Of a stretch of DNA of 64,000 nt, positions 1 to 64,000 are shown piece after piece. Position numbers and translations under genes: made by a program. Below the pieces are notes generated by a model. The model made no database searches, was not told the DNA's origin, and worked only from the letters and a program-made list of their open reading frames with translations. This DNA is from Desulfuromonadales bacterium (lineage in GTDB: Bacteria; Desulfobacterota; Desulfuromonadia; Desulfuromonadales; JAGXHI01): positions 7,647 through 71,646 of the forward strand of contig JAGXHI010000042.1 of NCBI GenBank assembly GCA_024636295.1, read 5' to 3'. The stretch's first letter is position 1. Each line of letters opens with the position of its first letter.

Positions 1-192
1 CACGGGACGGGGAATGAACGGAGCCAGGATCCAGTTCACCACCACGAGCCCGAGCCCTATCATCAAACCGACCGCCGGGAACAGAGCCATGCTCCGCCCG
101 AGTTTGTCGGGATCCATGGCCAGACCGCGCGCGGCGGGGAAAACGGTCAGGAAACCGGCAGCTACTCGGAAATCCTCCCAGCCCTCTTTCAT
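1..192 (-). CDS. cobS: adenosylcobinamide-GDP ribazoletransferase (cobalamin 5'-phosphate synthase), N-terminal 64 codons only; gene runs off the window start
   Basis: My own minus-strand translation from the ATG at 192 gives [59 protein letters not shown]. This is a hydrophobic CobS-type N-terminus. Its ATG overlaps the cobT stop in an ATGA arrangement. It is absent from the ORF track because it is truncated. Confidence 0.7.
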
Positions 193-1247
193 TTCTGTCT
201 CTCCCTGGAAACGCCTGCCTCCTCGAAAGTCCGGATCTCCCGAAGCATCCTCATGGCGGCCTCGATCAGTGTCATGGCCAGAGCGGCGCCGGTCCCTTCC
301 CCAAGCCGCATCTGCAGATCGAGCATCGGCTCCTGGCCCAGCCGCTCGAGGATGTGACCATGGCCGATCTCCACAGAGCGGTGGGCGGCGAAGATATAAT
401 CCCGCACGTGGGGGTGAAGCTCCGAGGCGATCAATGCTCCGGCGGTGGAGATGAAACCGTCCACCACCACGGGGATTGAAAGGGCGGCGCACCCCAGAAC
501 GATCCCGGCAATGCCGCCGATCTCGAATCCTCCGACTTTCGCCAGCACATCCACCGGGTCCCGGCGGTCCGGGGCGTTTTGCTCAATCCCCTTCTCGATC
601 ACGCGGATTTTGCGGGCGAGCATCTCGTCGTTGATTCCCGTGCCCCGGTGCGTCACCTGCGCAGCGGTCAATCCGGTCAGCACCGCCGCGATCGCCGAGG
701 AGGGGGTCGTGTTGCCGATCCCCATATCGCCCGTACCCACCAGCCCGATCTGACGTTCCCGACAGATCAGGGCCAGCTCCAGGCCAGTTTCAATCGCTCG
801 AACCGCTTCTTCACGCGACATGGCCGGCCCCCGGACGAAGTTATTCGTTCCCGCACGAATCTTTCGCCGCAGCAATCCATCCATCGGAGGAAAATCGTAA
901 TCGACTCCCAGGTCGACGACGACAACTTCGGCGCCGGCATGTCGGGCCAGGGCGTTGATTCCAGCACCCCCGTCCAGAAAATTAAGAACCATCTGGGGAG
1001 TGACCTCGCGGGGAAAGGCGCTTATCCCCTCTTCGGTCACTCCGTGGTCTCCCGCGCAGGTGAAGATCACCTTTTTCCCGATGCTCTCCCGGCCGGTGAT
1101 CGCCACATAGCGGCGGGCGAATTCCTCCAGCCGTCCAAGGGAACCCGGAGGTTTGGTCTGGATGTCGAGGCGGGCCTGGACGGCCGCTTCTTTCGCCGGA
1201 TCCACGGGACGGATCCGTTCCAAAGCCTCCTGCAGGGAAAGGGTCAT
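189..1247 (-). CDS. cobT: nicotinate-nucleotide--dimethylbenzimidazole phosphoribosyltransferase
   Basis: 352 aa. The sequence is CobT-like along its whole length ([37 protein letters not shown]). It lies in an operon with cobU, cobO and cobS. Confidence 0.93.
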
Positions 1248-1287
1248 ATCTCTACCTCATGAACTTTCTTTTGTGATATTTCCGTGA

Positions 1288-1809
1288 TCACTTGAGGCGC
1301 AACGGGATGCCTGAAACAACCATCCATGCCTCATCGGCTTGCGTCGCGAGCCTCCGGTTCACGGTTCCGGCAAGATCCCGGAAGGCTCGGGCCAGTCGGT
1401 TTTCCGGCACGATTCCGGAACCCACTTCATTGGAGACGATGTAAATGGGGTTTTCCAATTGCGGAAGAACGGACAGAAACCGCTCCGCTTCCGCCAATGC
1501 GGCAACCGTTCGCTCTTCATGGTGCAGCAGCAGGTTGGAAAGCCAAAGGGTGACGCAGTCGAGCAGAACCGCACCATATCCTGCGGAGGCGGCGGGAAGA
1601 CGCTCAGCCAGAGCCATCGGTTCTTCGAGCGTTTCCCAGCGCACGCCCCGCTCCCGGCGATGGCCCTTTATCCGCTCCGCCATCTCATCGTCCCGTGCCT
1701 CGCCGGTGGCTACGTAGAGCAGACTGCCGGAGATCTTTTCGGCCTGGGAAAGGGCAAAGGCGCTTTTCCCGGAGCGGGCTCCTCCGGTGATGAAAATCGT
1801 TCGGCCCAC
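1288..1809 (-). CDS. cobU: bifunctional adenosylcobinamide kinase / adenosylcobinamide-phosphate guanylyltransferase
   Basis: P-loop FITGGARSGKS and a CobU/CobP-like remainder. The ORF-track start at 1917 overlaps cobO. A GTG at 1809 lies directly after the cobO stop (1811-1813) and is the more likely start. Confidence 0.88.
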   Translation of the reverse strand: MGRTIFITGGARSGKSAFALSQAEKISGSLLYVATGEARDDEMAERIKGHRRERGVRWETLEEPMALAERLPAASAGYGAVLLDCVTLWLSNLLLHHEERTVAALAEAERFLSVLPQLENPIYIVSNEVGSGIVPENRLARAFRDLAGTVNRRLATQADEAWMVVSGIPLRLK

Positions 1810-1810
1810 G

Positions 1811-2332
1811 TCAGTACTCGATTCCGCGACGGGCCGGTATCCCCTGGTCAAGAGGATGTCGGAGCTTTTCCATTCGTGTCGCAAGATCAGCTCGCTCGAG
1901 AATCTCGGCGGGAGCATTTCGCCCGGTCAGCACCAACTCCACCTCCCGGGGCCGCTCTTCCATCAACGAAAGAATTGACCGAAGATCCAGGAAACCTTTG
2001 TGAATAGCATTATTGATCTCGTCGAGGACCACCATGTCGAATTCTCCCGCGAGGGTTTTTTCACGTGCTTCGAGCAATGTCGTCTCCACGCTTCGGCATA
2101 TGGCCTCCCTGTTCGAACGGGGGTCGAGAATACCGATTCCCGAATGAAGGATTTCCACCCCCGGGGTCCCCTTCAGGAATCGGATTTCCCCACTCTCAGG
2201 AGACTCGGGTTTGAGAAACCGCACCAGGAGCACTCGCATTCCCTGACCCAGGGCACGTACGATCAAGCCGATCGCCGCGGTGGTTTTACCCTTCCCTTCT
2301 CCGGTGTATACCTGGACCAGTCCCTGGCGCAT
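1811..2332 (-). CDS. cobO: cob(I)yrinic acid a,c-diamide adenosyltransferase (CobO/BtuR type)
   Basis: 173 aa starting MRQGLVQVYTGEGKGKTTAAIGL, with DEINNA and a C-terminal HP..QG motif typical of CobO. It is the first gene after the B12 riboswitch. Confidence 0.9.
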   Translation of the reverse strand: MRQGLVQVYTGEGKGKTTAAIGLIVRALGQGMRVLLVRFLKPESPESGEIRFLKGTPGVEILHSGIGILDPRSNREAICRSVETTLLEAREKTLAGEFDMVVLDEINNAIHKGFLDLRSILSLMEERPREVELVLTGRNAPAEILERADLATRMEKLRHPLDQGIPARRGIEY

Positions 2333-2358
2333 GCAGTCAATGCTTTTCGGTTTCTATG

Positions 2359-2388
2359 AAAAACCCCCGACCTTGTGGGGCCGGGGGC
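2359..2388 (-). terminator. riboswitch expression-platform terminator hairpin
   Basis: The minus strand reads CCCCCG-GCCCCACAAGGT-CGGGGG followed by TTTTT, about 20 nt upstream of the cobO ATG. Confidence 0.65.
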
Positions 2389-2560
2389 TGAATTTTACGC
2401 CTGCCGGCACCCCTCCCTCGAAAGGTCCGTGTTCGAGATCCGGGCAGGTCTCCTGGCTTGTGGGTCCGATTTTCCTTCCCACATACAGTTGCGGGGCAGC
2501 GAGGGATTCTCACCCTCTTCCCTATTCTCCCCCCGAAGCCTTGGCAAAGGAGGGCACCCG
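2389..2560 (-). promoter_or_regulatory. cobalamin (AdoCbl) riboswitch aptamer
   Basis: The minus strand contains GGGAAGAGGGTGAGAATCCCTC, GCTGCCCCGCAACTGTA and the B12 box AAGCCAGGAGACCTGCCCGG in the canonical order. It sits in the 5' leader of the cobO-cobU-cobT-cobS operon. Confidence 0.87.
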
Positions 2561-2601
2561 AAATGATATCGATCCTTTGTAGCAGGGCGAAGAAGGGGCT
2601 G

Positions 2602-3231
2602 TCAACGAATATCGGGGGCCTCAGCTCTGGAGTCATCCGGCGCCTCCGGCCGGAGAGTCGTCTCCAGTCGCTCCCATATCTCCTCTGTGCCATCACGGCT
2701 GACCGCGGAAAAAAGCGTGAATGCATCACGGGGCAGTCCGGTAGCCTCGAGAATCGGTTTTATCTGTCTTTCGCGCTGGCCGCGGCCGATCTTGTCCGCC
2801 TTTGTGATCACAGGAATCGTGGGAATCTCGAACTCCTCCAGCCAGTCGAGCAGCTGAAGGTCCTCCTCCCGGGGCACGCGGCGGATGTCGAAAAGGACCA
2901 CCACCGCCCGGAGACTTTTTCTCTCCTCCAGGTAGGTACGCACCATCGGTCCCCACTGCGCCTTCACTGCCGGCGGCACTTTGGCGAAGCCGTAGCCGGG
3001 CAGGTCCACAAGAGTAAAAGCATCGTTGATGGTGAAGAAATTGAGCAACTGAGTACGCCCGGGAGTAGAGGAGGTACGTACCAGGGCCTTGCGGTTGACC
3101 AGGACATTGATCAGTGAACTCTTTCCGACGTTACTGCGACCGGCAAAAGCGATTTCGGGCAGATCGGCCGGCGGGTAGTTGCTCGGACGGGTGGCGCTTT
3201 TGATGAAAACAGACGATTTGACCTGCACCAC
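2602..3231 (-). CDS. engB: ribosome biogenesis GTP-binding protein YsxC/EngB
   Basis: AFAGRSNVGKSSLIN (G1), DLPGYG (G3) and TKADK (G4). The ORF-track start at 3294 adds about 21 residues not seen in EngB. A GTG at 3231, preceded by GGAG, fits the family length better. Confidence 0.88.
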   Translation of the reverse strand: MVQVKSSVFIKSATRPSNYPPADLPEIAFAGRSNVGKSSLINVLVNRKALVRTSSTPGRTQLLNFFTINDAFTLVDLPGYGFAKVPPAVKAQWGPMVRTYLEERKSLRAVVVLFDIRRVPREEDLQLLDWLEEFEIPTIPVITKADKIGRGQRERQIKPILEATGLPRDAFTLFSAVSRDGTEEIWERLETTLRPEAPDDSRAEAPDIR

Positions 3232-3503
3232 GCACTCCCACTCCGGATCGCTTAAGAATCCGGACCTGTAATCAAGCCAAAATGTAAACCCCACGACGCC
3301 AGGAGAAAAGCGTCAATAAAACAATAATTCGGATCCCTTCAGGCTCTGGACAAGTTGAGGGATCCCCTTCGGACAGAATATCCCAGGCGATCTTCGAATG
3401 CAATGCGGATTCCTGAGCTGGATTCCGGTCCATCATCTGTTATCATTCTTGTAATTACCCATCGAAGTCTGTCATTGATTTCATCACCCGAGGGAGGCCC
3501 ATC

Positions 3504-4013
3504 ATGTTGAGCGAAAAACTGCAGGATGCTCTGAACGAGCAGATGAAGAACGAATTCTATTCGGCCTATCTCTACATGGCCATGTCGGGATATTTCCAGT
3601 CCGAGGATCTTCCGGGGTTCGCCAGTTGGATGAGAATCCAGGCCCTGGAAGAAATGACACATGGAGAAAAGTTCTTCAATTTCATCTGCGATGTGGACGG
3701 CCGTACGGAGATGCGGGAGATCATCGCGCCGAAAAACGACTTTCAATCCCCTCTCCCCACGTTTCAGTTTGGGCTGGAGCATGAAAAATTCGTCAGCGAT
3801 CGGATTCACAAATTGATGGATCTGGCGCAAGAGGAAAGGGACCATGCCGCACAGATCATGCTTCAGTGGTTCGTCACCGAACAGGTAGAGGAGGAATCCA
3901 GTTTCTCTTTGATCATCAGAAAGCTCCAGAGGGTGGAGGGCGATGGTCGGGGCCTGCTGCTTCTGGATCAGGAACTGGGTCAGCGGGTATTCGTCCCGCC
4001 CGCGGCTGAATAA
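3504..4013 (+). CDS. ftn: ferritin (bacterial non-haem Ftn type)
   Basis: 169 aa starting MLSEKLQDALNEQMKNEFYSAYLYMAMSGYF, then QALEEMTHGEKF and FVTEQVEEE. This is the ferroxidase-centre pattern of Ftn. Confidence 0.9.
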   Translation: MLSEKLQDALNEQMKNEFYSAYLYMAMSGYFQSEDLPGFASWMRIQALEEMTHGEKFFNFICDVDGRTEMREIIAPKNDFQSPLPTFQFGLEHEKFVSDRIHKLMDLAQEERDHAAQIMLQWFVTEQVEEESSFSLIIRKLQRVEGDGRGLLLLDQELGQRVFVPPAAE

Positions 4014-4088
4014 AAAATCGCTGAAGAGGGCGGCTCCTTCGTCCCTCCAACTTTTTTGCCCCGTGCAGAAAGAAAGGAAAGAGCACTT

Positions 4089-4586
4089 ATGTTCGAGAAA
4101 GTTGACGTGCAAGAGGCGATCAAGCGTTCCATCCAGACCGAGAAAAACGCCATGGATTTTTACCGTCTCGGGGCAGGACACATGAAAAACGAAGGGGCCC
4201 GGAAGATTTTTGAACTTCTGGCCCGGGAGGAAAGGGAGCACGCGGAGTGGTTCTGGAAAATTTACCAGGGAGGCGATATCCCCGATTTCAATGCTTTTAT
4301 GACAAAACCTGCCAGCGGGGAGTCGGACTGGCTTTCAGATTTCGAAAAACTGCTCCTGCCCGATTTTTCGGAACGCAAGGCCCTGGAACTTGCAATGGAC
4401 AAGGAACTGAAGCTGGAGAAAAATCTCAGGGAGATGGCCGGGAAAATAGAAGATCCGGACGTGCGGCGGGTTTTCGAAGCCAACGCCGTTTCGACCCACA
4501 ATCATTATGAAATCATAGAGTCCGAATACGCGCGACTCATGGGAATGGTCCACGAGACGGATGTGAACATCTATGTGCGGGAGTGA
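4089..4586 (+). CDS. ferritin-like / rubrerythrin-family diiron four-helix-bundle protein
   Basis: Two E..EXXH-type helices (QTEKNAMDFY ... LAREEREHAEWF and MDKELKLEKNLREM ... HNHYEIIESEYARL). The ATG at 4089 is preceded by GAAAGGAAAGAG and is preferred over the track start at 4056. Confidence 0.75.
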   Translation: MFEKVDVQEAIKRSIQTEKNAMDFYRLGAGHMKNEGARKIFELLAREEREHAEWFWKIYQGGDIPDFNAFMTKPASGESDWLSDFEKLLLPDFSERKALELAMDKELKLEKNLREMAGKIEDPDVRRVFEANAVSTHNHYEIIESEYARLMGMVHETDVNIYVRE

Positions 4587-4608
4587 TTGACGCTCTCTTC
4601 TTTTGAAA

Positions 4609-5226
4609 TCAATCGGGAAGACCTTCAAGGAATTTTCGCAGTCCCGCCTTGGCGCCGCCGATCCAAGGTGAGCCGTGGGCGAAGAGGAGGTGATCGAATT
4701 CCCGCTCGTCCGCGATCCCGAGAAGGACCTTTTTTATTCCCTTTTTCACCCCTTGCGGGTCGTCCCCCATGTATTCGTCGGGGACGAATCCCAGGGCGTC
4801 GCCGCTTCGAATTAAAGCATCTCCGATGGCGAGAACACCTCCCTCGAGAGGGAGATAGAGGGCGGTCTCTTCCAGGCACAGATTTCCCACCCGGAGAGCG
4901 TGGACGCCGCCCGGGAGCTCTTCTCCATGCTCAAACGGCATGACCTTCTCTCCCCGGGTGAACTCGATCAATCCATCACGGTGACAGCGGACCGTCGCAC
5001 CGAAAGCTTTTTCAAACCGATCACTGTGACGGTAATGATGCCTGTTGGTCAGGTAGATTTCCCGGAGCGGAACACTGCCCCGGAACCAGTCGATCCCTTC
5101 CTCCGGAACGCGGGGATCGATAAGGACGGGAGGATCGGCGGAGGCCCAGAAACAGGAATGGACCTTCTGTCCGATTCCTTCATGGAAGGTCGTCCAGTGG
5201 AAAAGGCCGCTTAGAATTTCTTTCAT
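4609..5226 (-). CDS. MBL-fold metallo-hydrolase-like protein
   Basis: Start taken at the internal MKEILSGLFHW. The metal motif is degenerate (NRHHYRHSD), so the function is uncertain. The length is typical of a small MBL-fold protein. Confidence 0.6.
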   Translation of the reverse strand: MKEILSGLFHWTTFHEGIGQKVHSCFWASADPPVLIDPRVPEEGIDWFRGSVPLREIYLTNRHHYRHSDRFEKAFGATVRCHRDGLIEFTRGEKVMPFEHGEELPGGVHALRVGNLCLEETALYLPLEGGVLAIGDALIRSGDALGFVPDEYMGDDPQGVKKGIKKVLLGIADEREFDHLLFAHGSPWIGGAKAGLRKFLEGLPD

Positions 5227-5360
5227 CACTAATCCCCCTGCGTGTCCTGAAGACAGGTGAAAAATATTGGCGTTGCGGGAGCTGCGAATATCCGTTCTCT
5301 TAAGAGATATCTCGAAATCGGCCCTTTTCAAGAGGGCCGGACAGACAAAAGGACAGGACG

Positions 5361-6194
5361 ATGAAACGACACCTGACGATTCTTTGCGAAAACTCCGTCC
5401 TTCCCCAGCTGGGGCTTATGGGAGAACACGGCTTTGCCTGTTTGCTGGAATCCGAAGACGGGAACATCCTCTTCGATACCGGCCAGGGCCTTGGAATACT
5501 GAACAACAGCCGCATCCTTGGGAAAGACCTTTCCACCTTGCGTGCCGTGGTGCTTAGCCACGGACATTATGATCATACCGGCGGTCTGCCGGATGTTCTA
5601 CACCAGAGCGGACCTGTGGAAGTTTTCGGCCATCCCGATTTGTTTCGTGCCCGATATCGCACTGTCGGCACAGGGAAGCGGTTCATCGGGATGCCTTTCC
5701 AGAGAGCGTTTCTCGAATCTCTTGGCGCTGAATTCAGCCTGAGCACCGAAAGGAGGGAGATCGGTCCCGGTATTTTTCTGACGGGGGAAGTTCCCCGCCA
5801 GACCTCTTTCGAGCGGGGGGACGACCAGATGACCGCTATCGACGATGGCGGGGAACTCCATCCCGATCCGCTGCGGGACGATTTCTCGCTCGTCTTCGAT
5901 TCGGAAAAAGGGCTCGTTCTGGTGCTGGGCTGCGGACATGCGGGGCTGATCAATATCCTCCGGCACGCCCTTTCCATGACGGGAAGGGACAGCATTCACG
6001 CGGTCATCGGGGGGACTCATCTCGCCTTTGCGGATGAGGAGCAGTTCGAGGGCACTCTGGCGGCTCTGGAGGATTTCCGCATCGATCGGATCGGAGTTTC
6101 CCACTGCACCGGCCTTGAAAACGCCGCACGGCTTCAGTCCCGCCTGGGGGAGCGGTTCTTCTTTGCCTCGGCGGGAACACGTCTGGAATTCTGA
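5361..6194 (+). CDS. MBL-fold metallo-hydrolase
   Basis: 277 aa with the canonical HxHxDH motif (LSHGHYDHTGG) and a later GCGHAG. Confidence 0.85.
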   Translation: MKRHLTILCENSVLPQLGLMGEHGFACLLESEDGNILFDTGQGLGILNNSRILGKDLSTLRAVVLSHGHYDHTGGLPDVLHQSGPVEVFGHPDLFRARYRTVGTGKRFIGMPFQRAFLESLGAEFSLSTERREIGPGIFLTGEVPRQTSFERGDDQMTAIDDGGELHPDPLRDDFSLVFDSEKGLVLVLGCGHAGLINILRHALSMTGRDSIHAVIGGTHLAFADEEQFEGTLAALEDFRIDRIGVSHCTGLENAARLQSRLGERFFFASAGTRLEF

Positions 6195-6265
6195 GGCATA
6201 TCACCAGACCACGGACGTGAAGAAGCGGTCTCACGCAAAGATCGCAAAGGACGCCCTGCCTGAAT

Positions 6266-6310
6266 AAAAATGAGCCGCCTTTCGATAATTCCGATGGGCG
6301 GCTCATTTCT
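6266..6310. terminator. bidirectional intrinsic terminator between convergent genes
   Basis: A 10-bp stem ATGAGCCGCC / GGCGGCTCAT (6270-6279 and 6297-6306). An A5 run lies on the left and TTTCT on the right. Confidence 0.6.
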
Positions 6311-6440
6311 GCTCTGACGAATCCCCCTCCTCCGGGGGGAGGGGACCCGGAAGGAGGGGATCCCTGAGCCAATCATCCTCACACGATCTCATCGATGCGA
6401 GATAGGCTGAATTGCCGCCTGGCGCTTAACCGGTCGGCTA

Positions 6441-7352
6441 TTAAAGGGCGTTTGGACTCATCTCCACGATTTCCAGAGCCGTTTCCTCCCCAAGCACCAC
6501 ATCCGCGAGGATCTCCACGGTCTCGAGACCAGGGGCTTCGATCACCACCCGATAGGCTCCCTCCTCCACCAAAGCTCGGAAGGTTCCGTCTTCCGCGGCC
6601 ACCGATCCCGAGGCGACGGGCGCTACCATGCTCTCCTCGTAAACCGCGAAAACAGCGTCGGACACCGGCACTTCAGAGGTCACGGGCGGATCCACGGAGT
6701 CGTCGGTCTCGACATAAACCACCTGCCCGGAAATTCCACCGTAACTCTCGACCACATTTTCGGTGCGGACCACCCGGATTCCCGTGGGCTTGAGAATCCA
6801 GCTTCCGCTGTTTCCCGCCTCGACCACCGCACGGGCCGGATCGAAGTCAAGTACGATCGTATTCAGGACGTCGGCTTCAACTTCGATGTTCCCAATGATT
6901 TTCAATCCCGATTGCTGGCCGCTGGGCGTTGCCAAGGGGATTTTTGTGTCCGGAGCATTCTGCAAGACGATGAAGTTGGCGGGATCGGCCGGATCGAGGT
7001 TCTCCTCCAGAACGAGCCGCACCTGGCTGTACCGTCCGGCCGCGATCACCTGTGAACCAAGAAATTCCTGCTGGAAAGCAAGATCCAGCACATTGACGGT
7101 GAGCGGTGGATCGAAGGAGGCGATGAGAGGATGCCCGGAATCGTCCCCTTCATCCGTTTCATCTCCGGCGGGCACGACGCGGACTTCCCTGATCGAGATC
7201 ACCACCTCGCTGAAGCCGGGATCGACATTGTCCGTCAGCGCCACCTGCAGGGTCCCGGTGGAGGCCCCGTCTCCCCCTCCTCCACCGCATGCGGGCAGGA
7301 GGGGCAGGATCAGAAGCAGGAGCCATGCGAGAATTTGCGTCTTTTTCATTTC
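6441..7352 (-). CDS. DUF4382-type lipoprotein with a C-terminal carboxypeptidase-regulatory-like beta domain
   Basis: The start MKKTQILAWLLLLILPLLPAC carries a lipobox followed by Cys and a GGGGG linker. DUF4382-like blocks are present (YSQVRLVL, PSGQQSGLKI, ILDFD). The track start at 7403 is probably too far upstream; AAGGAGG precedes the ATG at 7352. Confidence 0.82.
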   Translation of the reverse strand, partial: EMKKTQILAWLLLLILPLLPACGGGGGDGASTGTLQVALTDNVDPGFSEVVISIREVRVVPAGDETDEGDDSGHPLIASFDPPLTVNVLDLAFQQEFLGSQVIAAGRYSQVRLVLEENLDPADPANFIVLQNAPDTKIPLATPSGQQSGLKIIGNIEVEADVLNTIVLDFDPARAVVEAGNSGSWILKPTGIRVVRTENVVESYGGISGQVVYVETDDSVDPPVTSEVPVSDAVFAVYEESMVAPVASGSVAAEDGTFRALVEEGAYRVVIEAPGLETVEILADVVLGEETALEIVEMSPNAL

Positions 7353-7704
7353 AGTTCCTCCTTGGTTTGTCAAAAAAAATGATTCCGTATTCCTGGGGAG
7401 CATAGCAATTACTCTGCCAAACCTAAGTCACCGATTATAAGTTGTTTCTTGACTTCCGGTCTGAATCAGTCCGGTCCTTTTTACCGATACCGGGACAATT
7501 TGGGTCACCCCCTGCGGAAAGGCCGGCCATCGGTCCTGTTTTGCCGCTGGAAATCAGAAGAGGTGGTGAACAGGAAAAAAGAAGGGCAATCTTTCAGTTC
7601 TACGGCCTAAGGGCTTTTAAACCGTCGCCTCGATGGGCAGCTACCGCTCCGCAGGATCACCGCTGCGGTTTGCACGGCAACTGCCCGGAATCCCTGGATT
7701 CGCT

Positions 7705-8874
7705 CTAAGTAAGAATTCCACTATAAAAGTGGGGCCGTAAGGGCTCTTTCAGGGCACAAAATGGATCCGGCATTTTCATTACCGAAGCCCTGACGGTCCT
7801 CCCGGATGACAGCCTGTGGGGGAGCCGTCCGCATTGGTGAATTGATCCGTGAAGCAACTCGGCGCCGGGGGCAAAAAACTCGCCGTCCATGATTCCCAGT
7901 TCTCCACCCGCCTGGGTGAGATCTTCGCCGTGCCAGGTGGCCAGCCCTGAGTAGAACTGGGAGGAGTCGTCCCTCTCATCGTAATCGTAATACTTGAACC
8001 GCAGACCCAGTTCCCAACTCTCCAACTTCACCCATTGCACATCCCCGCCGTAGATGGTGAGCGTCTCCCCTGTATTCGCCAGAAAGCGAAAGGGATTCGC
8101 GCTGAAATCGTCTTCATTGAAGTAATCTTCATACCGGAAATGCTCGAAATAGGGACGGAGGTAAAAATCGGCGATTTTGAAACGAAGCTCGTAGAAATGC
8201 TCGGCCCAACCTTCGGTATCCAGGTTGTAGCTTGATTGACCGAAGAAATTCACGCCGGCGGGAAGAGCGGCGGAAAGATCGATCCCGACCCTTTCGTCCT
8301 CGAGATTGTCGTCATTGTTGACCTGGCGGTAGGACACCCCGATCTCATAGAGGGTTCCCAGATGATGCGCCAGCCGCCCCCCAAAGGCGCTGTCGCCGCT
8401 GCGGCCTTGCTCGGAATCGAGAGCGACGGGCCAGCCGGCGTAGGCCGAGGCGCTGAACCAGGGGGTAATATCGCCGCTCACCTGCACACCATCCACGGCG
8501 AGATTGGAAACACCTTCAAAAATATACTGACGGCCCAGCTTTAACTGAAAGTTGTTTTCCGCCCGGGTGTATTCAAGATAACCGTAAAGGAGTTCTCCCG
8601 CCGTATCCTCTCTGAAAAAATTGCTGCCGGCCAGATCGGCCCGACCCCAACCGTAAAGATGAAACGCAAGCCCCTCTGTTTCGGGATCCCCTACGTCCGC
8701 CCGCATGTATTCGTACGCCGGTGCGACAAAATCGTTGTTGCGCTCAAAAAATCTAAGAAGTGTTTCGGATTCCAGCTTGAACTCGGCACCCCAGGCTGGA
8801 ACCGCCGCAAGGAAAAGAAAGAGAAGGAATGCTGCCCAAAAAGGTGCTCGGTGTCGTATACCGGCGAGAGGCAT
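7705..8874 (-). CDS. outer-membrane beta-barrel protein, paralogue of the conduit barrel at 32382..33596
   Basis: Signal peptide ending AWG|AE and an alternating amphipathic pattern. It aligns by eye with the other barrel (LLYGYLEY..LKLGRQYI vs LFYAYLEK..FRLGRQFI; GVSYRQV vs GVSYLQK). The 3' end is uncertain because there is no terminal aromatic residue. Confidence 0.72.
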   Translation of the reverse strand: MPLAGIRHRAPFWAAFLLFLFLAAVPAWGAEFKLESETLLRFFERNNDFVAPAYEYMRADVGDPETEGLAFHLYGWGRADLAGSNFFREDTAGELLYGYLEYTRAENNFQLKLGRQYIFEGVSNLAVDGVQVSGDITPWFSASAYAGWPVALDSEQGRSGDSAFGGRLAHHLGTLYEIGVSYRQVNNDDNLEDERVGIDLSAALPAGVNFFGQSSYNLDTEGWAEHFYELRFKIADFYLRPYFEHFRYEDYFNEDDFSANPFRFLANTGETLTIYGGDVQWVKLESWELGLRFKYYDYDERDDSSQFYSGLATWHGEDLTQAGGELGIMDGEFFAPGAELLHGSIHQCGRLPHRLSSGRTVRASVMKMPDPFCALKEPLRPHFYSGILT

Positions 8875-9015
8875 AGTATTCTCCCTGGGGCTGAATTGTA
8901 TTCATTTTCAATGGGAGACTACCAGATCCCAGGGCTTTTTCAAAGGCAAGTCTTAAATTTTTTTAAGTTATTTTATTTAATTTTTCGCCTTGCAAAAAAA
9001 CGGCGCCGTCATTGT

Positions 9016-10947
9016 CTATTGAGTAAGGCGCTGATTCAGTTGCCTGGCCATTCCGGGATTGACCTGCTGCAGTTGTACCGCAAGTCGCCGTGCCGAAGCG
9101 GGGTCCCCTAGACTGATGTAGATCTGCGCGGCATTATACAGGGAGGCGGCATGCTCTGGATTCAGCCGGGTTGCCGTCAGAAACTCCTGAAGAGCCTGAT
9201 GTTTATCTCCTTTTTTATACAAGGCGGAACCCAGGTTGAAATGGGTATCCGGATTCGCGGATTCCAGCGCGATGGCCCGGCGGTAATGGGTGACGGCTTC
9301 ATCCAGTCGGTTCAATCTTTCATAGGCCAGCGCCAGGTTGAAATGCATCGTGGCGTTATTCGGCTCCAATCTCACTCCCGTCTCCAGGAAAGAGGCGGCA
9401 TCGTGAAATTTGCCCATTAAATTGTAAAGAACCCCGAGGTTGTTATACAGCTTGAAATGCGAGGGGTTCCGCCGTAGTCCCTCCAGAAGGACCTCAACAG
9501 CTTTTTGATGCTTTTTCTGCGCGGTATAGACCATTGAGAGGTTGATGTGAATCAGCACATAATCGGGATTGATCTCCAGCGCTCGCTCATAAAGAGGCTG
9601 CGCTTCCTTCAGTCTCCCCTCTTTTCTGTACGCATTGGCCAGATCGACATGAACGCGTTCACTCCGGGGGGCGCGGCGAAGGTTGTCCTGATGAAAAGCG
9701 ATGGGGTCGTTCCACAGATCATTCCGCTTCCAGGCGAGAACCGCCAGAATTGTTGTAATCAATAGAATTCCGACCAGAGCCGTCCTCCGGGGCAGCCGCG
9801 CGAATCCGGCCATCACCACCATCGCAAAACCGAACATCGGCAGGTAGAGCCGGTGTTCGAAAATCGGATCGAGTGGGATGACCGTGGACTCGACGGAAAG
9901 ACACAGGAAAAACCAGAGAATTCCCGCCGAGACACAGGGGAGTCTTTTCCGCAGGACGGCCGCGGCAGATAGCAGAGCGGCGACCCCGATAAAAGCGATC
10001 AAATTCTTCCAGGTCCAGATCGCAGCAACAATGGGAAGATCATAATCGAGGGCCTGGCCATAGGGGAAGATCAGCAGGCGCAGATAAACCCAGATGACGG
10101 AAAATTCGGTCACCAGGTAATTGGTCGGAGATGAATGCCTGAGGTGGATCAGATCGGGCAATCCTCCGACATCGGATATTCCGCTCCCGGTGAGCATCGG
10201 CGCTAGAAGACTCTTTATCGCCAGCAGGATCGGAACCACGGCAAACGGCGCCGCATACAACAACAGTCGTCGCCAAGGCGGACGCTGTTCAGCAGGCAGG
10301 AAATACCGGTCGAAGAGAATGAGGGCCACCGGCAGCACCGCAGTGTTCTGCTTTGTAAGAACCGCAAGAGCGCCGCAGACAAGCGCCCCTATGTAAAAAA
10401 GCAAGTGACAGGCAGGCGGGTCTTCCGAGGCCTCCCGGGCGCGGACATAAAGATAAAGGGCAAGAAAGAAAAACAGCGCAGCGAGGCTGGTCATGCGCTG
10501 GACCACGTACGTCACCGCCTGGGTCTGCAATGGGTGGGCGACAAAGATCAGGGCGCCGCCAAGGGCCAGCAGGAACCGGTTGCGGAAAACCCTTTTGAAC
10601 AGAAGGAAAACCAGGCAGGAGGTGACCAGATGAATGGCGATATTAACGAGGTGGTATCCGAAAACGCTGGTCTTTCCAAAACTGTAATTGATGGCGAAGG
10701 TTACATCGGCGATGCCACGCGATGAGAAGAAGAGGTTTTGCAGGGCGTCCTGCAGCCGTTGGATGGACCTGTTTTCCACGATGGCCCGAATGTCATCCAT
10801 GTACCAGGGGACATTCAGTGTGTGGGCATAGATGAGGCTCCCCAGCAGAACGATGCCGAACACCGCGGCAAAATTTCCTCTCCATCCCAGATCCATGGAG
10901 TTTTTATCCAGATCAGACGCCCATGCCGATTTCTTCATTAACTTCAA
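9016..10947 (-). CDS. polytopic membrane GT-C-like glycosyltransferase (PMT/TMTC-like) with C-terminal TPR repeats
   Basis: 643 aa. TM1 is followed by WYMDDIRAIVEN (the acidic DD loop motif of GT-C enzymes). About 10 further TM segments follow, then about 6 TPR repeats (AYRKEGRLKEAQPLYERALEINPDY and similar). Confidence 0.8.
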   Translation of the reverse strand: MKLMKKSAWASDLDKNSMDLGWRGNFAAVFGIVLLGSLIYAHTLNVPWYMDDIRAIVENRSIQRLQDALQNLFFSSRGIADVTFAINYSFGKTSVFGYHLVNIAIHLVTSCLVFLLFKRVFRNRFLLALGGALIFVAHPLQTQAVTYVVQRMTSLAALFFFLALYLYVRAREASEDPPACHLLFYIGALVCGALAVLTKQNTAVLPVALILFDRYFLPAEQRPPWRRLLLYAAPFAVVPILLAIKSLLAPMLTGSGISDVGGLPDLIHLRHSSPTNYLVTEFSVIWVYLRLLIFPYGQALDYDLPIVAAIWTWKNLIAFIGVAALLSAAAVLRKRLPCVSAGILWFFLCLSVESTVIPLDPIFEHRLYLPMFGFAMVVMAGFARLPRRTALVGILLITTILAVLAWKRNDLWNDPIAFHQDNLRRAPRSERVHVDLANAYRKEGRLKEAQPLYERALEINPDYVLIHINLSMVYTAQKKHQKAVEVLLEGLRRNPSHFKLYNNLGVLYNLMGKFHDAASFLETGVRLEPNNATMHFNLALAYERLNRLDEAVTHYRRAIALESANPDTHFNLGSALYKKGDKHQALQEFLTATRLNPEHAASLYNAAQIYISLGDPASARRLAVQLQQVNPGMARQLNQRLTQ

Positions 10948-12044
10948 CTTTCCTGCCGAACGTCTGCGATTGGCTTCCTGAGAGCGGTCATCAGAATTGC
11001 CAGAAGTACCTTGACCATGTAATAGAGTCCGGTGATCCCGGCGATCGAGGATCCCCCCTCCTGCCGTTCCGCCATGCGGGTAAAGACTTCGGCGATGCCG
11101 AAGCGGTTTCGTCCGAGCAGGATCACCGCTTCCGGTTCCGGGTAATCGACCGGATAATGCCTGGCCAGAAAGACGATCGCCCGGCGGTCATAGGCCCGAA
11201 AACCAGAAGTATTGTCTGTCACCCGCTGCCCGATCAGTACCGAGTTGACCACCTGGAACAAGCGGATACCGATCCGCCTGGCGAAGGTAGACCGGTAGCC
11301 GGCCTGCGGTTCGAGAAATCGCGAACCGATCACCATACTGGCTTCCCTCCCCTCCAACCCCATCAGCAGCTTCGGGATTTCGGCCGCCAGGTGCTGGCCG
11401 TCCGCGTCGAACTGGATGGCGATTTCATAACCGTTTCGGGCTGCGTATTTGAAACCGGTCTGCACAGCGCCGCCGATACCGAGATTCTTCGGCAGATCAA
11501 CGACATTCACCTGACCGGTGTCCCGGGCTTCTCGGGAAGTCCGGTCCGTCGACCCATCGTTGATCACCACAATGTCGAGGGGAATATCGATATTTCTCAG
11601 GTCAGCAATGACCCTGGCGAGGCTTCGCTCCTCATTGTAGGCGGGTATGATGATCAGAATTTCACCCCGTTTTTCAAGCTCGGGACTTCGCCACAAACCC
11701 ATCTCCTGGATCAGTTCCTTGTTCTGTTCGGAGAGCCGGGTAATGACCATGGTCAGATGAATCAACAGGAGAAAAGTGAAGCCGGTCGTCATCAGCGTCA
11801 GAACACTGGGCGAATAAGCGATGCCGAACAGTCCCCCCAACCGGTCGATGGCGAAGCGGTCGATCGAAAGGTAGAGCAGAAAGAGGCTCATGGCGAACCA
11901 GAGGATGGAATATTCCTCCCTGATTCGTTTGTTCTTCACCAGGCTGAAGATGAAAACGAAAATGAAGATGCTGAACAGAAGAGAGACGATCTGAATTCGG
12001 TCAAATATGAATGGATTGGACATCGTCTTCCGTCTCCAGAGCAA
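10944..12044 (-). CDS. DUF2304 membrane domain fused to a family-2 glycosyltransferase (polyprenyl-phosphate sugar synthase-like)
   Basis: The N-terminal ~110 aa have 3-4 TM segments with the REEYSILWF block (DUF2304-like). The GT2 part has IIIPAYNEE, INDGSTD and FDADGQH. A 4-nt overlap links it to the downstream gene. Confidence 0.85.
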   Translation of the reverse strand: MLWRRKTMSNPFIFDRIQIVSLLFSIFIFVFIFSLVKNKRIREEYSILWFAMSLFLLYLSIDRFAIDRLGGLFGIAYSPSVLTLMTTGFTFLLLIHLTMVITRLSEQNKELIQEMGLWRSPELEKRGEILIIIPAYNEERSLARVIADLRNIDIPLDIVVINDGSTDRTSREARDTGQVNVVDLPKNLGIGGAVQTGFKYAARNGYEIAIQFDADGQHLAAEIPKLLMGLEGREASMVIGSRFLEPQAGYRSTFARRIGIRLFQVVNSVLIGQRVTDNTSGFRAYDRRAIVFLARHYPVDYPEPEAVILLGRNRFGIAEVFTRMAERQEGGSSIAGITGLYYMVKVLLAILMTALRKPIADVRQES

Positions 12045-12139
12045 TCCAGAGTGTCAGCTGATAGTGAAGGAAATCTCAGGGCGGACCAGGCCCGGTGGGT
12101 CCGTCCATGACCAGAGGGGGAAAACCGACCGCCAATGAA

Positions 12140-12937
12140 TCAGGGCTTCATCAGCCGGTAGATCAGCCGTGTGCGCATGGCGTAGATTCTGTGAAATACC
12201 AAAGACAATTTGCCTCTCCACCCGTAATCCGCCGCATATTCACGCACTGTCAAATAAGCCTCTTTCAAGTGCTCCTTCACCCTGAGGCTGCTCTTGGCGC
12301 CTTTATGGACTCTGAAATCCGCAAAGTATCCTTTATAAACAACGGGTTCGACAATCTCCGCAAACCGAAGGAAAAGATCGTAGTCCATAGTCAGGTGCCG
12401 CTTTTTGTCGAGTTCCCCTGCCGCTTCCCATAGCGGCCGGTTCCAGAATGTCGCCATCTGCGGAATGAAGTCTTCGGTCAAAAATTTATGGAAGGAAAAA
12501 CGCCTGCCGCGAAAATTCTTGTACCAGACGATATAGCGCGAGATCTGACAGCCCTTCTCATCGATGATGCCGCAGCGCCCGTAAAGCCATCGAGGTTCAG
12601 GTCCCTTCAGAAAAGGCAGGATCTGCCGCAGCGTCCCGGGGCGCAGTCTGTCATCGGAATTGAGCCAGCCAAGAATGTGGCCGCGAGCCCTGGCCATGCC
12701 GCAGTTGATCGCGTCGGCCTGGCCATCGTCCGGCGCAAAATGCAACTGGAGCCTCTCCCCATATATTTTCTTCAAGGACCGGAGCAATTCCCTCGATCCA
12801 TCCGTCGAACCGGGATCCATGACCAGCAGCTCCAGATCGACATCTTCCTGATCAAGCACCGAACGAACGGCCTCCTCAAGGAAAGCCACCTGCTGATAGC
12901 ACGGCATGATGATGGAAACGAGCGGTGAAGTTGTCAT
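12140..12937 (-). CDS. family-2 glycosyltransferase
   Basis: VSIIMPCYQQ..FLEEAVRSVLDQ and MDPGSTDGS. The ATG at 12937 forms an ATGA overlap with the upstream stop. The track start at 13024 is therefore unlikely. Confidence 0.88.
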   Translation of the reverse strand: MTTSPLVSIIMPCYQQVAFLEEAVRSVLDQEDVDLELLVMDPGSTDGSRELLRSLKKIYGERLQLHFAPDDGQADAINCGMARARGHILGWLNSDDRLRPGTLRQILPFLKGPEPRWLYGRCGIIDEKGCQISRYIVWYKNFRGRRFSFHKFLTEDFIPQMATFWNRPLWEAAGELDKKRHLTMDYDLFLRFAEIVEPVVYKGYFADFRVHKGAKSSLRVKEHLKEAYLTVREYAADYGWRGKLSLVFHRIYAMRTRLIYRLMKP

Positions 12938-13917
12938 GGCAGCTCGGAACCCAGCTCTGCGACCTGTCGGTAAAGCACCTTGGCGGTGCGATAATTCCGC
13001 CAGACATGGGGACTGAACAGGCATTTTGCTGAACTCCGGGCACTGAATATCGTTGCACCGGCTTTTGCAAGATCGCCCAGCATAGGCACAAATTTCCGCT
13101 GTTTCAAGTTCTGTTTCCCCCGGGCAGCATACAGTCGCGCCTTTTCAAGCCGGAAATAGGCGGGCAGCCCCTTGCATCCGTATCGCCCGGCGACCGCTTC
13201 GACCTCCTCGAGCCGCGCGAACCCCCCTTCGGCAGTCTTGTTTGAACCCAGCCACCGGTAGCTGGCCAGATCCTTATCGATATAGAGCACATCATAATCC
13301 CGGGCCAGGCGGATCCACAGATCCCAGTCCATGGCCCAGTTCAATGTTTTATCCAGCCCGCCGACCGACTCGTAAGCACTGCGGGAAAAAAAGGCGGCCG
13401 GCTGGATGATGTAATCGCCGTAATGGATGAGACGATGCAGGCTGTAAGGCTCCACCACCGTGCAGGGTCCGATGGTTTGGCCAGCGGCGTCAATGAAATC
13501 GGCATTGCCGTAGATCAGAGCCGCCGCGGGATGCGCGCGCAAGGCATCCACAGCCGCGCGGATGGCGCCGGGCTTAAGCACGTCATCGGCGTTCAACCAG
13601 CCCAGGATCGCGCCATCGATCTGTTCGAAACCCCGGGCCAGCGCATCTGCCTGGCCATCATCTTTTTCGCTGATCCACCGCAACTTATCGCCGAACTCCT
13701 CAAGCAACTCAACGGTGCCGTCGGTCGATCCCCCGTCCATAATCAGGTACTCGATGTTCGGATAATCCTGCCCGAGCACGCTGTCTATGGCTGCACGAAG
13801 ATAAGGTGCCGCATTATAGCTCGGAGTGACGAGACTCACCCGCGGCAAATCATCCCCGGGAGAGCTGGCGACACTCGAGCCCATAATCGGGCGCGCCTTC
13901 ATTGCTCGTTTTTTCAT
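12934..13917 (-). CDS. family-2 glycosyltransferase
   Basis: VSLVTPSYNAAPYLRAAIDSVLGQ, MDGGSTDGT and EKDDGQADA. Confidence 0.9.
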   Translation of the reverse strand: MKKRAMKARPIMGSSVASSPGDDLPRVSLVTPSYNAAPYLRAAIDSVLGQDYPNIEYLIMDGGSTDGTVELLEEFGDKLRWISEKDDGQADALARGFEQIDGAILGWLNADDVLKPGAIRAAVDALRAHPAAALIYGNADFIDAAGQTIGPCTVVEPYSLHRLIHYGDYIIQPAAFFSRSAYESVGGLDKTLNWAMDWDLWIRLARDYDVLYIDKDLASYRWLGSNKTAEGGFARLEEVEAVAGRYGCKGLPAYFRLEKARLYAARGKQNLKQRKFVPMLGDLAKAGATIFSARSSAKCLFSPHVWRNYRTAKVLYRQVAELGSELP

Positions 13918-15167
13918 CGCTCAGGCAGACTCCTCTGGTACAGCTCTGAATAGCGTTGCGCAACCTTCGAGAGAACAAAATCGGTTTCCACTTTCAGCCG
14001 TGATCGGCAGGAAAGTGCAGCATGACGATTTTTATCCTCAATAACCCAAATGATTCCCCGGGCAAGATCTTCGATATCATACGGTTGCGCGAGGTATCCA
14101 CTTATCCGGTGTTCAACAACATCCAAAAGTCCCGTCGCCCCGAAGGCGACCACCGGCGTACCGCACGCCATCGCTTCCGCTGCGGTCTGACAGAACGCTT
14201 CCTGGATGGAAGGGGCGACAAAGACATCCGCAGCCGAATAGATGGTGGCCAACCTGTTATCGTCATGGATCCGTCCAAGCGATACTACCGGCATCCCCAG
14301 ATCGGGCATTTTATTACGATCGAAGGAGCTGAAAACAAGTGCCAGAGCATCCGAAGAGGTTTTAGCGACCGCCTGCAGGGCCGGCGTCAACAAATGGAAT
14401 CCTTTGTTCGGGTCGGAGATCCCCCGCACGGCGCCAAAAAGAATGATTTTCTTGTCCTTCGGCAGGCCCAGTAAACTTCGTGAATGCGCCTTATCTCTGA
14501 CCTTGAATGTCTCGGTGTCCAGCCCGTTGGGGATCGTTTCGATTCTGACATCGCGAAAAAGTGAACTCGATCGCGCACAATCGGCAAGCCAGCGGCTTGG
14601 CGCCACTACGGTCAGGTTCAGATCCCCCCAGGTCCTTTCTTTTCTTTTCCAGGTCCAGCGGGAAAGATCCCTTTCATGCGACGACCCGAGGACGGGGCAT
14701 GCGCCACAGCTCTGGAGATACTTTTTGCAGTCAAAGGGCACATGGCACCCTCCCGTAAAGGCCCAGGAATCGTGGAGGGTCCAGATGAGCGGCTTGCGAA
14801 GCTTGCCCAGGGTTTCAACCTGCAGAAAGCCCGCCCCCATCCAATGCAGATGGATGATGTCCGGGTCGATTCCCGCAATCTCCGCTTGAACATTATCTGG
14901 GAGCAATGCAGGTGAAAAATTGTTTTCCGGCTTGTTCGGATACATCCGCACCGGCAGCATTCCAAGAAATCCCTTCAGCCGACGTGCCGATTTGCGCAGC
15001 AGACCCGGGTTGCAGAGGATCTCGTCCGATTCTCCGAACTTGAACTGAACAAGCATTTTGGAATCGATGCCGAGCTCCCGGACTCCCTCCTGAAGACGGC
15101 TTGCGGCCCTCGCCGCGCCGCCGATTTCATCGAAGGCGTTGAGCATCAAAACCTTCATCGGGTCCAA
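13914..15167 (-). CDS. GT-B fold glycosyltransferase (GT4-like)
   Basis: 417 aa starting MKVLMLNAFDEIGGAARAA. The C-terminal part has the EAFCQTAAEAMACGTPVV (EX7E) motif. Confidence 0.88.
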   Translation of the reverse strand: MDPMKVLMLNAFDEIGGAARAASRLQEGVRELGIDSKMLVQFKFGESDEILCNPGLLRKSARRLKGFLGMLPVRMYPNKPENNFSPALLPDNVQAEIAGIDPDIIHLHWMGAGFLQVETLGKLRKPLIWTLHDSWAFTGGCHVPFDCKKYLQSCGACPVLGSSHERDLSRWTWKRKERTWGDLNLTVVAPSRWLADCARSSSLFRDVRIETIPNGLDTETFKVRDKAHSRSLLGLPKDKKIILFGAVRGISDPNKGFHLLTPALQAVAKTSSDALALVFSSFDRNKMPDLGMPVVSLGRIHDDNRLATIYSAADVFVAPSIQEAFCQTAAEAMACGTPVVAFGATGLLDVVEHRISGYLAQPYDIEDLARGIIWVIEDKNRHAALSCRSRLKVETDFVLSKVAQRYSELYQRSLPER

Positions 15168-16198
15168 AAGCTCCTCAGTTCGGCAACGAAAGTATCCACG
15201 TTCCAGTTCCGCACCAGATGTCGGGGGAGCTCAAAGGGGTCGGTCCACCGGTGAACCTGTCCTGGAAAATTCGAAGCCGCCCGGATGAAACCCGCCTCCC
15301 GGCAGAGACGAACGGAGATCCGGCTATAATCCTGCTTTCTGCCGAATGGATAGGAAAAAGTCTTCACTTCCTTTCCGATGAGGTTTTCGAGGTCCCGTTT
15401 GGAAGAATAGATTTCCCTTCGCTGCTGTTTTTCGTCCAGAGCGGATAGCGCCGAATGCGTCACCGTGTGGGCCCCTATCGTTGCCCAGGGACTTGCGGCA
15501 AGGCTCTTCAGTTCCTCCTGCGTCATGGAACGATGCCTGTCCCTGTCTCCATGCGCCCCGTTTGTCCATTTTCCAAGCTGATCCAGCCATTTCTCCCTGC
15601 GATCCGGGTCGACCTTCTGCATGAGCCGATTGAGAGATGCGTACAGCATCTTTCGCTGTTCCAGCGAGGCGGCATTCCATATCCGGCCGTAGCGGGAATC
15701 TTCCAATTTGAAAAGGGAAGGAAATTCTCCATCCTGCAGCAGCATTCCTTCAAGCCGGTGCCACCAGAACTCCTGGCCGGTACCGATATGGCCGGTGCTC
15801 ACAAAAAAAGTGGCGGGAACCTCCATCTCTTCCAGAATGGGCAGGGCTTCAAGGACGTTGTCGGCATAGCCGTCATCGAAGGTCACGACCACTGCAGGTT
15901 CTTTCAGGTTGGTCCATTCGTCTTCGAATCGAAGGACGTGGTATTTTCCCTTTACATAGTCCATGTGCCGACGGAAATTCTCGGGCGATACGGCGATCAT
16001 CTCCGGATCGGGGGCCAGCTCCATCACCCGATGGTAGACAAGAATCACGATCGGAAAATCGATGAGATTCAGAAATCGATTTCCCACGGAGCGCACGCTC
16101 CGGTACGCGCCCCGGGCGCTTCGATACGAAGTTCGGGCACAGTTTAGAATTAAAGACTCCTGTGACTTCCGGGCAGACATCAATTCATGCACTCGCAA
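15155..16198 (-). CDS. polysaccharide deacetylase (NodB homology domain)
   Basis: VTFDDGYADN, ATFFV and AHTVTHSAL motifs. Confidence 0.85.
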   Translation of the reverse strand: MRVHELMSARKSQESLILNCARTSYRSARGAYRSVRSVGNRFLNLIDFPIVILVYHRVMELAPDPEMIAVSPENFRRHMDYVKGKYHVLRFEDEWTNLKEPAVVVTFDDGYADNVLEALPILEEMEVPATFFVSTGHIGTGQEFWWHRLEGMLLQDGEFPSLFKLEDSRYGRIWNAASLEQRKMLYASLNRLMQKVDPDRREKWLDQLGKWTNGAHGDRDRHRSMTQEELKSLAASPWATIGAHTVTHSALSALDEKQQRREIYSSKRDLENLIGKEVKTFSYPFGRKQDYSRISVRLCREAGFIRAASNFPGQVHRWTDPFELPRHLVRNWNVDTFVAELRSFWTR

Positions 16199-16222
16199 AA
16201 ACTCAAGAGGAGGGCGCCATCA

Positions 16223-16864
16223 TCAATTGACGTTCGAGTAGACGAAACAGTCGTGTTCGAAATGAGGCAGCTCCCCAATTCTGGCGAAAACGCCTCGCGA
16301 TTCGATCAGCTCATGGCAGAACGGATTCAGATAGATGATCGTAATCTTCCTCGGACGGTCGAGAATCGACTGCTCGATATTCCTGAGGACATCCTGCATG
16401 ACAACCTCTGGAAAGGGGTCGAAGAAATAAAAATAGTTGTATTCGTCCAGGTCCTTGAACTCGGCGGCATCGCAGCATTCGATGGCGACGTTCCTGATGT
16501 CCAGTTTCCGAATGTTGTCTTTCGCTATCTGCACCAGTTCAGGAGAGATTTCCACCCCCCCGATCTTTGAAAACGGGTACTTGGACAGGGAGATGAGAAT
16601 CCCCCCCTTGCCGCAGCCGAAATCAAGGATCGCATCCCCCGGGGCAACATCGAAATGGGCCATCAGCTGGTCGAATGCCAGGCCGCCGGAGTCGGCGTAA
16701 TAGTGGGTGCGTTCTGTCACCTCCTCGGAAGCGTCGTGCTTCAGGTCGATGTGCCCGAAGGAGATGCGCAGACGGACGAGAAATTCGCTCCACCTGCCCC
16801 TGGACAAGAGAGTCGCTGCATTTTTTATCCCTCTCAGCCGGGGTCCGAGTGTCGCCCACGTCAC
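16223..16864 (-). CDS. class I SAM-dependent methyltransferase
   Basis: Motif I ILDFGCGKGG and post-I VEISPELV. Confidence 0.85.
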   Translation of the reverse strand: MTWATLGPRLRGIKNAATLLSRGRWSEFLVRLRISFGHIDLKHDASEEVTERTHYYADSGGLAFDQLMAHFDVAPGDAILDFGCGKGGILISLSKYPFSKIGGVEISPELVQIAKDNIRKLDIRNVAIECCDAAEFKDLDEYNYFYFFDPFPEVVMQDVLRNIEQSILDRPRKITIIYLNPFCHELIESRGVFARIGELPHFEHDCFVYSNVN

Positions 16865-17367
16865 AGGTGAACTCCCAGTTTCTTGCAGCCTTTCACCAGC
16901 ATCGAAGCGCCCTTATTCGCGGCTTTCGCCAGAAAGTCTTCCCGGTAGATCGAAACGATTATCTTCCTGTCTCCGTAGGCTTTTTTCCCGAATTCCAGAA
17001 TCAGGTTCATCGCTTCGGCTTCCGGAATGCTGAATCTTCTATTTTCCACGCAATAAGGATTCCTATAAAGCAGAAATTTGACGCTTTTCCTGGTTTCATA
17101 GACGGGAAGCATCTGGTAGGGATAGAGCCGGCAATCAATCGGTCTGTCCTGATAAATTCGACAACCCTTTTCGCCCAGATTCGGACAAACGAAGCCATCT
17201 CTTGTGGAGATGACCACTATTTCGTTCTCGACCCTCACCCGAAGATCTTCTTCCCGTCCTATAAAATAAGCCTCGAATTCATCTCTGGAAAGCCTCAAAC
17301 CGTCGTGACCTTTCAGTGCGCAGCAGGTGTCGGGGCAGGTCAGGCATGGGTTAACTCGGGCATCCAT
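16861..17367 (-). CDS. YkgJ-family cysteine-cluster (putative Zn/Fe-chelating) protein
   Basis: CLTCPDTCC near the N-terminus, plus CPNLGEKGCRIYQDRPIDCRLYP. Confidence 0.75.
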   Translation of the reverse strand: MDARVNPCLTCPDTCCALKGHDGLRLSRDEFEAYFIGREEDLRVRVENEIVVISTRDGFVCPNLGEKGCRIYQDRPIDCRLYPYQMLPVYETRKSVKFLLYRNPYCVENRRFSIPEAEAMNLILEFGKKAYGDRKIIVSIYREDFLAKAANKGASMLVKGCKKLGVHL

Positions 17368-17436
17368 TTTCAGGCCTCAAATCCTCTGATATTCCAGCTT
17401 TATCATTCCCTCTAAGGGAAATATCACCAAAAATTC

Positions 17437-18159
17437 TCAATAAATTCCTCGTTTTCTCATCTTTTTCAACATGCGAAATTCGATCTGATGGTAAAAATTC
17501 CATGATCTGGTCAGGACCAGCGGAGGATGAACCTTGGGCGGCAGATAGACGGCCAAAGTCTTGAACTTTTTTTCCAGAGCCGTGATAAAGTTATCAAAAA
17601 GAGCTCTGTCAGGGTGGCAATATTCTGGAGAGCGGGCCACGAATATACTCTCCGGGGTGGATTCACGGTCCAGAATATCGGCCGTCAAACGACGGACGAG
17701 ACTCTCGTCGTAATCCACGTAGGCGACAGCGTCCCAATCGATGCTGAGGACCTCGCCGGGGTGCGATCCGCCCCAATCGACAAAGTTGTGCTCGGAGAAA
17801 CTGAACGGCACCCAACTCTTCCTGCCAAAGACAAGAAAGGGGATCGCTGAAAAATCCGTCTCATATTTCACACAATACAAATTGTCGCACTTGCGGCCGC
17901 CGAAATCATCGTGCACCCAGCGGAGGCTGCTCACGATTCCTTTCATAATGGCATGCGCGAGAAAACTGCCCGAATCCAACCGGTTCATCGAAGGATCGTG
18001 CTTCCAGACGAATCGCGCCTTTCTGAGCCGACGCTCGATGAGAAGTCCGCGCATATCACAGTGAAAATCGATATGGCAGACCGAAATGTTCCGGATTCCA
18101 CGTTCGATCCACAAATCGTAGAGCTGGCTGTGTTCTTCGGCAATCAAGAGTTCGGTCAT
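17437..18159 (-). CDS. hypothetical protein, possibly a UPF0489/arginase-deacetylase-like metal hydrolase
   Basis: Start moved to the internal MTELLIAEEH at 18159, because the track ORF overlaps the upstream gene by 269 nt. The metal-type motif CHIDFHCDM is present. The family assignment is from memory only. Confidence 0.55.
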   Translation of the reverse strand: MTELLIAEEHSQLYDLWIERGIRNISVCHIDFHCDMRGLLIERRLRKARFVWKHDPSMNRLDSGSFLAHAIMKGIVSSLRWVHDDFGGRKCDNLYCVKYETDFSAIPFLVFGRKSWVPFSFSEHNFVDWGGSHPGEVLSIDWDAVAYVDYDESLVRRLTADILDRESTPESIFVARSPEYCHPDRALFDNFITALEKKFKTLAVYLPPKVHPPLVLTRSWNFYHQIEFRMLKKMRKRGIY

Positions 18160-18283
18160 AACCGCTCCGGAGGAAGGCCGCTGCTCCCGGGTCGAAGTAA
18201 ACTTCTGCAGGAGGGACCTCAGGAACCCCTTCGTCCGCCCGGCGCCGAAAATAAATTTCCTGCTTTGTGTCCGCTTGCCCGCT

Positions 18284-19465
18284 TTATGCGCTCCGCCGGC
18301 GGAGAATCCGAACTTTTCCGGCAGCGTGGATAAACTTGAGACCCATGGCGATAAGGCGCTGAGGGATGATCGGTTTGAGCCGTCGAACAGCCCACGAATA
18401 TCCTCTCCAACCGGCCCATTCCAGATGCGCCCTGATCCCCGCATTCCAGACGCGCAGGTCATGTCGGGCGACAGGGGCGGCCCGCCAATTCGCCTTGTAC
18501 GGTTCGTCGCCTCCCAGCAGGTCGTACGACTTACATCCTTTTGCAATAGCAAACTGGATCGCGGCCATCATGGACAATTTGCCGGGCGAACACTTGTCCA
18601 TCGACAGGTCCAATCCTGCCTGATAGGCATAGACGGTCTCTTCATCGAAGAACTGATATTCAATGGCAATGGGTTTTCCCTCGTATTCCAGCCATGCCAG
18701 TCTGAGTTTGCTCTGAGCCAGCAATCCTTTCGAAATAAGTTCATGAAACTTTCGAAATTTCGGATCACTGAAAACCCCCAGCGGCTGACCGGCGCTCCCC
18801 CAGCGATCCGCATGGAGCTCCAACAGCGTCTGGAAACCCTCCCGGAGATCCGCCTCTTCCTCCACCTGGCGAATCCTGATCTTACCCGAATCGAAGAACT
18901 GCCGCTGCAATTTTCGACACCGCTTTCGCAGGGATCTGGAGAGCATCAGCAGGTAGTCATCCCAGGTGGCTGGCAAACTTATTTTCCAGCAGCTGTTGAT
19001 CGGCCGCCGATGCCCAAGACAGCCATTTTCGGTCAGATGGGCCACGGTCGCATGGAGTGCATCGGCATCGGCATCGACCGCTTCGAACAGCAGACGCTTC
19101 CAGTCCTGCCTGCACCGAAGAAGGAACAGAGCCACTTCTCCGCCCACCCTGGACTCCCATCCGGCGGCGGAGAGCCAATCGGTGTGGTGAGTGCAGTTGT
19201 CACGCGCGCCGAGCACGCGAAAGGTCGCACAGGTCCCGCCATTCTGCAGGTACAGCGGCGCCAGACCGACCAGGGCGCCTCCTGGCTCAACAACAAGGAT
19301 AATGTTTAACTTGTCACCCGGCGAGGCATAAATTTTCCACCAGCCGAGAAGCCATTCCGGGGAACGCATCGGCCTGCCGGACGCCAATGTGCGCCAGCCG
19401 TCAAGGTACGGCGCCAACTCCGATACCGAATGGACAGGTTTCGTTTGCAGCGGTTTGCTCAACAT
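18284..19465 (-). CDS. GNAT-fold acyltransferase of the CelD/BioF2-like (FemAB-type) family
   Basis: 393 aa. N-terminal WLLGWWKIY and VGLAPLY, C-terminal YDLLGGDEPYKANW. These are typical of cellulose-biosynthesis CelD-like acetyltransferases. Confidence 0.7.
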   Translation of the reverse strand: MLSKPLQTKPVHSVSELAPYLDGWRTLASGRPMRSPEWLLGWWKIYASPGDKLNIILVVEPGGALVGLAPLYLQNGGTCATFRVLGARDNCTHHTDWLSAAGWESRVGGEVALFLLRCRQDWKRLLFEAVDADADALHATVAHLTENGCLGHRRPINSCWKISLPATWDDYLLMLSRSLRKRCRKLQRQFFDSGKIRIRQVEEEADLREGFQTLLELHADRWGSAGQPLGVFSDPKFRKFHELISKGLLAQSKLRLAWLEYEGKPIAIEYQFFDEETVYAYQAGLDLSMDKCSPGKLSMMAAIQFAIAKGCKSYDLLGGDEPYKANWRAAPVARHDLRVWNAGIRAHLEWAGWRGYSWAVRRLKPIIPQRLIAMGLKFIHAAGKVRILRRRSA

Positions 19466-19495
19466 GGCCAGGTCAGGCGGGACGACATCCCCGTC

Positions 19496-19885
19496 TCAGT
19501 AGGGATTCTCAAGGTCTTGCGCCGAGCAGGTATGATCCCTGATGCGGAATACCGAAGCGCTATTTTTCTTCCAATCGCGAAGTTTCATGGCATCCTTTCC
19601 CATGGCCCGCCTCATCAGCCCGACAGGAAGAACCAGAACAATGAAAATCATCGTTAAAAGGATTTTGGAAACAACAGCGCCAAGCAGGGAACTCAGGGCG
19701 AACCAGAATTTGGCAAAGGGCCGGAACACTGGCGGGTAGGTCATGGCGGCAAGCAGGAAGATGATTGTCAGCAACATGATCAGGGGCCGTGGCCAGAACT
19801 GATAGCAGATCAGGCCAAGCAATACCAGGGCGAGTCCGGAATCCTTGCACTGTTCAGGGGCGAGTTTATGGTCGTTGGATTTCAT
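19496..19885 (-). CDS. SxtJ-family small membrane protein
   Basis: About 129 aa with three TM segments (GLALVLLGLICYQF, LTIIFLLAAM, ILLTMIFIVLVLPVGL). A basic amphipathic tail follows (MRRAMGKDAMKLRDWKK). It is encoded near a carbamoyltransferase, as in the sxtI-sxtJ-sxtK arrangement. Confidence 0.75.
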   Translation of the reverse strand: MKSNDHKLAPEQCKDSGLALVLLGLICYQFWPRPLIMLLTIIFLLAAMTYPPVFRPFAKFWFALSSLLGAVVSKILLTMIFIVLVLPVGLMRRAMGKDAMKLRDWKKNSASVFRIRDHTCSAQDLENPY

Positions 19886-19916
19886 CAAGGAGGCCTCGGT
19901 GGGTTTCTGTTTAAAT

Positions 19917-20094
19917 GTTGAAAACCGGTTGAATCGTTGAATCGTTGAATCGTTGAATCGTTGAATCGTTGAATCGTTGAATCGTTGAATCGTTGAATTG
20001 TTGAACCGTTGAATTGTTGAACCGTTGAAAACCGGTTGAACCGATTCAACGATTCAACGCGCGAAGCGCATTCAACGGTTCAACTGGTTTTTTT
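19917..20094. repeat. left repeat block: 8-bp microsatellite (GTTGAATC)x8 plus 4 degenerate copies, then direct-repeat copy DR-L
   Basis: The 8-mer array spans 19928-20023. DR-L spans 20016-20094: GTTGAACCGTTGAAAACCGGTTGAACCGATTCAACGATTCAACGCGCGAAGCGCATTCAACGGTTCAACTGGTTTTTTT. Confidence 0.95.
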
Positions 20095-20470
20095 ACTTTT
20101 TGGAACGGGCCAGTTGTGAATTTCTCAAGGCATTTATTTTATTGGCCAACCTGTCGATATTCTGGCGCAGCTTTTCGGTGTGCTCCAAGGTCGTAAATCC
20201 GATGTCTGATGCCAGGCTGATTTGGCATACTAACTCCATCAGCGAACTGTATGCTAGCTGCGAAAAGTGCCCCTGGTCTCTCAGGCTCGTCCTGCCGCTT
20301 CCCTCCGCCAGGTTCGAAGCCACCGATATTGCCGCCCTGTTCATCTGGCTCGTCAGGCCAAATCTCTCTTCCACCGGAAAGCTCCTCGTCAAGGCATATA
20401 CCGCCGTGACCAATCGCCGAGAGTCTTGCCAAACTTCGAGCTTCTCGAACGGAAAAAAGTACCGATGCAT
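20093..20470 (-). CDS. four-helix-bundle protein (TIGR02436 / 23S rRNA intervening-sequence protein family)
   Basis: Start MHRYFFPFEKLEVWQDSRRL, then SQMNRAAISVASNLAEGSGR and SSLMEL, the family signature. The ATG at 20470 is preferred over the track start at 20518, which lies inside the repeat. Confidence 0.85.
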   Translation of the reverse strand: MHRYFFPFEKLEVWQDSRRLVTAVYALTRSFPVEERFGLTSQMNRAAISVASNLAEGSGRTSLRDQGHFSQLAYSSLMELVCQISLASDIGFTTLEHTEKLRQNIDRLANKINALRNSQLARSKK

Positions 20471-20483
20471 TTTGTTCCCCCCT

Positions 20484-20670
20484 GTTGAACTGTTGAAAAC
20501 CGGTTGAAACCAATTCAACGATTCAACGCGCGAAGCGCAGTCAACGGTTCAACTGGTTTTTTTCGATTCAACGATTCAAAGCGCGAAGCGCATTCAACGG
20601 TTCAACTGGTTTTTTTACGATTCAACGATTCAAAGCGCGAAGCGCATTCAACGGTTCAACCGATTTTCAA
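20484..20670. repeat. right repeat block: direct-repeat copy DR-R, then two more 53/54-bp units
   Basis: DR-R (20484-20563) is about 94 percent identical to DR-L. Units start at 20513, 20566 and 20620. Each unit reads ATTCAACGATTCAA(C/A)GCGCGAAGCGCA(T/G)TCAACGGTTCAAC. The first two units then continue TGGTTTTTTT, while the third ends CGATTTTCAAC just before the carbamoyltransferase stop. Confidence 0.95.
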
Positions 20671-20672
20671 CA

Positions 20673-22532
20673 TTAATCAAGTTCATACTTTTGCCCCCAA
20701 TACTCTCGATCCTCGTGGCGGTGTTGCTCTTCTTTCCTGAACAGGTAATCGCCCATGACCAGGACGTCCATCTCAGTCCCCATGAAGCAGCGGTAGGCGT
20801 GCTCCGGGGTGCAGACGACGGGTTCGCCCCGTACGTTGAAGCTGGTATTGACGATGACGCCATAGCCGGTCCGTTGTCGGAAGGTGTCGATCAACTGCCA
20901 GTAACGCGGGTTCACTGCCTTATTGACGGTCTGAATACGCGCGGAATAATCGATATGGGTAACCGCCGGGACATCGGAACGTTGGTAGTAGAGGCGCGTG
21001 TAAAGTGGCTGTGAACAGTGATCTTCGGGAAGTGCATTGCATCTCTCTTCTTGCACTCGGGCGACCAGCATCATATAGGGGGACGGCCGGTCCAGCTGGA
21101 AATATTCAGTGCAGCATTCCTCGAGGACCGATGGGGCGAAGGGACGAAATCCTTCCCGGTATTTTATCTTCAGATTGAGCTTCTTCTGCATATCGGCACG
21201 TCGCGCATCGCCCAGAATACTCCTGTTGCCCAACGCCCGCGGCCCAAATTCCATGCGGCCCTGGAACCAGCCCACCACCTGACCCGCATCGAGAAGATCG
21301 GCCACCTCCTCACAGAGTATTGCAAAATCATCATAATAATGGCAAGAGGCCTGAAAACGCCGGGCAACCTTGCCTATCTCCTTGGCACTGTACTCCGGAC
21401 CCAGCAGGACGCCCTTCATCCTGTCGCCCTGGACCGGCTGTCTCGGCTTATCGAGAGAGATGTGCCAGCCCGCCAGGGCCGCACCAAGCGCACCACCGGC
21501 ATCGCCGCTGGCGGGCTGAATCCAGAGATCCTTGAACAGTCCTGACCGCAGCAGTTTGCCATTGGCCACACAATTCAGGGCCACCCCTCCTGCCATCACC
21601 AGATAATCGCTTTTGGTCAGCTGTCTGGCTGTTTTTGCCAGCCGGAGAACAACCTCTTCGGTGACTTCCTGAATCGCCAACGCAAGATTCATCGTGTTCT
21701 GGTCAGGGTCCGCTTCCGATTTCCGGCGCCGCACACCAAAAAGCCTCTCCCAGGCAGCATCGTTGCACATGGTGAGACCCGTGGCGTAATTGAAGTAGTC
21801 CATATTCAGCAGGAAAGAGCCATCCTCGCGAAGGTCGATCATTTCGGCAAGAATCAGGCTCTTCCATTTTTCAACCTGCGTCGAACCGGGAATTCCATAA
21901 GGTGCCAGGCCCATCAGCTTGTATTCGCCGCTGTTGACCTTGAATCCGCAGTAATAGGTAAACGCCGAATAGAGCAGCCCCAAAGAATGGGGGAAATCGA
22001 GTTCCCGCAAGATCTCGATCCGATTTCCATTGCCGGCGCCGATTGTACAGGTCGCCCACTCACCGACCCCGTCAACGGTCAGGATGGCTGCTTCGGAGAA
22101 GGGGGAGGGATAGAAGGCGCTTGCAGCATGAGAGAGATGGTGTTCAGGAAACAGCAGTTCGGGGTTGGCGCAACCGAGCTTTTCAAACTCCTTGCGCAAC
22201 ATCTGTCGCATGAAAAGTTTTTCCTTGACCCACACGGGGATGGCCGACAGGAAGCTTTTCAGCCCCCGAGGCGCGAAACTGTGATAGGTCTCGAGCAGCC
22301 TCTCGAATTTCAGGTACGGCTTGTCATAAAAGACGACATGTGAGATGTCGGAGAACTGCAGACCCGCTTCATCCAGAACATAGCTGATCGCATGATGCGG
22401 GAAGGCAGAATCCTGCTTTTTACGGGTAAACCTCTCCTCCTGGGCGGCGGCGACGATGTCCCCACCGATGATCAGGGCCGCTGCACTGTCGTGATAAAAT
22501 GCCGAGATACCCAGGATCGCCTCCGGCATCAT
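20673..22532 (-). CDS. carbamoyltransferase (NodU/CmcH/SxtI family)
   Basis: 619 aa starting ILGISAFYHDSAAALI..AAQEERFTRKK. The C-terminal part has VNTSFNVRGEPVV. Confidence 0.93.
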   Translation of the reverse strand: MMPEAILGISAFYHDSAAALIIGGDIVAAAQEERFTRKKQDSAFPHHAISYVLDEAGLQFSDISHVVFYDKPYLKFERLLETYHSFAPRGLKSFLSAIPVWVKEKLFMRQMLRKEFEKLGCANPELLFPEHHLSHAASAFYPSPFSEAAILTVDGVGEWATCTIGAGNGNRIEILRELDFPHSLGLLYSAFTYYCGFKVNSGEYKLMGLAPYGIPGSTQVEKWKSLILAEMIDLREDGSFLLNMDYFNYATGLTMCNDAAWERLFGVRRRKSEADPDQNTMNLALAIQEVTEEVVLRLAKTARQLTKSDYLVMAGGVALNCVANGKLLRSGLFKDLWIQPASGDAGGALGAALAGWHISLDKPRQPVQGDRMKGVLLGPEYSAKEIGKVARRFQASCHYYDDFAILCEEVADLLDAGQVVGWFQGRMEFGPRALGNRSILGDARRADMQKKLNLKIKYREGFRPFAPSVLEECCTEYFQLDRPSPYMMLVARVQEERCNALPEDHCSQPLYTRLYYQRSDVPAVTHIDYSARIQTVNKAVNPRYWQLIDTFRQRTGYGVIVNTSFNVRGEPVVCTPEHAYRCFMGTEMDVLVMGDYLFRKEEQHRHEDREYWGQKYELD

Positions 22533-22544
22533 TCGTGGTCCTTT

Positions 22545-22694
22545 CTAGAAAATAGCGTAAATAAAGGGCGCAATCGCAGACCCTCCAGTCATGACGATCA
22601 AGACGCCAAAGAGCAATAAAACGGTTATGATCGGCAATAGCCAGAATTTTTTTCGCACATTGAGAAAACCCCAGAGGTCTTTTAAAAAATCCAT
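22545..22694 (-). CDS. DUF5989 (SxtK-like) 49-aa membrane peptide
   Basis: Too short for the ORF track. My own translation is MDFLKDLWGFLNVRKKFWLLPIITVLLLFGVLIVMTGGSAIAPFIYAIF. This matches the family pattern as I recall it (..FL..RKKFWL.PII..LLL.G.L....GSAIAPFIY..F). It ends 12 nt upstream of the carbamoyltransferase start. Confidence 0.8.
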   Translation of the reverse strand: MDFLKDLWGFLNVRKKFWLLPIITVLLLFGVLIVMTGGSAIAPFIYAIF

Positions 22695-22822
22695 CTGCTT
22701 AGCCTTTTGGAAGAAGATTTCACGAATCGCCGTGCATCGTCATGATCCGTATGCCATTGCCGGGAATCGCCGATCATGCAGATCCAGATCGACATTCCCG
22801 TGCGGATATTAAACGCGAAATA

Positions 22823-25036
22823 TCAGTCAGTGAGTGGAACTCCCTGTTTATAGACCGTGCTCGTCAGCTCTTCACCATCCTCACCCCAGGTTTTGAACTG
22901 GCCGTTGATCTTTCCCCCTGCCAAATCCTTGAAACTTTTGAGACGGCCGTTTTCGTAAAATTCGACCTCGATGCCATGGGGAATCAGGCGATCTCCGGAA
23001 ATCTGCCGCATCTGAACCAGTTTGCGCGGCGCACCGGAGGGATAGCCTTTCAACTCAATCTGAAAAGAGTGCGGTCTGATATTTTTCCCCTTGAGGAGGG
23101 ATGGAATTTTTTCCAGAATCGCTTGGGCCTTGATGTTTTTGGGATTCTGGCGCAAGGCCTCTGCCGCCAAATCATAAGCAACGTCCAGCCGGCCTCTCCT
23201 GCCCATGACCTGGCTTAAAGCCGTCAGCGCACCATCATGGTTCGGCATCTGCTGGCAGACCAACAACAGGTTCGCTGCCGCCTTTTCCGATTCCCGGAAA
23301 TTCGAGCCCATCAGAAATTGTCCCAGTTTCATTCGGATTTCAATCGCTCCAGGGAGATTTTCAAGGGTCGCGTACAGCAGATCCAGCGCTTCATCCGTCT
23401 GACCCTTCTCAACCAGGATGGAGGTCAGAATACTGGCAGAGCTGACCTGTACCTGTTCCGAAGCAACCGTGGTTTCACGGGCCTGTCTTGCAAGCCTGGA
23501 GGCTTCCTCATCTTTTCCCGCCCACAACAACACCCTCGCCAGGTTGGCCAGCGCCAGGCTGTGGGCGACCTCGTCCACCCTGTCATCGATTCTGGCTTCG
23601 GCTACGGAAACCGCCTTTTCCTCCCAACCCTGTTCCGGCCGAAGAATTCCCTCATTCGCCATGGCCCTGACAAGCTCCGTCGCGAGCAGTTTGTGCCCTT
23701 CAATCGTCGGGTGAACATGATCCAGAAAAAACTCTTTGCCGGGGATGGGATGTCCCTTGGCTTTCTGCATGGAGCGCTCGAGAAGACCGACATAGTCGAC
23801 AAGTTGCATTCCCTGCTCCTGAGCGACTTGAGTAACGATCCGCCGCATCGGCGTCAGCGCTCGCAATGGGCAGACGTCCTCGTCACGCGCCCGGCGCAGG
23901 GCCTCGTCGGCCTTCTCGAAGCGTTCCAGGGCGAGCAGGGTTTGCCCACGGCGGTACTGCAATTCAGCATGCCGGGGATCCAGCGCGACTGCGCGGTTGA
24001 GAAGGTCGAGGGCGTTCTCCCATTCTTCCTGCCCGATAGCCGCCTTTGCCTGGGCCAGCAGCTGCCCTGAATGCTGCCGGCTCTCAGGGTCCAGCCCGTC
24101 AGTATGCTGGCTTTTGAAAGGGGCGCAGTCGTTCAGGCTCGAGGCGGGGGTGACGAAAATGATCTCCGCATCGACCGACCTGGCCAGCGCCGCCATGCGC
24201 TCGAGACTGATCCGGTAATGTTCGAAAATCTTCTTCTCCAGGGAATCGTCACGCGTATAGCGGTCGAGTCCGGCAGATTCATCAAGTATGGCGTTTACTT
24301 CTCCGGAGAGTTTGTCACGGTCGACATTCTCCGCCTGCGGGGAGATTCCCAGGCCCTGCAACGCCCTGGTCATGCCCGACCAGGTTCGGGTCCGGGACAA
24401 AAGACCGACGGTGGATCGGATGACGGGTGAGATATCCTTTATTTCGCTGTAGGTCCGTTCCTCGAGGAACTCATTGTGGCCCGTATAAACGATGAAAAGG
24501 TCCGGTTGGTAATGTACCAGTTCCTCCATCAGGTGCGCGACTCGGTAACTCGCATAACTGATGCCGCCGGCGTTGATCACTTCCCACCTCCTGCCGCCGT
24601 CGACCAACGGTAGAAGCTCCCGCAGCCATCCGGTAAAAGAGGTGGCGTCGTTATAAGGCCGACCGTAAGTGGTCGAACCGCCCAGGGTGAAAATTCGATA
24701 GGCGTCCGATGCTTTTTCCCGAGGGAAACTCTGCCGGTTGAAATAGGGTTGCTTGTTCCGTGCCGTGATCATTCGAGGGATATCCGGCGAGCCGGGGTCG
24801 GGCACATAGAGGGGAACATTGGAGGCAAAACCGACAAAAGGGTCCTGGGTGTTCAGAACCGGACTAACCCCGAACAAGGCCAACCCCCCTTCCGCCAAAA
24901 GGAAAAAGACCAGGACGGAGACAACGGGCAGCAGAACCGCCTGCCAGAGGGGCAGGCGCGGCTTTGCTTGCTGGGTGTCCCTGTTCTTGGAAGAACCGGT
25001 ATTTTCGGGTTTTTTGCGGCTGTGAAAAAGTCTCAT
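22823..25036 (-). CDS. membrane-anchored SGNH/GDSL-like hydrolase-TPR protein with a C-terminal MORN/YwqK-like repeat
   Basis: One N-terminal TM segment. SGNH block I is FTLGGSTTYG, and a later block is VYTGHNEF. Multiple TPR-like helices follow. The tail is FYENGRLKSF..GQFKTWGEDGE. Confidence 0.75.
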   Translation of the reverse strand: MRLFHSRKKPENTGSSKNRDTQQAKPRLPLWQAVLLPVVSVLVFFLLAEGGLALFGVSPVLNTQDPFVGFASNVPLYVPDPGSPDIPRMITARNKQPYFNRQSFPREKASDAYRIFTLGGSTTYGRPYNDATSFTGWLRELLPLVDGGRRWEVINAGGISYASYRVAHLMEELVHYQPDLFIVYTGHNEFLEERTYSEIKDISPVIRSTVGLLSRTRTWSGMTRALQGLGISPQAENVDRDKLSGEVNAILDESAGLDRYTRDDSLEKKIFEHYRISLERMAALARSVDAEIIFVTPASSLNDCAPFKSQHTDGLDPESRQHSGQLLAQAKAAIGQEEWENALDLLNRAVALDPRHAELQYRRGQTLLALERFEKADEALRRARDEDVCPLRALTPMRRIVTQVAQEQGMQLVDYVGLLERSMQKAKGHPIPGKEFFLDHVHPTIEGHKLLATELVRAMANEGILRPEQGWEEKAVSVAEARIDDRVDEVAHSLALANLARVLLWAGKDEEASRLARQARETTVASEQVQVSSASILTSILVEKGQTDEALDLLYATLENLPGAIEIRMKLGQFLMGSNFRESEKAAANLLLVCQQMPNHDGALTALSQVMGRRGRLDVAYDLAAEALRQNPKNIKAQAILEKIPSLLKGKNIRPHSFQIELKGYPSGAPRKLVQMRQISGDRLIPHGIEVEFYENGRLKSFKDLAGGKINGQFKTWGEDGEELTSTVYKQGVPLTD

Positions 25037-25231
25037 GCTCTCTAATCTGGCTTCTAATTCTGGTGCGATTTTAATGTGATTTTCAGGGACCGGGTAAACA
25101 GTGCATCATAACGCATCATGAAAGCAGTTTTCAACCTGTGGCGAAGAAATTCCTACCTGGTGGCTCTCCATTTCAAGTGAGGTCTCTTCGCACCAAATCA
25201 GGGACTTGTCGCTCATCCACGAGATGCGTCA

Positions 25232-26566
25232 TCACCAGACCTTCGGAAAAATCATTGCCCTGGTCATCATCCAGCCGGTTTTTCTCAGCGGTTTCAAGAG
25301 CAGACACGCACCGTGGATTGCAAACCAGTAGGAGATAAAGGTTGCGGCAACCGCCCCCATTGCGCCGTAACGAGGGATGAAAACGTAGTTCAGCGCGACA
25401 TTCAGAGCAGATCCCAAGGCGATGGAGATCAGGTTCACCCGGGTCCAGTTCTTCGAAAGGATGAAAACGTCGCGGGCGGCGCCAAGACTGGTGAATACGC
25501 CGGTCCAGATTAAAATGGCGAGCAGCGGAGCGGCATCCTGGTAGGCGGAAGAGAAAAGGATGGTGATGATCTCCTCGGAAAAAAAAGCCACGGGCAAAGC
25601 AACCCCATAGGCCAGCAAAGCCATCCAGTTGTAGAGCTTCTGCATCTGTGTGTAAAAAAGCTCCTCGGAGAAGGCTTCCGTCTTTACGATCATCGGAAAA
25701 AAGGAAGAACTGATGACCATCGGGATGAAGTACCATGCCTCCGAAATTCGCACAGCCACGGAATAAACTCCCAGCTCCTCGTTTCCGATCATGTTGCCGA
25801 TCATGATCTGGTCGATCCGCAGATAAATCATGGTCAACATCGTGGAAAAAACCAGCGGCCAGCTGTCACGCAACAACTTTTTGGCAACGGCCCGGCTGAA
25901 GCGCCAGGCCCTGATCGATAAGCCTCTGAAACGATAGACAATGAGCAAACCTATCGAGCCGACGATCGTCTCCGCCAGGCCGATCCAGGCAAAAGCGATC
26001 AGCGGCGCCTTCATCAGAATCAGTGCGATTTTAATGATATTGACCAGCATGAAAGCCGATGTCTTGGCGTAGACCGTATACTTCCACTGCATCTGGGATT
26101 CGAACCAGAATTCGATGGCGATGAAAGCCTGCACGATCATGCTGGCCCCCAGGATGCCCACCAGCCAGTGAATAAGACGATCATCGGGCCGGGCAAGCAG
26201 TATCATTGCCATCGTCAGGATGTAAGCGAGCACACCGGTAACCAGCATCAGGACGAACGACGTCCCAAGGACTTCATCCCTGCAGGCCGGGTCCTGGGCC
26301 ATGCGCCGGATGGAGATCGCATCCAGAGCCAGCATGGCGACAGGCGAAACGATCAACACCACGGCGAAGGCATAGCTGAGTTGGCCGAACAGCTGCGGGC
26401 CGAGGTAGCGGGCCAGCCAGACGCCGACCAGCAGGCCCACCACCTGGCGAGCCACCTGATCACCCATCATCCAGCCGGTATTGCCCATCGCTCGCTGAAG
26501 GTTCTGTCGGACATCAAGGTTTTTTCGGGTGGATTTCGACAACATTTTTGTCCAGTTCACATTCAA
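25232..26566 (-). CDS. oligosaccharide flippase (Wzx/MOP superfamily)
   Basis: 444 aa with about 12 TM segments and a polysaccharide-biosynthesis-protein-like N-terminus (GNTGWMMGDQVARQVVGLLVGVWLARYLGP). Confidence 0.85.
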   Translation of the reverse strand: MNVNWTKMLSKSTRKNLDVRQNLQRAMGNTGWMMGDQVARQVVGLLVGVWLARYLGPQLFGQLSYAFAVVLIVSPVAMLALDAISIRRMAQDPACRDEVLGTSFVLMLVTGVLAYILTMAMILLARPDDRLIHWLVGILGASMIVQAFIAIEFWFESQMQWKYTVYAKTSAFMLVNIIKIALILMKAPLIAFAWIGLAETIVGSIGLLIVYRFRGLSIRAWRFSRAVAKKLLRDSWPLVFSTMLTMIYLRIDQIMIGNMIGNEELGVYSVAVRISEAWYFIPMVISSSFFPMIVKTEAFSEELFYTQMQKLYNWMALLAYGVALPVAFFSEEIITILFSSAYQDAAPLLAILIWTGVFTSLGAARDVFILSKNWTRVNLISIALGSALNVALNYVFIPRYGAMGAVAATFISYWFAIHGACLLLKPLRKTGWMMTRAMIFPKVW

Positions 26567-26658
26567 CGAGATTCAGATCTCGAAGGACAACATGCACGGT
26601 TATGATAAAAGGAAGAATAAGATGGCAGCTGTTTGACAGGTACGTCAACCGCACTTTT

Positions 26659-27717
26659 TCACAGGAAGTCTCTGGCGATAATTTCCGCCAGTTCTTCCCC
26701 GGCGATTCTGTTTCCCAGCCGATTCCAATGGGCCCCATCACGGACTCTGACGATTTCCCCATTGGCTTCGGCCTGCTCCACACGCATCGATACGGACGGA
26801 TATGCGATGAAACCGGCTTTGCCGGCAAGGGATTGCCAAATTCGGAGTTCCTCCGGATCGTCGCTGCTCGCGGAAAAAGTCACAAGTTTCGTGGTGGGGG
26901 GGAGAGCCCTCTTCATTTCCGACATGAGAAATTGAGTGGTCACGACAGATGCGTCTTTTTGCGCGGCGATCTCTGCCTTTTGCTCTGGCGACCGGGCAGG
27001 GGCGAGCCCGTTGTATGCCTGGTAGGGCGGTGGGTAATAGCTGTTGTAGATTTTGTATTGCGCCGTGGATACCAAGGCATCGAGCGTCCTGAACAGCCTG
27101 GAGTATCTATGGAGAAGGATGTAGAGCTTATCTGCCGATAGCCTGTACCGGATCTCGCCGTCAACCCGGTAAGGACGAAAATTTTTCTGGCTGCGCGTAA
27201 TGCTCGGCCCCTCCAGGAAATAACTGTTATTGATAATATCGTTGTCGCAGTACTGCAGCACAAAAATGTCCGGCTTGATCTTCTTCGCAAATTCCTGGAC
27301 CAGCATCAGTTCCTGGAGCGTGCCGAACCCGCCCCCGCCGATGGCGAAGACTTCGACGGGCAGTTCTTTTTGGACGACACCGAAATACGCGTCCTGGTCC
27401 GAGGTGTTGGGGTCCCCCGTCCAGGAGTCGCCCACGAACAGAATGCGTTTTTTCTCGTTTCCGAGGTCGCCGAAAGCCCTGAAGCCGAATTCATTGGTCG
27501 AATAATCCGCGACATATTTTTCACCCGACTGATCGATCACCGGGATTCGGCTGGCGAAATTCCCCTTTGGCCGCCAGCCCAGGGCGGAATCGTATTCATA
27601 GACCACCGTCACCCCGAGCCATCGGGCCATCAACTCCCCCAATAGCAGCAGGGTGATGGCAAAGATCATCGTGGCTGCCGTGATGTACTTGATCTCCTGC
27701 CGCTTCATTTCTCCCAT
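26659..27717 (-). CDS. membrane-anchored SGNH/GDSL-family protein
   Basis: An N-terminal TM segment, then ILFVGDSWTG (block I), FAIGGGGFG and QYCDNDIIN. The exact start (27747, 27717 or 27708) is unresolved. Confidence 0.78.
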   Translation of the reverse strand: MGEMKRQEIKYITAATMIFAITLLLLGELMARWLGVTVVYEYDSALGWRPKGNFASRIPVIDQSGEKYVADYSTNEFGFRAFGDLGNEKKRILFVGDSWTGDPNTSDQDAYFGVVQKELPVEVFAIGGGGFGTLQELMLVQEFAKKIKPDIFVLQYCDNDIINNSYFLEGPSITRSQKNFRPYRVDGEIRYRLSADKLYILLHRYSRLFRTLDALVSTAQYKIYNSYYPPPYQAYNGLAPARSPEQKAEIAAQKDASVVTTQFLMSEMKRALPPTTKLVTFSASSDDPEELRIWQSLAGKAGFIAYPSVSMRVEQAEANGEIVRVRDGAHWNRLGNRIAGEELAEIIARDFL

Positions 27718-27807
27718 CTCAAAATTTAGCTGTTTGCGTCGCCACAATACACCAGGCCCTTGAGAAAATACAAGAATTGCAAGGGAAAAGAAAAAGGGGA
27801 AAGTGCC

Positions 27808-27839
27808 AAAAAAAGAGGGCGGGGGACAAGCCCCCGCCC
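27808..27839 (-). terminator. strong intrinsic terminator after the 12-haem cytochrome gene
   Basis: The minus strand reads GGGCGGGGG-CTTGT-CCCCCGCCC followed by TCTTTTTTT. Confidence 0.85.
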
Positions 27840-27882
27840 GATTTCAGGGCATTCAATAGGATCGATGAACAGTACTTCTTTC

Positions 27883-30213
27883 CTACGGCCTGGTCAGACC
27901 AGTGGTGTCCCCATCGAGATCCGTGATGGCGTCGAACATGACCTGGCGAGCAAACCGGCTGTTGTGTGCCCATGAGCCACCATGACCGTGCACGCCATTC
28001 GGGCCGTGAACAGCGCCGTCTTCGTACGTGAAGATTTTCCAGGCGGTGGCCGCCTTGGCAGCCGCGAGGCTCGGACCGACATTAGTACGGCCTTCGAGAT
28101 AGGTGGCCAGCATTTCCAGCCGCGTAGCATCGTCGGCAGCGCCTTGCAGATCATCGATGAAGGTCTGCAGCGGGGGATACAGGTCGGCCGTTCCATCAGC
28201 CGTCAGGTAGACCCCCAAAAGGGTTTCGAGGAGACGTACGCTGAAGGCCTCGGTGCGAGCCTGGAGGGCAGAGGCATCGGCAAAGGCACCTGCCTGGTGG
28301 CAACCTGCGCAGTCGGCGCTGGTGACCATCTTGTTCTGGACGACGTTGTTGCCGTCGGTGTCGTGAACATTGTGGCAAGTGACGCAGCCGAAATCGGCAG
28401 CCGCGGTTCCCGCTACAGCGCCGCCGCCATGCACGAACTTGCCGGCATAGGTACCGTCATAGGTGGGTACCATGCCGGACTCGTCACCAAAGAGAGTGGC
28501 GAAGCCCGGAGCATAGTGCAGGTACGCGAATGTACGATTCTCCGTTCCAACATAGACTTCGTCGATATCGTCCCCATTCAGGTCGTCTTCGTATTCGTTG
28601 ACCAGGAGGGCTTCATCCGCGGGGGTCGGAGCCGGGGTGCGTCCTTTGTGGCATTCGAAACAGATCTGGTTCACACCGAGATCGGCAACGTCAACAACAA
28701 CTCCACTGTTGAAGGCAAACTCATGCCCTTCGGCAAAGGCTCGCACCGCGGTGGGATCTCCGAGAACCGGATTTCCTTCTGCATCCTGTCCAACCTGCTC
28801 CAGCTCATGGCAGGTGCGGCAGGAGATGGGATCGGTAGTGCGGGCAGTAGGCATCGATCCGCCGCGTACCCAGGTTACGAAGGATTCCTGGCCGTTATGG
28901 CAGGGCTGGCAGCCGTGACCCAGGGCATCGCCGAGGTAATTGGTGTGGAAATCGCCAATGCCTTCGGCGAAGCTGGCGGCCTGTGCGGAACCGCCTTCAC
29001 CTTCCACCTTGTTGGCGCTGTGCGGATCGTGGCAGACGGTACAGGCGTCCGGGTTGGCGGCGTTGATGTTGTAGCCGGCCACCTCAACGTCGGTCACAGC
29101 AACAGGATCGATCTGAGTTTCGTCTTCTTCAACGGCGGCGATACGGCCGACGACCTGTCCGGCAAAGTGGGTGTCGGAGAAATTGCGACCGCCGTGCGGG
29201 GTGTTGTCATGGTAGAAAACCTGGGTCTCATAGACCACGCGAGGGGTCTCGCGCAGGGTCCCGTCCGCATTGTAGAACGGGGTCAGTTCGACTTCCTTGA
29301 AGGTCGAGGTGTCGGCATCCACAAGGCTGGTGGCGCTGTAAGCGTCGGTCAGCTCGTACTCGTACAGCCCCTCATGCTCCAAGGAGGGAGTTGGATTCAG
29401 ATCGATCATGTGGCAGCTGGTGCAGAGATTGAACTCGGCCGAGTAGACGACGACGCCGTCGGCATCAACGGTGTCTTCCGTACGCAGATCGGCTTTGTGC
29501 GGGTCATGGCAGGTGTTGCACTGCATGTCCAGGAGGCCTGTTTCTGGCTCCATCGACCAGAAAGGAACGGTATCGATGGAGTATTCTTCAAACAACTGCT
29601 GCACGCTGATCTTGCGGCCCGACTCGATGTTGAAGACGCCGCCCTGATGGCTGTGACAGGCTGCGCAGAACCCGCCGCCGTGGTCGCTGTTGCCATGGCC
29701 GCTGGCGGCATAGCGGGAGTAGATCTGCTCATTGAACGGATGATGGTCCAGGTGAGCCAGTTCACCCTCGCCATTGTGGCACTGGCCGCATACAGCGGCA
29801 GTGGGCGCCGTATTGGCGACTTCTTCCTGCAGAGGCAGATTGGCGTGATTGCTGCCGGCGCCATGGCAGTCTTCACAACCGACAACCGTGCCCGTGGGGG
29901 TGACACCGAAGGCCGGCCCGATCTCGTTCATGGCGCCGGAGGGGTTGTGACAAGCGGTCGCACAGCTGGCGATCGAATGACTCGAGTTCATCGCATGCTT
30001 GCTATCCACCCATTCCGTAGCCGCCGTACTCGTCCCGTGGCAGGTCGAACAAGCCAGCAGGCCTGCTTGCTCCGCGGCGGGCAGCTGGAAATCCTGGCCG
30101 GGCTGGCCATCGATTCCGTCGTCTCCATCATCGCCCGAACATCCGGCCAATGCCAGCGTACACGCCAGCAGACCGAAAACGAGCAAACGAAGCCATTTCC
30201 TTCCTTCTCTCAT
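27883..30213 (-). CDS. multihaem c-type cytochrome lipoprotein, 12 CxxCH plus 1 CxxxCH
   Basis: Lipobox LALAGC. I counted 12 CxxCH motifs (CSTCH, CEDCH, CGQCH, CAACH, CNTCH, CTSCH, CTVCH, CQPCH, CRTCH, CFECH, CVTCH, CAGCH) plus CATACH. A short GDDGDDGIDGQPGQD tract follows the lipid Cys. Confidence 0.92.
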   Translation of the reverse strand: MREGRKWLRLLVFGLLACTLALAGCSGDDGDDGIDGQPGQDFQLPAAEQAGLLACSTCHGTSTAATEWVDSKHAMNSSHSIASCATACHNPSGAMNEIGPAFGVTPTGTVVGCEDCHGAGSNHANLPLQEEVANTAPTAAVCGQCHNGEGELAHLDHHPFNEQIYSRYAASGHGNSDHGGGFCAACHSHQGGVFNIESGRKISVQQLFEEYSIDTVPFWSMEPETGLLDMQCNTCHDPHKADLRTEDTVDADGVVVYSAEFNLCTSCHMIDLNPTPSLEHEGLYEYELTDAYSATSLVDADTSTFKEVELTPFYNADGTLRETPRVVYETQVFYHDNTPHGGRNFSDTHFAGQVVGRIAAVEEDETQIDPVAVTDVEVAGYNINAANPDACTVCHDPHSANKVEGEGGSAQAASFAEGIGDFHTNYLGDALGHGCQPCHNGQESFVTWVRGGSMPTARTTDPISCRTCHELEQVGQDAEGNPVLGDPTAVRAFAEGHEFAFNSGVVVDVADLGVNQICFECHKGRTPAPTPADEALLVNEYEDDLNGDDIDEVYVGTENRTFAYLHYAPGFATLFGDESGMVPTYDGTYAGKFVHGGGAVAGTAAADFGCVTCHNVHDTDGNNVVQNKMVTSADCAGCHQAGAFADASALQARTEAFSVRLLETLLGVYLTADGTADLYPPLQTFIDDLQGAADDATRLEMLATYLEGRTNVGPSLAAAKAATAWKIFTYEDGAVHGPNGVHGHGGSWAHNSRFARQVMFDAITDLDGDTTGLTRP

Positions 30214-30397
30214 TCTTTTACTCCTTAAAAAAGAGGGTGTTGAAATCGCCGGGTGAGCAGGTGATTCCGTGGCAGACTACCCGGCAAAGTCTTTAGTTTG
30301 AAACCGCCACTGACCCATTCAGCAGCAGTTCCATGCCATAGCCAAAATTCAGAGGCGGCACAACCGGCCCTCCTCTATCGATAAAGTAAATAACGTC

Positions 30398-31453
30398 CTA
30401 CTCCAAAGATCCGCTGTGCGGATGATGGCAGCTGGTGCAGGCTTCCTCATCGGCCGCATTGATGCCATAGCCGGAAATACCGTCGGCGGGGCTGGCAAAA
30501 TGCGTGTCCCAGATCAGCAGGCTGTTAGGGTCGTCCAGGGGGTTGCCCGCTGTGCCATGAAACGGTAGCCGCGCCCTATCGAGTTCATAGGTGAAGGCCT
30601 GGGAGACTGCGTCAAAATCAGCCGTCAAAAAGACCTGATGGCAGGTTGTACAGAGATTGAACTGCCGAGAATACTGCACGACAGTCGCACCGTCCGGAAC
30701 GGCAGTAGTCGCCGTCGACCGCAGTTCGCCCGAGTGGCTGTCGTGACAGGTCCGGCACTGCACCGTCGACGGATCTGCCGGCGGAGTGGCGCCTGCCAGG
30801 ACAGCGCTTATCTGACTGGCGGTAAATCCGGCCGTATCTTGCGCGAAGCGGCGGAAGCCCTCATCGGAATGGCAACGGCTGCAGACCGCGAAGGCCCTCC
30901 CCTGCAGTGTGGCTGCGTGAACTCCAGATGTATAATCTTCCAGAATCCCATTGGCGAATTCTCCCGCATGCGCGGCAGGTCCGGAGGGCAGACTGGTGTG
31001 ACATTCTCCGCATAGTTTGAAATCCGGGGTTGGCCGCGGCAGCGGCCCGACGCCGAAGTGTTCGCCGCCAGCGCCATGGCAGGATTCACAGCTGATCGCA
31101 GCCAAGCCGTTTTCGGGGACATTTACCGGGTCGATGAAACCCTCCAGAATCACCCCGTCGCCAAGAGGGTCATGGCAGTTCAGACAGAAAGCGGAAGAGG
31201 CCGCGTTGATGGCGGTGCTGTGAATAACATGCGGACTGCCGAGGTAGGCATCGACCTGTTCAGCGTCGATACCCAGACCGTCATGACAGCTGATGCAGCG
31301 GTCGGAGCCTATATAGCCGATTCCGTTTTCATCGACCCCCAGAAATTCCGGCCCGAGATCCACCCCGTCCTCATCCGAGCGACTGCTGCCGCAGGCGGTC
31401 AGGGCGAGGATCATTCCGGCCAGAAGAATCAAGCGTAGTGTTCCATGATGCAT
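30398..31453 (-). CDS. octahaem c-type cytochrome lipoprotein
   Basis: Start moved to MHHGTLRLILLAGMILALTAC (ATG at 31453) because the track ORF overlaps the upstream gene. It has 8 CxxCH motifs. Confidence 0.9.
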   Translation of the reverse strand: MHHGTLRLILLAGMILALTACGSSRSDEDGVDLGPEFLGVDENGIGYIGSDRCISCHDGLGIDAEQVDAYLGSPHVIHSTAINAASSAFCLNCHDPLGDGVILEGFIDPVNVPENGLAAISCESCHGAGGEHFGVGPLPRPTPDFKLCGECHTSLPSGPAAHAGEFANGILEDYTSGVHAATLQGRAFAVCSRCHSDEGFRRFAQDTAGFTASQISAVLAGATPPADPSTVQCRTCHDSHSGELRSTATTAVPDGATVVQYSRQFNLCTTCHQVFLTADFDAVSQAFTYELDRARLPFHGTAGNPLDDPNSLLIWDTHFASPADGISGYGINAADEEACTSCHHPHSGSLE

Positions 31454-31499
31454 TAATCTATCCTCCAGGACATTGCCGGTCTGGCGCGGCCGGTGAAAA

Positions 31500-32351
31500 T
31501 CAGTGGCACCTGCGGCAGGTCTTACCGTTGGTGGCGTCTTCCAGACGGTCTGCCCGATCCCCCCATCCCCTGCCGTGGGGATTGAAACCAGGGCTCCCCC
31601 CCCTGTCACTGTGACACCGCAGGCAGACGTCGCCGTCGGGATGACAGGCCTGGCAGGTCGCCAGGTTCTTGCGCGCCTCGCGTTTATGGTCGCCGGCCCA
31701 GGTATGGAAGTCGGGGGCGACGGAGCCGGGGGTGTGGCAGGCATCGCAATTGGCGGTAACATCAATGGGGATTCCCGCGGACCCTTCGATTTCGGGATGG
31801 GCGGCGACCCCCATCGTCAAGCCGAGGTCGAAGGTGCGACGGTGCGACGGACCGCTGGACCGACCGGCTCTGAAATCGTTGTGGCAATCACTGCAGAAAC
31901 GGGCCTCGTGGCAGCTGGAGCACAGCTGTGGATCGGTGCGTGCGGCGATCGGATGGGTGATGTGGAAATCCGAGCGGTGCACGTTGATCATGTTGTTGCC
32001 CCATTCGCCGAATTCGTCGGCCGGTCGCGACTTGTGGCACTGCAGACAGTCGACCTGCTGATGGCAGGCGGCGCAATCGAAATCGCTCATCTTGGCAAAG
32101 GGCCGATGATTGAGCGCCCAGACGGGACCGTGGGTCTTCAGGCCGGGGAATTCAATCTCTTTCAAGAATTCCTGCTCATGACATTCGAGGCAAACTGCGG
32201 TATCGGGAACAATCGTTTCCGTCCCTTCCACATGACAGGTGGCGCAGGACATATCGGCCAGAATCTCGAGATGCGTCTCGTGATCGAAGGTTATCGCCAC
32301 GGCGGGGATGGCCCAAACCGATAGGGTCAAAAGAAATAACAGACGCTTCAT
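31500..32351 (-). CDS. periplasmic decahaem c-type cytochrome (cytochrome c3-like packing)
   Basis: Signal peptide MKRLLFLLTLSVWAIPAVA|IT with no lipobox. It has 10 CxxCH motifs in about 283 aa, the last at the extreme C-terminus (CRRCH). Confidence 0.9.
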   Translation of the reverse strand: MKRLLFLLTLSVWAIPAVAITFDHETHLEILADMSCATCHVEGTETIVPDTAVCLECHEQEFLKEIEFPGLKTHGPVWALNHRPFAKMSDFDCAACHQQVDCLQCHKSRPADEFGEWGNNMINVHRSDFHITHPIAARTDPQLCSSCHEARFCSDCHNDFRAGRSSGPSHRRTFDLGLTMGVAAHPEIEGSAGIPIDVTANCDACHTPGSVAPDFHTWAGDHKREARKNLATCQACHPDGDVCLRCHSDRGGSPGFNPHGRGWGDRADRLEDATNGKTCRRCH

Positions 32352-32381
32352 ATCCAGGCTCCTTATCATCAATCGATTCCC

Positions 32382-33596
32382 TTAAAAGTAGATATTCAGG
32401 CGCACGCGGCCGCGGTAGTACTCGTCCCACAGGTCGCTCTCGACTCTCTCTACTTTTCCCTGGACGTTTATCGTCTTGCTCAGGAACAAGGTGCCGTCGG
32501 CCCAGATGCGGCTGCTGGTGGTCTCGTCGTCATCATCGTCGAGGCGGCGCTCCAGCACGTCAATATGGGCTCCGACTCCGGCTTCAATGCTCTGCCCGAA
32601 GAGGTAGGCTGCACGAACCTTCAAGCCCTGCAGATCCTGGCCCTCCTCGTCATCCCGATAGGTCCCCACCAGATAGCCGGAGAAACGCTCGCTTCGGATT
32701 TTCTCGATCCCCGCTTCGAAAACATTGGCATCGTCGAAAGACTGATAGATTTCACGCGAAACCCGGCCGAAGACGCGCAGACGGGGATCGATACGATAGG
32801 TAAGCTCCGCCATCACCTCCTGGTACTCGTCAACGGCGAAAACGGAATAGATGCTGGTTGCGGAGAAGACAGGAAGACTGTACAGGTATTCGGTCCGCAG
32901 GGACCACTTCGGACTACCGTGATATCTGAAACCACCCAGGAAGTAACTGACGCGATCCTCGAGCCAGTCATATTGCGCCTCGGAGTAAAGCTGCATCAGA
33001 TTTTTGAAATCATAGGCGGCATCCAAACCGATCAGTCTGTTGCCGACATCGCCGTCGTCCCACTTCTGAAGATAGGAGACCCCAAGGTTCAGACTGGTCA
33101 GGAAATGTCCGGAAACCTCAATGCCGGCGACCACGTCCTCGGCATTGTAGCCCTCATAAAAGGAGACGTCGCCGCCGCCGAACAGTTCGACCTCCAATGG
33201 CCCGAGTTCGCGATAATTGAGCCGGATGCCGTCCATCAAGGAGGCGCCGGCGGTAGTGGAGATAAACTGCCGACCCAGACGGAAATCCAGATTTTTCAGC
33301 AGATCGTTCTTTTCCAGATAGGCATAGAACAATTCGCTGTCGACATCGACTTCGTCGGCGAGATCATCAGCCAGACGACCATAACATCTGAAGTGCAGGC
33401 CTTCGATCCCAAGATCCTGCACGTTGAGCAGCAGGTACTGGTAGACAGGTACTGCCGTATTCTCGTCGGAATCATCAAACCATTCCAATTCCGTGCTGGA
33501 CCGTCCGGACACCGTGGCGCCGATCGCGACGCCGACCGGCCACAGGGCCAGAAGGGCCATGGCAGTGCAGAAGGAAATCCGCCGCCAGATTTTCAT
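32382..33596 (-). CDS. outer-membrane porin-like beta-barrel (putative cytochrome conduit sheath)
   Basis: Signal peptide ending AIG|AT, an amphipathic strand pattern throughout, and a C-terminal RVRLNIYF (terminal Phe). It ends 9 nt upstream of the decahaem gene. Confidence 0.85.
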   Translation of the reverse strand: MKIWRRISFCTAMALLALWPVGVAIGATVSGRSSTELEWFDDSDENTAVPVYQYLLLNVQDLGIEGLHFRCYGRLADDLADEVDVDSELFYAYLEKNDLLKNLDFRLGRQFISTTAGASLMDGIRLNYRELGPLEVELFGGGDVSFYEGYNAEDVVAGIEVSGHFLTSLNLGVSYLQKWDDGDVGNRLIGLDAAYDFKNLMQLYSEAQYDWLEDRVSYFLGGFRYHGSPKWSLRTEYLYSLPVFSATSIYSVFAVDEYQEVMAELTYRIDPRLRVFGRVSREIYQSFDDANVFEAGIEKIRSERFSGYLVGTYRDDEEGQDLQGLKVRAAYLFGQSIEAGVGAHIDVLERRLDDDDDETTSSRIWADGTLFLSKTINVQGKVERVESDLWDEYYRGRVRLNIYF

Positions 33597-34241
33597 GTTG
33601 CCTCCGTGATTAAAACTACATCGGTCACTGAAAGTTAAAAAATTCAGGCTTCACGTTTCGGACCGGATGCGACACAACGATAAAAATACGAGATCTATAT
33701 CAAATTTAACGGGAAAAGTGAAATAAAAAAAATTTTCTTGTTGTCATCCAGGAGGAAAACAGGCTGCATGTTTCACGCCCAAGGGGAGATTACAACACCA
33801 GCGTGAAAATATACTAAAAAAATACTGCGGGAGCAAGGTTCAATCTTTCCTTTCTGTTAAACAACTGTATCTGAATCGCAATTTTCTTCACAAGACAATT
33901 CTGCAAATAAATTGGCCGCCTTTAATTTCTATTGCAGTTTATACTGGGAATAAATCATCTCTGCGGTCCGTTCCCTTTCCACCTCGACAGCCTGTTTGCA
34001 GAAAAGCACCTTGCCGGCATTTTTTTCAGGGGCCGCCAGGGCACCCCCCGTAAACCTCAAAGTACGACTTCAGGGCTTCTGCGCCCTGTCAATTTTCCAC
34101 CGCCTGGCGGCGCTCCGAAGACCACGCCGAGGAGATCGTCTTTGCACAAAATCCGCACGGGCCGCAAAAAGAGGATCGGATTATTTGGTCGGGTTATTAA
34201 AAAGGGGGGAAATACAAAGAACACACGAGTTCATATCGGAG

Positions 34242-34258
34242 AGCAGTTAATGTGCCAA
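34242..34258 (-). promoter_or_regulatory. candidate sigma-54 (-24/-12) promoter
   Basis: The minus strand reads TTGGCAC-ATTAA-CTGCT with GG-N10-GC spacing. It lies about 645 nt upstream of the barrel gene start, and no ORF of 60 aa or more lies between them. Confidence 0.4.
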
Positions 34259-34446
34259 AACCGGCAAAACTCAGGAATTCACCTTATGTGGACCGAAGGC
34301 TTTGAAATCACAATGGCCTTGGAAATCAGTAGAGAAAGCGTCTGTCCATGATCATTGCCAATCCGCTGGTTTTTCAGCCATCCCCCCTTCAGGTACCGCC
34401 AAATAACTGAATCCGGCTGCGCCATTTCCCCACCGCTCCATAAAAG

Positions 34447-34518
34447 GACGCAAAAAAGGCGAACCCCGAAAGGCCCGCCTTATCATTCGAGAGGCGAGGT
34501 GGGCCGAAGCCCACCTCG
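34447..34518 (-). terminator. two hairpins after the decahaem gene; the second is followed by a T-run
   Basis: The minus strand has CGAGGTGGGC-TTCG-GCCCACCTCG, then AAGGCGGGCCTTTCGGGGTTCGCCTTTTTT. Confidence 0.7.
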
Positions 34519-34529
34519 GATTACTTCCC

Positions 34530-36239
34530 CTATTCAAAGAATGACATGATTTTTTCGATCACGGTGTCAAGAACCCCTTCGCCATCCTCGAGCAGGTAAC
34601 CGAAGGCCTTGGTGTGCTGGTTGAACGAAGTCAGCTCTCCTGCCTGATCCTCGTTGATCCATTCGGCCCGGTGACACGCGCCGCAGGCTCTTGAACCAGG
34701 CCCGGTGACGTAGCTCGGCACGGTCCCGATATTCCTGTCGATCGTATCATTGGGATCCGATGCCGAAAGGATGCCGGACAGCGACCTGGACTGATCCGGC
34801 ACATTGAAGGTTCCCGCGACGTGGCAGGACTCGCAGTTGGTAATTCCATGGGTGGGATACGGGAAGTTGATGTGGTGCTCGTATTCCAGAGCTTCCACGG
34901 GATCGGTGAAATCGATGTCACCGAAGTCAAAATACTGCATGGAATGGATCGAATGCGCATAGGAATCGATGGACCTGGACTGCATCTCCAGGTGGGATCC
35001 GCCGCTCTTGGTGATGTGGCACAGCCGGCAGACGACGATATTCCCGCCCCTGTCGGGCGAATGGAAGGTCGTTGAGAGCGCGTCGTGACAGTTGTTGCAT
35101 CCCTCTTCGACTTTCACGATGTCGCCATAGAACCCATCATCGAAAGCATTGGCGCCCAGATCAAAGGTGCGGGAGGGAGCGACAAGGGCGATGACCTCTC
35201 CGTCCGCATTCTGCAGTTCGGGCATGACCGCGATTTCGGCGCGCCTGACGGTTCCGTCGGCCATCATGTCCGCCCACATGGAGAGATCCGCCGTCACTTC
35301 CCAGCTGCCATTGGCGGCGGATACGGTCGTGAACCTCGGATTGACGGTTTCACCATCTACGGGAAATTCCAGCAGCCTGTTCCGTTCAGCGTCACGTTCG
35401 TGAGGACCGACGATGTAATCCTTGGTGTCGTAGCCGTACAGTCCGACCAACACGGTGGGTACGATATTCACGGCATCGAGAGCACCCGCCGTTCCGGTCG
35501 CACTGAAGTTGATGGTCAGGATGTTGCCCGCCAGGGACGCTCCATCGATGGAGACGCTGATCAGGTCGGAATACCGGGTGCCCTGGGCATCGGCGTAGAT
35601 GATCGGGTCATAGCCGTTGTGAAAATCACTGAACTGGTGGCAGTCACTGCACACCATATCCGGCGTATGAAAGCCGGGAAGAAGGGTTTCCAGAGCAAGG
35701 CCGGTGGTATCCACCGTGAAATTGCCATCGCCATCCGGCAGATCCGTTCCACCCGTTATTGGATGGCAACTCTGGCAGGTCTGGTACACGAAGTTCTCGT
35801 CCGCCAGGATGATATCCAGTTTGCCTTCGTGGCAGGTGGCGCAGTTGGCCATGGACTGGGGATAGGGGAATTCCATGGCGTGCGAGCGGTGCACGTCCTC
35901 CATGACGCTGGTGTTGTACTGGTATTGCGCGAAGTCGGCGCCCAGTTCCGTCTCCAGCCAGGCGACCGCTGCATCCTCGTCTACTTCCGCCCTTGCCAGA
36001 AATTCGGCAGCTACTTGGGGATTATCCACCAGAAGCTGCCATTCGAAATGGCCCCCTGCTCCATTGTCCAGATGACAGGCCTTACAGGTATAAAAATCGG
36101 TTGCAGGGTCGTTTTCAACCTGGGCCAGGATGTTGCCGTGCTTGAGATAAGGCACGCTGTGGCATTTTTCGCAGCCTGCGTTCGTTGCGGCGGGGACATA
36201 ATCAACGCCATTGGGTCCTGTCTCGAGCAGGGCCGCATT
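34530..36239 (-). CDS. decahaem cytochrome, C-terminal 569 codons (frame 2 of a frameshifted gene)
   Basis: 9 CxxCH motifs in two clusters (5 and 4), separated by a beta-rich segment of about 160 aa. The track ORF has no signal peptide and overlaps the upstream ORF by 146 nt in another frame. Confidence 0.8.
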   Translation of the reverse strand, partial: NAALLETGPNGVDYVPAATNAGCEKCHSVPYLKHGNILAQVENDPATDFYTCKACHLDNGAGGHFEWQLLVDNPQVAAEFLARAEVDEDAAVAWLETELGADFAQYQYNTSVMEDVHRSHAMEFPYPQSMANCATCHEGKLDIILADENFVYQTCQSCHPITGGTDLPDGDGNFTVDTTGLALETLLPGFHTPDMVCSDCHQFSDFHNGYDPIIYADAQGTRYSDLISVSIDGASLAGNILTINFSATGTAGALDAVNIVPTVLVGLYGYDTKDYIVGPHERDAERNRLLEFPVDGETVNPRFTTVSAANGSWEVTADLSMWADMMADGTVRRAEIAVMPELQNADGEVIALVAPSRTFDLGANAFDDGFYGDIVKVEEGCNNCHDALSTTFHSPDRGGNIVVCRLCHITKSGGSHLEMQSRSIDSYAHSIHSMQYFDFGDIDFTDPVEALEYEHHINFPYPTHGITNCESCHVAGTFNVPDQSRSLSGILSASDPNDTIDRNIGTVPSYVTGPGSRACGACHRAEWINEDQAGELTSFNQHTKAFGYLLEDGEGVLDTVIEKIMSFFE

Positions 36240-36894
36240 AGGGGAATTGCACCTGCCTGACGCGAGAGGGAGGCAGTGTGTCGACCAGCCCGTCGTAGCC
36301 ATATACGACGACAAGGCCATCCTGGGCGTCGAGATTGCCATTGGCGCTCTGGGCGTTGGTGCTCGTGCATCCGCCGGCGCCATTGTCGCTCAGAGTCCCC
36401 TTTATGGCCATCCGTGCGGCGGGATCCATCACGAAACTTTCACCGTCGTACCCGACCCAGTAAATGTTGAGGTTCTGGACCTGGGTGCAATCAAAAGCTG
36501 CGCCATTCTTGGTCATATCGAAGGTGACGATGTCATTGGCGCTGTCGTTCGTGTAGTTCACATTCGACACTTCAATCACGCCCGCCTGATTCAATTGATC
36601 ATAGAACGCCTGGTGTTCATCGCCGGCGCCGGCATGGCAGATTGAACAGGATTCAGGCTCGACAGCCGCAGCGGTCGGACCTTCCCCACCTTCAGGGCCT
36701 TCAGGGCCTTCAGGGCCTTCAGGGCCTTCAGGGCCTTCAGGGCCTTCAGGGCCTGTGGGTCCGGCAGGTCCTTCAGGTCCGGCGACGCCATCACGCCCGT
36801 CATTCCCATCGTCACCTTCACAACCGGTGAAAACAAGGGAAAAAACCAAGAGCATGGCCAATACGGCATACCGCAAAAAGCGACTCCTCTTCAT
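36238..36894 (-). CDS. decahaem cytochrome, N-terminal 218 codons (signal/lipobox, collagen-like tract, first haem, beta-rich domain)
   Basis: The ATG at 36894 lies 6 nt after AAAGGAG. Lipobox LVFTGC, 16 Gly-X-Y triplets and CSICH are present. It stops at a TAA directly after a C4 run. Confidence 0.8.
   Translation of the reverse strand: MKRSRFLRYAVLAMLLVFSLVFTGCEGDDGNDGRDGVAGPEGPAGPTGPEGPEGPEGPEGPEGPEGPEGGEGPTAAAVEPESCSICHAGAGDEHQAFYDQLNQAGVIEVSNVNYTNDSANDIVTFDMTKNGAAFDCTQVQNLNIYWVGYDGESFVMDPAARMAIKGTLSDNGAGGCTSTNAQSANGNLDAQDGLVVVYGYDGLVDTLPPSRVRQVQFP
36689..36751. repeat. 9-bp tandem repeat (CCTTCAGGG)x7, with degenerate copies on both sides
   Basis: Read directly from the sequence. It encodes (GPE)n on the minus strand. 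Confidence 0.97.
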
Positions 36895-37552
36895 CTCCAT
36901 CTCCTTTGTTGCCTCCACCACCCAAATGTTTTGGCTGCACGAATTTGAATCATGAACGATTCACACCTGATATTTACAAATCACCCCCTTTCAAATTCAT
37001 AAGGTGAACCGGGCTTGTTTGAGACTTTTTAAATGTGCGGACTTGAATAAACCAAATAAAATGAATAGCATCAAATGTACCAAATGTTTAAGACCTTAAA
37101 TGAACATGCCGAATCGATGGAAGGATTTGGATTCGCTCTGATTTTCTGGGGCGGAAACTCCGGGAAGCAGTCAATTAGGTGTTTTGATGGAGAGTTCTTT
37201 CAGTTAAATAGCTTACTGTCTGCGTCAAATGACTGAACTCTGCTCCAACCGATATCGAAGGCTACATTTGTTCTCTGATTCCCCCTCAGGACAGGAATTT
37301 TGACCCCTACTTTTTCGGAATCCGGTTCATGAATCTCGCAAATCAATTCGTCAGCACCCAACGGCATCGCCCCTCCCGGGCGAGGGGCGGCCAAGGGATG
37401 ACTTGCTGGTTTATGTCCGAAAACCGGAAGTATTTTCGTTTCGGATGGATACGGGTAAAGCGGAAAAACGAAGTGGGGGGAAATTTGAAAAGAGCGATGA
37501 GACCGTGAAGGATTTTACCATGGCAAAACATTGTGCATGAAACAGCTGTCGC

Positions 37553-39583
37553 TCAATCCTCCAGAAGAGCTTTGATGCCGGCGAAGAAGCTTGCAGCCGT
37601 TTTTTCCTGCTCCCCTGGCGAGAGTTCGGATTTTCCGCCATCGGGGCCTTTTTCCAGAAGTTCCGGGGGGATTTCTCCTAGGAATCGACTCGGTTCCCTC
37701 GTTCTGAGCTTGCCGAACTTCCTCCGCCGGGCGGCGTTCAGGAAGATGAGTTTGCGCCGGGCCCGGGTAATGCCGACATAGCAGAGGCGGCGCTCCTCGT
37801 CCACATCGAAGAATTCCCCAGCGGATTTCCTGTGCGGAAGAAAATCCTCCTCCATTCCCACCAGAAAGACGCAGGGGAATTCCAGGCCCTTGCTCGAATG
37901 CAGGCTCATCAGAACAACGGCGTCCTTTGCCAGTTTTGTTTCCTTGCTGGACCGAACAGGCTCATCCCTGTCGAGCAGGGAGACCTTCTCCAGAAATCCG
38001 GCCAGAGTCGGCAGCGGCTCTCTTTCCTCGTAAGTCGCCAGGGCGTTGAGCACCTCCTCGACGTTTTCCGCCCGCCGTCTTCCCCGGGCGGGGTCCTCGG
38101 CCGTGCGGTAGAGTTCGTCCTCGATGCCGAGATCTTTTATAAAACGCCGTCCGGTTTCGGCCAGAAAGCCCGGTTGCCGGAAGCGGCGCCTGTAGTTCTC
38201 CAGAATGCCCGTGAACTGCTGAAGAGCCTGCACTGTTTTTTCCCCCAGATCCGGGATTCCGAAGGGATCGCTCAGCACATCCCAAAGAGGAACCTCCCGA
38301 TCGGCGGAGGCCCGGATCAACCGGTCGGCCGAGGTTTCGCCGATTCCCCGACGTGGCCAGTTGAGTATTCTCAGCAGATTGACCTCGTCAAGCGGATTGA
38401 CAAGTACCTTGAAGTACGCCAGAACGTCCTTGACTTCTTTTCTGTCAAAAAACTGCTGCCCTCCGATGAGGACATAGGGGATGTTCTCGTACCGAAGCTG
38501 CTCCTCAAAAGCGCGGGACTGTATGTTTGTGCGGTAGAGAACGGCAAAATCCCTGTATTCCATCTTCTGCCGGAAGCGTTCGGCGTGAATCCTCTCCACC
38601 ACCATCCGGGCTTCATCCTCTCCGTCCTCGCATGAAATGTAATCGACGGGTGGTCCCTCCGGACCGGAAGTCCACAGCACCTTCTCCCGTCTTTTTGCAT
38701 TGTGGCGGATCAGGGCGTTGGCCACCTTGAGGATACGCCCGGAGGAACGATAATTCTCTTCCAGTTTTATAATTTGCGCTCCGGGATAGTCCTTTTCGAA
38801 ATCCAGGATGTTTTCCGGCTCGGCGCCACGCCATCCGTAAATGGACTGGTCGTCGTCTCCTACCACGCACAGGTTTCCATGTTCGGCGCATAGCAGATGC
38901 AGAAGGCGGTATTGGGCAAGATTGGTGTCCTGATATTCGTCCACCATCAAATACCGAAACCGCTTCCGGATTTTGCGCAACACGGGGGGGTGCTCCTCGA
39001 GAAGCCGTACGGTCAGCATGAGAATGTCATCAAAATCAAGGGCGTTGAAGGCTTTTAGAGCTCTCTGGTAGCGAGGGTAGATTCCCGCCGCGGCGAGATC
39101 GACGGGATCTTCGCTCGACGGCGCCTTCGCTCCCGGAGGAAGCAGACGATTCTTGGCCCCGGAAATCCGTCCCAGAACCGCCTCTGCATCCATTTTGATT
39201 CCGACTTCCTGCAGGAGATCCCGCACCAGTCGGATCTGATCGGAACCTCCGTAGATGGAAAAGTTGCTTTTGTAGCCCAGCTTGCCGATATCATCTCGGA
39301 GCAACCGCAGGCCAAGAGAATGAAAGGTCGAAATGATCATGCCCCGGCATGCGCCTGCGCCGACCTGCGCCACAACGCGCTCTTTCATTTCCCGAGCGGC
39401 CTTGTTGGTGAAGGTCGCGGCGACGATCTGCTCGGCAGGCACTCTTTTTTCCTTCAAAAGGTACGCGATGCGACAGGTGATCACACGGGTTTTACCGGAT
39501 CCGGCGCCCGCCAGAAGAAGAAGCGCTCCCTCTGTATGGCGCACCGCTGCGCGTTGCTGATCGTTTAGAAAAGACAGATCCAT
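37553..39583 (-). CDS. uvrD: ATP-dependent DNA helicase, UvrD/PcrA/Rep family
   Basis: LNDQQRAAV, LLLAGAGSGKTRV, MVDEYQDTN and VGDDDQSIYGWRGA. The ATG at 39583 (MDLSFLNDQQ) is preferred, because the track start at 39721 reads through a 7-bp microsatellite. Confidence 0.92.
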   Translation of the reverse strand: MDLSFLNDQQRAAVRHTEGALLLLAGAGSGKTRVITCRIAYLLKEKRVPAEQIVAATFTNKAAREMKERVVAQVGAGACRGMIISTFHSLGLRLLRDDIGKLGYKSNFSIYGGSDQIRLVRDLLQEVGIKMDAEAVLGRISGAKNRLLPPGAKAPSSEDPVDLAAAGIYPRYQRALKAFNALDFDDILMLTVRLLEEHPPVLRKIRKRFRYLMVDEYQDTNLAQYRLLHLLCAEHGNLCVVGDDDQSIYGWRGAEPENILDFEKDYPGAQIIKLEENYRSSGRILKVANALIRHNAKRREKVLWTSGPEGPPVDYISCEDGEDEARMVVERIHAERFRQKMEYRDFAVLYRTNIQSRAFEEQLRYENIPYVLIGGQQFFDRKEVKDVLAYFKVLVNPLDEVNLLRILNWPRRGIGETSADRLIRASADREVPLWDVLSDPFGIPDLGEKTVQALQQFTGILENYRRRFRQPGFLAETGRRFIKDLGIEDELYRTAEDPARGRRRAENVEEVLNALATYEEREPLPTLAGFLEKVSLLDRDEPVRSSKETKLAKDAVVLMSLHSSKGLEFPCVFLVGMEEDFLPHRKSAGEFFDVDEERRLCYVGITRARRKLIFLNAARRRKFGKLRTREPSRFLGEIPPELLEKGPDGGKSELSPGEQEKTAASFFAGIKALLED

Positions 39584-39628
39584 GGGAACATCTGAAGAAA
39601 ATGAGTCAGGAATTTGAATGGATTTGAT

Positions 39629-39705
39629 CTCGGGTCTCGGGTCTCGGGTCTCGGGTCTCGGGTCTCGGGTCTCGGACCTCGGACCTTGGACCTTGGACCT
39701 TGGAC
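39629..39705. repeat. 7-bp microsatellite: (CTCGGGT)x6, (CTCGGAC)x2, (CTTGGAC)x3
   Basis: Read directly from the sequence. It lies 46-122 nt upstream of the uvrD start. Confidence 0.97.
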
Positions 39706-39968
39706 CGGGAAGGGATAGCATAGCGACACGGCATAAGGCAAGTTACAAAAATAGTCAGGCGGGGAAGAAAAATAACTTATTGATTCTCAGCGCGAAATTC
39801 TATATCTTGCGCGGCATGGCAAGAATCCTCGTACTCATCATCGGCATCATCTGGGCCTCCCTGCTCCTCATCTCCTGGGGCGGCGCCGACAACCTTTCCC
39901 GCCCTGCGGCTGAAATCCGCCTGAGTCGCTCATCCTGATCCCTCCGGCCTCATTTTCCGGCGGATCGT

Positions 39969-40922
39969 TCAGCGAGGGATTGCCGGATCACAATTTTGCC
40001 CGCGGACGGAATACCCGCTTCCCTGATGCGTTCCCCGGCGCTCCAGCTCATCGTCAATGGCATTGAGAACTTCCCATTTTTTCAGCGACCACAAAGGCGC
40101 CAGCAGCAGGTCTCGCGGTCCGTCGCCGGTCAGGCGATGGATGAGCGTCTCAGGGTGAAGCCTCTCTAAAAAATCGGCCGCCAGTCCGACGTATTCTTCC
40201 TGCTCCAGAATCTTGAAACCGTCCTTTTCGAAAAGATCGCCGAGAGGCGTCCCCTTCAGGACGTGGAGCAGGTGAATTTTGATACCATCCACCCGCAGCC
40301 GCGCCATTTCATCAGCGGTCTCCATCATCTCCCTTTGTCCTTCCCCGGGAAGTCCAAGGACCACATGGACGCAGACCCGCAGACCTCTGTCACGGGCCGA
40401 TTCATGAGCGCGCAGGAATTCTTCGTAATCATGCCCTCGCCTCAGCCTTTTCAGCGTGGCGTCATGGGTGCTCTGCAGCCCGAGCTCGAGCCAGAAGTAG
40501 GTGCGGCGGTGGTATTCGTACAGCAGATCGCATACCTCGGGGGGCAGACAGTCTGGGCGGGTGCCGACAGCGAGTCCCACCACCCCTTCCACTCCAAGGG
40601 CCTCGTCGTACAGGCGGCGCAGTCGTTCAACCGGAGCATAAGTATTGGAAAAAGGTTGAAAATAGGCGAGAAAACGCTCCGCTTTGTACTTGCGGATCAT
40701 TACCCGCTTTCCGCGCTCTATCTGCTCTGATACCGGAGACTCACGATCGATGCCCACCGCGCCCGACCCCCCCGGATCGCAGAACACGCATCCCTGCCGC
40801 GATCTGGTGCTTCCGCGGTTGGGGCAGGAAAATCCCCCATCCACTGAAATCTTGTGCACCCGCACTCCGAAGTGTCGTTTGAGATGTGCGGAGAAGATAT
40901 TGTAGTGTTTCTCGCGTTCCAT
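39969..40922 (-). CDS. TIGR01212-family radical SAM protein
   Basis: FSCPNRGSTRSRQGCVFC cluster, then YFQPFSNTY and GTRPDCLP. Start taken at MEREKHYN. Confidence 0.85.
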   Translation of the reverse strand: MEREKHYNIFSAHLKRHFGVRVHKISVDGGFSCPNRGSTRSRQGCVFCDPGGSGAVGIDRESPVSEQIERGKRVMIRKYKAERFLAYFQPFSNTYAPVERLRRLYDEALGVEGVVGLAVGTRPDCLPPEVCDLLYEYHRRTYFWLELGLQSTHDATLKRLRRGHDYEEFLRAHESARDRGLRVCVHVVLGLPGEGQREMMETADEMARLRVDGIKIHLLHVLKGTPLGDLFEKDGFKILEQEEYVGLAADFLERLHPETLIHRLTGDGPRDLLLAPLWSLKKWEVLNAIDDELERRGTHQGSGYSVRGQNCDPAIPR

Positions 40923-41140
40923 GCCTCGACTATGCCACCATGGGCCGGAGCGGAGCAAGACCTTTTCCGCCGCCTCTCATCTCAGACCTGCAATGGCGAC
41001 CTCTTTCCAACCCGCTTCATTAATCCTTTCTTTATTCCCATGCTTCATTCATTGCATAACACCCGACGACTGATATACTTTGGCTGTTTTTACCGGGCTT
41101 TTCGTCCCCTGCGGACCAGGGATATTTTTCGGACGACGTT

Positions 41141-42793
41141 ATGGAACCGAGTTGCTGCTGGCATAAGGAACAGATAGGACCGGAGGAATGTCCCTTCATT
41201 CGGGACGCCAATGCGGATCTTCTCCTGAACCGCAAGAATCGCGTTCTCCAGTACTGTCTGGAATGTCCGCGGTTCATGGAGGATGTCCGCAGGTTGAGGA
41301 AGGATCCGGATAGCCTGGCCGAAATCCTTCCCTACCTCATGGAGGATCTGCAGGAGTTGAGGATCCGGAATCGACTGCTGAACGGTCAGGTGGAGGTGCG
41401 AAACCGAGAGATCAAGTTTCTTCACGAGGTGAGCCTTGTTCTCCAGACCTCCATGGACGTGGACGAGGTCATCGCCATGGCTCTGACGGCGGTTACCGCC
41501 GGGGAGGGCTTTGGACTCAACCGGGCGATTCTGCTGTTGGTGGACAAAGAAAGGCAGAACCTCAAAGGACATTTTGCCGTCGGTCCCCGACGCAGGGAGG
41601 ACGCGGCGCGCATATGGAAGGAGCTCGAGGAGAAGAACCATTCGCTTCGGGAACTGGCACAGACCTTTTTCGAAATGAAGATGAGTGCCGAAAAGGCCCG
41701 TTTTCAGGATCTCCTGGAGAAACTTTCCGTTCCCCTGAGCCGCAGTAATCATCTGTTCGTGCGCACCTTGAACGAACAGAAATCCAGCCATGTTCAGGAT
41801 CTTTACATGGAGCCGGATATCGACCCGGGACAGGTCGAAGCGCTCGAAGTTCATGAGATGATCCTGGTTCCGCTGATCAGCCGCAACCGCCGCATCGGCC
41901 TGCTGATGGCCGACAACATCATCAACGGACAACCGATCACCACGGACGATCTCCACTCGCTGGAGACCTTTGCCCTGCCGGTCTCCTTCGCCATTGAACG
42001 GGCCGCCCTCTACGAACGCCTTCAGGAGGAATTGACCAAGCTCACCGATGCCAACCGTCGCCTCAAGGAACAGCAGGAGATTATTCTCCGTATGGAGAAA
42101 ATGGCCCTCGTGGGGAAGATCACCTCCAATATCGCCCATTCGATTCGAAATCCCCTGACCATTATCGGGGGGTTCGCCCGGACGCTGATCAAGAATACGC
42201 CTCCCGATGATTCGAAGAGGCATTATATCGAGTCGATCATCGGGGAGGCGAAGCGACTGGAGGAGGTTCTCCAGGAAGTGCTCAATTATTCCGAGTCCCT
42301 GCATCCGACATTTGATCTCTGGGACGTCAACCAGCTCATAACCGGGGTTTATGTGGCACTGCAGGATGATTTCGAGCGGAACGGAATGGAGTGCCGACTC
42401 GATCTCGACTCCACGCTGCCTCCCGTCAGGCTGGATTACAAAAAGATGACGTACTGCCTGCGAAGCATCATCAACAACAGCTTGGAAGCGATGCCCCGGG
42501 GCGGAACTCTGGAGATTCGAACCCTCCGCTCCGATGACGAACTGCTCATTCTGCTGTCCGATTCCGGCCCGGGAATGGGCCCGGAGACGATCAAGGGAAT
42601 TACATCACCCTTTTTCTCCACCAAAGACATTGGCAGCGGCCTTGGGCTGTCCCTGTGCGCCCGCATACTGGAAGGACACGGAGCCGGTTTCACAATCCGG
42701 AGCACCGAAGGTCGAGGAAGCACTTTCCAGATTTCGCTAAAATTATCCATGGAGGAAGAACAACATGGCCCGCTTGCTGGTAGTGGACGATGA
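41141..42793 (+). CDS. GAF-domain sensor histidine kinase with a Cys-rich N-terminal segment
   Basis: H-box NIAHSIRNPL, N-box NNSLEAM and G-boxes DSGPGM and GSGLGLS. A GAF-like region lies at about residues 95-260. The N-terminus is CCWHKEQIGPEEC...YCLEC. Confidence 0.88.
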   Translation: MEPSCCWHKEQIGPEECPFIRDANADLLLNRKNRVLQYCLECPRFMEDVRRLRKDPDSLAEILPYLMEDLQELRIRNRLLNGQVEVRNREIKFLHEVSLVLQTSMDVDEVIAMALTAVTAGEGFGLNRAILLLVDKERQNLKGHFAVGPRRREDAARIWKELEEKNHSLRELAQTFFEMKMSAEKARFQDLLEKLSVPLSRSNHLFVRTLNEQKSSHVQDLYMEPDIDPGQVEALEVHEMILVPLISRNRRIGLLMADNIINGQPITTDDLHSLETFALPVSFAIERAALYERLQEELTKLTDANRRLKEQQEIILRMEKMALVGKITSNIAHSIRNPLTIIGGFARTLIKNTPPDDSKRHYIESIIGEAKRLEEVLQEVLNYSESLHPTFDLWDVNQLITGVYVALQDDFERNGMECRLDLDSTLPPVRLDYKKMTYCLRSIINNSLEAMPRGGTLEIRTLRSDDELLILLSDSGPGMGPETIKGITSPFFSTKDIGSGLGLSLCARILEGHGAGFTIRSTEGRGSTFQISLKLSMEEEQHGPLAGSGR

Positions 42794-43124
42794 ACGGGAA
42801 ATACGCCGCCTGTATGCCGACGAACTTGAAGACCAGGGCTATGAAGTGGAAACCGCCGGAACAGGGGCGGAAGCCGCTCAACTGCTCGAGAACCGGGAGT
42901 TCGACCTGGTGGTCCTCGACATACAGATGCGGGGGGAAAGCGGACTGCAGATCCTGCAGAACATTATCCAGGAAAGAAAGGAGATGCCGGTCATTCTCTG
43001 CACCGCTTTCGGCAGCTATAAGGAAGACTTCTCCTCCTGGCTGGCCGACGCCTATGTCGTCAAGAGTTCCGACCTGACCGAACTGAAACAGGAGATCCGT
43101 CGCCTGCTGGAGAAACGAAAATAA
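42765..43124 (+). CDS. single-domain response regulator (CheY-like receiver)
   Basis: LLVVDDE, DLVVLDIQM and a conserved Lys (YVVKSS). It overlaps the kinase gene by 29 nt. Confidence 0.9.
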   Translation: MARLLVVDDEREIRRLYADELEDQGYEVETAGTGAEAAQLLENREFDLVVLDIQMRGESGLQILQNIIQERKEMPVILCTAFGSYKEDFSSWLADAYVVKSSDLTELKQEIRRLLEKRK

Positions 43125-43282
43125 TTTCTTATGGAGATCCGGAGGCACGGAGAACCACATCTCAAAAACAATGACACGCGGAGAAATACGGATAGTCATC
43201 TGATAAAAACCTCATCAGACCCTCATCCACCATGGTGTGATTTTGAATCAGCGACTTCATCAAATATAGGAGAACCGATTTC

Positions 43283-45790
43283 ATGAAAGCTGTTCTGATG
43301 GCGGGGGGATTCGGTACCCGCATTCATCCCCTGACAATCAATCTGCCCAAACCGATGATCCCCCTGATCAACCGGCCCATCATGCTCCATATCATCGATC
43401 TGCTGAAAAAACATGGAATCAACGATCTGGTTCTGCTCCTGTACCATCAACCGGAGATTATAAAGAATTTTTTCGGAGACGGCAGCGAATTCGGCGTGAA
43501 TATTACCTACGTAACGCCGCTGGAGGATTATGGCACGGCGGGTGCGGTCAAAGCCGCGGCCAAGTTTCTGGACAAACGATTTCTGATCATCAGCGGCGAT
43601 CTGCTGACCGATTTCGACCTTTCCAAGGTCATCGCCTGCCACGAAGCGAACCATTCCAGAGCGACCATCACTCTGACTTCCGTCAAGGATCCTCTGCAGT
43701 TCGGGGTGGTGATCACCGACAAGCAGGGGCGCGTCACTAAATTTCTGGAAAAACCGGGATGGGGCGAGGTCTTTTCCGATACCATCAATACCGGGATTTA
43801 CGTTCTGGAGCCGGAGGTCCTGGATCTTATTCCGGAGGGAGAAAACCGGGACTGGTCCAAGGATATTTTTCCGAAAATGCTCGAAGAAGGAGCGCCCCTG
43901 TATGGCTGCAATCTGAGCGGCTATTGGGCCGACATCGGCAACACCGATGCCTATCTGGCGGCCTGCCATGATATCGCGAGCAAAAAGGTCAAGGTGGACA
44001 TCCGGGAAAAGAAGGTGAAGGACCGGGATATTTATCTGGGGGTGGAGACTCTCGTTGCCGTTCAGAACCTTTCAAACCTGGAGGAGATGGTGGTCCTCGG
44101 GGACAATACCCACGTTCAGGGACTGGCAAGGCTGAAAAACTGCGTCGTGGGGCGCAACTGCATCATCGAGGACGGAGTGGAGCTTGAAGATGCCATCCTC
44201 TGGGACAATGTCTACGTCAAAAAGGGCTCCCGAATCAAGGGGGCGGTGCTCTGCCATAATATCCGCGCCGGACAGGGAATCGTCGTGGAAGAGGGCGCGA
44301 TTATCGGGGATGAAACCACCATCGGAGACGGTGCGCTGATCAAGCAGGACGTGAAGATCTGGCCTCGCAAAGAGGTGGAGGGGGGGTCTACCGTCACCAC
44401 CAACCTGATCTGGGGCGAAAAATGGCGAAAGAGCCTCTTCGAGGGCGCCGAGGTCAGGGGCTTGACCAATGTGGAGCTGACCCCGGAGTTCACGGCGAAG
44501 CTGGGAGCCGCCTACGGCTCCACCCTCCCCAAGGATTCCTTTGTGCTTGCCGGCCGGGACGCCATACGCGCCTCCCGCATGCTGAAGCGATCCTTTGTGG
44601 GCGGACTGCTTTCCGCGGGAGTGAACGTTCGGGACACCAAGATGATTTCTCTTCCCGTTCTCCGGTACAAACTGACGACCTTCGGTGAAACGGGAGGAAT
44701 CCATTTCCGTCAATCCCCCGAGGACCCCGCGGCCACGGAAATCATTTTTTTCGACGCCGAAGGCGTCGAGGTCTCCTCCTCGACCACAAAAGGAATCGAA
44801 AGGGTTTTTTACAAGGAAAACTTCCGACGGGTACACTACTCCGAGCCGGGCGGAATTTCGGAGCTGCCCCGTATCTACGACTTCTACCGGGAAGGCTTCC
44901 TGAGGTCTCTGAATCGGGAAGTACTGAGAAAAACGGCGCCGAAAATCGTACTCGATCTTAACCACTCTCCCGCGGGCAATCTGCTGCCAGGAATTCTCAA
45001 CGAACTCGGATGCGAAGTCATCGAACTCAATTCCCAGGCCACGGAGATGGAAAACGTCAACACCCCGGAGCAGGTCCGCCGGGCCATGGACCAGCTCTCC
45101 CGCATCGTGGTGACGCTGGAAGCCACCGCCGGATTCTGGATGGGACCCTCGGGAGAGCGTGTGCGCCTGGTGGATGAAAAGGGGGGAGAATTCTCCGATC
45201 TCGAAGCCCTTGTCACGCTTTCGGCCCTGGTCTGCAAAGCGGAATCCCTGGGAGCGATTGTTCTTCCCATCCAGGCGCCGTCGATCATCGATGAAGTGGC
45301 CCGGGAGTCCGGCCTGAAGATCCGACGGACAAAATCGGACGGCCGATCCCTGGTGGAGGCGGCCGCCGAACGCGGAGTTCAGTTTTCTGCCGCCATTGAC
45401 GGACGGTTCGCCTTTCCGGCCTTTCAGGCGAATTTCGACGCGCTTTTCACTGTAGCGAAAACACTGGAACTTCTTGGCAAAACCGGATTGTCCCTGAACC
45501 GGATCCGCGAAGAACTCCCACAGAGGGCTTACCGGCAGATCCAGGTACCCTGCTCCTGGGAGCACAAGGGTGGACTCATGCGAAAAATGAGCGAGGATTC
45601 GGTTGATCGGGAAGCCACATTCATCGACGGGGTGAAAGTTCACATGGGCGGGGATTGGGTTCTTTTCCTGCCCGATCAGCACCGCCCGATCGCCCATATC
45701 ATCGCGGATGCGGCGGATGCAGAACAGGCTGATCAGTTGATTGAAACATACCGGCGAAAAGTGGAGGAATGGAAACGGGAACTGGCCTGA
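43283..45790 (+). CDS. bifunctional sugar-1-phosphate nucleotidyltransferase / phosphohexomutase-like protein
   Basis: 835 aa starting MKAVLMAGGFGTRIHPLT..LPKPM. A left-handed beta-helix region follows, then a PGM/PMM-like C-terminal half. Confidence 0.8.
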   Translation: MKAVLMAGGFGTRIHPLTINLPKPMIPLINRPIMLHIIDLLKKHGINDLVLLLYHQPEIIKNFFGDGSEFGVNITYVTPLEDYGTAGAVKAAAKFLDKRFLIISGDLLTDFDLSKVIACHEANHSRATITLTSVKDPLQFGVVITDKQGRVTKFLEKPGWGEVFSDTINTGIYVLEPEVLDLIPEGENRDWSKDIFPKMLEEGAPLYGCNLSGYWADIGNTDAYLAACHDIASKKVKVDIREKKVKDRDIYLGVETLVAVQNLSNLEEMVVLGDNTHVQGLARLKNCVVGRNCIIEDGVELEDAILWDNVYVKKGSRIKGAVLCHNIRAGQGIVVEEGAIIGDETTIGDGALIKQDVKIWPRKEVEGGSTVTTNLIWGEKWRKSLFEGAEVRGLTNVELTPEFTAKLGAAYGSTLPKDSFVLAGRDAIRASRMLKRSFVGGLLSAGVNVRDTKMISLPVLRYKLTTFGETGGIHFRQSPEDPAATEIIFFDAEGVEVSSSTTKGIERVFYKENFRRVHYSEPGGISELPRIYDFYREGFLRSLNREVLRKTAPKIVLDLNHSPAGNLLPGILNELGCEVIELNSQATEMENVNTPEQVRRAMDQLSRIVVTLEATAGFWMGPSGERVRLVDEKGGEFSDLEALVTLSALVCKAESLGAIVLPIQAPSIIDEVARESGLKIRRTKSDGRSLVEAAAERGVQFSAAIDGRFAFPAFQANFDALFTVAKTLELLGKTGLSLNRIREELPQRAYRQIQVPCSWEHKGGLMRKMSEDSVDREATFIDGVKVHMGGDWVLFLPDQHRPIAHIIADAADAEQADQLIETYRRKVEEWKRELA

Positions 45791-45863
45791 TGAAGAGCGG
45801 GAATGCTGGGGCAGCCTGAAAGCTGCTTTTATGCCTCTGAAAAACTGAAGGAAAGGAATCTCC

Positions 45864-46931
45864 GTGTCTGAGCTCCGATGGGATCCTCTGAAAAAGAACT
45901 GGATCATCATGGCCCATGAAAAAGGCCGCATCCCCCGAGATTTTTTTCGGGAGCGGAAACCTCGGATTCTCTCCGTCTGCCCTTTCTGTTATGGAAAAGA
46001 GGAAAAAACGAGTCCCGAAGTTTTCGTGGTCCGTCCGGAAAGCAGTCCTGCCGACACTCCGGGATGGCAGGTGCGCGTCATCCCGAACAAGTATCCGGTT
46101 CTGAATGCGGAGGGACGGCCAGATGAGCGGAGCCGCGGCCTTTTCCGGAGCATGGAGGGCGTCGGCGTCCATGAAATCATCATCGAGACGCCGGACCATG
46201 AACGCGGGCTTGCGGATCTCTCTCCCGGAGAAATCGTCAATGTTCTTTTCGCCTACCGTGCGCGTATGCTCGCACTGCGCGGGGATGATCGTTTACGCTA
46301 TGTTCTCCTCTTCAAGAATTATGGGGAGGAGGCCGGCGAGGGAATCTCCCATTCCCATTCTCAACTGATTGCCGTTCCCGTGGTCCCGCCGGTTACGGCC
46401 GCCGAAATCGAAGCATGTCGGGAATTCCACGAAAGCGAAGGAGACTGCCTTCTGTGCGCCATGCTGCGACAGGAAAGGGCCGAGGGCGAGCGGATTATCC
46501 TGGAGAATGAACACTTCATCGCCTTTGCGCCGTATGCATCGGGGTTTCCCTTTGAAATGCGCATTTTTCCACTGGTGCATTGCCATGATTTCTCCCGGAT
46601 TACCGACCAGGAGATGGCATCGTTAGCGTCGGCCCTGAAGGATGTGCTGCAGCGTCTGAAAAAGCTGCTGAGAGATCCTTCCTACAACTTCATCCTCCAC
46701 ACCGCCCCTCCACCCCCGCAGGCGGAGGAGAACGCAAATGGACTTCCTGGCTGTTATCATTGGCATCTGGAAATGATCCCCCGACTTACAAAAATTACAG
46801 GACTCGAATGGGGTTCGGGATTTCAGGTAAATCCCATGCCGCCTGAACCCGCTGCCGCCTTCCTGAGGGAAGTGAATATTTCTGCACTCGATGAGCCCTT
46901 CGACATCATTTACCGATTTTCACAGGAATAA
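45864..46931 (+). CDS. galT: galactose-1-phosphate uridylyltransferase-family (HIT superfamily) nucleotidyl/phosphorylase enzyme
   Basis: CPFCYG zinc motif and SHSHSQLIA active-site motif. GTG start at 45864. Confidence 0.8.
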   Translation: MSELRWDPLKKNWIIMAHEKGRIPRDFFRERKPRILSVCPFCYGKEEKTSPEVFVVRPESSPADTPGWQVRVIPNKYPVLNAEGRPDERSRGLFRSMEGVGVHEIIIETPDHERGLADLSPGEIVNVLFAYRARMLALRGDDRLRYVLLFKNYGEEAGEGISHSHSQLIAVPVVPPVTAAEIEACREFHESEGDCLLCAMLRQERAEGERIILENEHFIAFAPYASGFPFEMRIFPLVHCHDFSRITDQEMASLASALKDVLQRLKKLLRDPSYNFILHTAPPPPQAEENANGLPGCYHWHLEMIPRLTKITGLEWGSGFQVNPMPPEPAAAFLREVNISALDEPFDIIYRFSQE

Positions 46932-46934
46932 ATA

Positions 46935-49900
46935 ATGATTATGAATTCCGATCAGAACCGAACGACGTATTTTCCTCTTTCCATCCAATTCTCTGCCAGT
47001 GCGTGGAAGGATCTCGACCTTTCGAGCCTGGATTTCCGGACGGCGCCATCCCGGCATTACCCGATCATGAAATTGGCCGACGCCCTTCAGAAAAAGAAAC
47101 CCGGAAGACCCACAACCGCCGGTCAGCTCAATCTGCTGGGCCTTTTGAATACGACCTTCCGATTGATGGCCGAGAGCTATCTCGGGAAAAGGCACTGCCG
47201 GATCGGGCTGGACCGTCTCGAGATCGCAGAACGGCCCATTTCTCTGTCCGGCCTGGCGCCTGCAATGGAAGGATTCGTGCGCCTGTACCCCCCCTCCGCC
47301 GTGCGCGAGGGAAAAACTTTCGAGGACTTCCTGCGAGGAGACGGCGGCAGTGGAAACAGAAATCTGACCATTGTCGAGCTCTTCGTCCTGGCCACGCAAA
47401 TGTCCAATCCGGCGGCCGCCGACGCCGTAGAGCTGTTCGACGATTCCGACCTGCGGCGCTTCTGTCCCTACCAGAGGCTTCTCTCCGAGATCGATGAACA
47501 TCTGAGGGACAAGGCGATTCCCGGATTGATGGGGCGCTCACTGTTCGAAATCCTTGCCATGCCCATCCAGAATTCACCCAATTCTCTCTCTGGACAGCTC
47601 GATTACATCCGGCGCAACTGGTCGGATTTCCTGCCTCCGGAGCTTCTTCAAGGGATCCAGACAGGACTGGACATTCTGAAGGAAGAGCAGGTGATGCGCG
47701 GCTTCGAGCCCGGACCGATACCGGTACCCCGGTTCGGACCCCGCGCCACCGATTTCAGTTATGAGGAACCGGAGCGTTTTTCTCCCGATGCGGACTGGAT
47801 GTCCAATGTGGTACTGATCGCCAAGACCATATACGTTTGGCTCCATCAGCTTACCGAACGATACGGCCGCCCCATTACACGTCTCGACCAGATCCCCGAC
47901 GAGGAACTCGACACCCTTGGAAGATGGGGCTTCACCGGTCTCTGGCTGATCGGAATCTTCGAACGTTCTCCCGCCTCCCAGAAAATCAAGCAGATCATGG
48001 GCAATCCCGAGGCGGTCTCCTCAGCCTATTCTCTGTACGACTATGTGGTGGCACGGGATCTCGGGGGCGAGGAAGCACTGGCCGATCTCCGGGAACGGTG
48101 TTCCCGACGGGGCATTCGCCTGGGGTGCGATGTCGTCCCGAACCACACGGGGATTTATTCCCGCTGGACAAGAGAGCACCCCGACTGGTTTGTTCAGATG
48201 GATTATCCTCCGTATCCGTCGTACCGCTTCTCCGGCGCCGATCTCTCGGAAGACAGCAATCTCGGAATCTACATCGAGGACGGCTACTGGAACCACACCG
48301 ACGCAGCGGTTGTTTTCAAGCATGTGGATCGCCGTAGCGGAAGAGAAAGGTTCATCTATCACGGAAATGACGGGACTCATCTCCCCTGGAACGACACCGC
48401 TCAGCTCAATTTTTTGATCCCCGAAGTGCGCGAGGCGATGATCCGCACCATTCTCCACGTGGCGCGCACCTTCCGGATCATCCGTTTCGACGCGGCGATG
48501 ACGCTGGCCAAGAAACACTATCAACGCCTTTGGTTTCCACAGCCCGGGGGCGCCGCCGGCGTTCCCAGCCGGGCGGAACACTCGATGAGCCGCGAAGAAT
48601 TCGAACGGGTTTTCCCCGAGGAATTCTGGCGGGAGGTGGTGGACCGTGTGGCCGCCGAAGTTCCCGACACCCTCCTCCTGGCCGAGGCTTTCTGGCTGAT
48701 GGAAGGCTACTTCGTCCGGACGCTGGGGATGCACCGGGTCTACAACAGCGCCTTCATGAACATGCTGAAAACAGAGGACAATGCCAAGTACAGGAGCGTC
48801 CTCAAAAACATTCTTGATTTCAATCCCGAGATCATCAAGCGCTTCGTCAACTTCATGAACAACCCCGACGAGGCCACGGCGGTGGAACAATTCGGGACGG
48901 GAGACAAGTTCTTCGGCGTATCGGTGCTTCTGGTCACCATGCCCGGCCTCCCCATGTTCGGACATGGACAGGTCGAAGGTCTGCGGGAAAAATACGGGAT
49001 GGAATTCCGCAGGCCCTATTGGGACGAGAAGATCGACGAGGCCATGGTCCGCCATCACGTCAATCAGATCTTTCCCCTGATGCGCCGCCGGCACCTGTTC
49101 AGCGGCTCGGAACAGTTTGTCCTGTACGATTTTCAGACCGGCGATCACGTGAATGAGGATGTCTTTGCCTACAGCAATCGCTGGGGGGAAGAACGAACCC
49201 TGGTGATCTACAACAATTCCCCGGGAGCAACTGAAGGTTTCATCGGGGAATCCGTTCCGAAAATGATCAAGGATTCCTCCGGAGGGCAGACAACCATCCG
49301 ACCAAATATGGGTGAAGCGCTCGACTTTCGGCAGGACGAGGGCCGAATCTATTACCGATTCAGGGATTATCGCACCGGAATGGAGTATCTTCGTCATGGA
49401 AGGGATCTGAGGAACAATGGATTTCATCTTTCCCTCGGCCCCTATCAGTATTATACTTTCCTCGATTTTCGTGAAATCTTCGATGAAGAGGGGCTGTGGA
49501 GGGAAATCTGCAACACGCTGCAAGGACGCCCCGTCGAGAATCTCGATCTGGAATGGAAGAAGCGAAAGTACGCTCCGCTGCTCGACTCTTTCCGCCGGAC
49601 CGTCTCACCGGAACGTCTCGAGAAGATGGGCCGTGCCATCCACTTGCCCGAGAGCCGTTGGAAAAAATCCGCGGAGGTTTTCGATTTTCTGGAGACGGCC
49701 GGAAAATTTTATCGGGAGCTGAAAGTTTTCGCGAGAGCAGACGAAGAGATCAGACCTCTGGAAAAGGGACTGCGGGAGGATCTCGAGGCCATCCGTCTGC
49801 TGGCCGGCATGAAGAGCCGCTCCCGCCGGGAGCGGGAGGCCATCGCCCGCTGGCGCGAAGGTCTGCCTCCCCGGGCGGACGATAAGATCGGAGGCCAGGA

Positions 49901-50426
49901 CCGTTTCCTGAGGATTGTTCTTCCCTGGGCATTGCTCCGTCGGATTGGAGAGTTGGGCGGGACGGATGAAGTTCCCGAGCGCTCGGCCGAATGGATGGAG
50001 GAGTTCCTGCTGAGCTTCGTCCTCCAGGAAATCCTTGGAAGCGCCGAAGCCCCCTTCCATCTTCCCGACTGGGAAGCAGCCGGCGAAGTCCTGCTGGTTG
50101 AGACTCTCGTCCGAAACCAGCGGAGTGCAACCACTTCACCGGAAAGCCTGGAAGATGCGTTGCCGGAGATGTTCCGGGATTCGCGGGTTCAGCTTTTCCT
50201 CGGCTCCAACTGGCACAATGGCATATTGTGGTTTAATAAGGAGCGATTGGAAACCATCACTTTCTGGAGGTTTTTCACCTCCATCGTGACGGCGCTTCCC
50301 ATTGAGAAGGAAGAAGCCGAACGGCTGGAATATCTGACGGAAGAATGTGCATATCTGTCCGGAATCCTCGATGCGGCGGAAAGGTCCGGGTATCAAATGG
50401 AAAAATTTATAAATTCGCTCCCGTGA
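46935..50426 (+). CDS. large alpha-amylase-family (GH13-like) protein
   Basis: 1163 aa. The central catalytic blocks are DVVPNHTG, IIRFDAAMTL and LLLAEAFW. The N- and C-terminal extensions are long and unassigned. Confidence 0.8.
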   Translation: MIMNSDQNRTTYFPLSIQFSASAWKDLDLSSLDFRTAPSRHYPIMKLADALQKKKPGRPTTAGQLNLLGLLNTTFRLMAESYLGKRHCRIGLDRLEIAERPISLSGLAPAMEGFVRLYPPSAVREGKTFEDFLRGDGGSGNRNLTIVELFVLATQMSNPAAADAVELFDDSDLRRFCPYQRLLSEIDEHLRDKAIPGLMGRSLFEILAMPIQNSPNSLSGQLDYIRRNWSDFLPPELLQGIQTGLDILKEEQVMRGFEPGPIPVPRFGPRATDFSYEEPERFSPDADWMSNVVLIAKTIYVWLHQLTERYGRPITRLDQIPDEELDTLGRWGFTGLWLIGIFERSPASQKIKQIMGNPEAVSSAYSLYDYVVARDLGGEEALADLRERCSRRGIRLGCDVVPNHTGIYSRWTREHPDWFVQMDYPPYPSYRFSGADLSEDSNLGIYIEDGYWNHTDAAVVFKHVDRRSGRERFIYHGNDGTHLPWNDTAQLNFLIPEVREAMIRTILHVARTFRIIRFDAAMTLAKKHYQRLWFPQPGGAAGVPSRAEHSMSREEFERVFPEEFWREVVDRVAAEVPDTLLLAEAFWLMEGYFVRTLGMHRVYNSAFMNMLKTEDNAKYRSVLKNILDFNPEIIKRFVNFMNNPDEATAVEQFGTGDKFFGVSVLLVTMPGLPMFGHGQVEGLREKYGMEFRRPYWDEKIDEAMVRHHVNQIFPLMRRRHLFSGSEQFVLYDFQTGDHVNEDVFAYSNRWGEERTLVIYNNSPGATEGFIGESVPKMIKDSSGGQTTIRPNMGEALDFRQDEGRIYYRFRDYRTGMEYLRHGRDLRNNGFHLSLGPYQYYTFLDFREIFDEEGLWREICNTLQGRPVENLDLEWKKRKYAPLLDSFRRTVSPERLEKMGRAIHLPESRWKKSAEVFDFLETAGKFYRELKVFARADEEIRPLEKGLREDLEAIRLLAGMKSRSRREREAIARWREGLPPRADDKIGGQDRFLRIVLPWALLRRIGELGGTDEVPERSAEWMEEFLLSFVLQEILGSAEAPFHLPDWEAAGEVLLVETLVRNQRSATTSPESLEDALPEMFRDSRVQLFLGSNWHNGILWFNKERLETITFWRFFTSIVTALPIEKEEAERLEYLTEECAYLSGILDAAERSGYQMEKFINSLP

Positions 50427-50503
50427 CCTTGCTTTTTCAAAGTTAATTAGTATCCGTCCGGAAACCCGGGAAGCATTATATAAATCGTCTTAAAGGCGGA
50501 TTC

Positions 50504-51958
50504 ATGAAAATTCTTTTCGTCACCTCAGAAGCGGCCCCCTTCGCCAAAACGGGAGGACTCGCAGATGTCGCAGGCTCTCTTCCCCTGACGCTGCGCAGGC
50601 TGGGCCACGACATCCGTGTCATTCTTCCCTCCTATCAATCGATCGAGGAGAAGGGATACTCCGTTCGCAAGGGACGCAAAAGCGTGGAGGTGACCATCGA
50701 CGGGGCCGCTCAGAAGGGGCTTCTGAGACAGAGTTCCATTGACGGGCTACCCTTTTTCTTCATTGAAAACCGGAATTACTTCAACCGGGAAGGCCTCTAT
50801 GGAACGGAAGAGGGAGATTACCCCGACAACGCCCAACGTTTCGGATTTTTCTGCCGCGCCGTCCTCGCCCTGCTGCGGCGAATGGATTTTCGCCCCGATG
50901 TTCTTCATCTGAACGACTGGCAGACCGGGCTTATTCCCGTGCTGCTAAAGACCGAATTCAGGGACGATCCTTTCTACTCCTCCATGGGAACCCTGATGAC
51001 GATCCACAATCTGGGCTATCAGGGCATCTTCCCACCCTCGGCCCTGTCCTCGCTCGGACTCTCCCCCACCCTGATGTCCGTGGAGGGTCTCGAGTATTTC
51101 GGGGACATCTCCTTCCTTAAGGGCGGAGTGCTATATTCCGACCTGCTGAGTACCGTTTCCGAGACGTATTGCCGGGAAATTCAGACGCCGGAAATGGGAT
51201 TCGGGTTCGATGGTCTGCTGTCCCGTCGCAGCAGGAACCTCTTTGGCATCCTGAACGGGCTGGACGACAAGCTCTGGGACCCGGGACTGGACAGCGCACT
51301 GGTCTCTCCCTACGGAGCAAGCGACCTCCGGGGAAAGAATACCAACAAGAAAATGCTCCAGAAAGAACTGGGGCTGCAGACCTCTTCAGGCATTCCGATC
51401 GTCTCCATGGTGACTCGGCTGGATACGCAAAAAGGATTGGGCCTCCTCGAAGAGGCCTGGGAAGAACTGATGCACCGCGATCTGCAGATGGTCATCCTGG
51501 GCACGGGCCAAAGAAAGCATATGGAGTTCTTCGCCGGCATGCAGGACCGGTTTCCCGGGAAGGTTTCGATCAATCTTGCATTCGATGAAAGTCTTGCCCG
51601 CCGCATCTATGCCGGCAGCGACCTGTTTCTCATGCCCAGCCTGTACGAGCCCTGCGGACTCGGCCAACTCATCGCCCTGCGCTATGGCGCACTGCCATTG
51701 GTTCGCAGGACAGGGGGACTTGCCGATACGGTGACGGATCCGGAGGAAAATTCGCAAAATGCCAATGGCTTCAGTTTCAAAAAGGCCTCCGGGGCAGCGC
51801 TGATCCAGGCATTGGACAGGGCCCTGGTCCAGTTCAAGGATCGCCGTGCCTGGCTCAAGATGGTGCGCCGGGGAATGAACCAGGATTTTTCGTGGACCCG
51901 CTCGGCGCAGCGCTATCTGGAAATCTATCGCAAAACCATGGAGGTCAGGAATGTCTGA
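50504..51958 (+). CDS. glgA: glycogen synthase (ADP-glucose type)
   Basis: MKILFVTSEAAPFAKTGGLADVAGSLP, then HNLGYQG and C-terminal PSLYEPCGL. Confidence 0.95.
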   Translation: MKILFVTSEAAPFAKTGGLADVAGSLPLTLRRLGHDIRVILPSYQSIEEKGYSVRKGRKSVEVTIDGAAQKGLLRQSSIDGLPFFFIENRNYFNREGLYGTEEGDYPDNAQRFGFFCRAVLALLRRMDFRPDVLHLNDWQTGLIPVLLKTEFRDDPFYSSMGTLMTIHNLGYQGIFPPSALSSLGLSPTLMSVEGLEYFGDISFLKGGVLYSDLLSTVSETYCREIQTPEMGFGFDGLLSRRSRNLFGILNGLDDKLWDPGLDSALVSPYGASDLRGKNTNKKMLQKELGLQTSSGIPIVSMVTRLDTQKGLGLLEEAWEELMHRDLQMVILGTGQRKHMEFFAGMQDRFPGKVSINLAFDESLARRIYAGSDLFLMPSLYEPCGLGQLIALRYGALPLVRRTGGLADTVTDPEENSQNANGFSFKKASGAALIQALDRALVQFKDRRAWLKMVRRGMNQDFSWTRSAQRYLEIYRKTMEVRNV

Positions 51959-52169
51959 AGAATCCGATCGCCCCTTTCACCGGGAGACGCGATATGAGCC
52001 GGACTCAAATGAGAGCCGGTTCCCGGATCTGGAGGAACTTCAAAAGGAAATCGATAAACGTATCCGTGACAACCGGAGATTTCTGGAACGTTTTCTGGAT
52101 GACGATTTCGAGGAGCAGAACGAAGAAGAGGAATCTGAAAGTGAGGAAGACGAATTCGAGGAGCTGTAA
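51951..52169 (+). CDS. small, highly acidic hypothetical protein
   Basis: 72 aa. Its start codon overlaps the 3' end of glgA by 8 nt, ahead of the glgA stop. The tail is EEQNEEEESESEEDEFEEL. Coding status rests on the coupling only. Confidence 0.5.
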   Translation: MSEESDRPFHRETRYEPDSNESRFPDLEELQKEIDKRIRDNRRFLERFLDDDFEEQNEEEESESEEDEFEEL

Positions 52170-52215
52170 AGCGGGCACGAGGCCCAAGGTTCAAGGTTCA
52201 GCTTGCCGCTTGCCG

Positions 52216-52509
52216 TTAACACTCACTTTTAATTTTTTTGAGATATTCCTCCCACTCGATCGGAAGCAGGCTTTGCTTGCGGTTGTTGCAGTCCTTGCAG
52301 GACGGTACGCAGTTGCCCCTGGTGCTTCTCCCTCCCCGCACCAGGGGTACGACATGGTCCAGAGTCAACTCCCCGGGAGCAAACTGGCGGCCGCAATAAT
52401 GACAGACGCCTCGGGCGATGCGATTTTTCCACCACTGTGACTTGCGCAGCTCCCGGGCGCGGGCTCGCTCCCGGCGCAGATGTTCCTCTGAAATCTCGAA
52501 TCCGTCCAA
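52216..52509 (-). CDS. small stand-alone HNH endonuclease
   Basis: CHYCG..LTLDHVVPLVRGG..NCVPSCKDCNNRK. The TTG at 52509 lies 6 nt after AAGGGAGG and is more convincing than the track's TTG at 52560. Confidence 0.8.
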   Translation of the reverse strand: MDGFEISEEHLRRERARARELRKSQWWKNRIARGVCHYCGRQFAPGELTLDHVVPLVRGGRSTRGNCVPSCKDCNNRKQSLLPIEWEEYLKKIKSEC

Positions 52510-52673
52510 ACGAAAACCTCCCTTGTGTGCACATGAAAGTCTAAACGAAAACCACGACAATCCGCAACCTTCCCCTTCCGTGATTCGGACATCTTGAACA
52601 TTATCGGATTTTGTGCCATTTTGATGCGTCCCGAACTCGAACCTGAGGGGAATCCATTAATGATCGGATCGCG

Positions 52674-54029
52674 ATGAAAATTCTGATTATAGGCGCCGGA
52701 CAGGTGGGCTATTTTCTCTGCGAACGTCTTTCGCTCGAAGGGCATGAGGTCGTGCTGGTCGACCGCAACCAGGAGAACCTGGGCCGCATCCAGGACCGGC
52801 TGAATGTTCTCGGAATTCTCGGCAATGGCGCCAGCGCCGAAATACTCGAACAGGCCGGGATCAAGGAGGCGGAGATCTTCATCGCCGTCACCGATCTTGA
52901 CGAGGTGAATATTCTGGCCTGTCTCCTGGCCCGGGAATACGAGGTGCCCACACGGATCGCCCGGATCAAGAGCATTGAATATACCTCTCGGGGAGCCGTC
53001 CTTTCAAAGGAAAAACTCGGCATCGATCTGCTCATCAATCCGGATGACGCCGTGGCCGAGGAACTGGTGACGCTCTCCACCCGCTCCGGGGTTTTCGATG
53101 TTGCCGAGTTCGTCGAGGGTCAGATTCATTTTCTCGGCTATCAGATCAGCGAAGACAATCCCCTTTGCGATCTCACCCTGCGGGAACTGGGAGAGATCCG
53201 GGGAATGTACCGCTTCCTCCTGACTGCAATCACCCGGAATGGACGAACCATCATTCCCCGGGGGGATGACAAGATACAGGCGGGAGACCGCATTTTCGTC
53301 TTCGCACACCAGAAGGACCTCCCGGCCATTCAGTACATGCTGCACCTCGAAGAGGGGACGGAGCAGAAAAAAAAGGGTTCCCGGGCATTCATTCTCGGCG
53401 GAGGCCGCATTGGCCTTCATATCGCCAGGCACCTCGAACACAGTAATTTCGAGGTTAAGCTGGTAGACCGGGACGAGAAACGGTGCGAGGTCCTCTCGGC
53501 CAAACTCAAAAAGACCCTCGTTCTGCATGCCGAGGGAACCGACATGCGCACTCTCTCGGAAGAAGGCATCGAGCACGCCGATATCTTCATCGCGGTCACC
53601 AGCAAGGACGAAACGAACATCCTCTGCTCCCTTCTTGCACGCCAGTACGGCGCCGGCCGCACGCTGGCCCTGATCAACAAACCCGAGCTTCTGAACCTGG
53701 CGCCGACCCTGGGCATCAATGTCTGCATCTCATCGCGACTGGCGGCGGCGAACACGATTCTCAAGTACGTGCGCCGCAGCGAGGTAATCTCCCTGGCGAC
53801 ACTGGAAGGAAGCAATTCCGAGGTCCTGGAAATTCTCGTGAAGAAGGACAGCATCATCGGTGTTCCGCTGAAGGACCTTCATTTTCCTCAGGGAGCGATC
53901 ATCGGAGCGATCGTTCGTGGAGAAAACTACGAGATTCCCACCGGGGAGAGCCGCCTCGAGTCCGGCGATCGCGTCGTGATTTTCGCCCTGCCGGGCGCTT
54001 TGGCCCGAATCGAGAAGTTTTTTACCTAA
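52674..54029 (+). CDS. trkA: Trk potassium uptake system NAD-binding protein
   Basis: MKILIIGAGQVG, and a second Rossmann repeat FILGGGRIG. Confidence 0.93.
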   Translation: MKILIIGAGQVGYFLCERLSLEGHEVVLVDRNQENLGRIQDRLNVLGILGNGASAEILEQAGIKEAEIFIAVTDLDEVNILACLLAREYEVPTRIARIKSIEYTSRGAVLSKEKLGIDLLINPDDAVAEELVTLSTRSGVFDVAEFVEGQIHFLGYQISEDNPLCDLTLRELGEIRGMYRFLLTAITRNGRTIIPRGDDKIQAGDRIFVFAHQKDLPAIQYMLHLEEGTEQKKKGSRAFILGGGRIGLHIARHLEHSNFEVKLVDRDEKRCEVLSAKLKKTLVLHAEGTDMRTLSEEGIEHADIFIAVTSKDETNILCSLLARQYGAGRTLALINKPELLNLAPTLGINVCISSRLAAANTILKYVRRSEVISLATLEGSNSEVLEILVKKDSIIGVPLKDLHFPQGAIIGAIVRGENYEIPTGESRLESGDRVVIFALPGALARIEKFFT

Positions 54030-55475
54030 ATGAATATCCGATTTCTTTTCTACATCAGCGGCGTTCTCCTCGTCTGCCTGGCCGGCACCCTGCTGATCCC
54101 CATTTTATTTTCCTTCTATTTCAAAGACGGAGCCGCCGGGGCATTCGCCCTTTCGGCCATTATTACCGGAGGAACCGGTGCAATTCTTCTATTTACCTGC
54201 AAAACGATAAAGGACGAACTCTCCGTCCGCGAAGGCTTTGCGGTGGTGACCTTCACCTGGAGTTTCTTCTGCCTCTTCGGAGCGCTTCCTTTCGTCTTCA
54301 GCGGCGCCATCCCTTCTCTGCTGGATGCCTGTTTTGAAACAATGAGCGGCTTCACCACCACTGGCGCCACCATTCTCGACGATATCGAAACGATCGCCGA
54401 AAGCGTTCTGTTGTGGCGATCCCTCACCCAGTGGCTCGGCGGGATGGGATTCATCGTTCTTTCCCTGGCCATTCTGCCGATGCTGGGGGTCGGGGGGATG
54501 CAGCTCTTCAGGGCTGAAGTGCCCGGCCCCACGGCCGACCGGCTCAAACCCCGCATCCAGGATACGGCCAAGCTGCTCTGGGGGGTCTACGTCCTGCTGA
54601 CCTTTATGGAGACTCTTCTCCTGATGGCCGGAGGTATGGATTTCTTCCAGGCCCTCAATCATTCCTTCACCACCATGTCCAGCGGCGGCTTTTCCACCTT
54701 GAATGCTTCGGTGGGAGGCTTCGACAGCGCCTTCATCGATGGTGTGATCACTTTTTTCATGTTTCTGGCGGGCGTAAACTTCGCGATGCACTACCAGGCC
54801 CTTCGCGGGCGTCCCAAGGGTTATTTTCAAAACGAGGAATTTCTCTTTTATCTCTTCCTGCTCATCGGGGCGATCTCGGTCATGACCGCCTTCAACTACG
54901 GTTCGGTCTACGGCTCCTTCTGGGAGAGCCTGCGCTACAGCGCTTTTCAGGCCACCTCCATTCTCACCACCACCGGGTACGTCACCGCGGACTATGAAAC
55001 CTGGTCTGTACTGATCCTGTACGTTCTTGTTTTTCTTATGTTTGTTGGCGGCTGCGCCGGCTCTACGGCAGGCGGGATGAAAATCGCCCGGGTACTGCTG
55101 CTCTTCAAACATGCCCAGGTCCAGCTCTATCGCATGATCCATCCCCGGGCGGTCCGCCTGGTCAAACTTGGGGACGCTCCGGTGAACCAGGAGGTCATGC
55201 AGTCCATCCTCGGTTTTTTCGCCTTATACATCGGCGTTTTCGTCATCGCCTCGTTCCTGATGGCCGCCTCGGGAATGGACGTGGTCTCGGCGGGCGCATC
55301 GGTAGTGGCCACCCTGGGAAACGTCGGTCCCGGTATCGGTTCCGTGGGGGCGGTCGACACCTACAGCCATATCGCCCCCTTCGGCAAGGGAGTGCTCATC
55401 CTGTGCATGCTCATGGGCCGCCTCGAGCTTTTTACGGTTCTGGTCCTTTTCTTTCCTTCCACATGGCGCAGGTGA
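54030..55475 (+). CDS. trkH: Trk-type potassium transporter membrane subunit
   Basis: 481 aa, polytopic, with selectivity-loop-like TTTGAT, SSGGFS, TTTGY and GGCAGSTAGGMK motifs. Confidence 0.92.
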   Translation: MNIRFLFYISGVLLVCLAGTLLIPILFSFYFKDGAAGAFALSAIITGGTGAILLFTCKTIKDELSVREGFAVVTFTWSFFCLFGALPFVFSGAIPSLLDACFETMSGFTTTGATILDDIETIAESVLLWRSLTQWLGGMGFIVLSLAILPMLGVGGMQLFRAEVPGPTADRLKPRIQDTAKLLWGVYVLLTFMETLLLMAGGMDFFQALNHSFTTMSSGGFSTLNASVGGFDSAFIDGVITFFMFLAGVNFAMHYQALRGRPKGYFQNEEFLFYLFLLIGAISVMTAFNYGSVYGSFWESLRYSAFQATSILTTTGYVTADYETWSVLILYVLVFLMFVGGCAGSTAGGMKIARVLLLFKHAQVQLYRMIHPRAVRLVKLGDAPVNQEVMQSILGFFALYIGVFVIASFLMAASGMDVVSAGASVVATLGNVGPGIGSVGAVDTYSHIAPFGKGVLILCMLMGRLELFTVLVLFFPSTWRR

Positions 55476-55490
55476 CAAGCAGGTTGAAAG

Positions 55491-56369
55491 ATGAGGGGCT
55501 GCAGAGAAACGAAGATCGTCTGGATCATTCTGGCATCAATTTCAATTCTGTTTTGCGGGAAGGCAGATGCCATGTTCGAAAACCAGTTCATTTTTTTTCC
55601 TGAACGCACATTGTCCAGCACCCCCGGTTCCGTCGGCCTGCCTTATAAAGAGGTCATCTTCGCCGCCTCCGATGAAGTCTCCCTGCACGGCTGGTATGTT
55701 CCCGGAAAAACCGAAAAGCCTCTGGTCCTTTTTTTTCATGGGAATGCGGGAAACATCTCCCACCGTCTGGAGAACCTGCGCCTGTTTCATGATCGACTCG
55801 GAGTTTCCGTTTTCATTTTCGATTACCGCGGCTATGGAAAGAGCGATGGGAAACCGAGTGAGGCCGGAATTTACCAGGACGCCCGAGGCGCGTGGAAGTG
55901 GCTGGAGTCGCGCGGATGGACGACGGAGCGGATGATCTATTTCGGACGTTCTCTTGGCGCCGCGGCGGCCGTCCAGCTCGCCCTGGAGGCCCCCCCTTCG
56001 GGGCTGGCGCTCGAAACACCCTTCCCCTCCATCGGCGCCGTGGGGCGTCACCACTATCCCCTGCTCTATCCGCTCGCGGGCTGGGCGGTCGGCGCCCGTT
56101 TCGACAGCCTCTCAAAAATGGACCGCATCCGCGTCCCGCTTCTTGTCCTTCAGGGAGACAGTGATCGGATCGTCCCCGAGGAAATGGCCCGGCAGCTCTT
56201 CCAGAGAGCGAACGAGCCGAAAACATTTCACCTCATTGAGGGCGCCGGTCACAACGATACGTTCCATGTCGGGGGAGAATCTTATTGGGACGCCTGGAGA
56301 AATTTTCTGGAGACGATTGGTACGGGTCCTCGGGGTGCAAATACAGAAGCTTTGAAGGATGGCGATTGA
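55491..56369 (+). CDS. alpha/beta hydrolase (BEM46/YfhR-like)
   Basis: FFHGNAGN, nucleophile elbow GRSLGA, and C-terminal GAGHND. Confidence 0.85.
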   Translation: MRGCRETKIVWIILASISILFCGKADAMFENQFIFFPERTLSSTPGSVGLPYKEVIFAASDEVSLHGWYVPGKTEKPLVLFFHGNAGNISHRLENLRLFHDRLGVSVFIFDYRGYGKSDGKPSEAGIYQDARGAWKWLESRGWTTERMIYFGRSLGAAAAVQLALEAPPSGLALETPFPSIGAVGRHHYPLLYPLAGWAVGARFDSLSKMDRIRVPLLVLQGDSDRIVPEEMARQLFQRANEPKTFHLIEGAGHNDTFHVGGESYWDAWRNFLETIGTGPRGANTEALKDGD

Positions 56370-56616
56370 ATCAAGCGTCCGGCGCCTCAGGTTGCATTCA
56401 GTGCTCATCGAAGACCGGAAACAGATCTCCCCGTCCGCTGCCGAAAGGAAGAAGTTCACGGCCGCCCCCGCGGGTCCGACAACCATTTCCCTGACCCACG
56501 TCCGTTTCTGGATTTTCCGCCTGTCTTTCCATCAACTCCTGCTCAAAAAACAGGCATTTTTCTGCAGGATCTGCCCCCCTCCAATCCAAAGCTCCTGAAT
56601 ACTGAACGATTTTGCA

Positions 56617-56632
56617 CGGCACGCCCCTTGCT
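56617..56632 (+). promoter_or_regulatory. sigma-54 (-24/-12) promoter of amt
   Basis: CGGCAC-GCCCC-TTGCT with GG-N10-GC spacing, 47 nt upstream of the amt ATG. Confidence 0.65.
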
Positions 56633-56678
56633 CTACATTCTCCGGGACAAGAACATTATCTCTACTGGAGGCTCACAA

Positions 56679-57953
56679 ATGATTTCCTTCTCCGCACGTC
56701 CGTGCGCCATTTTTCTTCTGCCGCTGCTTGTCGTTCCTTTCCCCGCCCTTGCCGAAGAGCTTAATTCGGGGGATACCGCATGGATGCTGGTTTCCTCCGC
56801 ACTCGTTCTGCTCATGCTTCCGGGCCTTGCCCTGTTCTACGGTGGCATGGTCCGGAGCAAGAACGTGCTTTCCACCCTCATGCACACCTTCGCCGCCATG
56901 GCCATCATAGGCGTCCAGTGGATTGTCATCGGCTATTCCCTGGCGTTCGGCGGCTCCGGTTTGTTTGTCGGAGGACTGGACAATGTTTTCCTTTTCGGAA
57001 TCATGCCCGAGACGCTCTCAGGAACCATTCCGACCTACGTTTTTGTCATGTTTCAGGGAATGTTCGCAATCATCACTCCGGCACTGATTTCCGGCGCGGT
57101 GGCCGAAAGGATGAAATTCAGCACCTACTGCGTCTTCATCCTCCTGTGGGCCACTCTGGTTTACGATCCCCTGGCCCACTGGGTCTGGGGCGATGGCGGG
57201 TGGCTGCTCGAGATGGGCGCTCTGGATTTCGCAGGCGGAACGGTCGTGCACCTCTCCTCCGGGATATCGGCGCTGGTGGCGGCTTTTTTTCTCGGTCGAC
57301 GGAGGGGATTCCCTCAGGAGCACATCTTTCCCCACAATCTGCCCATGACTCTCCTTGGGGCTGGTCTGCTGTGGTTCGGCTGGTTCGGCTTCAATGCCGG
57401 AAGCGCTCTCACCGCGGGGGGAAGTGCCGCTCTGGCATTCACCACCACGCAGGCTGCGGCGGCCGCCGGAGCCCTCTCCTGGATGCTTTTTGAATGGTTG
57501 AAGGGCGGAAAACCCAGCGCGCTCGGGGCCGCTTCGGGAATCGTGGCAGGGCTGGTGGTCATCACCCCCGCCGCCGGATTCGTGACTCCGGGATGGGCCC
57601 TTGTGATGGGGTTGATGGCAGGAGGGGTCTGCTACGGAGGAGTCATGATGAAGCACCGACTGGGCTATGACGACTCCCTGGATGCCTTCGGCGTACATGG
57701 GGTGGGGGGAGCATTCGGTGCGGTTGCCACGGGCGTTTTCGCTTCTGTGGGCGCGACGGGGCTGCTCTCCGGGAACTTCCTCCAGTTGGGAATTCAGCTC
57801 CTCGGGGTTGTCGCAGCGGGTCTTTACGCCGCGGTCATGACTTCCCTTCTTCTGGTGATCCTCAAGGCAACCATGGGGCTTCGCGTCCCGGACGAGGATG
57901 AACGAAGAGGACTCGACCAGACCGCCCATTCCGAAACAGGATACAACCTCTAG
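56679..57953 (+). CDS. amt: ammonium transporter
   Basis: Signal-like N-terminus, then GDTAWML, FYGGMVR, DFAGGTVVH and GVHGVGG. The ATG at 56679 follows GGAGG. Confidence 0.94.
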   Translation: MISFSARPCAIFLLPLLVVPFPALAEELNSGDTAWMLVSSALVLLMLPGLALFYGGMVRSKNVLSTLMHTFAAMAIIGVQWIVIGYSLAFGGSGLFVGGLDNVFLFGIMPETLSGTIPTYVFVMFQGMFAIITPALISGAVAERMKFSTYCVFILLWATLVYDPLAHWVWGDGGWLLEMGALDFAGGTVVHLSSGISALVAAFFLGRRRGFPQEHIFPHNLPMTLLGAGLLWFGWFGFNAGSALTAGGSAALAFTTTQAAAAAGALSWMLFEWLKGGKPSALGAASGIVAGLVVITPAAGFVTPGWALVMGLMAGGVCYGGVMMKHRLGYDDSLDAFGVHGVGGAFGAVATGVFASVGATGLLSGNFLQLGIQLLGVVAAGLYAAVMTSLLLVILKATMGLRVPDEDERRGLDQTAHSETGYNL

Positions 57954-58148
57954 TTTTCGTCTGGAAACGGCCCTTTTCCGCAATCTCAGCGTCAATCCGC
58001 GGATTTGATTGTGCGGCGTAAAGTACTACGCCTCCGCTCAAATCCTTGATTTCCTTGACCTTGCGAAAAATTGCTCGTTTCCAGATCGAAAACTGCATTT
58101 GTGCTTCCCATGGTTACCGGATGGTCACTAGCCTAACTGCCTGCGACG

Positions 58149-58186
58149 GGCCGGCTTCCCGCATTGGGACGCCGGCCACTTTTTTT
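58149..58186 (+). terminator. intrinsic terminator about 200 nt downstream of amt
   Basis: GGCCGGCTTCCC-GCATT-GGGACGCCGGCC followed by AC and T7. Confidence 0.75.
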
Positions 58187-58351
58187 GAGTAGCGATACTA
58201 CTCCCACAGAGTAAAGACTCCCCCAGGAAAGTCCTTTTTCGCCCTCTATTTACTGAGTTTAATATTTATTTTAAGGATGGACTCCCTTATTATTCCTATA
58301 AATTCAACATTTTACAAATATATCATGATGAAGATTTTCTTTTTATATTTT

Positions 58352-58369
58352 TGGGGCACAAAATTTGCT
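58352..58369 (+). promoter_or_regulatory. sigma-54 (-24/-12) promoter of the glutamate synthase operon
   Basis: TGGGGCAC-AAAAT-TTGCT with GG-N10-GC spacing. An AT-rich tract lies upstream, and the first gene starts 68 nt downstream. Confidence 0.7.
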
Positions 58370-58436
58370 TAACTGTTGAATTCCATCTTTTTGCAATCCT
58401 GCAGATCAGAAATACAGAGTTTTGGAGGTAACCGGC

Positions 58437-59540
58437 ATGTGTCGTATCGGAGCCATTAAAAGCCGCAACTATATTCACCCGAGCCAGGCCCTTCTCCTCA
58501 TGCAATCCCAGCAGAAAGGGCATGACAACTCCGGATTCGCCATGGTCATGCATGACCTGGGAGGAATCTTCGAGGGATACAAGCATCTGCCGACACTGTC
58601 GATGGCCTGTACCGATGAGGGATTGAAGATCGCCGAGGACATCCTGCATGCCGCGGGCTTTCAGAGGGTGCTTCAATGGGTTCCCGAAACGGAGAACCGC
58701 CCCGGGCTGGACATCATTGCCATGCCGAATTACGTTTTCGAGACGTTCGATTATCCTCGCCCTTACAAAAAGGCTTCAAAGGAAGAAAAAGAGGAACTCC
58801 TGCTCGATATCCGTCTGACCCTGAGGGCTCTGGAGGAGGACGAGAAAGGGTTCGTCTATTCGTTCTGGCCCGACGTGGTTACCCTGAAGGAAATCGGCGA
58901 CCCCCGGGACATAGGCACCTATTTCAAATTGTGGGAGCCGGACGACAACTTCACCGCCAGGGTGATCACCGCGCAGTGCCGGCAGAATACCAACTACGAT
59001 ATCGTCCGTTATGCCGCCCATCCCTTCTTTCTCCAGGGATATACGGCACTGGCAAACGGCGAGAATACCTTTTATCTGAAAAACGTGGAGATGCAGCGCG
59101 AGCTTCATCGCGGCTATATCGGCTTCGAATCCGATTCCCAGTGTTTCCTCTACTCGCTTCACTATGTACACCGGGAACTGAAGTGGCCGCTGATCTATTA
59201 CAAACATGTCATTACACCCCTGTCCTTCGAGGACATCGAGATGCGGGATGATCGCGAACAGCTTCTGGCCATTCGCCAGTCTCTTGCCCATCTTGAGATC
59301 AATGGCCCGAATACGATCATCGGGGTGCTTCCAGACAATTCCCTCTTCACCTGCTGTGACGCCAAAAAACTGCGACCGGTGGTGGTGGGACGCACGGAGG
59401 ACACGGTGGTGGTTTCTTCGGAAGTCTGCGGAATCAACGAAATTCTTCCCGGACGGAACTGGGAGACCGACATCTATCCCGATGAGCGTGAAATCGTGTT
59501 TATCGGCGACAACCTGGAGGTCCAGCGATGGAAGCAATGA
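58437..59540 (+). CDS. glutamate synthase, class-II glutamine amidotransferase subunit (archaeal-type split GltB domain 1)
   Basis: The start MCRIGAIK has Cys directly after the initiator Met, as expected for an Ntn nucleophile. GGAGG lies upstream. It is followed by the FMN and GXGXG subunits. Confidence 0.8.
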   Translation: MCRIGAIKSRNYIHPSQALLLMQSQQKGHDNSGFAMVMHDLGGIFEGYKHLPTLSMACTDEGLKIAEDILHAAGFQRVLQWVPETENRPGLDIIAMPNYVFETFDYPRPYKKASKEEKEELLLDIRLTLRALEEDEKGFVYSFWPDVVTLKEIGDPRDIGTYFKLWEPDDNFTARVITAQCRQNTNYDIVRYAAHPFFLQGYTALANGENTFYLKNVEMQRELHRGYIGFESDSQCFLYSLHYVHRELKWPLIYYKHVITPLSFEDIEMRDDREQLLAIRQSLAHLEINGPNTIIGVLPDNSLFTCCDAKKLRPVVVGRTEDTVVVSSEVCGINEILPGRNWETDIYPDEREIVFIGDNLEVQRWKQ

Positions 59541-61171
59541 GAGTCAACGACGTTACCCCCAATGACCTCCCCTGGAAGATCCGGTACGATGCCTCTCGCT
59601 GCACCTTGTGCGGCTCCTGCGTGGCGGCTTGCTCCTTCCGGGCGATCGAACCGAAAGTCGAGCGAAGACGCCTCGTGTGGTCCGAGAGCGACTATCCCGA
59701 ACCAAAGCAGCGCTTCTCCGCCGTACCGGTTATCCGGCAGGCGCGCTCCATCCAGAATTACTGCCGGGGGTGCGGCATCTGCGAGAAAATCTGTCCCAAC
59801 GATGCCATAAAACCGGAGCGCAATCCCGATACCCGGCACCCCATCATCACCCGCTGCCTGGGAGGGGATTCCATCAAACGCGGCGGAAGGAAAAACCTGG
59901 AGTCCAACACCCGGACCCTTGACAAAATCCGGGTAGGGCGAATTTCCCAGATGACCGACCCCAGCCTGGATGCCCAGAGACATACCTTTGACATGCTTGC
60001 CCCCTTCGGCCGTATTCTGTCCCCAAAGCAGCTTCCCTTCCAGGTGGACGAGAATGGAAAACTGAAAACCGTGGGCCAGTCGCCTCCGGTGCGCTGGATC
60101 TATCCCGTCATCATCGGCGATATGTCCATCGGGGCCCTTTCCTGGCGCATGTGGGAAGCGGTAGCCATGGCTACGGCCTACCTGAACGAGGAATGCGGTC
60201 TTCCCGTGCGCATGTGCTCCGGGGAAGGCGGCATGCCCCTGCGGCTTCTCAAGAGCCGATATCTGAAGTATTCGATCCTGCAGATCGCTTCCGGGCATTT
60301 CGGCTGGAACCGCATCGTCAAGGCCATGCCGCACATGGTGGAGGATCCAGCGGGGGTCCTTATCAAGATCGGCCAGGGCGCCAAACCGGGCGACGGCGGC
60401 CTTCTCATGGCGCAGAAGGTGGCCGAGCACATCCAGGCCATCCGGGGAGTTCCCAAAGCGGACCTGCTCTCGCCCCCCAATCACCAGGGGCTCTACTCCA
60501 TCGAGGAGAGCGTCCAGAAGATGTTCCTCTCCTTCAACGCCGCCTTCAAGTTTCGCGTGCCCGTCGCCATCAAGGTGGCCGCGAGCGCTACCAGCGTCTC
60601 GGTGTTCAACAACCTGGTGCGCGATCCCTATAACATCGTCGGCGGCTTTTTTCTCGACGGGATCGACGGCGGCACCGGCGCGGCCCACGAGGTTTCCCTC
60701 GACCATACCGGACACCCCATCGTGAGCAAGCTGCGCGACTGCTACCTGGCCGCGGTAGCCCAGGGACGTCAAGGCCAGATTCCCCTGTGGGCTGCCGGTG
60801 GACTCGGCAAAACCGGCGACCTGGCGGCGGATGCCTTCAAGATGATGTGCCTCGGCGCCAATGGCGTATTCACCGGCAAGCTCATCCTGCAGATGGCGGG
60901 ATGCGTCGGAAACGACATGGGCCGCTGCAACGCCTGCAATACGGGCCTCTGTCCGGTCGGGATCACCACCCAGGAGCCCCAGCTGGCCCATCGGCTCGAC
61001 CCGGAAAAGGCGGCCCAGAACATCGTCAACTATTTCCTGGCCATGGATCAGGAGTTCAAGAAGCTCATGGCCCCCATCGGCAACTCATCGCTTCCCGTCG
61101 GCCGCTCCGACGCCCTGGTGGCCACCGACAAGGCGGCCGCGGAACGATTGCAGATTCAATACGTTTGTTAA
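59528..61171 (+). CDS. glutamate synthase FMN-binding subunit with N-terminal 2x[4Fe-4S] ferredoxin domain
   Basis: CTLCGSCVAAC and CRGCGICEKICP. The GltB domain-2 blocks are IKIGQGAKPGDGG and GIDGGTGAA. Confidence 0.85.
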   Translation: MEAMRVNDVTPNDLPWKIRYDASRCTLCGSCVAACSFRAIEPKVERRRLVWSESDYPEPKQRFSAVPVIRQARSIQNYCRGCGICEKICPNDAIKPERNPDTRHPIITRCLGGDSIKRGGRKNLESNTRTLDKIRVGRISQMTDPSLDAQRHTFDMLAPFGRILSPKQLPFQVDENGKLKTVGQSPPVRWIYPVIIGDMSIGALSWRMWEAVAMATAYLNEECGLPVRMCSGEGGMPLRLLKSRYLKYSILQIASGHFGWNRIVKAMPHMVEDPAGVLIKIGQGAKPGDGGLLMAQKVAEHIQAIRGVPKADLLSPPNHQGLYSIEESVQKMFLSFNAAFKFRVPVAIKVAASATSVSVFNNLVRDPYNIVGGFFLDGIDGGTGAAHEVSLDHTGHPIVSKLRDCYLAAVAQGRQGQIPLWAAGGLGKTGDLAADAFKMMCLGANGVFTGKLILQMAGCVGNDMGRCNACNTGLCPVGITTQEPQLAHRLDPEKAAQNIVNYFLAMDQEFKKLMAPIGNSSLPVGRSDALVATDKAAAERLQIQYVC

Positions 61172-61251
61172 GACAATTTTGAGTTCTTAGTTGCGAGGTT
61201 TAAGTTAACTCAAATCTCATAACTCAAAATTCCAAATTAGAGGTTTTTGCC

Positions 61252-63564
61252 ATGCCTGCCCAAATCATCGGCTTCGACGACAATAAAAGACGAATCTCCA
61301 CCCAGCAACTGCTGCAGAAGATCTATGCCGCTCTGGAGGAGGGGGAGACTGAGTTCGAGGTTCTCTCCTCGGGACACCATGACGTAGGGGGACCGCTCTG
61401 GACCGAAGACGGCTCTCCGCTGAAGTTCCGTGTCAGAAATCCCGGCCAGAGGGTCGGGGCTTTCGGGCTGGACGGCACCGAAATCCTCGTGGAGGGGAGT
61501 GCTCCCGCCGATGCGGGGTGGCTGAACGCAGGCGCCGAGTTGACCATTCTGGGCGACGGCGGGGACACGACCGCCCATTGCGCCGCCAGCGGAAAAATCT
61601 ACGTCGCGGGCCGCGCCGGCGCCCGCTCGGGATCGCTGATGAAACACGATCCGGCCTTCGATGCCCCTGAATTCTGGGTACTGAAAAATACCGGCTCCTT
61701 CTCCTTCGAATTCATGGGGGGAGGCATCGGCGTGATCTGCGGCCTGAATTGCGAGGATCTTCCTTCGGTTCTCGGGGAGCGGACCTGCATGGGCATGGTC
61801 GGTGGGGTGATCTACGTGCGAGGTCCCGTCTCGCGTCTCTCCGATGATGTCTGGCTCCTGGACCTTGATGATGCGGACCGCCGATTCCTTTCGGAGAACA
61901 TGCCTGTTTTCCTTGGTAAAATCAGGCGCCCGGAACTGCTCGACACCCTGACTGAATTCTCCCGATGGAAGAAAATCGTCGCCAAAACCTATGAAGAACG
62001 CAGGGTTCACAGCCGCCCCACCATTCACGAATTCCGCCTGAACAAATGGGTGGAAGGAGGCATTTTCGGCGATGTGGTCCACGACGACTACGACTACGTG
62101 GCGGGGCTGGTGAACACCGGGGAGGACCGTCTGAAAATCCCCCACTGGCAGGACAAGCGATATGCAGCGCCCTGCGAATCCTCCTGCCCGAGCGCCATCC
62201 CCACCCAGGACCGGCTCAACCTCCTGCGCCAGGGGAAAGTCAAAGAGGCGCTGGAGCTGGTCCTTCAGTACTCCCCCTTCCCCGGCTCGGTCTGCGGCGA
62301 AGTGTGCCCCAACCTGTGCATGGACGCCTGCACCCGGCAGTTCCTCGATCACCCTGTGGCCATGAAGGAGCTGGGGCGGTTGTCCCTGGAAGCCGCATCG
62401 CCCGCCCCCAAAGCCGCCTCGGGTAAAAAGGTGGCGGTGATCGGCGGCGGACCCGGCGGACTATCGGCCGCCTGGCAGCTGCGGCTGCGGGGACATGCGG
62501 TGAGCGTTTACGAATCGGATGAGGAAGTCGGAGGCAAGCTGCGCCAGGTCATCCCTTCCGAGCGGCTGCCCGCCGAAGTCCTCCAGACGGAAATCGGGCG
62601 TTTCAGAGCCATGGGTGTGAATTTTCGCACCGGGACAAAAGTGGACGCTCCTCTATTCGAGCAAATTCGGGCAGAGAGCGATGCCGTGGTTCTCGCAACC
62701 GGAGCGCACAATCCAGTGGTGATTCCCTTTCCGGGCCATGAGCGACTGGTGAAGGGTCTGGATTTTCTCAAGGAAATCAATGCGGGAGGCCGTCCCGCCG
62801 TCGGTGAGAAGGTCGTGGTGCTCGGCGCGGGAAACGCGGGAATGGACGTGTGCCTCGGCGCCTATGCCATGGGGGCCAAAAAGGTGACTTCCATCGACAT
62901 CCAGCGTCCCGCCGCCTATAAAAAGGAAATCGACCACGTGAAGGCGCTGGGAGGAGAAATCCTCTGGCCTGTTTTTACGGATAAGGTCGACGAAAAGGGA
63001 GTGCATACCAAGGATGGACGGCTGATCGAGGCGGACACGGTGATCATCGCCATCGGCGAACGTCCGGATCTCTCCTACGTCCCTCGGGAATGGTTGACCG
63101 ACAGAGGAATGGTCGATGTCGACGGCTGTTTTCAGGTTGCCCGGGCGGCGGGGGTCTTCGCCATCGGTGATTCGATCCAGCCGGGGCTCCTCACCCACGC
63201 CATCGGCGCAGGACGCGAGGCGGCGGAACAGATCGATGTCTTCCTCTCCGGCGGCGAAATGTCACCTAAATTGAAGCCGGAGATGATCCTCCAGAAGTGC
63301 CTCGGCAAAGAGCTCTTCCGCCCCCGCAACCGGGGTCGCTTCTGTGTGGGCGACGCAAAAGACGAATCGAGCCGCTGCCTCTCCTGCGGCACCTGCCGGG
63401 ACTGCTCCATGTGCCTCGAGGCCTGCCCCGAAGGCGCCATCCGGCGGCTGGAGCTGGAGAACGGAAAGTACGAATATGTCTCCGACGACCACCTCTGCAT
63501 CGGCTGCGGCATCTGCGCGGGAATTTGTCCCTGCGGGGTCTGGGGGATGGAGCAGGTGGTGTAG
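61252..63564 (+). CDS. fusion of the GltB GXGXG domain, a GltD-like FAD/NAD(P)H oxidoreductase and a C-terminal ferredoxin
   Basis: N-terminal GXGXG-type beta-helix (VEGSAPADAGWLNAGAELTILGDGGD, VAGRAGARSG). Then VAVIGGGPGGLSAA and VVVLGAGNAGMD dinucleotide folds. Then CGTCRDCSMC and CIGCGICAGICP. Confidence 0.85.
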   Translation: MPAQIIGFDDNKRRISTQQLLQKIYAALEEGETEFEVLSSGHHDVGGPLWTEDGSPLKFRVRNPGQRVGAFGLDGTEILVEGSAPADAGWLNAGAELTILGDGGDTTAHCAASGKIYVAGRAGARSGSLMKHDPAFDAPEFWVLKNTGSFSFEFMGGGIGVICGLNCEDLPSVLGERTCMGMVGGVIYVRGPVSRLSDDVWLLDLDDADRRFLSENMPVFLGKIRRPELLDTLTEFSRWKKIVAKTYEERRVHSRPTIHEFRLNKWVEGGIFGDVVHDDYDYVAGLVNTGEDRLKIPHWQDKRYAAPCESSCPSAIPTQDRLNLLRQGKVKEALELVLQYSPFPGSVCGEVCPNLCMDACTRQFLDHPVAMKELGRLSLEAASPAPKAASGKKVAVIGGGPGGLSAAWQLRLRGHAVSVYESDEEVGGKLRQVIPSERLPAEVLQTEIGRFRAMGVNFRTGTKVDAPLFEQIRAESDAVVLATGAHNPVVIPFPGHERLVKGLDFLKEINAGGRPAVGEKVVVLGAGNAGMDVCLGAYAMGAKKVTSIDIQRPAAYKKEIDHVKALGGEILWPVFTDKVDEKGVHTKDGRLIEADTVIIAIGERPDLSYVPREWLTDRGMVDVDGCFQVARAAGVFAIGDSIQPGLLTHAIGAGREAAEQIDVFLSGGEMSPKLKPEMILQKCLGKELFRPRNRGRFCVGDAKDESSRCLSCGTCRDCSMCLEACPEGAIRRLELENGKYEYVSDDHLCIGCGICAGICPCGVWGMEQVV

Positions 63565-64000
63565 GCGGGTTTGATGAATGGAAAGGGGCAGGCTGCCGTT
63601 GAGCGGCCTCGGCGGCGCTCGACCACAACTAACGCCGCGATCCGCTCCAGCGGCGGGTTATGATCGCATGCCGCGCGGCCGCAGAACGACTCGATTCCAA
63701 GGGCATTGGGCTTGACCGACACTTCCGCGTCAATGGGCCACAGAATCAGTACCATTTTAGCCGAAAGTATTACCTGCTCCGGCGACGGCTGGGGAGTGCG
63801 AACTGAAAAAAATGTGGTGCCTTTCGTCATAGGTGTTGTATTTTGGCGGGGTCAAACCGACTGTCCCGCAATGACGGATCCTTAGGAAAAGGCCATGCAA
63901 AGCCTGCCCAATGGTCTGCCAGATAATTTGAAAATTTCAGGAAAACCGGCTTCCCATTCCCGGAGTTCCCTTCAGTCCGCCATCGCGTTCGGACTTTTCG

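What the first reader, a model, noticed from the sequence alone, without database searches (positions are those of the whole stretch)
27883..33596. Porin-cytochrome (Pcc/Ext-type) outer-membrane electron conduit cluster with a non-canonical 10 / 8 / 12(+1)-haem composition
Four co-directional genes are packed with gaps of 9, 46 and 184 nt and end at a strong terminator.
- A 404-aa signal-peptide beta-barrel ending in RLNIYF.
- A soluble periplasmic cytochrome with 10 CxxCH motifs.
- A lipoprotein cytochrome with 8 CxxCH motifs.
- A 776-aa lipoprotein cytochrome with 12 CxxCH plus one CATACH.

The order barrel -> periplasmic cytochrome -> lipoprotein cytochrome matches ombB-omaB-omcB of Geobacter sulfurreducens. 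The haem counts differ from the Geobacter model, which has an 8-haem OmaB and a 12-haem OmcB. There are also two lipoprotein cytochromes, a composition closer to ExtABCD. In total 30-31 haems would be threaded through or onto one small barrel. This is my best candidate for an uncharacterised extracellular electron transfer system variant.
Basis: partly seen in the sequence, partly recalled or inferred. Interest (0 to 1): 0.72.

Follow-up and report, generated by a model that had tools for sequence, protein, structure and literature searches.

The report
Group II porin-cytochrome electron conduit operon
This is a real four-gene operon for a membrane barrel and three multi-haem cytochromes that most likely carries respiratory electrons across the outer membrane, but it belongs to a conduit family described in 2014 and is a fairly ordinary new member of it.

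Summary
Four co-directional minus-strand genes at 33596-27883 encode:
- a 404-aa outer-membrane barrel;
- a Sec-exported cytochrome with 10 CxxCH;
- a lipoprotein with 8 CxxCH;
- a 776-aa lipoprotein with 12 CxxCH plus CATACH.

A strong terminator follows.

The barrel (AlphaFold pLDDT 91, 22 strands) is 50% identical to the Desulfurivibrio alkaliphilus AHT2 barrel. By position and neighbours that protein is DaAHT2_2270/DA_2299, a "Group II" Pcc porin of Shi et al. 2014. That group is reported as 25-30% identical to OmbB.

In 69 of 71 related loci the next gene has exactly 10 CxxCH. The third gene most often has 13. So 10/13 is this subgroup's norm, not an anomaly.

The 8-haem protein is the N-terminal 8-haem core of that 13-haem lipoprotein. 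The 776-aa protein is a diverged long paralogue. Its CATACH aligns with a canonical CxxCH, and its closest orthologue has CAAACH.

A 2025 Nature paper already lists the D. alkaliphilus cluster as porin / OmaC-like 10x / OmcC-like 8x. It also lists that porin among genes upregulated with ferrihydrite.

Verdict: new member of a known kind, with a duplicated outer lipoprotein. It has never been characterised biochemically. Interest is low to moderate.

The parts
32382..33596 (-). Outer-membrane beta-barrel (404 aa) of the OmbB-like Pcc Group II type. It has an SPI signal peptide and a C-terminal RLNIYF beta-signal.
   Evidence: AlphaFold2 on a 50-sequence alignment gave pLDDT 91.3 and 22 strands with short loops. 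More than 769 homologues, all unnamed. 50% identity (E=6e-124) to D. alkaliphilus AHT2 P0294, which is DA_2299 and by position DaAHT2_2270. No Pfam or NCBIfam family matches.
31500..32351 (-). Periplasmic decahaem c-type cytochrome (283 aa, 10 CxxCH). It has an SPI signal peptide and no lipobox. It is the predicted barrel-inserted subunit (OmaB/OmaC-like).
   Evidence: Motif count. The exact 283-aa form is in public collections. 52% identity (E=8e-99), with all ten motifs aligned, to D. alkaliphilus DA_2300, labelled 'OmaC-like 10x'. A 10-CxxCH gene directly follows the barrel in 69 of 71 related loci.
30398..31453 (-). Octahaem lipoprotein cytochrome (351 aa, LALTA|C lipobox). It is the short form of the family's OmcB/OmcC-like outer lipoprotein and the likely extracellular cap of the conduit.
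   Evidence: 8 CxxCH. It aligns over its full length with the N-terminal 8 haem sites of the 13-haem lipoproteins, at 45-55% identity. 44% identity to D. alkaliphilus DA_2301, labelled 'OmcC-like 8x'. 63% identity to the same-position gene of L001.
27883..30213 (-). Lipoprotein cytochrome (776 aa, LALAG|C lipobox) with 12 CxxCH plus one CX3CH (CATACH), so 13 predicted haems. It is a diverged long paralogue of the same OmcB-like family and has a good Shine-Dalgarno sequence (AAGGAG).
   Evidence: Counts. In alignment A3, CATACH occupies the column of a canonical CxxCH (haem site 2) in six of the other eight sequences. The closest orthologue, the fourth gene of L022 (42% identity by BLAST), has CAAACH there. 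27% identity (E=1e-48) to a canonical 13-haem lipoprotein.
27817..27839 (-). Intrinsic terminator that closes the operon.
   Evidence: A stem of 9 G-C pairs with a 5-nt loop, followed by TCTTTTTTT.
33597..34529 (-). 933-nt non-coding leader or promoter region upstream of the barrel gene. Its function is unknown.
   Evidence: No ORF of 80 aa or more on the minus strand. No Rfam match, either at gathering score or at E<=1, apart from noise over the upstream gene's terminator. The upstream gene has its own terminator at 34481-34456.
34530..36921 (-). Associated but separately terminated gene: an OmcA/MtrC-family decahaem lipoprotein with a collagen-like (GPE)n linker. Here it is split into two overlapping ORFs, 36921-36238 (1 haem) and 36383-34530 (9 haems), so it is probably frameshifted.
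   Evidence: ORFs. TIGR03507 OmcA/MtrC gave E=9e-31 (107 bits, below the 209-bit cut-off), and PF22113 and PF01391 Collagen also matched. The two frames overlap by 146 nt. Comparable MtrC-like decahaem genes with collagen-type linkers lie in or beside the orthologous clusters of D. alkaliphilus (L085), D. versatilis (L081), L032 and L043.

Best explanation
The operon encodes a trans-outer-membrane electron conduit of the Geobacter-type porin-cytochrome (Pcc) family. Specifically it belongs to the Group II branch found in Desulfuromonadales and Desulfobulbia (Desulfurivibrio).

Proposed mechanism, inferred by analogy with OmbB-OmaB-OmcB and MtrCAB:
- The 22-strand barrel forms a sheath in the outer membrane.
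- The Sec-exported decahaem cytochrome inserts into its lumen from the periplasm. There it accepts electrons from periplasmic carriers.
- Its haem chain passes them through the membrane to an OmcB-like lipoprotein cytochrome on the cell surface. The positional orthologue for this role is the 8-haem short form.
- The 13-haem long paralogue acts as a second or alternative surface cap, or as a downstream acceptor. It widens the contact with insoluble acceptors such as Fe(III) or Mn(IV) oxides or electrodes.

Shown here: gene structure, haem motifs, export and lipidation signals, the barrel fold, homology to the D. alkaliphilus Pcc cluster, and conserved synteny.

Inferred: insertion of the cytochrome into the barrel, topology of the lipoproteins, direction of electron flow, and the acceptor.
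For: - Barrel fold: 22 strands, pLDDT 91.3. The theoretical C-alpha diameter is about 39-40 A, against about 47 A for the 26-strand MtrB.
- Barrel, 10-haem and 8-haem proteins are 50%, 52% and 44% identical to the three consecutive D. alkaliphilus AHT2 genes at CP001940 2641258-2644889.
- PMC12545173 lists those genes as porin DA_2299 / OmaC-like 10x DA_2300 / OmcC-like 8x DA_2301. It lists the porin among genes upregulated with ferrihydrite.
- That AHT2 barrel sits where DaAHT2_2270 is expected and is followed by a periplasmic cytochrome, as DaAHT2_2271 is. Shi et al. 2014 place DaAHT2_2270/2271 in Pcc Group II, at 25-30% (barrel) and 28-39% (periplasmic cytochrome) identity to OmbB/OmaB and their Geobacter homologues.
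- Synteny: barrel, then 10-haem gene, then lipoprotein multihaem gene in almost all of about 70 related loci. This holds even where barrel identity is 31%.
- More distant barrel relatives also sit beside multihaem cytochromes.
- Signal peptides and lipoboxes fit the periplasmic and surface assignments.
- There is no terminator or stable structure between genes 3 and 4.
Against: - No protein of this subgroup has been purified, localised or deleted.
- The D. alkaliphilus porin's induction is modest (log2FC 1.3-2.0, with two comparisons not significant).
- I could not obtain OmbB, OmaB or OmcB sequences. The link to the characterised Geobacter complex therefore rests on published identity tables and labels, not on a comparison made here.
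- No complex model could be made. The single-sequence model of the decahaem protein was useless (pLDDT 32.7).
- The 184-nt gap before the 776-aa gene leaves room for separate regulation.
Confidence: 0.8

Rival explanations
1. The core conduit is only the barrel, the decahaem protein and the 8-haem lipoprotein. The 776-aa cytochrome would then not be a subunit. It would be a separate surface or released cytochrome that takes electrons from the conduit, as OmcA does from MtrC, and it may have its own regulation.
For: - The 8-haem gene holds the conserved third position and is the positional orthologue of the family's lipoprotein.
- The 776-aa gene follows a 184-nt gap and has its own strong Shine-Dalgarno sequence.
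- Only a few relatives carry a comparable fourth gene (L022, probably L001).
- Otero et al. describe frequent swapping of outer lipoproteins in conduit clusters.
Against: - The gap holds no terminator or significant RNA structure, and the only strong terminator follows the 776-aa gene.
- The 776-aa protein keeps the same 8-haem core that presumably docks the family's lipoprotein on the barrel.
Confidence: 0.35
2. The conduit works mainly in the inward direction, or on non-metal substrates. Examples are electron uptake from Fe(II), from a cathode or from a partner cell, or reduction of S(0)/polysulfide or selenium oxyanions at the cell surface. In this reading it is not dissimilatory metal-oxide reduction.
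For: - Group II clusters occur in sulfur-cycling and selenate-respiring bacteria: D. alkaliphilus, D. acetoxidans and Desulfurispirillum indicum. Shi et al. proposed extracellular selenate/selenite reduction for the D. indicum cluster.
- Homologous Mtr-type conduits work in both directions (established knowledge for MtoAB and PioAB).
- Sequence gives no information on direction.
Against: - The D. alkaliphilus porin DA_2299 is listed among genes upregulated with ferrihydrite as electron acceptor.
- Most carriers are Desulfuromonadales, which are typical metal and electrode reducers.
Confidence: 0.15
3. It is a reduced Mtr-type (MtrAB-like) system rather than a Geobacter-type Pcc. In this reading it is a decahaem MtrA analogue in a shortened MtrB relative, with the upstream OmcA/MtrC-like decahaem lipoprotein as its MtrC.
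For: - The periplasmic partner has ten haems, like MtrA.
- The barrel-family profile's best PDB hit is MtrB (6r2q_B, E=3.7e-4).
- 2 of 50 family members weakly hit PF11854 MtrB_PioB.
- An OmcA/MtrC-family gene lies upstream here and inside the orthologous clusters of D. alkaliphilus and D. versatilis.
Against: - The window's barrel does not hit PF11854.
- It has 22 strands and 404 aa, against 26 strands and about 700 aa for MtrB.
- The decahaem protein does not match the DmsE/MtrA model TIGR03508.
- Foldseek ranks generic barrels above MtrB.
- The published tables group its orthologues with OmbB/OmaB.
- Weak profile hits between beta-barrels are often compositional.
Confidence: 0.07

Closest known systems
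Desulfurivibrio alkaliphilus AHT2 Pcc cluster DA_2299-2301. By position DA_2299 and DA_2300 are DaAHT2_2270 and DaAHT2_2271, which Shi et al. 2014 place in Pcc Group II. Transcriptome data are in PMC12545173.
   Same: - Same gene order: barrel, then 10-haem periplasmic cytochrome, then 8-haem lipoprotein.
- 50%, 52% and 44% identity respectively.
- An OmcA/MtrC-like decahaem lipoprotein with a collagen-like linker is associated with both.
   Different: - The window adds a 13-haem long paralogue as a fourth gene.
- Its MtrC-like gene lies upstream, is separately terminated and is split. In AHT2 that gene follows the 8-haem gene.
- AHT2 also has a 9+1-haem cytochrome, a TPR protein and a CHRD protein upstream, next to T2SS genes.
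OmbB-OmaB-OmcB (and OmbC-OmaC-OmcC) of Geobacter sulfurreducens, the only biochemically characterised Pcc complex (Pcc Group I).
   Same: - Same gene order and the same three roles.
- The barrel is about 400-450 aa.
- The outer subunit is a lipoprotein of about 750 aa with 12-13 haems.
- Reported homology to Group II: barrels 25-30% identical, periplasmic cytochromes 28-39%.
- The D. alkaliphilus orthologues are labelled OmaC-like and OmcC-like.
   Different: - The periplasmic subunit has 10 haems rather than 8.
- The long lipoprotein has 13 rather than 12.
- There is an extra short 8-haem lipoprotein.
- It is a sister group, not an orthologue.
- Homology to the Geobacter proteins was not tested directly here.
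Canonical three-gene Group II clusters of Desulfuromonas, Geothermobacter, Desulfuromusa, Pelovirga and Geopsychrobacteraceae, for example D. versatilis DESUT3_30650 and its two downstream cytochrome genes, and DESUT3_38410-38460.
   Same: - Barrels are 55-70% identical.
- The 10-haem partner is 53-60% identical.
- The lipoprotein has the same 8-haem core.
   Different: - Most have a single long 12-13-haem lipoprotein where the window has the short 8-haem form plus a diverged long copy.
- Only L022 (Trichloromonas sp.), and probably L001, share the two-lipoprotein layout with the CX3CH paralogue.
ExtABCD of G. sulfurreducens.
   Same: One barrel, one periplasmic multihaem cytochrome and two lipoprotein cytochromes, one of which has 12 haems.
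   Different: - The gene order is extA (periplasmic), extB (barrel), extC, extD.
- The haem counts are 12/5/12, and the barrel is predicted to have 18 strands.
- Shi et al. report 17-19% identity between GSU_2644 and the Group II barrels.
MtrCAB of Shewanella (PDB 6R2Q).
   Same: - The working principle: a decahaem cytochrome sheathed by a barrel and capped by a surface lipoprotein cytochrome.
- There is weak profile similarity between the barrels.
   Different: - 26 strands and about 700 aa, against 22 strands and 404 aa.
- No family-model match for the window's barrel or its decahaem protein.

Membership tests
Pcc (Geobacter-type porin-cytochrome) family, Group II of Shi et al. 2014 | Outer-membrane beta-barrel of about 400-460 aa with 18-22 predicted strands. 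| tested here: met
   AlphaFold2 model with pLDDT 91.3 and 22 strands, a signal peptide and a C-terminal Phe. Shi et al. give a range of 18-22.
Pcc (Geobacter-type porin-cytochrome) family, Group II of Shi et al. 2014 | Barrel homologous to a recognised Group II member (DaAHT2_2270, Dace_0362 or Selin_2482). | tested here: met
   50% identity (E=6e-124) over the whole mature barrel to the D. alkaliphilus AHT2 protein at CP001940 2641315-2642688. PMC12545173 calls this gene porin DA_2299. That it is DaAHT2_2270 is inferred from its genome position and from its neighbour matching DaAHT2_2271. The locus tag itself was not seen.
Pcc (Geobacter-type porin-cytochrome) family, Group II of Shi et al. 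2014 | Adjacent, co-directional periplasmic multihaem cytochrome (signal peptide, no lipobox) that co-varies with the barrel. | tested here: met
   The 283-aa 10-CxxCH protein starts 30 nt after the barrel gene. It is 52% identical to DA_2300, labelled 'OmaC-like 10x'. A 10-haem gene follows the barrel in 69 of 71 related loci.
Pcc (Geobacter-type porin-cytochrome) family, Group II of Shi et al. 2014 | One or more lipoprotein multihaem cytochromes in the same cluster. | tested here: met
   Lipoboxes LALTA|C and LALAG|C, with 8 and 12+1 haem motifs. Homology to DA_2301, labelled 'OmcC-like 8x'.
Pcc (Geobacter-type porin-cytochrome) family, Group II of Shi et al. 2014 | Detectable sequence homology to the characterised OmbB, OmaB and OmcB of G. 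sulfurreducens. | not tested
   No G. sulfurreducens sequence could be obtained. The last homologue search landed on a Zixibacteria clade instead. Published values for Group II against OmbB/OmaB are 27-28% and 28-36%.
Pcc (Geobacter-type porin-cytochrome) family, Group II of Shi et al. 2014 | [quoted passage not shown] | not testable with these tools
   This needs purification with proteoliposome assays, or genetics. The only indirect support is the transcript data for the D. alkaliphilus orthologue.
MtrCAB / MtoAB / PioAB | MtrB/PioB-family barrel (PF11854; about 700 aa, 26 strands). | tested here: not met
   The window's barrel does not hit PF11854, and only 2 of 50 family members hit it weakly. 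It has 22 strands and 404 aa. The profile hit to 6r2q_B has E=3.7e-4 and covers about 115 positions only.
MtrCAB / MtoAB / PioAB | MtrA/DmsE-family periplasmic decahaem cytochrome (TIGR03508). | tested here: not met
   The 10-haem protein has no TIGR03508 match at E<=0.1.
ExtABCD | Gene order extA (12-haem periplasmic), extB (barrel), extC (5-haem lipoprotein), extD (12-haem lipoprotein), with components more than 40% identical (criterion of Otero et al.). | tested here: not met
   The order here is barrel first, and the haem counts are 10/8/13. Sequence identity to the Ext proteins was not tested directly. Shi et al. report 17-19% for ExtB against the Group II barrels.
OmcA/MtrC decahaem family (upstream gene 36921-34530 only) | TIGR03507 match above its cut-off, with ten haems in the two-pentahaem-domain architecture. 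| tested here: inconclusive
   The 617-aa fragment scores 107 bits against a 209.3-bit cut-off but spans profile positions 161-626. The two fragments together carry 1+9=10 CxxCH. The gene is split by a frame change.

The most novel reading that the evidence does not exclude
The short 8-haem and long 13-haem OmcB-like paralogues share one docking core. They might bind the same 22-strand barrel and decahaem core either interchangeably or at the same time. That would give a modular or branched assembly of up to 31 haems, whose surface module is swapped to suit the acceptor.

In addition, the weak profile match to MtrB could mean that Pcc and Mtr barrels share an ancestor. The literature states that the two systems are unrelated.
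Probability: 0.2. Interest if true: 0.5.

Novelty: new member of a known kind. Interest (0 to 1): 0.25.

Why it matters
The Group II Pcc branch is abundant. This search found more than 769 barrel homologues, spread across Desulfuromonadales and Desulfobulbia. All are annotated as hypothetical, and none has been studied biochemically. The branch is probably a main outer-membrane route for metal and electrode respiration in marine and subsurface Desulfuromonas-like bacteria and in Desulfurivibrio.

This locus adds one more example. It also shows cleanly how the surface subunit evolves: an 8-haem core, with or without a 5-haem extension, that is duplicated and diverges. That helps in choosing constructs for structural work. 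It does not open a new class of system.

Tried and rejected
- **Direct comparison with OmbB, OmaB, OmcB and Ext proteins.** No G. sulfurreducens sequence was reachable.
  - The one genome scan returned only closer relatives.
  - The third and last homologue search, seeded with a distant barrel representative (P0166), hit a Zixibacteria clade.
  - Five contig look-ups of other distant representatives gave unnamed metagenome contigs, and a sixth gave L084.
- **Alignment too diverse.** A 50-sequence alignment could not seed the locus search. A 20-sequence one worked.
- **AlphaFold2 of the decahaem protein from a single sequence.** pLDDT was 32.7, which is unusable. Homologues taken from loci may not be submitted, so no alignment could be given.
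- **Foldseek of the barrel against the PDB.** Only generic large barrels matched: FimD/PapC ushers, AlgE and OprD-type. There was no specific relative.
- **Riboswitch or sRNA in the 933-nt leader.** Nothing was found. A c-di-GMP or cGAMP riboswitch, as used for Geobacter cytochrome genes, was the idea being tested.
- **Terminator or attenuator in the 184-nt gap before the 776-aa gene.** None was found, and the fold z-score was +0.9.
- **A second 404-aa ORF at 41090-42304.** It is a spurious antisense ORF over a histidine kinase gene.
- **D. acetexigens 'MtrAB' (Shaw et al. 2025) as the same family.** Rejected. Their MtrA, TRO83921, is equated with OmcI, which the cytochromome survey (PMC11492766) groups with DmsE/MtrA. 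The window's decahaem protein does not match that family.

Full report
**1. The observation**

All four genes lie on the minus strand:
- barrel, 33596-32382 (404 aa);
- a cytochrome from TTG 32372 or ATG 32351 to 31500;
- a cytochrome from 31453 to 30398 (351 aa). The 455-aa form given by the ORF listing is an over-extension that overlaps the previous gene;
- a 776-aa cytochrome, 30213-27883.

A regex count gives 0, 10, 8 and 12 CxxCH, plus one CATACH in the last protein.

The N-termini read as follows:
- an ordinary signal peptide for the barrel;
- an ordinary signal peptide for the 10-haem protein (AIPAVA|ITF);
- lipoboxes for the other two (LALTA|C and LALAG|C).

The barrel ends in RLNIYF. 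A nine-G-C-pair hairpin followed by a T-run sits at 27839-27817.

The 283-aa, 351-aa, 404-aa and 776-aa forms are all present verbatim in public protein collections, on a 74.8-kb contig. One member of the 10-haem cluster is annotated as coming from a Desulfuromonadales MAG.

The only correction is that the first intergenic gap is more likely 30 nt than 9.

**2. The barrel**

The barrel has no Pfam or NCBIfam family and no PDB sequence match.

It does have more than 769 homologues, all called hypothetical. There are also 362 representative clusters at E<=1e-3 in the 50%-identity library.

AlphaFold2 on a 50-sequence alignment gave pLDDT 91.3 and 22 beta-strands. The periplasmic turns are short and the outer loops are modest.

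The standard barrel-geometry formula gives a C-alpha diameter of about 39-40 A for 22 strands, against about 47 A for the 26-strand MtrB. The diameter is an inference from strand number, not a measurement on the model.

From general knowledge, 22-strand TonB-dependent receptors enclose a plug domain of about 150 residues. A haem chain wrapped in polypeptide is therefore sterically plausible.

Foldseek found only generic large barrels.

**3. Related loci**

A scan of one genome per GTDB species gave 80 loci. They come from:
- Desulfuromonas, Geothermobacter, Desulfuromusa, Pelovirga, Trichloromonas and Geopsychrobacteraceae;
- on the Desulfobulbia side, Desulfurivibrio and relatives.

I scripted an ORF and haem-motif census of these loci.
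- In 69 of the 71 loci where a gene follows the barrel, that gene has exactly 10 CxxCH and about 275 aa.
- The two exceptions have 7 CxxCH.
- The third gene is a protein of about 650-1000 aa with 13 CxxCH in 30 loci and 12 in 10 loci. The remaining 14 have other counts: 3 with 10, 3 with 8, 4 with 15-17, and 4 with 11 or fewer.
- A metagenomic relative whose barrel is only 31% identical keeps the same pattern of barrel, 10 haems, 13 haems.

Hence 10/13 is the norm for this branch, not a departure.

**4. Link to the known Pcc family**

I searched with the Desulfurivibrio dismutans barrel (L077). The search returned the D. alkaliphilus AHT2 protein P0294 at 90% identity.

P0294 lies at CP001940 2641315-2642688 and is followed by 307-aa and 372-aa cytochromes. 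These carry 10 and 8 CxxCH.

The supplement of PMC12545173 (Nature 2025) lists exactly these coordinates:
- porin DA_2299;
- OmaC-like 10x DA_2300;
- OmcC-like 8x DA_2301.

It also lists the porin among multihaem cytochromes and porins upregulated with ferrihydrite. The fold changes are modest: log2FC 1.3-2.0, with two of six comparisons not significant.

The position (85% along the chromosome) and the adjacent periplasmic cytochrome fit DaAHT2_2270 and DaAHT2_2271. Shi et al. 2014 (PMC4245776) place those two in Pcc Group II, together with D. acetoxidans Dace_0362/0363 and Desulfurispirillum indicum Selin_2482/2481.
- Group II barrels are 25-30% identical to OmbB and its Geobacter homologues.
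- Group II periplasmic cytochromes are 28-39% identical to OmaB and its homologues.

Skennerton et al. 2017 already used DaAHT2_2270 as a reference porin.

The window's proteins compare with these three AHT2 proteins as follows:
- barrel: 50% identical, E=6e-124;
- 10-haem protein: 52% identical, E=8e-99;
- 8-haem protein: 44% identical, E=9e-83.

The same paper by Shi et al. states several ranges for Pcc clusters:
- 2-9 genes per cluster;
- periplasmic subunits with 5-14 haems;
- outer subunits with 1-15 haems;
- atypical CX3-15CH motifs common in the outer cytochromes.

The window's counts fall within all of these.

**5. The two lipoproteins**

BLAST against all ORFs of the related loci and alignment A3 show three things.

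The 8-haem protein matches, end to end, the N-terminal eight haem sites of the family's 13-haem lipoprotein. Identity is 45-55% to the L082 and L022 proteins. It is therefore the short form of that protein and sits in its conserved position. The same short form occurs in L001 (63% identical), L064, L077 and AHT2.

The 776-aa protein keeps the same 8-haem core plus the 5-haem C-terminal extension, but it is diverged (27% identity, E=1e-48, to a canonical 13-haem protein). Its closest relative is the fourth gene of L022 (Trichloromonas sp., 42% identity by BLAST). A fragment at the contig end of L001 is 67% identical over 126 residues.

In the alignment, CATACH occupies the column of a canonical CxxCH (haem site 2) in six of the other eight sequences. 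The L022 orthologue has CAAACH there. It is therefore very likely a genuine CX3CH haem site. That makes 13 haems for this protein and 31 for the operon.

**6. Rest of the neighbourhood**

Upstream, beyond a 933-nt non-coding stretch with no Rfam match, lies an OmcA/MtrC-family decahaem lipoprotein gene.
- It has its own terminator at 34481-34456.
- It has a collagen-like (GPE)n linker.
- It is split into two ORFs, with 1 and 9 CxxCH, that overlap by 146 nt in different frames. This is a frameshift or an assembly error.

Similar MtrC-like genes accompany the orthologous clusters in AHT2 (L085), D. versatilis (L081), L032 and L043.

Downstream is an exopolysaccharide locus (flippase, carbamoyltransferase, GDSL/TPR protein).

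There is no terminator or significant RNA structure between genes 3 and 4.

**7. Mechanism**

The principle is shown experimentally for OmbB-OmaB-OmcB in proteoliposomes (Liu et al. 2014, as cited in PMC4245776). It is shown structurally for MtrCAB (PDB 6R2Q).

By that analogy:
- the barrel sheathes the decahaem protein;
- the decahaem protein relays periplasmic electrons to a surface lipoprotein cytochrome;
- the 8-haem protein is the most likely cap, because it is the positional orthologue;
- the 13-haem paralogue is either an alternative cap or a downstream acceptor.

Everything about assembly, topology, direction and acceptor is inference.

**8. Rival readings**

- The 776-aa protein may be a separate surface cytochrome rather than a subunit.
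- The conduit may work inward, or on sulfur or selenium substrates. Group II occurs in S(0) and selenate respirers.
- It may be a reduced Mtr system. The best PDB hit of the barrel profile is MtrB at E=3.7e-4. However, the window's barrel misses PF11854, and its decahaem protein misses TIGR03508.

**9. Limits**

I could not bring any G. sulfurreducens sequence into the session. The step from Group II to OmbB/OmaB/OmcB therefore rests on published tables and labels.

More distant relatives of the barrel are also flanked by multihaem cytochromes with 12-13 haems. These include a clade containing Zixibacteria MAGs and other unnamed metagenome contigs. This supports a broad porin-cytochrome superfamily but adds no named reference.

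**10. Verdict**

This is a genuine, intact Pcc-type conduit operon. It is a new member of the already described Group II branch. Its one distinctive point is a duplicated OmcB-like lipoprotein, in a short and a long form.

No member of the branch has been characterised experimentally, so it remains a reasonable target. It is not a new kind of system, and its haem counts are not anomalous. Interest: 0.25.

Noticed in passing
window 34530-36921 (-): An OmcA/MtrC-family decahaem lipoprotein gene with a collagen-like GPEGPE... linker after the lipobox. It is split into two overlapping ORFs in different frames: 227 aa with 1 CxxCH, and 617 aa with 9 CxxCH. The frame change must lie between 36389 and 36238, and no homopolymer is evident there. 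It is either a pseudogene or an assembly error.
   Followed up: partly
window 2426-2576 (-): A cobalamin riboswitch (RF00174, 87.4 bits, E=3e-20). It is the only Rfam match at gathering score in the whole window.
   Followed up: no
window 33597-34529: An unusually long (933 nt) non-coding region upstream of the barrel gene, AT-rich near the gene. It has no Rfam match and no consensus sigma-70 promoter on the coding strand.
   Followed up: partly
window barrel residues 236-255 (about 32832-32891, -): EYLYSLPVFSATSIYSVFAV is the most conserved stretch of the barrel family, yet the model places it in a non-strand segment between strands 13 and 14 (a short helix, with pLDDT dropping to 72-76). By strand parity it would be extracellular loop 7. 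It is a candidate contact site for a cytochrome or a lumen constriction.
   Followed up: no
barrel family profile A1 vs PDB: The best PDB sequence hit of the family profile is MtrB of Shewanella baltica (6r2q_B, E=3.7e-4, about 115 positions). Two of 50 family members also weakly hit PF11854. This may hint at a distant Pcc-Mtr barrel relationship, which the literature denies, or it may reflect beta-barrel composition only.
   Followed up: partly
L085 (D. alkaliphilus CP001940 2633315-2650688) and L082 (D. versatilis): Type II secretion genes (GspG-N) lie immediately beside the orthologous Pcc clusters in both complete genomes. In Shewanella, T2SS exports the surface cytochromes. No T2SS gene was seen among the window ORFs that I scanned.
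   Followed up: no
L081 (D. versatilis AP024355 4326707-4347921): One barrel gene is followed by two nearly identical 272-aa decahaem genes, each with its own lipoprotein cytochrome (750 aa with 12 haems; 584 aa with 10 haems), and then a 777-aa MtrC-like decahaem gene. This looks like a tandem duplication of the cytochrome pair without a second barrel.
   Followed up: no
L008 and L011, about 2.2-4.5 kb upstream of the barrel: Three consecutive cytochrome ORFs with 12, 20 and 12 CxxCH lie upstream of the Pcc module in two Desulfuromonas MAGs.
   Followed up: no
L087-L092 and the hit list: Barrels 23-30% identical to the window's barrel occur in a clade that includes Zixibacteria MAGs, in a Tectomicrobia MAG and in unnamed metagenome contigs. 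Those examined are always beside 12-13-haem cytochromes. The porin-cytochrome superfamily therefore reaches well beyond Desulfobacterota.
   Followed up: partly
window 18284-27747 (-): An exopolysaccharide-type locus lies directly downstream of the conduit operon. It includes a Wzx-like flippase, a carbamoyltransferase, a GDSL/TPR protein, a GNAT-type protein and a 362-aa protein with no Pfam match.
   Followed up: partly

Follow-up and report, generated by a model that had tools for sequence, protein, structure and literature searches.

The Gly-X-Y tract encoded near the start of a multihaem cytochrome gene in the window (the 64,000-nucleotide stretch of Desulfuromonadales DNA analyzed here) is probably the membrane-proximal tether of a lipid-anchored decahaem cytochrome of the OmcA/MtrC/UndA type, a bacterial collagen-like (Gly-X-Y)n segment serving as an extended acidic spacer. 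Downstream of Cys25 the protein reads E-GDD-GND-GRD-GVA-GPE-GPA-GPT-(GPE)7-GGE-GPT-AAAVEPES-CSICH. An earlier reading of this DNA, made from the sequence only, had proposed sixteen uninterrupted triplets with seven perfect 9-bp units encoding the GPE run, and both proposals hold: translation of 36816-36673 yields the sixteen triplets, and Tandem Repeats Finder detects a repeat at 36689-36754 with period 9, 7.3 copies, 100% matches and the unit CCTTCAGGG. The tract matches the Pfam Collagen model PF01391 at 31.1 bits (gathering score 27.2, E 2e-07), and proline is concentrated at the X position, occupying X in 11 of the 16 triplets (G-P-Y) and Y in none, in keeping with its earlier description as collagen-like. 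By sequence it also matches collagen peptides in the PDB and BclA (1wck). Matches to the NCBIfam Scl/Lcl models scored far under their cutoffs, indicating that the protein does not belong to the Scl/Lcl families. Sixteen glycines in phase cannot plausibly have arisen by chance.

The features of the locus are collected in Table 1. The likely start codon sits 6 nt past an AGGAG and is followed by a lipoprotein signal that we recognized by its motifs: MKRSRF, a hydrophobic core and F-T-G-C25, a lipobox that presumably fits PROSITE pattern PS51257. Judging from this lipobox, the protein would be exported by the Sec pathway and then lipidated at Cys25. Residues 26-74 would then make up an extended segment, rich in Pro and strongly acidic, which would measure ~14 nm at full extension or as a triple helix. 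This segment would keep the haem-bearing head off the anchoring membrane and so could allow the head to reach minerals, electrodes or partner cytochromes past the surface layer. The ~13 nm given for the stalk previously is valid only for a triple helix, for which 48 residues at 0.286 nm each span 13.7 nm. Homology and the porin-cytochrome-like cluster next to the gene suggest that the cytochrome is exposed at the cell surface. A terminator-like hairpin lies ~50 nt after the stop codon; the cytochrome gene, which is located upstream of the conduit cluster, seems to be transcribed as a separate unit. A promoter scan of the gene found no sigma-70-like site, and an Rfam search upstream for a GEMM-type riboswitch, as in Geobacter cytochrome genes, found none; Rfam matched the window at a single place, a cobalamin riboswitch far from the gene.

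Table 1 Features of the cytochrome locus and the adjoining cluster (positions in the window).
Feature	Position	Strand	Basis or remark
Cytochrome ORF1	36921..36238	minus	Likely start ATG 36894; reads MKRSRF...LVFTGC
Signal peptide, lipoprotein precursor (MKRSRFLRYAVLAMLLVFSLVFTG)	36823..36894	minus	Sequence reading
Lipobox Cys25, predicted lipid-attachment site	36820..36822	minus	Homologues align G-C / A-C lipoboxes here
Collagen-like tether, 16 uninterrupted Gly-X-Y, net charge -12	36673..36816	minus	Sequence reading, PF01391
Perfect 9-bp tandem repeat GGCCCTGAA (coding strand), encodes (GPE)7	36689..36754	minus	TRF
First haem motif CSICH	36634..36648	minus	9 residues beyond final triplet
Frameshift site TAAT	36237..36240	minus	Makes TAA stop at 36240-36238
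Rest of cytochrome, +1 frame: 9 CXXCH and MtrC/MtrF-like domains	34530..36239	minus	PF22113
Terminator-like hairpin, 11 pairs then T run	34456..34481	minus	~50 nt past stop; consensus scan only
Porin-cytochrome-like gene cluster	33596-27883		Adjoins cytochrome gene
Five-triplet tether GDD GDD GID GQP GQD, after lipobox Cys-Ser	30091..30135	minus	12-haem lipoprotein gene 30213..27883

We compared 174 distinct N-termini of OmcA/MtrC/UndA-type decahaem cytochromes from bacteria and archaea, assigning lipoboxes by regular expression and taking protein starts from gene callers. Runs of at least 6 triplets were present in 66 of the 102 lipobox members (6-31 triplets) compared to 6 of the 72 others (Fisher p = 8e-15, which overstates the evidence because the homologues are not phylogenetically independent). 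Among the six tract-bearing members without an assigned lipobox, four are archaeal proteins with an N-terminal membrane helix and one has a lipobox that the pattern missed. Members with a plain signal peptide, from Planctomycetota and Caldilineaceae, have no tether. The run begins within 2 residues of the Cys in 51 of these 66 lipobox proteins, and the distance from its end to the first haem has a median of 11 aa; the median tract in the family is 9.5 triplets. In anchored members that lack Gly-X-Y, its place is taken by Pro/Thr/Glu/Ala-rich linkers, whose median length is 42 aa, compared to 44 aa for the Gly-X-Y type. The confinement of the tract almost entirely to membrane-anchored members, and its replacement in others by linkers of equal length, fit the spacer role that the sequence-only reading had suggested. 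A database search for Gly-X-Y runs in multihaem cytochromes, which that reading had offered as a check, found the periodicity shared among homologues rather than lacking. A precomputed PF01391 match is present in 10 among the 120 homologues listed, and the Desulfuromonadales-type relatives P0013 and L020 share GCEGDDGNDG with the window protein. The haem motif that follows the tract, ES-C-x-x-CH, is nearly invariant across the decahaem family. When the N-terminal module alone was used to search for non-cytochrome lipoproteins, the search returned 96 candidates and 2 weak matches.

The internal pattern of the tethers points to selection on glycine. In 68 of 69 tethers the tract is a single uninterrupted run, and the residues at X and Y vary widely while Gly keeps its phase. 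Over 734 triplets, Pro occupies X in 52% and Y in 12%, the same asymmetry as in authentic bacterial collagens, in which Pro exceeds 30% at X and is ~5% at Y (PMC3707005). The underlying DNA is synonymously diverse: in one locus (L064), 10 GPA triplets are spelled in 9 different ways, and the loci together draw on all four Gly codons. Because of this diversity, the comparison indicates that Gly at every third position is under purifying selection and that the pattern is long established and selected in the family, not a one-off. These data bear on a simpler explanation, that the tract is a monomeric, disordered or polyproline-II acidic linker of low complexity whose Gly periodicity is a mere by-product of 9-bp amplification. 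The 7.3 perfect copies in the window and the low confidence of the tether in an AF2 monomer model (pLDDT <50) are consistent with it, as is the apparent interchangeability of the tract with Pro/Thr/Glu/Ala-rich linkers of the same length. There is also a precedent: Geobacter PgcA, a tri-haem lipoprotein cytochrome, has (PT)n repeats that are thought to help it reach or bind Fe(III) oxides, and CD of its 41-kDa processed form revealed no unusual structure (PMC5732950). The PgcA repeats resemble the alternative tethers of the window family; however, they are PT dipeptides with no Gly periodicity and lie between haem domains, not only next to the anchor. We consider the by-product explanation rather unlikely. 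Recent amplification does not account for the tracts elsewhere in the family, where 41 homologous genome loci have no more than 3.4 perfect 9-bp copies. Slippage alone does not explain a Gly that stays in phase while its neighbors vary, which argues for selection for Gly at every third residue.

For the preferred reading, a selected spacer, slippage would act on length: the 9-bp unit would have lengthened the tether recently in this genome, yielding (GPE)7. The contrast between the window and the homologous loci in perfect copies, together with family tracts that range from 5 to 31 triplets, fits the earlier proposal that stalk length changes by slippage. Metagenome scans with flank or repeat patterns for other copy numbers gave no match, and exact look-ups of the source proteins for other assemblies returned no contigs; the nearest genome relative is 64% identical.

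Whether the spacer is single-stranded or triple-helical is a separate issue. It is quite conceivable, if somewhat short of an even chance, that some or many family members zip into a triple helix from co-anchored N-termini, bundling three heads; for the very acidic tract in the window we rate this lower than for the family. A stronger version holds that the tract is an obligate trimerizing stalk, in which three lipid-anchored chains form a rigid triple helix of ~13.7 nm bearing a three-headed "bouquet", as in C1q, collectins and BclA. The strict and apparently selected Gly periodicity, the bias of Pro to X as in proven bacterial collagens, and the above-threshold PF01391 match are all consistent with such a stalk, and N-termini held in one membrane plane would set the register of the chains. 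Moreover, in some relatives the tract is followed by a SAYEIAV..NGF.GTE.EWL motif common to phage tail-fibre families (E 1e-10 to 1e-12), and in others by coiled-coil-like segments. The SAYEIAV motif has no solved structure in the PDB and no Pfam model, and the Ca-loop-like and coiled-coil-like inserts of relatives likewise have no Pfam model. We nonetheless find an obligate trimer doubtful. The window tract contains a single basic residue and has a net charge of -12 per chain, or -36 per trimer, which disfavors a homotrimer, and (EOG)10 and other collagen peptides that are acidic throughout are not known to form homotrimers at neutral pH. Lys is rare family-wide (X 1.5%, Y 1.0%), so that, with one basic residue in the window tract, interchain salt bridges look unlikely. 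We know of no hydroxyproline in bacteria, and without it the family median length is marginal for stability. Pfam and NCBIfam profile searches recognized no trimerization domain in the window protein. Finally, close relatives have non-collagen linkers instead, and because the two are interchangeable trimerization would not be essential to the head.

Known stalk proteins offer partial parallels. In Burkholderia Bucl8, a lipoprotein of the outer membrane, the collagen-like domain is extracellular and consists of (GAS)n with 6-38 copies between isolates; its triple helix was demonstrated by CD (PMC7682875). Like the window protein, Bucl8 carries a collagen-like tract with few distinct triplet types on a Gram-negative envelope lipoprotein, and just as its repeat number varies between isolates, tract length in the window family varies (5-31 triplets). 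However, in Bucl8 the tract lies on the C-terminal side of an efflux-channel domain that is itself trimeric and supplies the trimer, whereas the window tract is N-terminal, by the lipid anchor, and its cargo is a redox protein with no recognized trimeric domain. Bacillus BclA and streptococcal Scl1/Scl2 share with the window protein Pro at X, Thr/Gln/Ala/Glu at Y and a stalk bearing a globular head, but they have dedicated trimerizing globular domains and longer tracts and are adhesins. They also differ in anchoring: BclA is held in the exosporium basal layer and Scl by a C-terminal LPXTG, in contrast to the N-terminal lipobox here. The length of BclA filaments follows repeat number. Animal stalk proteins (scavenger receptor A/MARCO, collagens XIII and XVII) and E. 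coli Lpp are analogies, not homologues: they combine an N-terminal membrane anchor with a rod-like oligomerizing spacer and a head or distance-setting role, and they are proven trimers that depend on hydroxyproline or coiled coils.

The head of the cytochrome was assigned from the +1-frame part of the gene, which matches PF22113 (MtrC/MtrF domains II/IV) at 68.6 bits (gathering score 30); TIGR03507 gave 107 bits against a cutoff of 209.3, scored on the C-terminal fragment only. JGI names the homologues "OmcA/MtrC family". An AF2 model of the ~60% identical homologue P0013 (pLDDT 89, pTM 0.86) has the four-domain fold in which two beta-barrels alternate with two multihaem domains. In a Foldseek search with this model, the top PDB matches were UndA, MtrC and OmcA (3ucp, 6qyc and 4lmh; E 1e-15 to 1e-12, probability 1.00, TM 0.45-0.58), and the model thus places the head in the MtrC/OmcA/UndA fold class. 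The Shewanella proteins OmcA, UndA and MtrC (PDB 4lmh, 3ucp and 7qth/4lm8) are also lipobox lipoproteins, and they carry a short version of the tether directly after Cys-Gly: GSD-GKD-GED-GKP-GVV-GVN in OmcA, GSD-GKD-GED-GKP-GPV-GLD in UndA and GSD-GNN-GND-GSD-GGE in MtrC. This 5-6 triplet version had gone unnoticed in the sequence-only reading. It is Pro-poor, in contrast to the 16 triplets of the window protein, and we know of no description of the Shewanella proteins as trimers, which counts against an obligate trimerizing stalk. Unlike these three, the window protein has a haem motif ahead of domain I, shares 12-15% structure-aligned identity with them and falls below the TIGR03507 cutoff.

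As assembled, the cytochrome gene is interrupted. The protein had been called a decahaem cytochrome, and ten CXXCH motifs are indeed encoded, but only across a frameshift: ORF1 contains one and ends at the TAA, and the other nine lie in the +1 frame, whereas intact homologues have ten in one polypeptide. The source gene call is accordingly a 541-aa fragment (P0001). The earlier reading had missed the one-base insertion. Because homologues read [Y/F]-P-[F/Y]-A-A at this position, a Tyr codon appears to have gained one A (TAT to TAAT), shifting haems 2-10 out of frame. With this insertion the gene either is a fresh pseudogene or contains an assembly error, and it is possible that this organism does not produce the complete protein. 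A programmed +1 frameshift at CCC_UAA is unlikely: homologues are single ORFs with a conserved Tyr/Phe at the site, and slippage on CCC would give Asn, while deleting one A from TAAT returns the Tyr. The lesion lends some weight to a further explanation, that the cytochrome is a decaying pseudogene and (GPE)7 is junk that expanded neutrally under relaxed selection. An in-frame stop and a perfect repeat that is exceptional in the family would both be in line with decay. We regard this as improbable, since the frameshift is the single disabling lesion and, apart from it, each half is intact and aligns along its entire length (100%) with full-length homologues at ~60% identity. The lesion could itself be an assembly error (a long-read metagenome-assembled genome, L011, is broken at the same site), and the underlying tether appears to be ancestral and selected.

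The sequence-only reading knew of no description of this architecture, and our literature search found none of collagen-like multihaem cytochromes. How electrons cover the last nanometres from the envelope to a mineral, electrode or partner cell is central to the study of extracellular electron transfer. If the terminal cytochrome has a conserved stalk whose length can be selected, the question would have a concrete answer in terms of structure. Triplet number would predict head-to-membrane distance, testably; the tract could be a natural, tunable spacer for displaying redox proteins on cells, and the short tether of Shewanella OmcA and MtrC provides a tractable genetic system at once. A real triple helix would imply that cytochromes form trimeric assemblies, for which nobody has looked, and would extend the few known cargoes of prokaryotic collagens by a redox enzyme. 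A far-reaching extension, speculative and on present evidence unlikely, is that several phyla (including Chloroflexota and Desulfuromonadales-type bacteria) and archaea display extracellular or wall-spanning multihaem cytochromes as three-headed assemblies on collagen triple-helical stalks, nucleated at the membrane anchor, with a length of 5-31 triplets (~4-27 nm) tuned by 9-bp slippage to envelope thickness or mineral distance. If true, extracellular electron transfer would have an architectural principle that had gone unrecognized, and the prokaryotic collagens would gain a new functional class.

Similar tethers occur on other cytochromes. The neighboring lipoprotein that had been singled out as having a five-triplet version does encode 12 CXXCH motifs and reads C-S-GDD-GDD-GID-GQP-GQD. 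The recurrence of C-x-GDDG-x-DG right behind the Cys in the window's two cytochrome families, which are unrelated to each other, and in relatives of both raises the question of whether the acidic GDDGxDG or (GPE)n sequence might instead bind cations or Fe/Mn oxides, or serve as a post-Cys signal for surface export. All tethers are net acidic, and the PgcA repeats have been proposed to aid oxide binding (PMC5732950). We assign a ligand-binding or sorting role a low probability: in Chloroflexota and archaea the tethers consist mostly of GPA/GPQ/GPT and carry little charge, and neither role needs a Gly at every third residue or a tract as long as 6-31 triplets. A sorting signal would have a counterpart in the lipoprotein export signal of Bacteroidota, which consists of acidic residues after the Cys. 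Homologues of the 12-haem family have 4-14 triplets, and for two of these proteins a PF01391 match was precomputed; a Gly-X-Y tether is also present on six-haem lipoproteins of Anaerolineales.

The cytochrome gene encodes the N-terminus MKRSRFLRYAVLAMLLVFSLVFTG-C25, a signal peptide ending at the lipobox cysteine. After Cys25 the protein reads E, GDD GND GRD GVA GPE GPA GPT (GPE)7 GGE GPT, AAAVEPES and CSICH, a layout in which a collagen-like tract and then a 9-residue connector separate the lipobox from the first haem. Against Pfam PF01391 (Collagen; gathering score 27.2) the tract scored 31.1 bits, and its sequence matches in the PDB included collagen model peptides and BclA. The neighbouring 12-haem lipoprotein of the adjoining conduit cluster reads C-S-GDD-GDD-GID-GQP-GQD. 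The sequence-only reading had described the tract, its 9-bp repeat and this five-triplet version, and all three were correct when re-read at the positions in the table. The string Cys-x-G-D-D-G-x-D-G directly follows the anchor cysteine in these two unrelated cytochrome families and in deltaproteobacterial-type relatives of both; a role in sorting or processing, distinct from the stalk proper, is possible.

Coordinates of features in the window and in two homologous Anaerolineales loci
Feature	Position	Strand	Detail
Cytochrome ORF start (ATG)	36894	minus	6 nt after AGGAG
16 Gly-X-Y triplets	36816-36673 (exact)	minus	Sequence reading
Cys-x-G-D-D-G-x-D-G, both cytochromes	36816-36796; 30135-30091		Directly after anchor Cys
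9-bp tandem repeat	36689-36754		7.3 copies, 100% identity; Tandem Repeats Finder
Break, TTC CCC TAAT GCG GCC	36237-36246	minus
ORF1 stop (TAA)	36240-36238	minus
Second part of cytochrome gene	36239..34530	minus	+1 frame
Terminator-like hairpin	34481-34456	minus	3' of cytochrome gene
Porin-cytochrome-like cluster	33596-27883		Downstream of cytochrome gene
12-haem lipoprotein gene	30213..27883
Its five Gly-X-Y triplets	30135-30091
8-bp and 53-bp arrays	19928-20089 and 20482-20667		12.8 and 2.9 copies
Heptanucleotide arrays	39628-39706		TCTCGGG x6.9, GGACCTT x4.7
Helicase likely start (MDLSFLNDQQ)	about 39583	minus	UvrD/PcrA-like
Cobalamin riboswitch	2426-2576	minus	Rfam RF00174, 87.4 bits
Six-haem lipoproteins, locus L005	6037-7170 and 7565-8650	+	Anaerolineales MAG
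Six-haem lipoprotein, locus L033	1709-2870	+	Anaerolineales MAG

We searched for homologues with the cytochrome body only, leaving out the Gly-X-Y tract. This search returned 1156 proteins (~57-62% identity), and a full scan with HMMER, over 1.84 billion representatives, yielded 354 further, more distant ones; their loci lie in Anaerolineae, Caldilineae, Planctomycetota, Desulfuromonadales, Syntrophales, Nitrospirota, Bathyarchaeota, Thaumarchaeota and other hosts. Anchors and tracts were counted in 174 distinct complete N-termini, with the lipobox called by regular expression and protein starts as set by gene callers. At least six triplets were present in 66 of the 102 lipobox members and in 6 of the 72 without a lipobox (Fisher p = 8e-15, on homologue counts that are not phylogenetically independent). 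The six exceptions comprised four archaeal proteins carrying a membrane helix at the N-terminus, one lipobox missed by the pattern and one truncated start. Where the signal peptide is a plain one (Planctomycetota, Caldilineaceae), the cleavage site leads directly to haem with no tether. Multihaem cytochromes carrying Gly-X-Y runs do occur, and the tract is a family trait, almost confined to the membrane-anchored members.

Of the 66 lipobox members, 51 have a run that starts within two residues of the cysteine, and 68 of 69 tethers consist of a single uninterrupted run. Over all tracts the run spans 6-31 triplets (median 9.5), makes up a median 73% of the tether and ends a median 11 residues before the first haem. 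Anchored members lacking Gly-X-Y have linkers rich in Pro, Thr, Glu and Ala, with a median of 42 aa versus 44 aa for the Gly-X-Y type. Across the homologous loci L001-L080 the body is 54-64% identical among MAGs of Chloroflexota, Planctomycetota, Desulfuromonadales, Nitrospirota, Bathyarchaeota, Thaumarchaeota and Thermoplasmatota, which suggests wide horizontal transfer, although some cases may be binning contamination. In the same loci, the anchor and tether type follows the host lineage and not the body.

The C-terminal part of the protein matched PF22113 (MtrC/MtrF domains II/IV) at 68.6 bits and TIGR03507 (OmcA/MtrC family) at 107 bits, short of that model's cutoff of 209.3, and the family profile found MtrF and MtrC in the PDB. 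The fold was assessed on P0013, an intact homologue ~60% identical to the window protein, which comes from a Desulfuromonadales MAG and shares its start, GCEGDDGNDG. The AlphaFold2 model of P0013 (mean pLDDT 89, pTM 0.86) lies closest to the PDB structures of UndA, MtrC and OmcA (E 1e-15 to 1e-12, probability 1.00). Together, these matches and the model indicate that the haem-bearing head is an outer-surface-type multihaem cytochrome, predicted to belong to the broad OmcA/MtrC fold class though below the TIGR03507 cutoff. The downstream cluster encodes a 404-aa protein without a family match, a periplasmic-type multihaem protein and two lipoprotein cytochromes.

The tether recurs in other cytochromes. 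The unrelated family of the 12-haem neighbour has 4-14 triplets, and Anaerolineales six-haem lipoproteins (~360-390 aa) encoded next to a family gene have 9-13 right after the lipobox, making them a third cytochrome family with this tether. In Shewanella, the lipobox Cys-Gly is followed by GSD GKD GED GKP GVV GVN in OmcA (PDB 4lmh), GSD GKD GED GKP GPV GLD in UndA (3ucp) and GSD GNN GND GSD GGE in MtrC (7qth). These segments (GSDGKDGEDGKPGVVGVN, GSDGKDGEDGKPGPVGLD and GSDGNNGNDGSDGGE, respectively) contain 5-6 in-phase triplets and are an abbreviated version of this tether.

Could the periodicity be a by-product of DNA amplification? In 41 homologous loci with at least six triplets, the longest perfect 9-bp tandem was at most 3.4 copies. 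Identical amino-acid triplets were encoded by many DNA versions (the ten GPA triplets of one locus, L064, by nine), with all four Gly codons in use across loci. Synonymous diversity and the scarcity of perfect copies indicate that the tracts are old. X and Y, the second and third triplet positions, have diversified while Gly is never out of phase, which points to purifying selection on glycine at every third residue and away from a by-product of amplification. The 7.3 perfect copies in the window are a recent expansion atop an older, diversified tether, to which the first seven triplets belong, as does an eighth GPE, coded GGA CCT GAA; this fits the proposal that stalk length changes through the 9-bp repeat. 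Family composition (X: Pro 52%, Ala 18%; Y: Ala 33%, Thr 17%, Pro 12%, Asp 12%, Glu 9%, Gln 7%) follows that of authentic bacterial collagens, which have Pro at >30% of X and about 5% of Y (PMC3707005).

We propose that the tract probably acts as an extended, acidic, proline-rich spacer that would push the head off its anchoring membrane, by 48 x 0.286 nm = 13.7 nm if triple-helical and by a similar distance if a stretched polyproline-II chain. In diderms the spacer would hold the head out beyond the outer membrane; in archaea and monoderm-like Chloroflexota it would carry the head from the cytoplasmic membrane through the space of the wall or S-layer. On a collagen triple helix of three chains the observations point both ways. 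The selected glycine periodicity and the bias to Pro at X have no other well-established structural explanation, and N-termini anchored in one plane would fix chain register. In some members of both cytochrome families, a short Gly-X-Y run leads into G-(K)-SAYEIAV-x-NGF-x-GTE-x-EWL-x-SL (N-termini P0138, P0142, P0148, P0250, P0145, P0174, P0285, P0288 and L073), a motif that matched phage tail-fibre and tail PHROGs 15437, 14726, 19976 and 25979 (E 1e-10 to 1e-12) and that we could match to neither a Pfam model nor a solved structure in the PDB. Phage tail fibres are trimers, and in other relatives coiled-coil-like segments follow the tract. However, the window tract has a net charge of -12 with one Arg (-0.75 per triplet against a family median of -0.29), and Lys and Arg are nearly absent, making interchain salt bridges unlikely. 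Hydroxyproline is absent, the median tract is short and non-collagen linkers can stand in for it. We regard the triple helix as a tentative possibility for the family, somewhat short of an even chance, and as a poorer one for the window protein; the spacer role is the reading we favor. Modelled as a monomer by AF2, the tether had pLDDT <50, uninformative on conformation. In three further relatives (P0163, P0167, P0169) the run precedes an acidic loop bounded by cysteines, C-WDLNENGVKDLPDEDLNGDGVVNVDD-C, which looks like a calcium-binding repeat and had no match in Pfam.

The earlier description of the protein as decahaem holds for the motif count, but it missed a frameshift: ORF1 (218 aa) contains one haem motif and the remaining nine CXXCH motifs lie in the +1 frame. 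Homologues read [Y/F]-P-[F/Y]-A-A at the break (YPF 103x, YPY 19x, FPY 7x), and insertion of a single A into a Tyr codon, TAT, accounts exactly for the break. In the source annotation the gene call is a 541-aa fragment, which places the lesion in the deposited contig; the gene is either newly pseudogenised or misassembled. A long-read Chloroflexia MAG (L011, 3300-4200) has its homologue interrupted at the same YP|Y position, reading AAA TAC CCT ATG..., one C short, with another in-frame stop upstream. This break looks like a homopolymer error; artefacts of that sort do occur here, and the window's lesion should be read with that in mind.

Among known systems, Shewanella OmcA, MtrC and UndA, with their short tether, are the nearest by descent. 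Nearest by design are BclA and Scl, collagen stalks bearing a head; Geobacter PgcA, a cytochrome lipoprotein that bears (PT)n repeats (PMC5732950); and Burkholderia Bucl8, a lipoprotein with (GAS)6-38 whose copy number differs between isolates and whose triple helix was shown by CD (PMC7682875). With NCBIfam scores far below cutoffs, the window protein falls outside the Scl, Lcl and BclA families. The sequence-only reading knew of no such architecture, and the full texts searched, in journals open without subscription, likewise neither describe nor discuss collagen-like tracts in multihaem cytochromes; we met no remark on the short Shewanella form. Precomputed public annotations already assign PF01391 to some of these cytochromes. 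Prokaryotic collagen-like stalks and lipoprotein tethers are known; what is new is the cargo and the position.

Elsewhere in the window, an 8-bp unit (GTTGAATC) and a 53-bp unit, each copy of the latter ending in a hairpin and T-run, form dense arrays that flank a ~400-bp segment just downstream of a gene ending at 20673. Two adjoining perfect heptanucleotide arrays, of a unit length that is no multiple of three, lie immediately upstream of the likely helicase start. The cobalamin riboswitch is the sole Rfam family match in the window.
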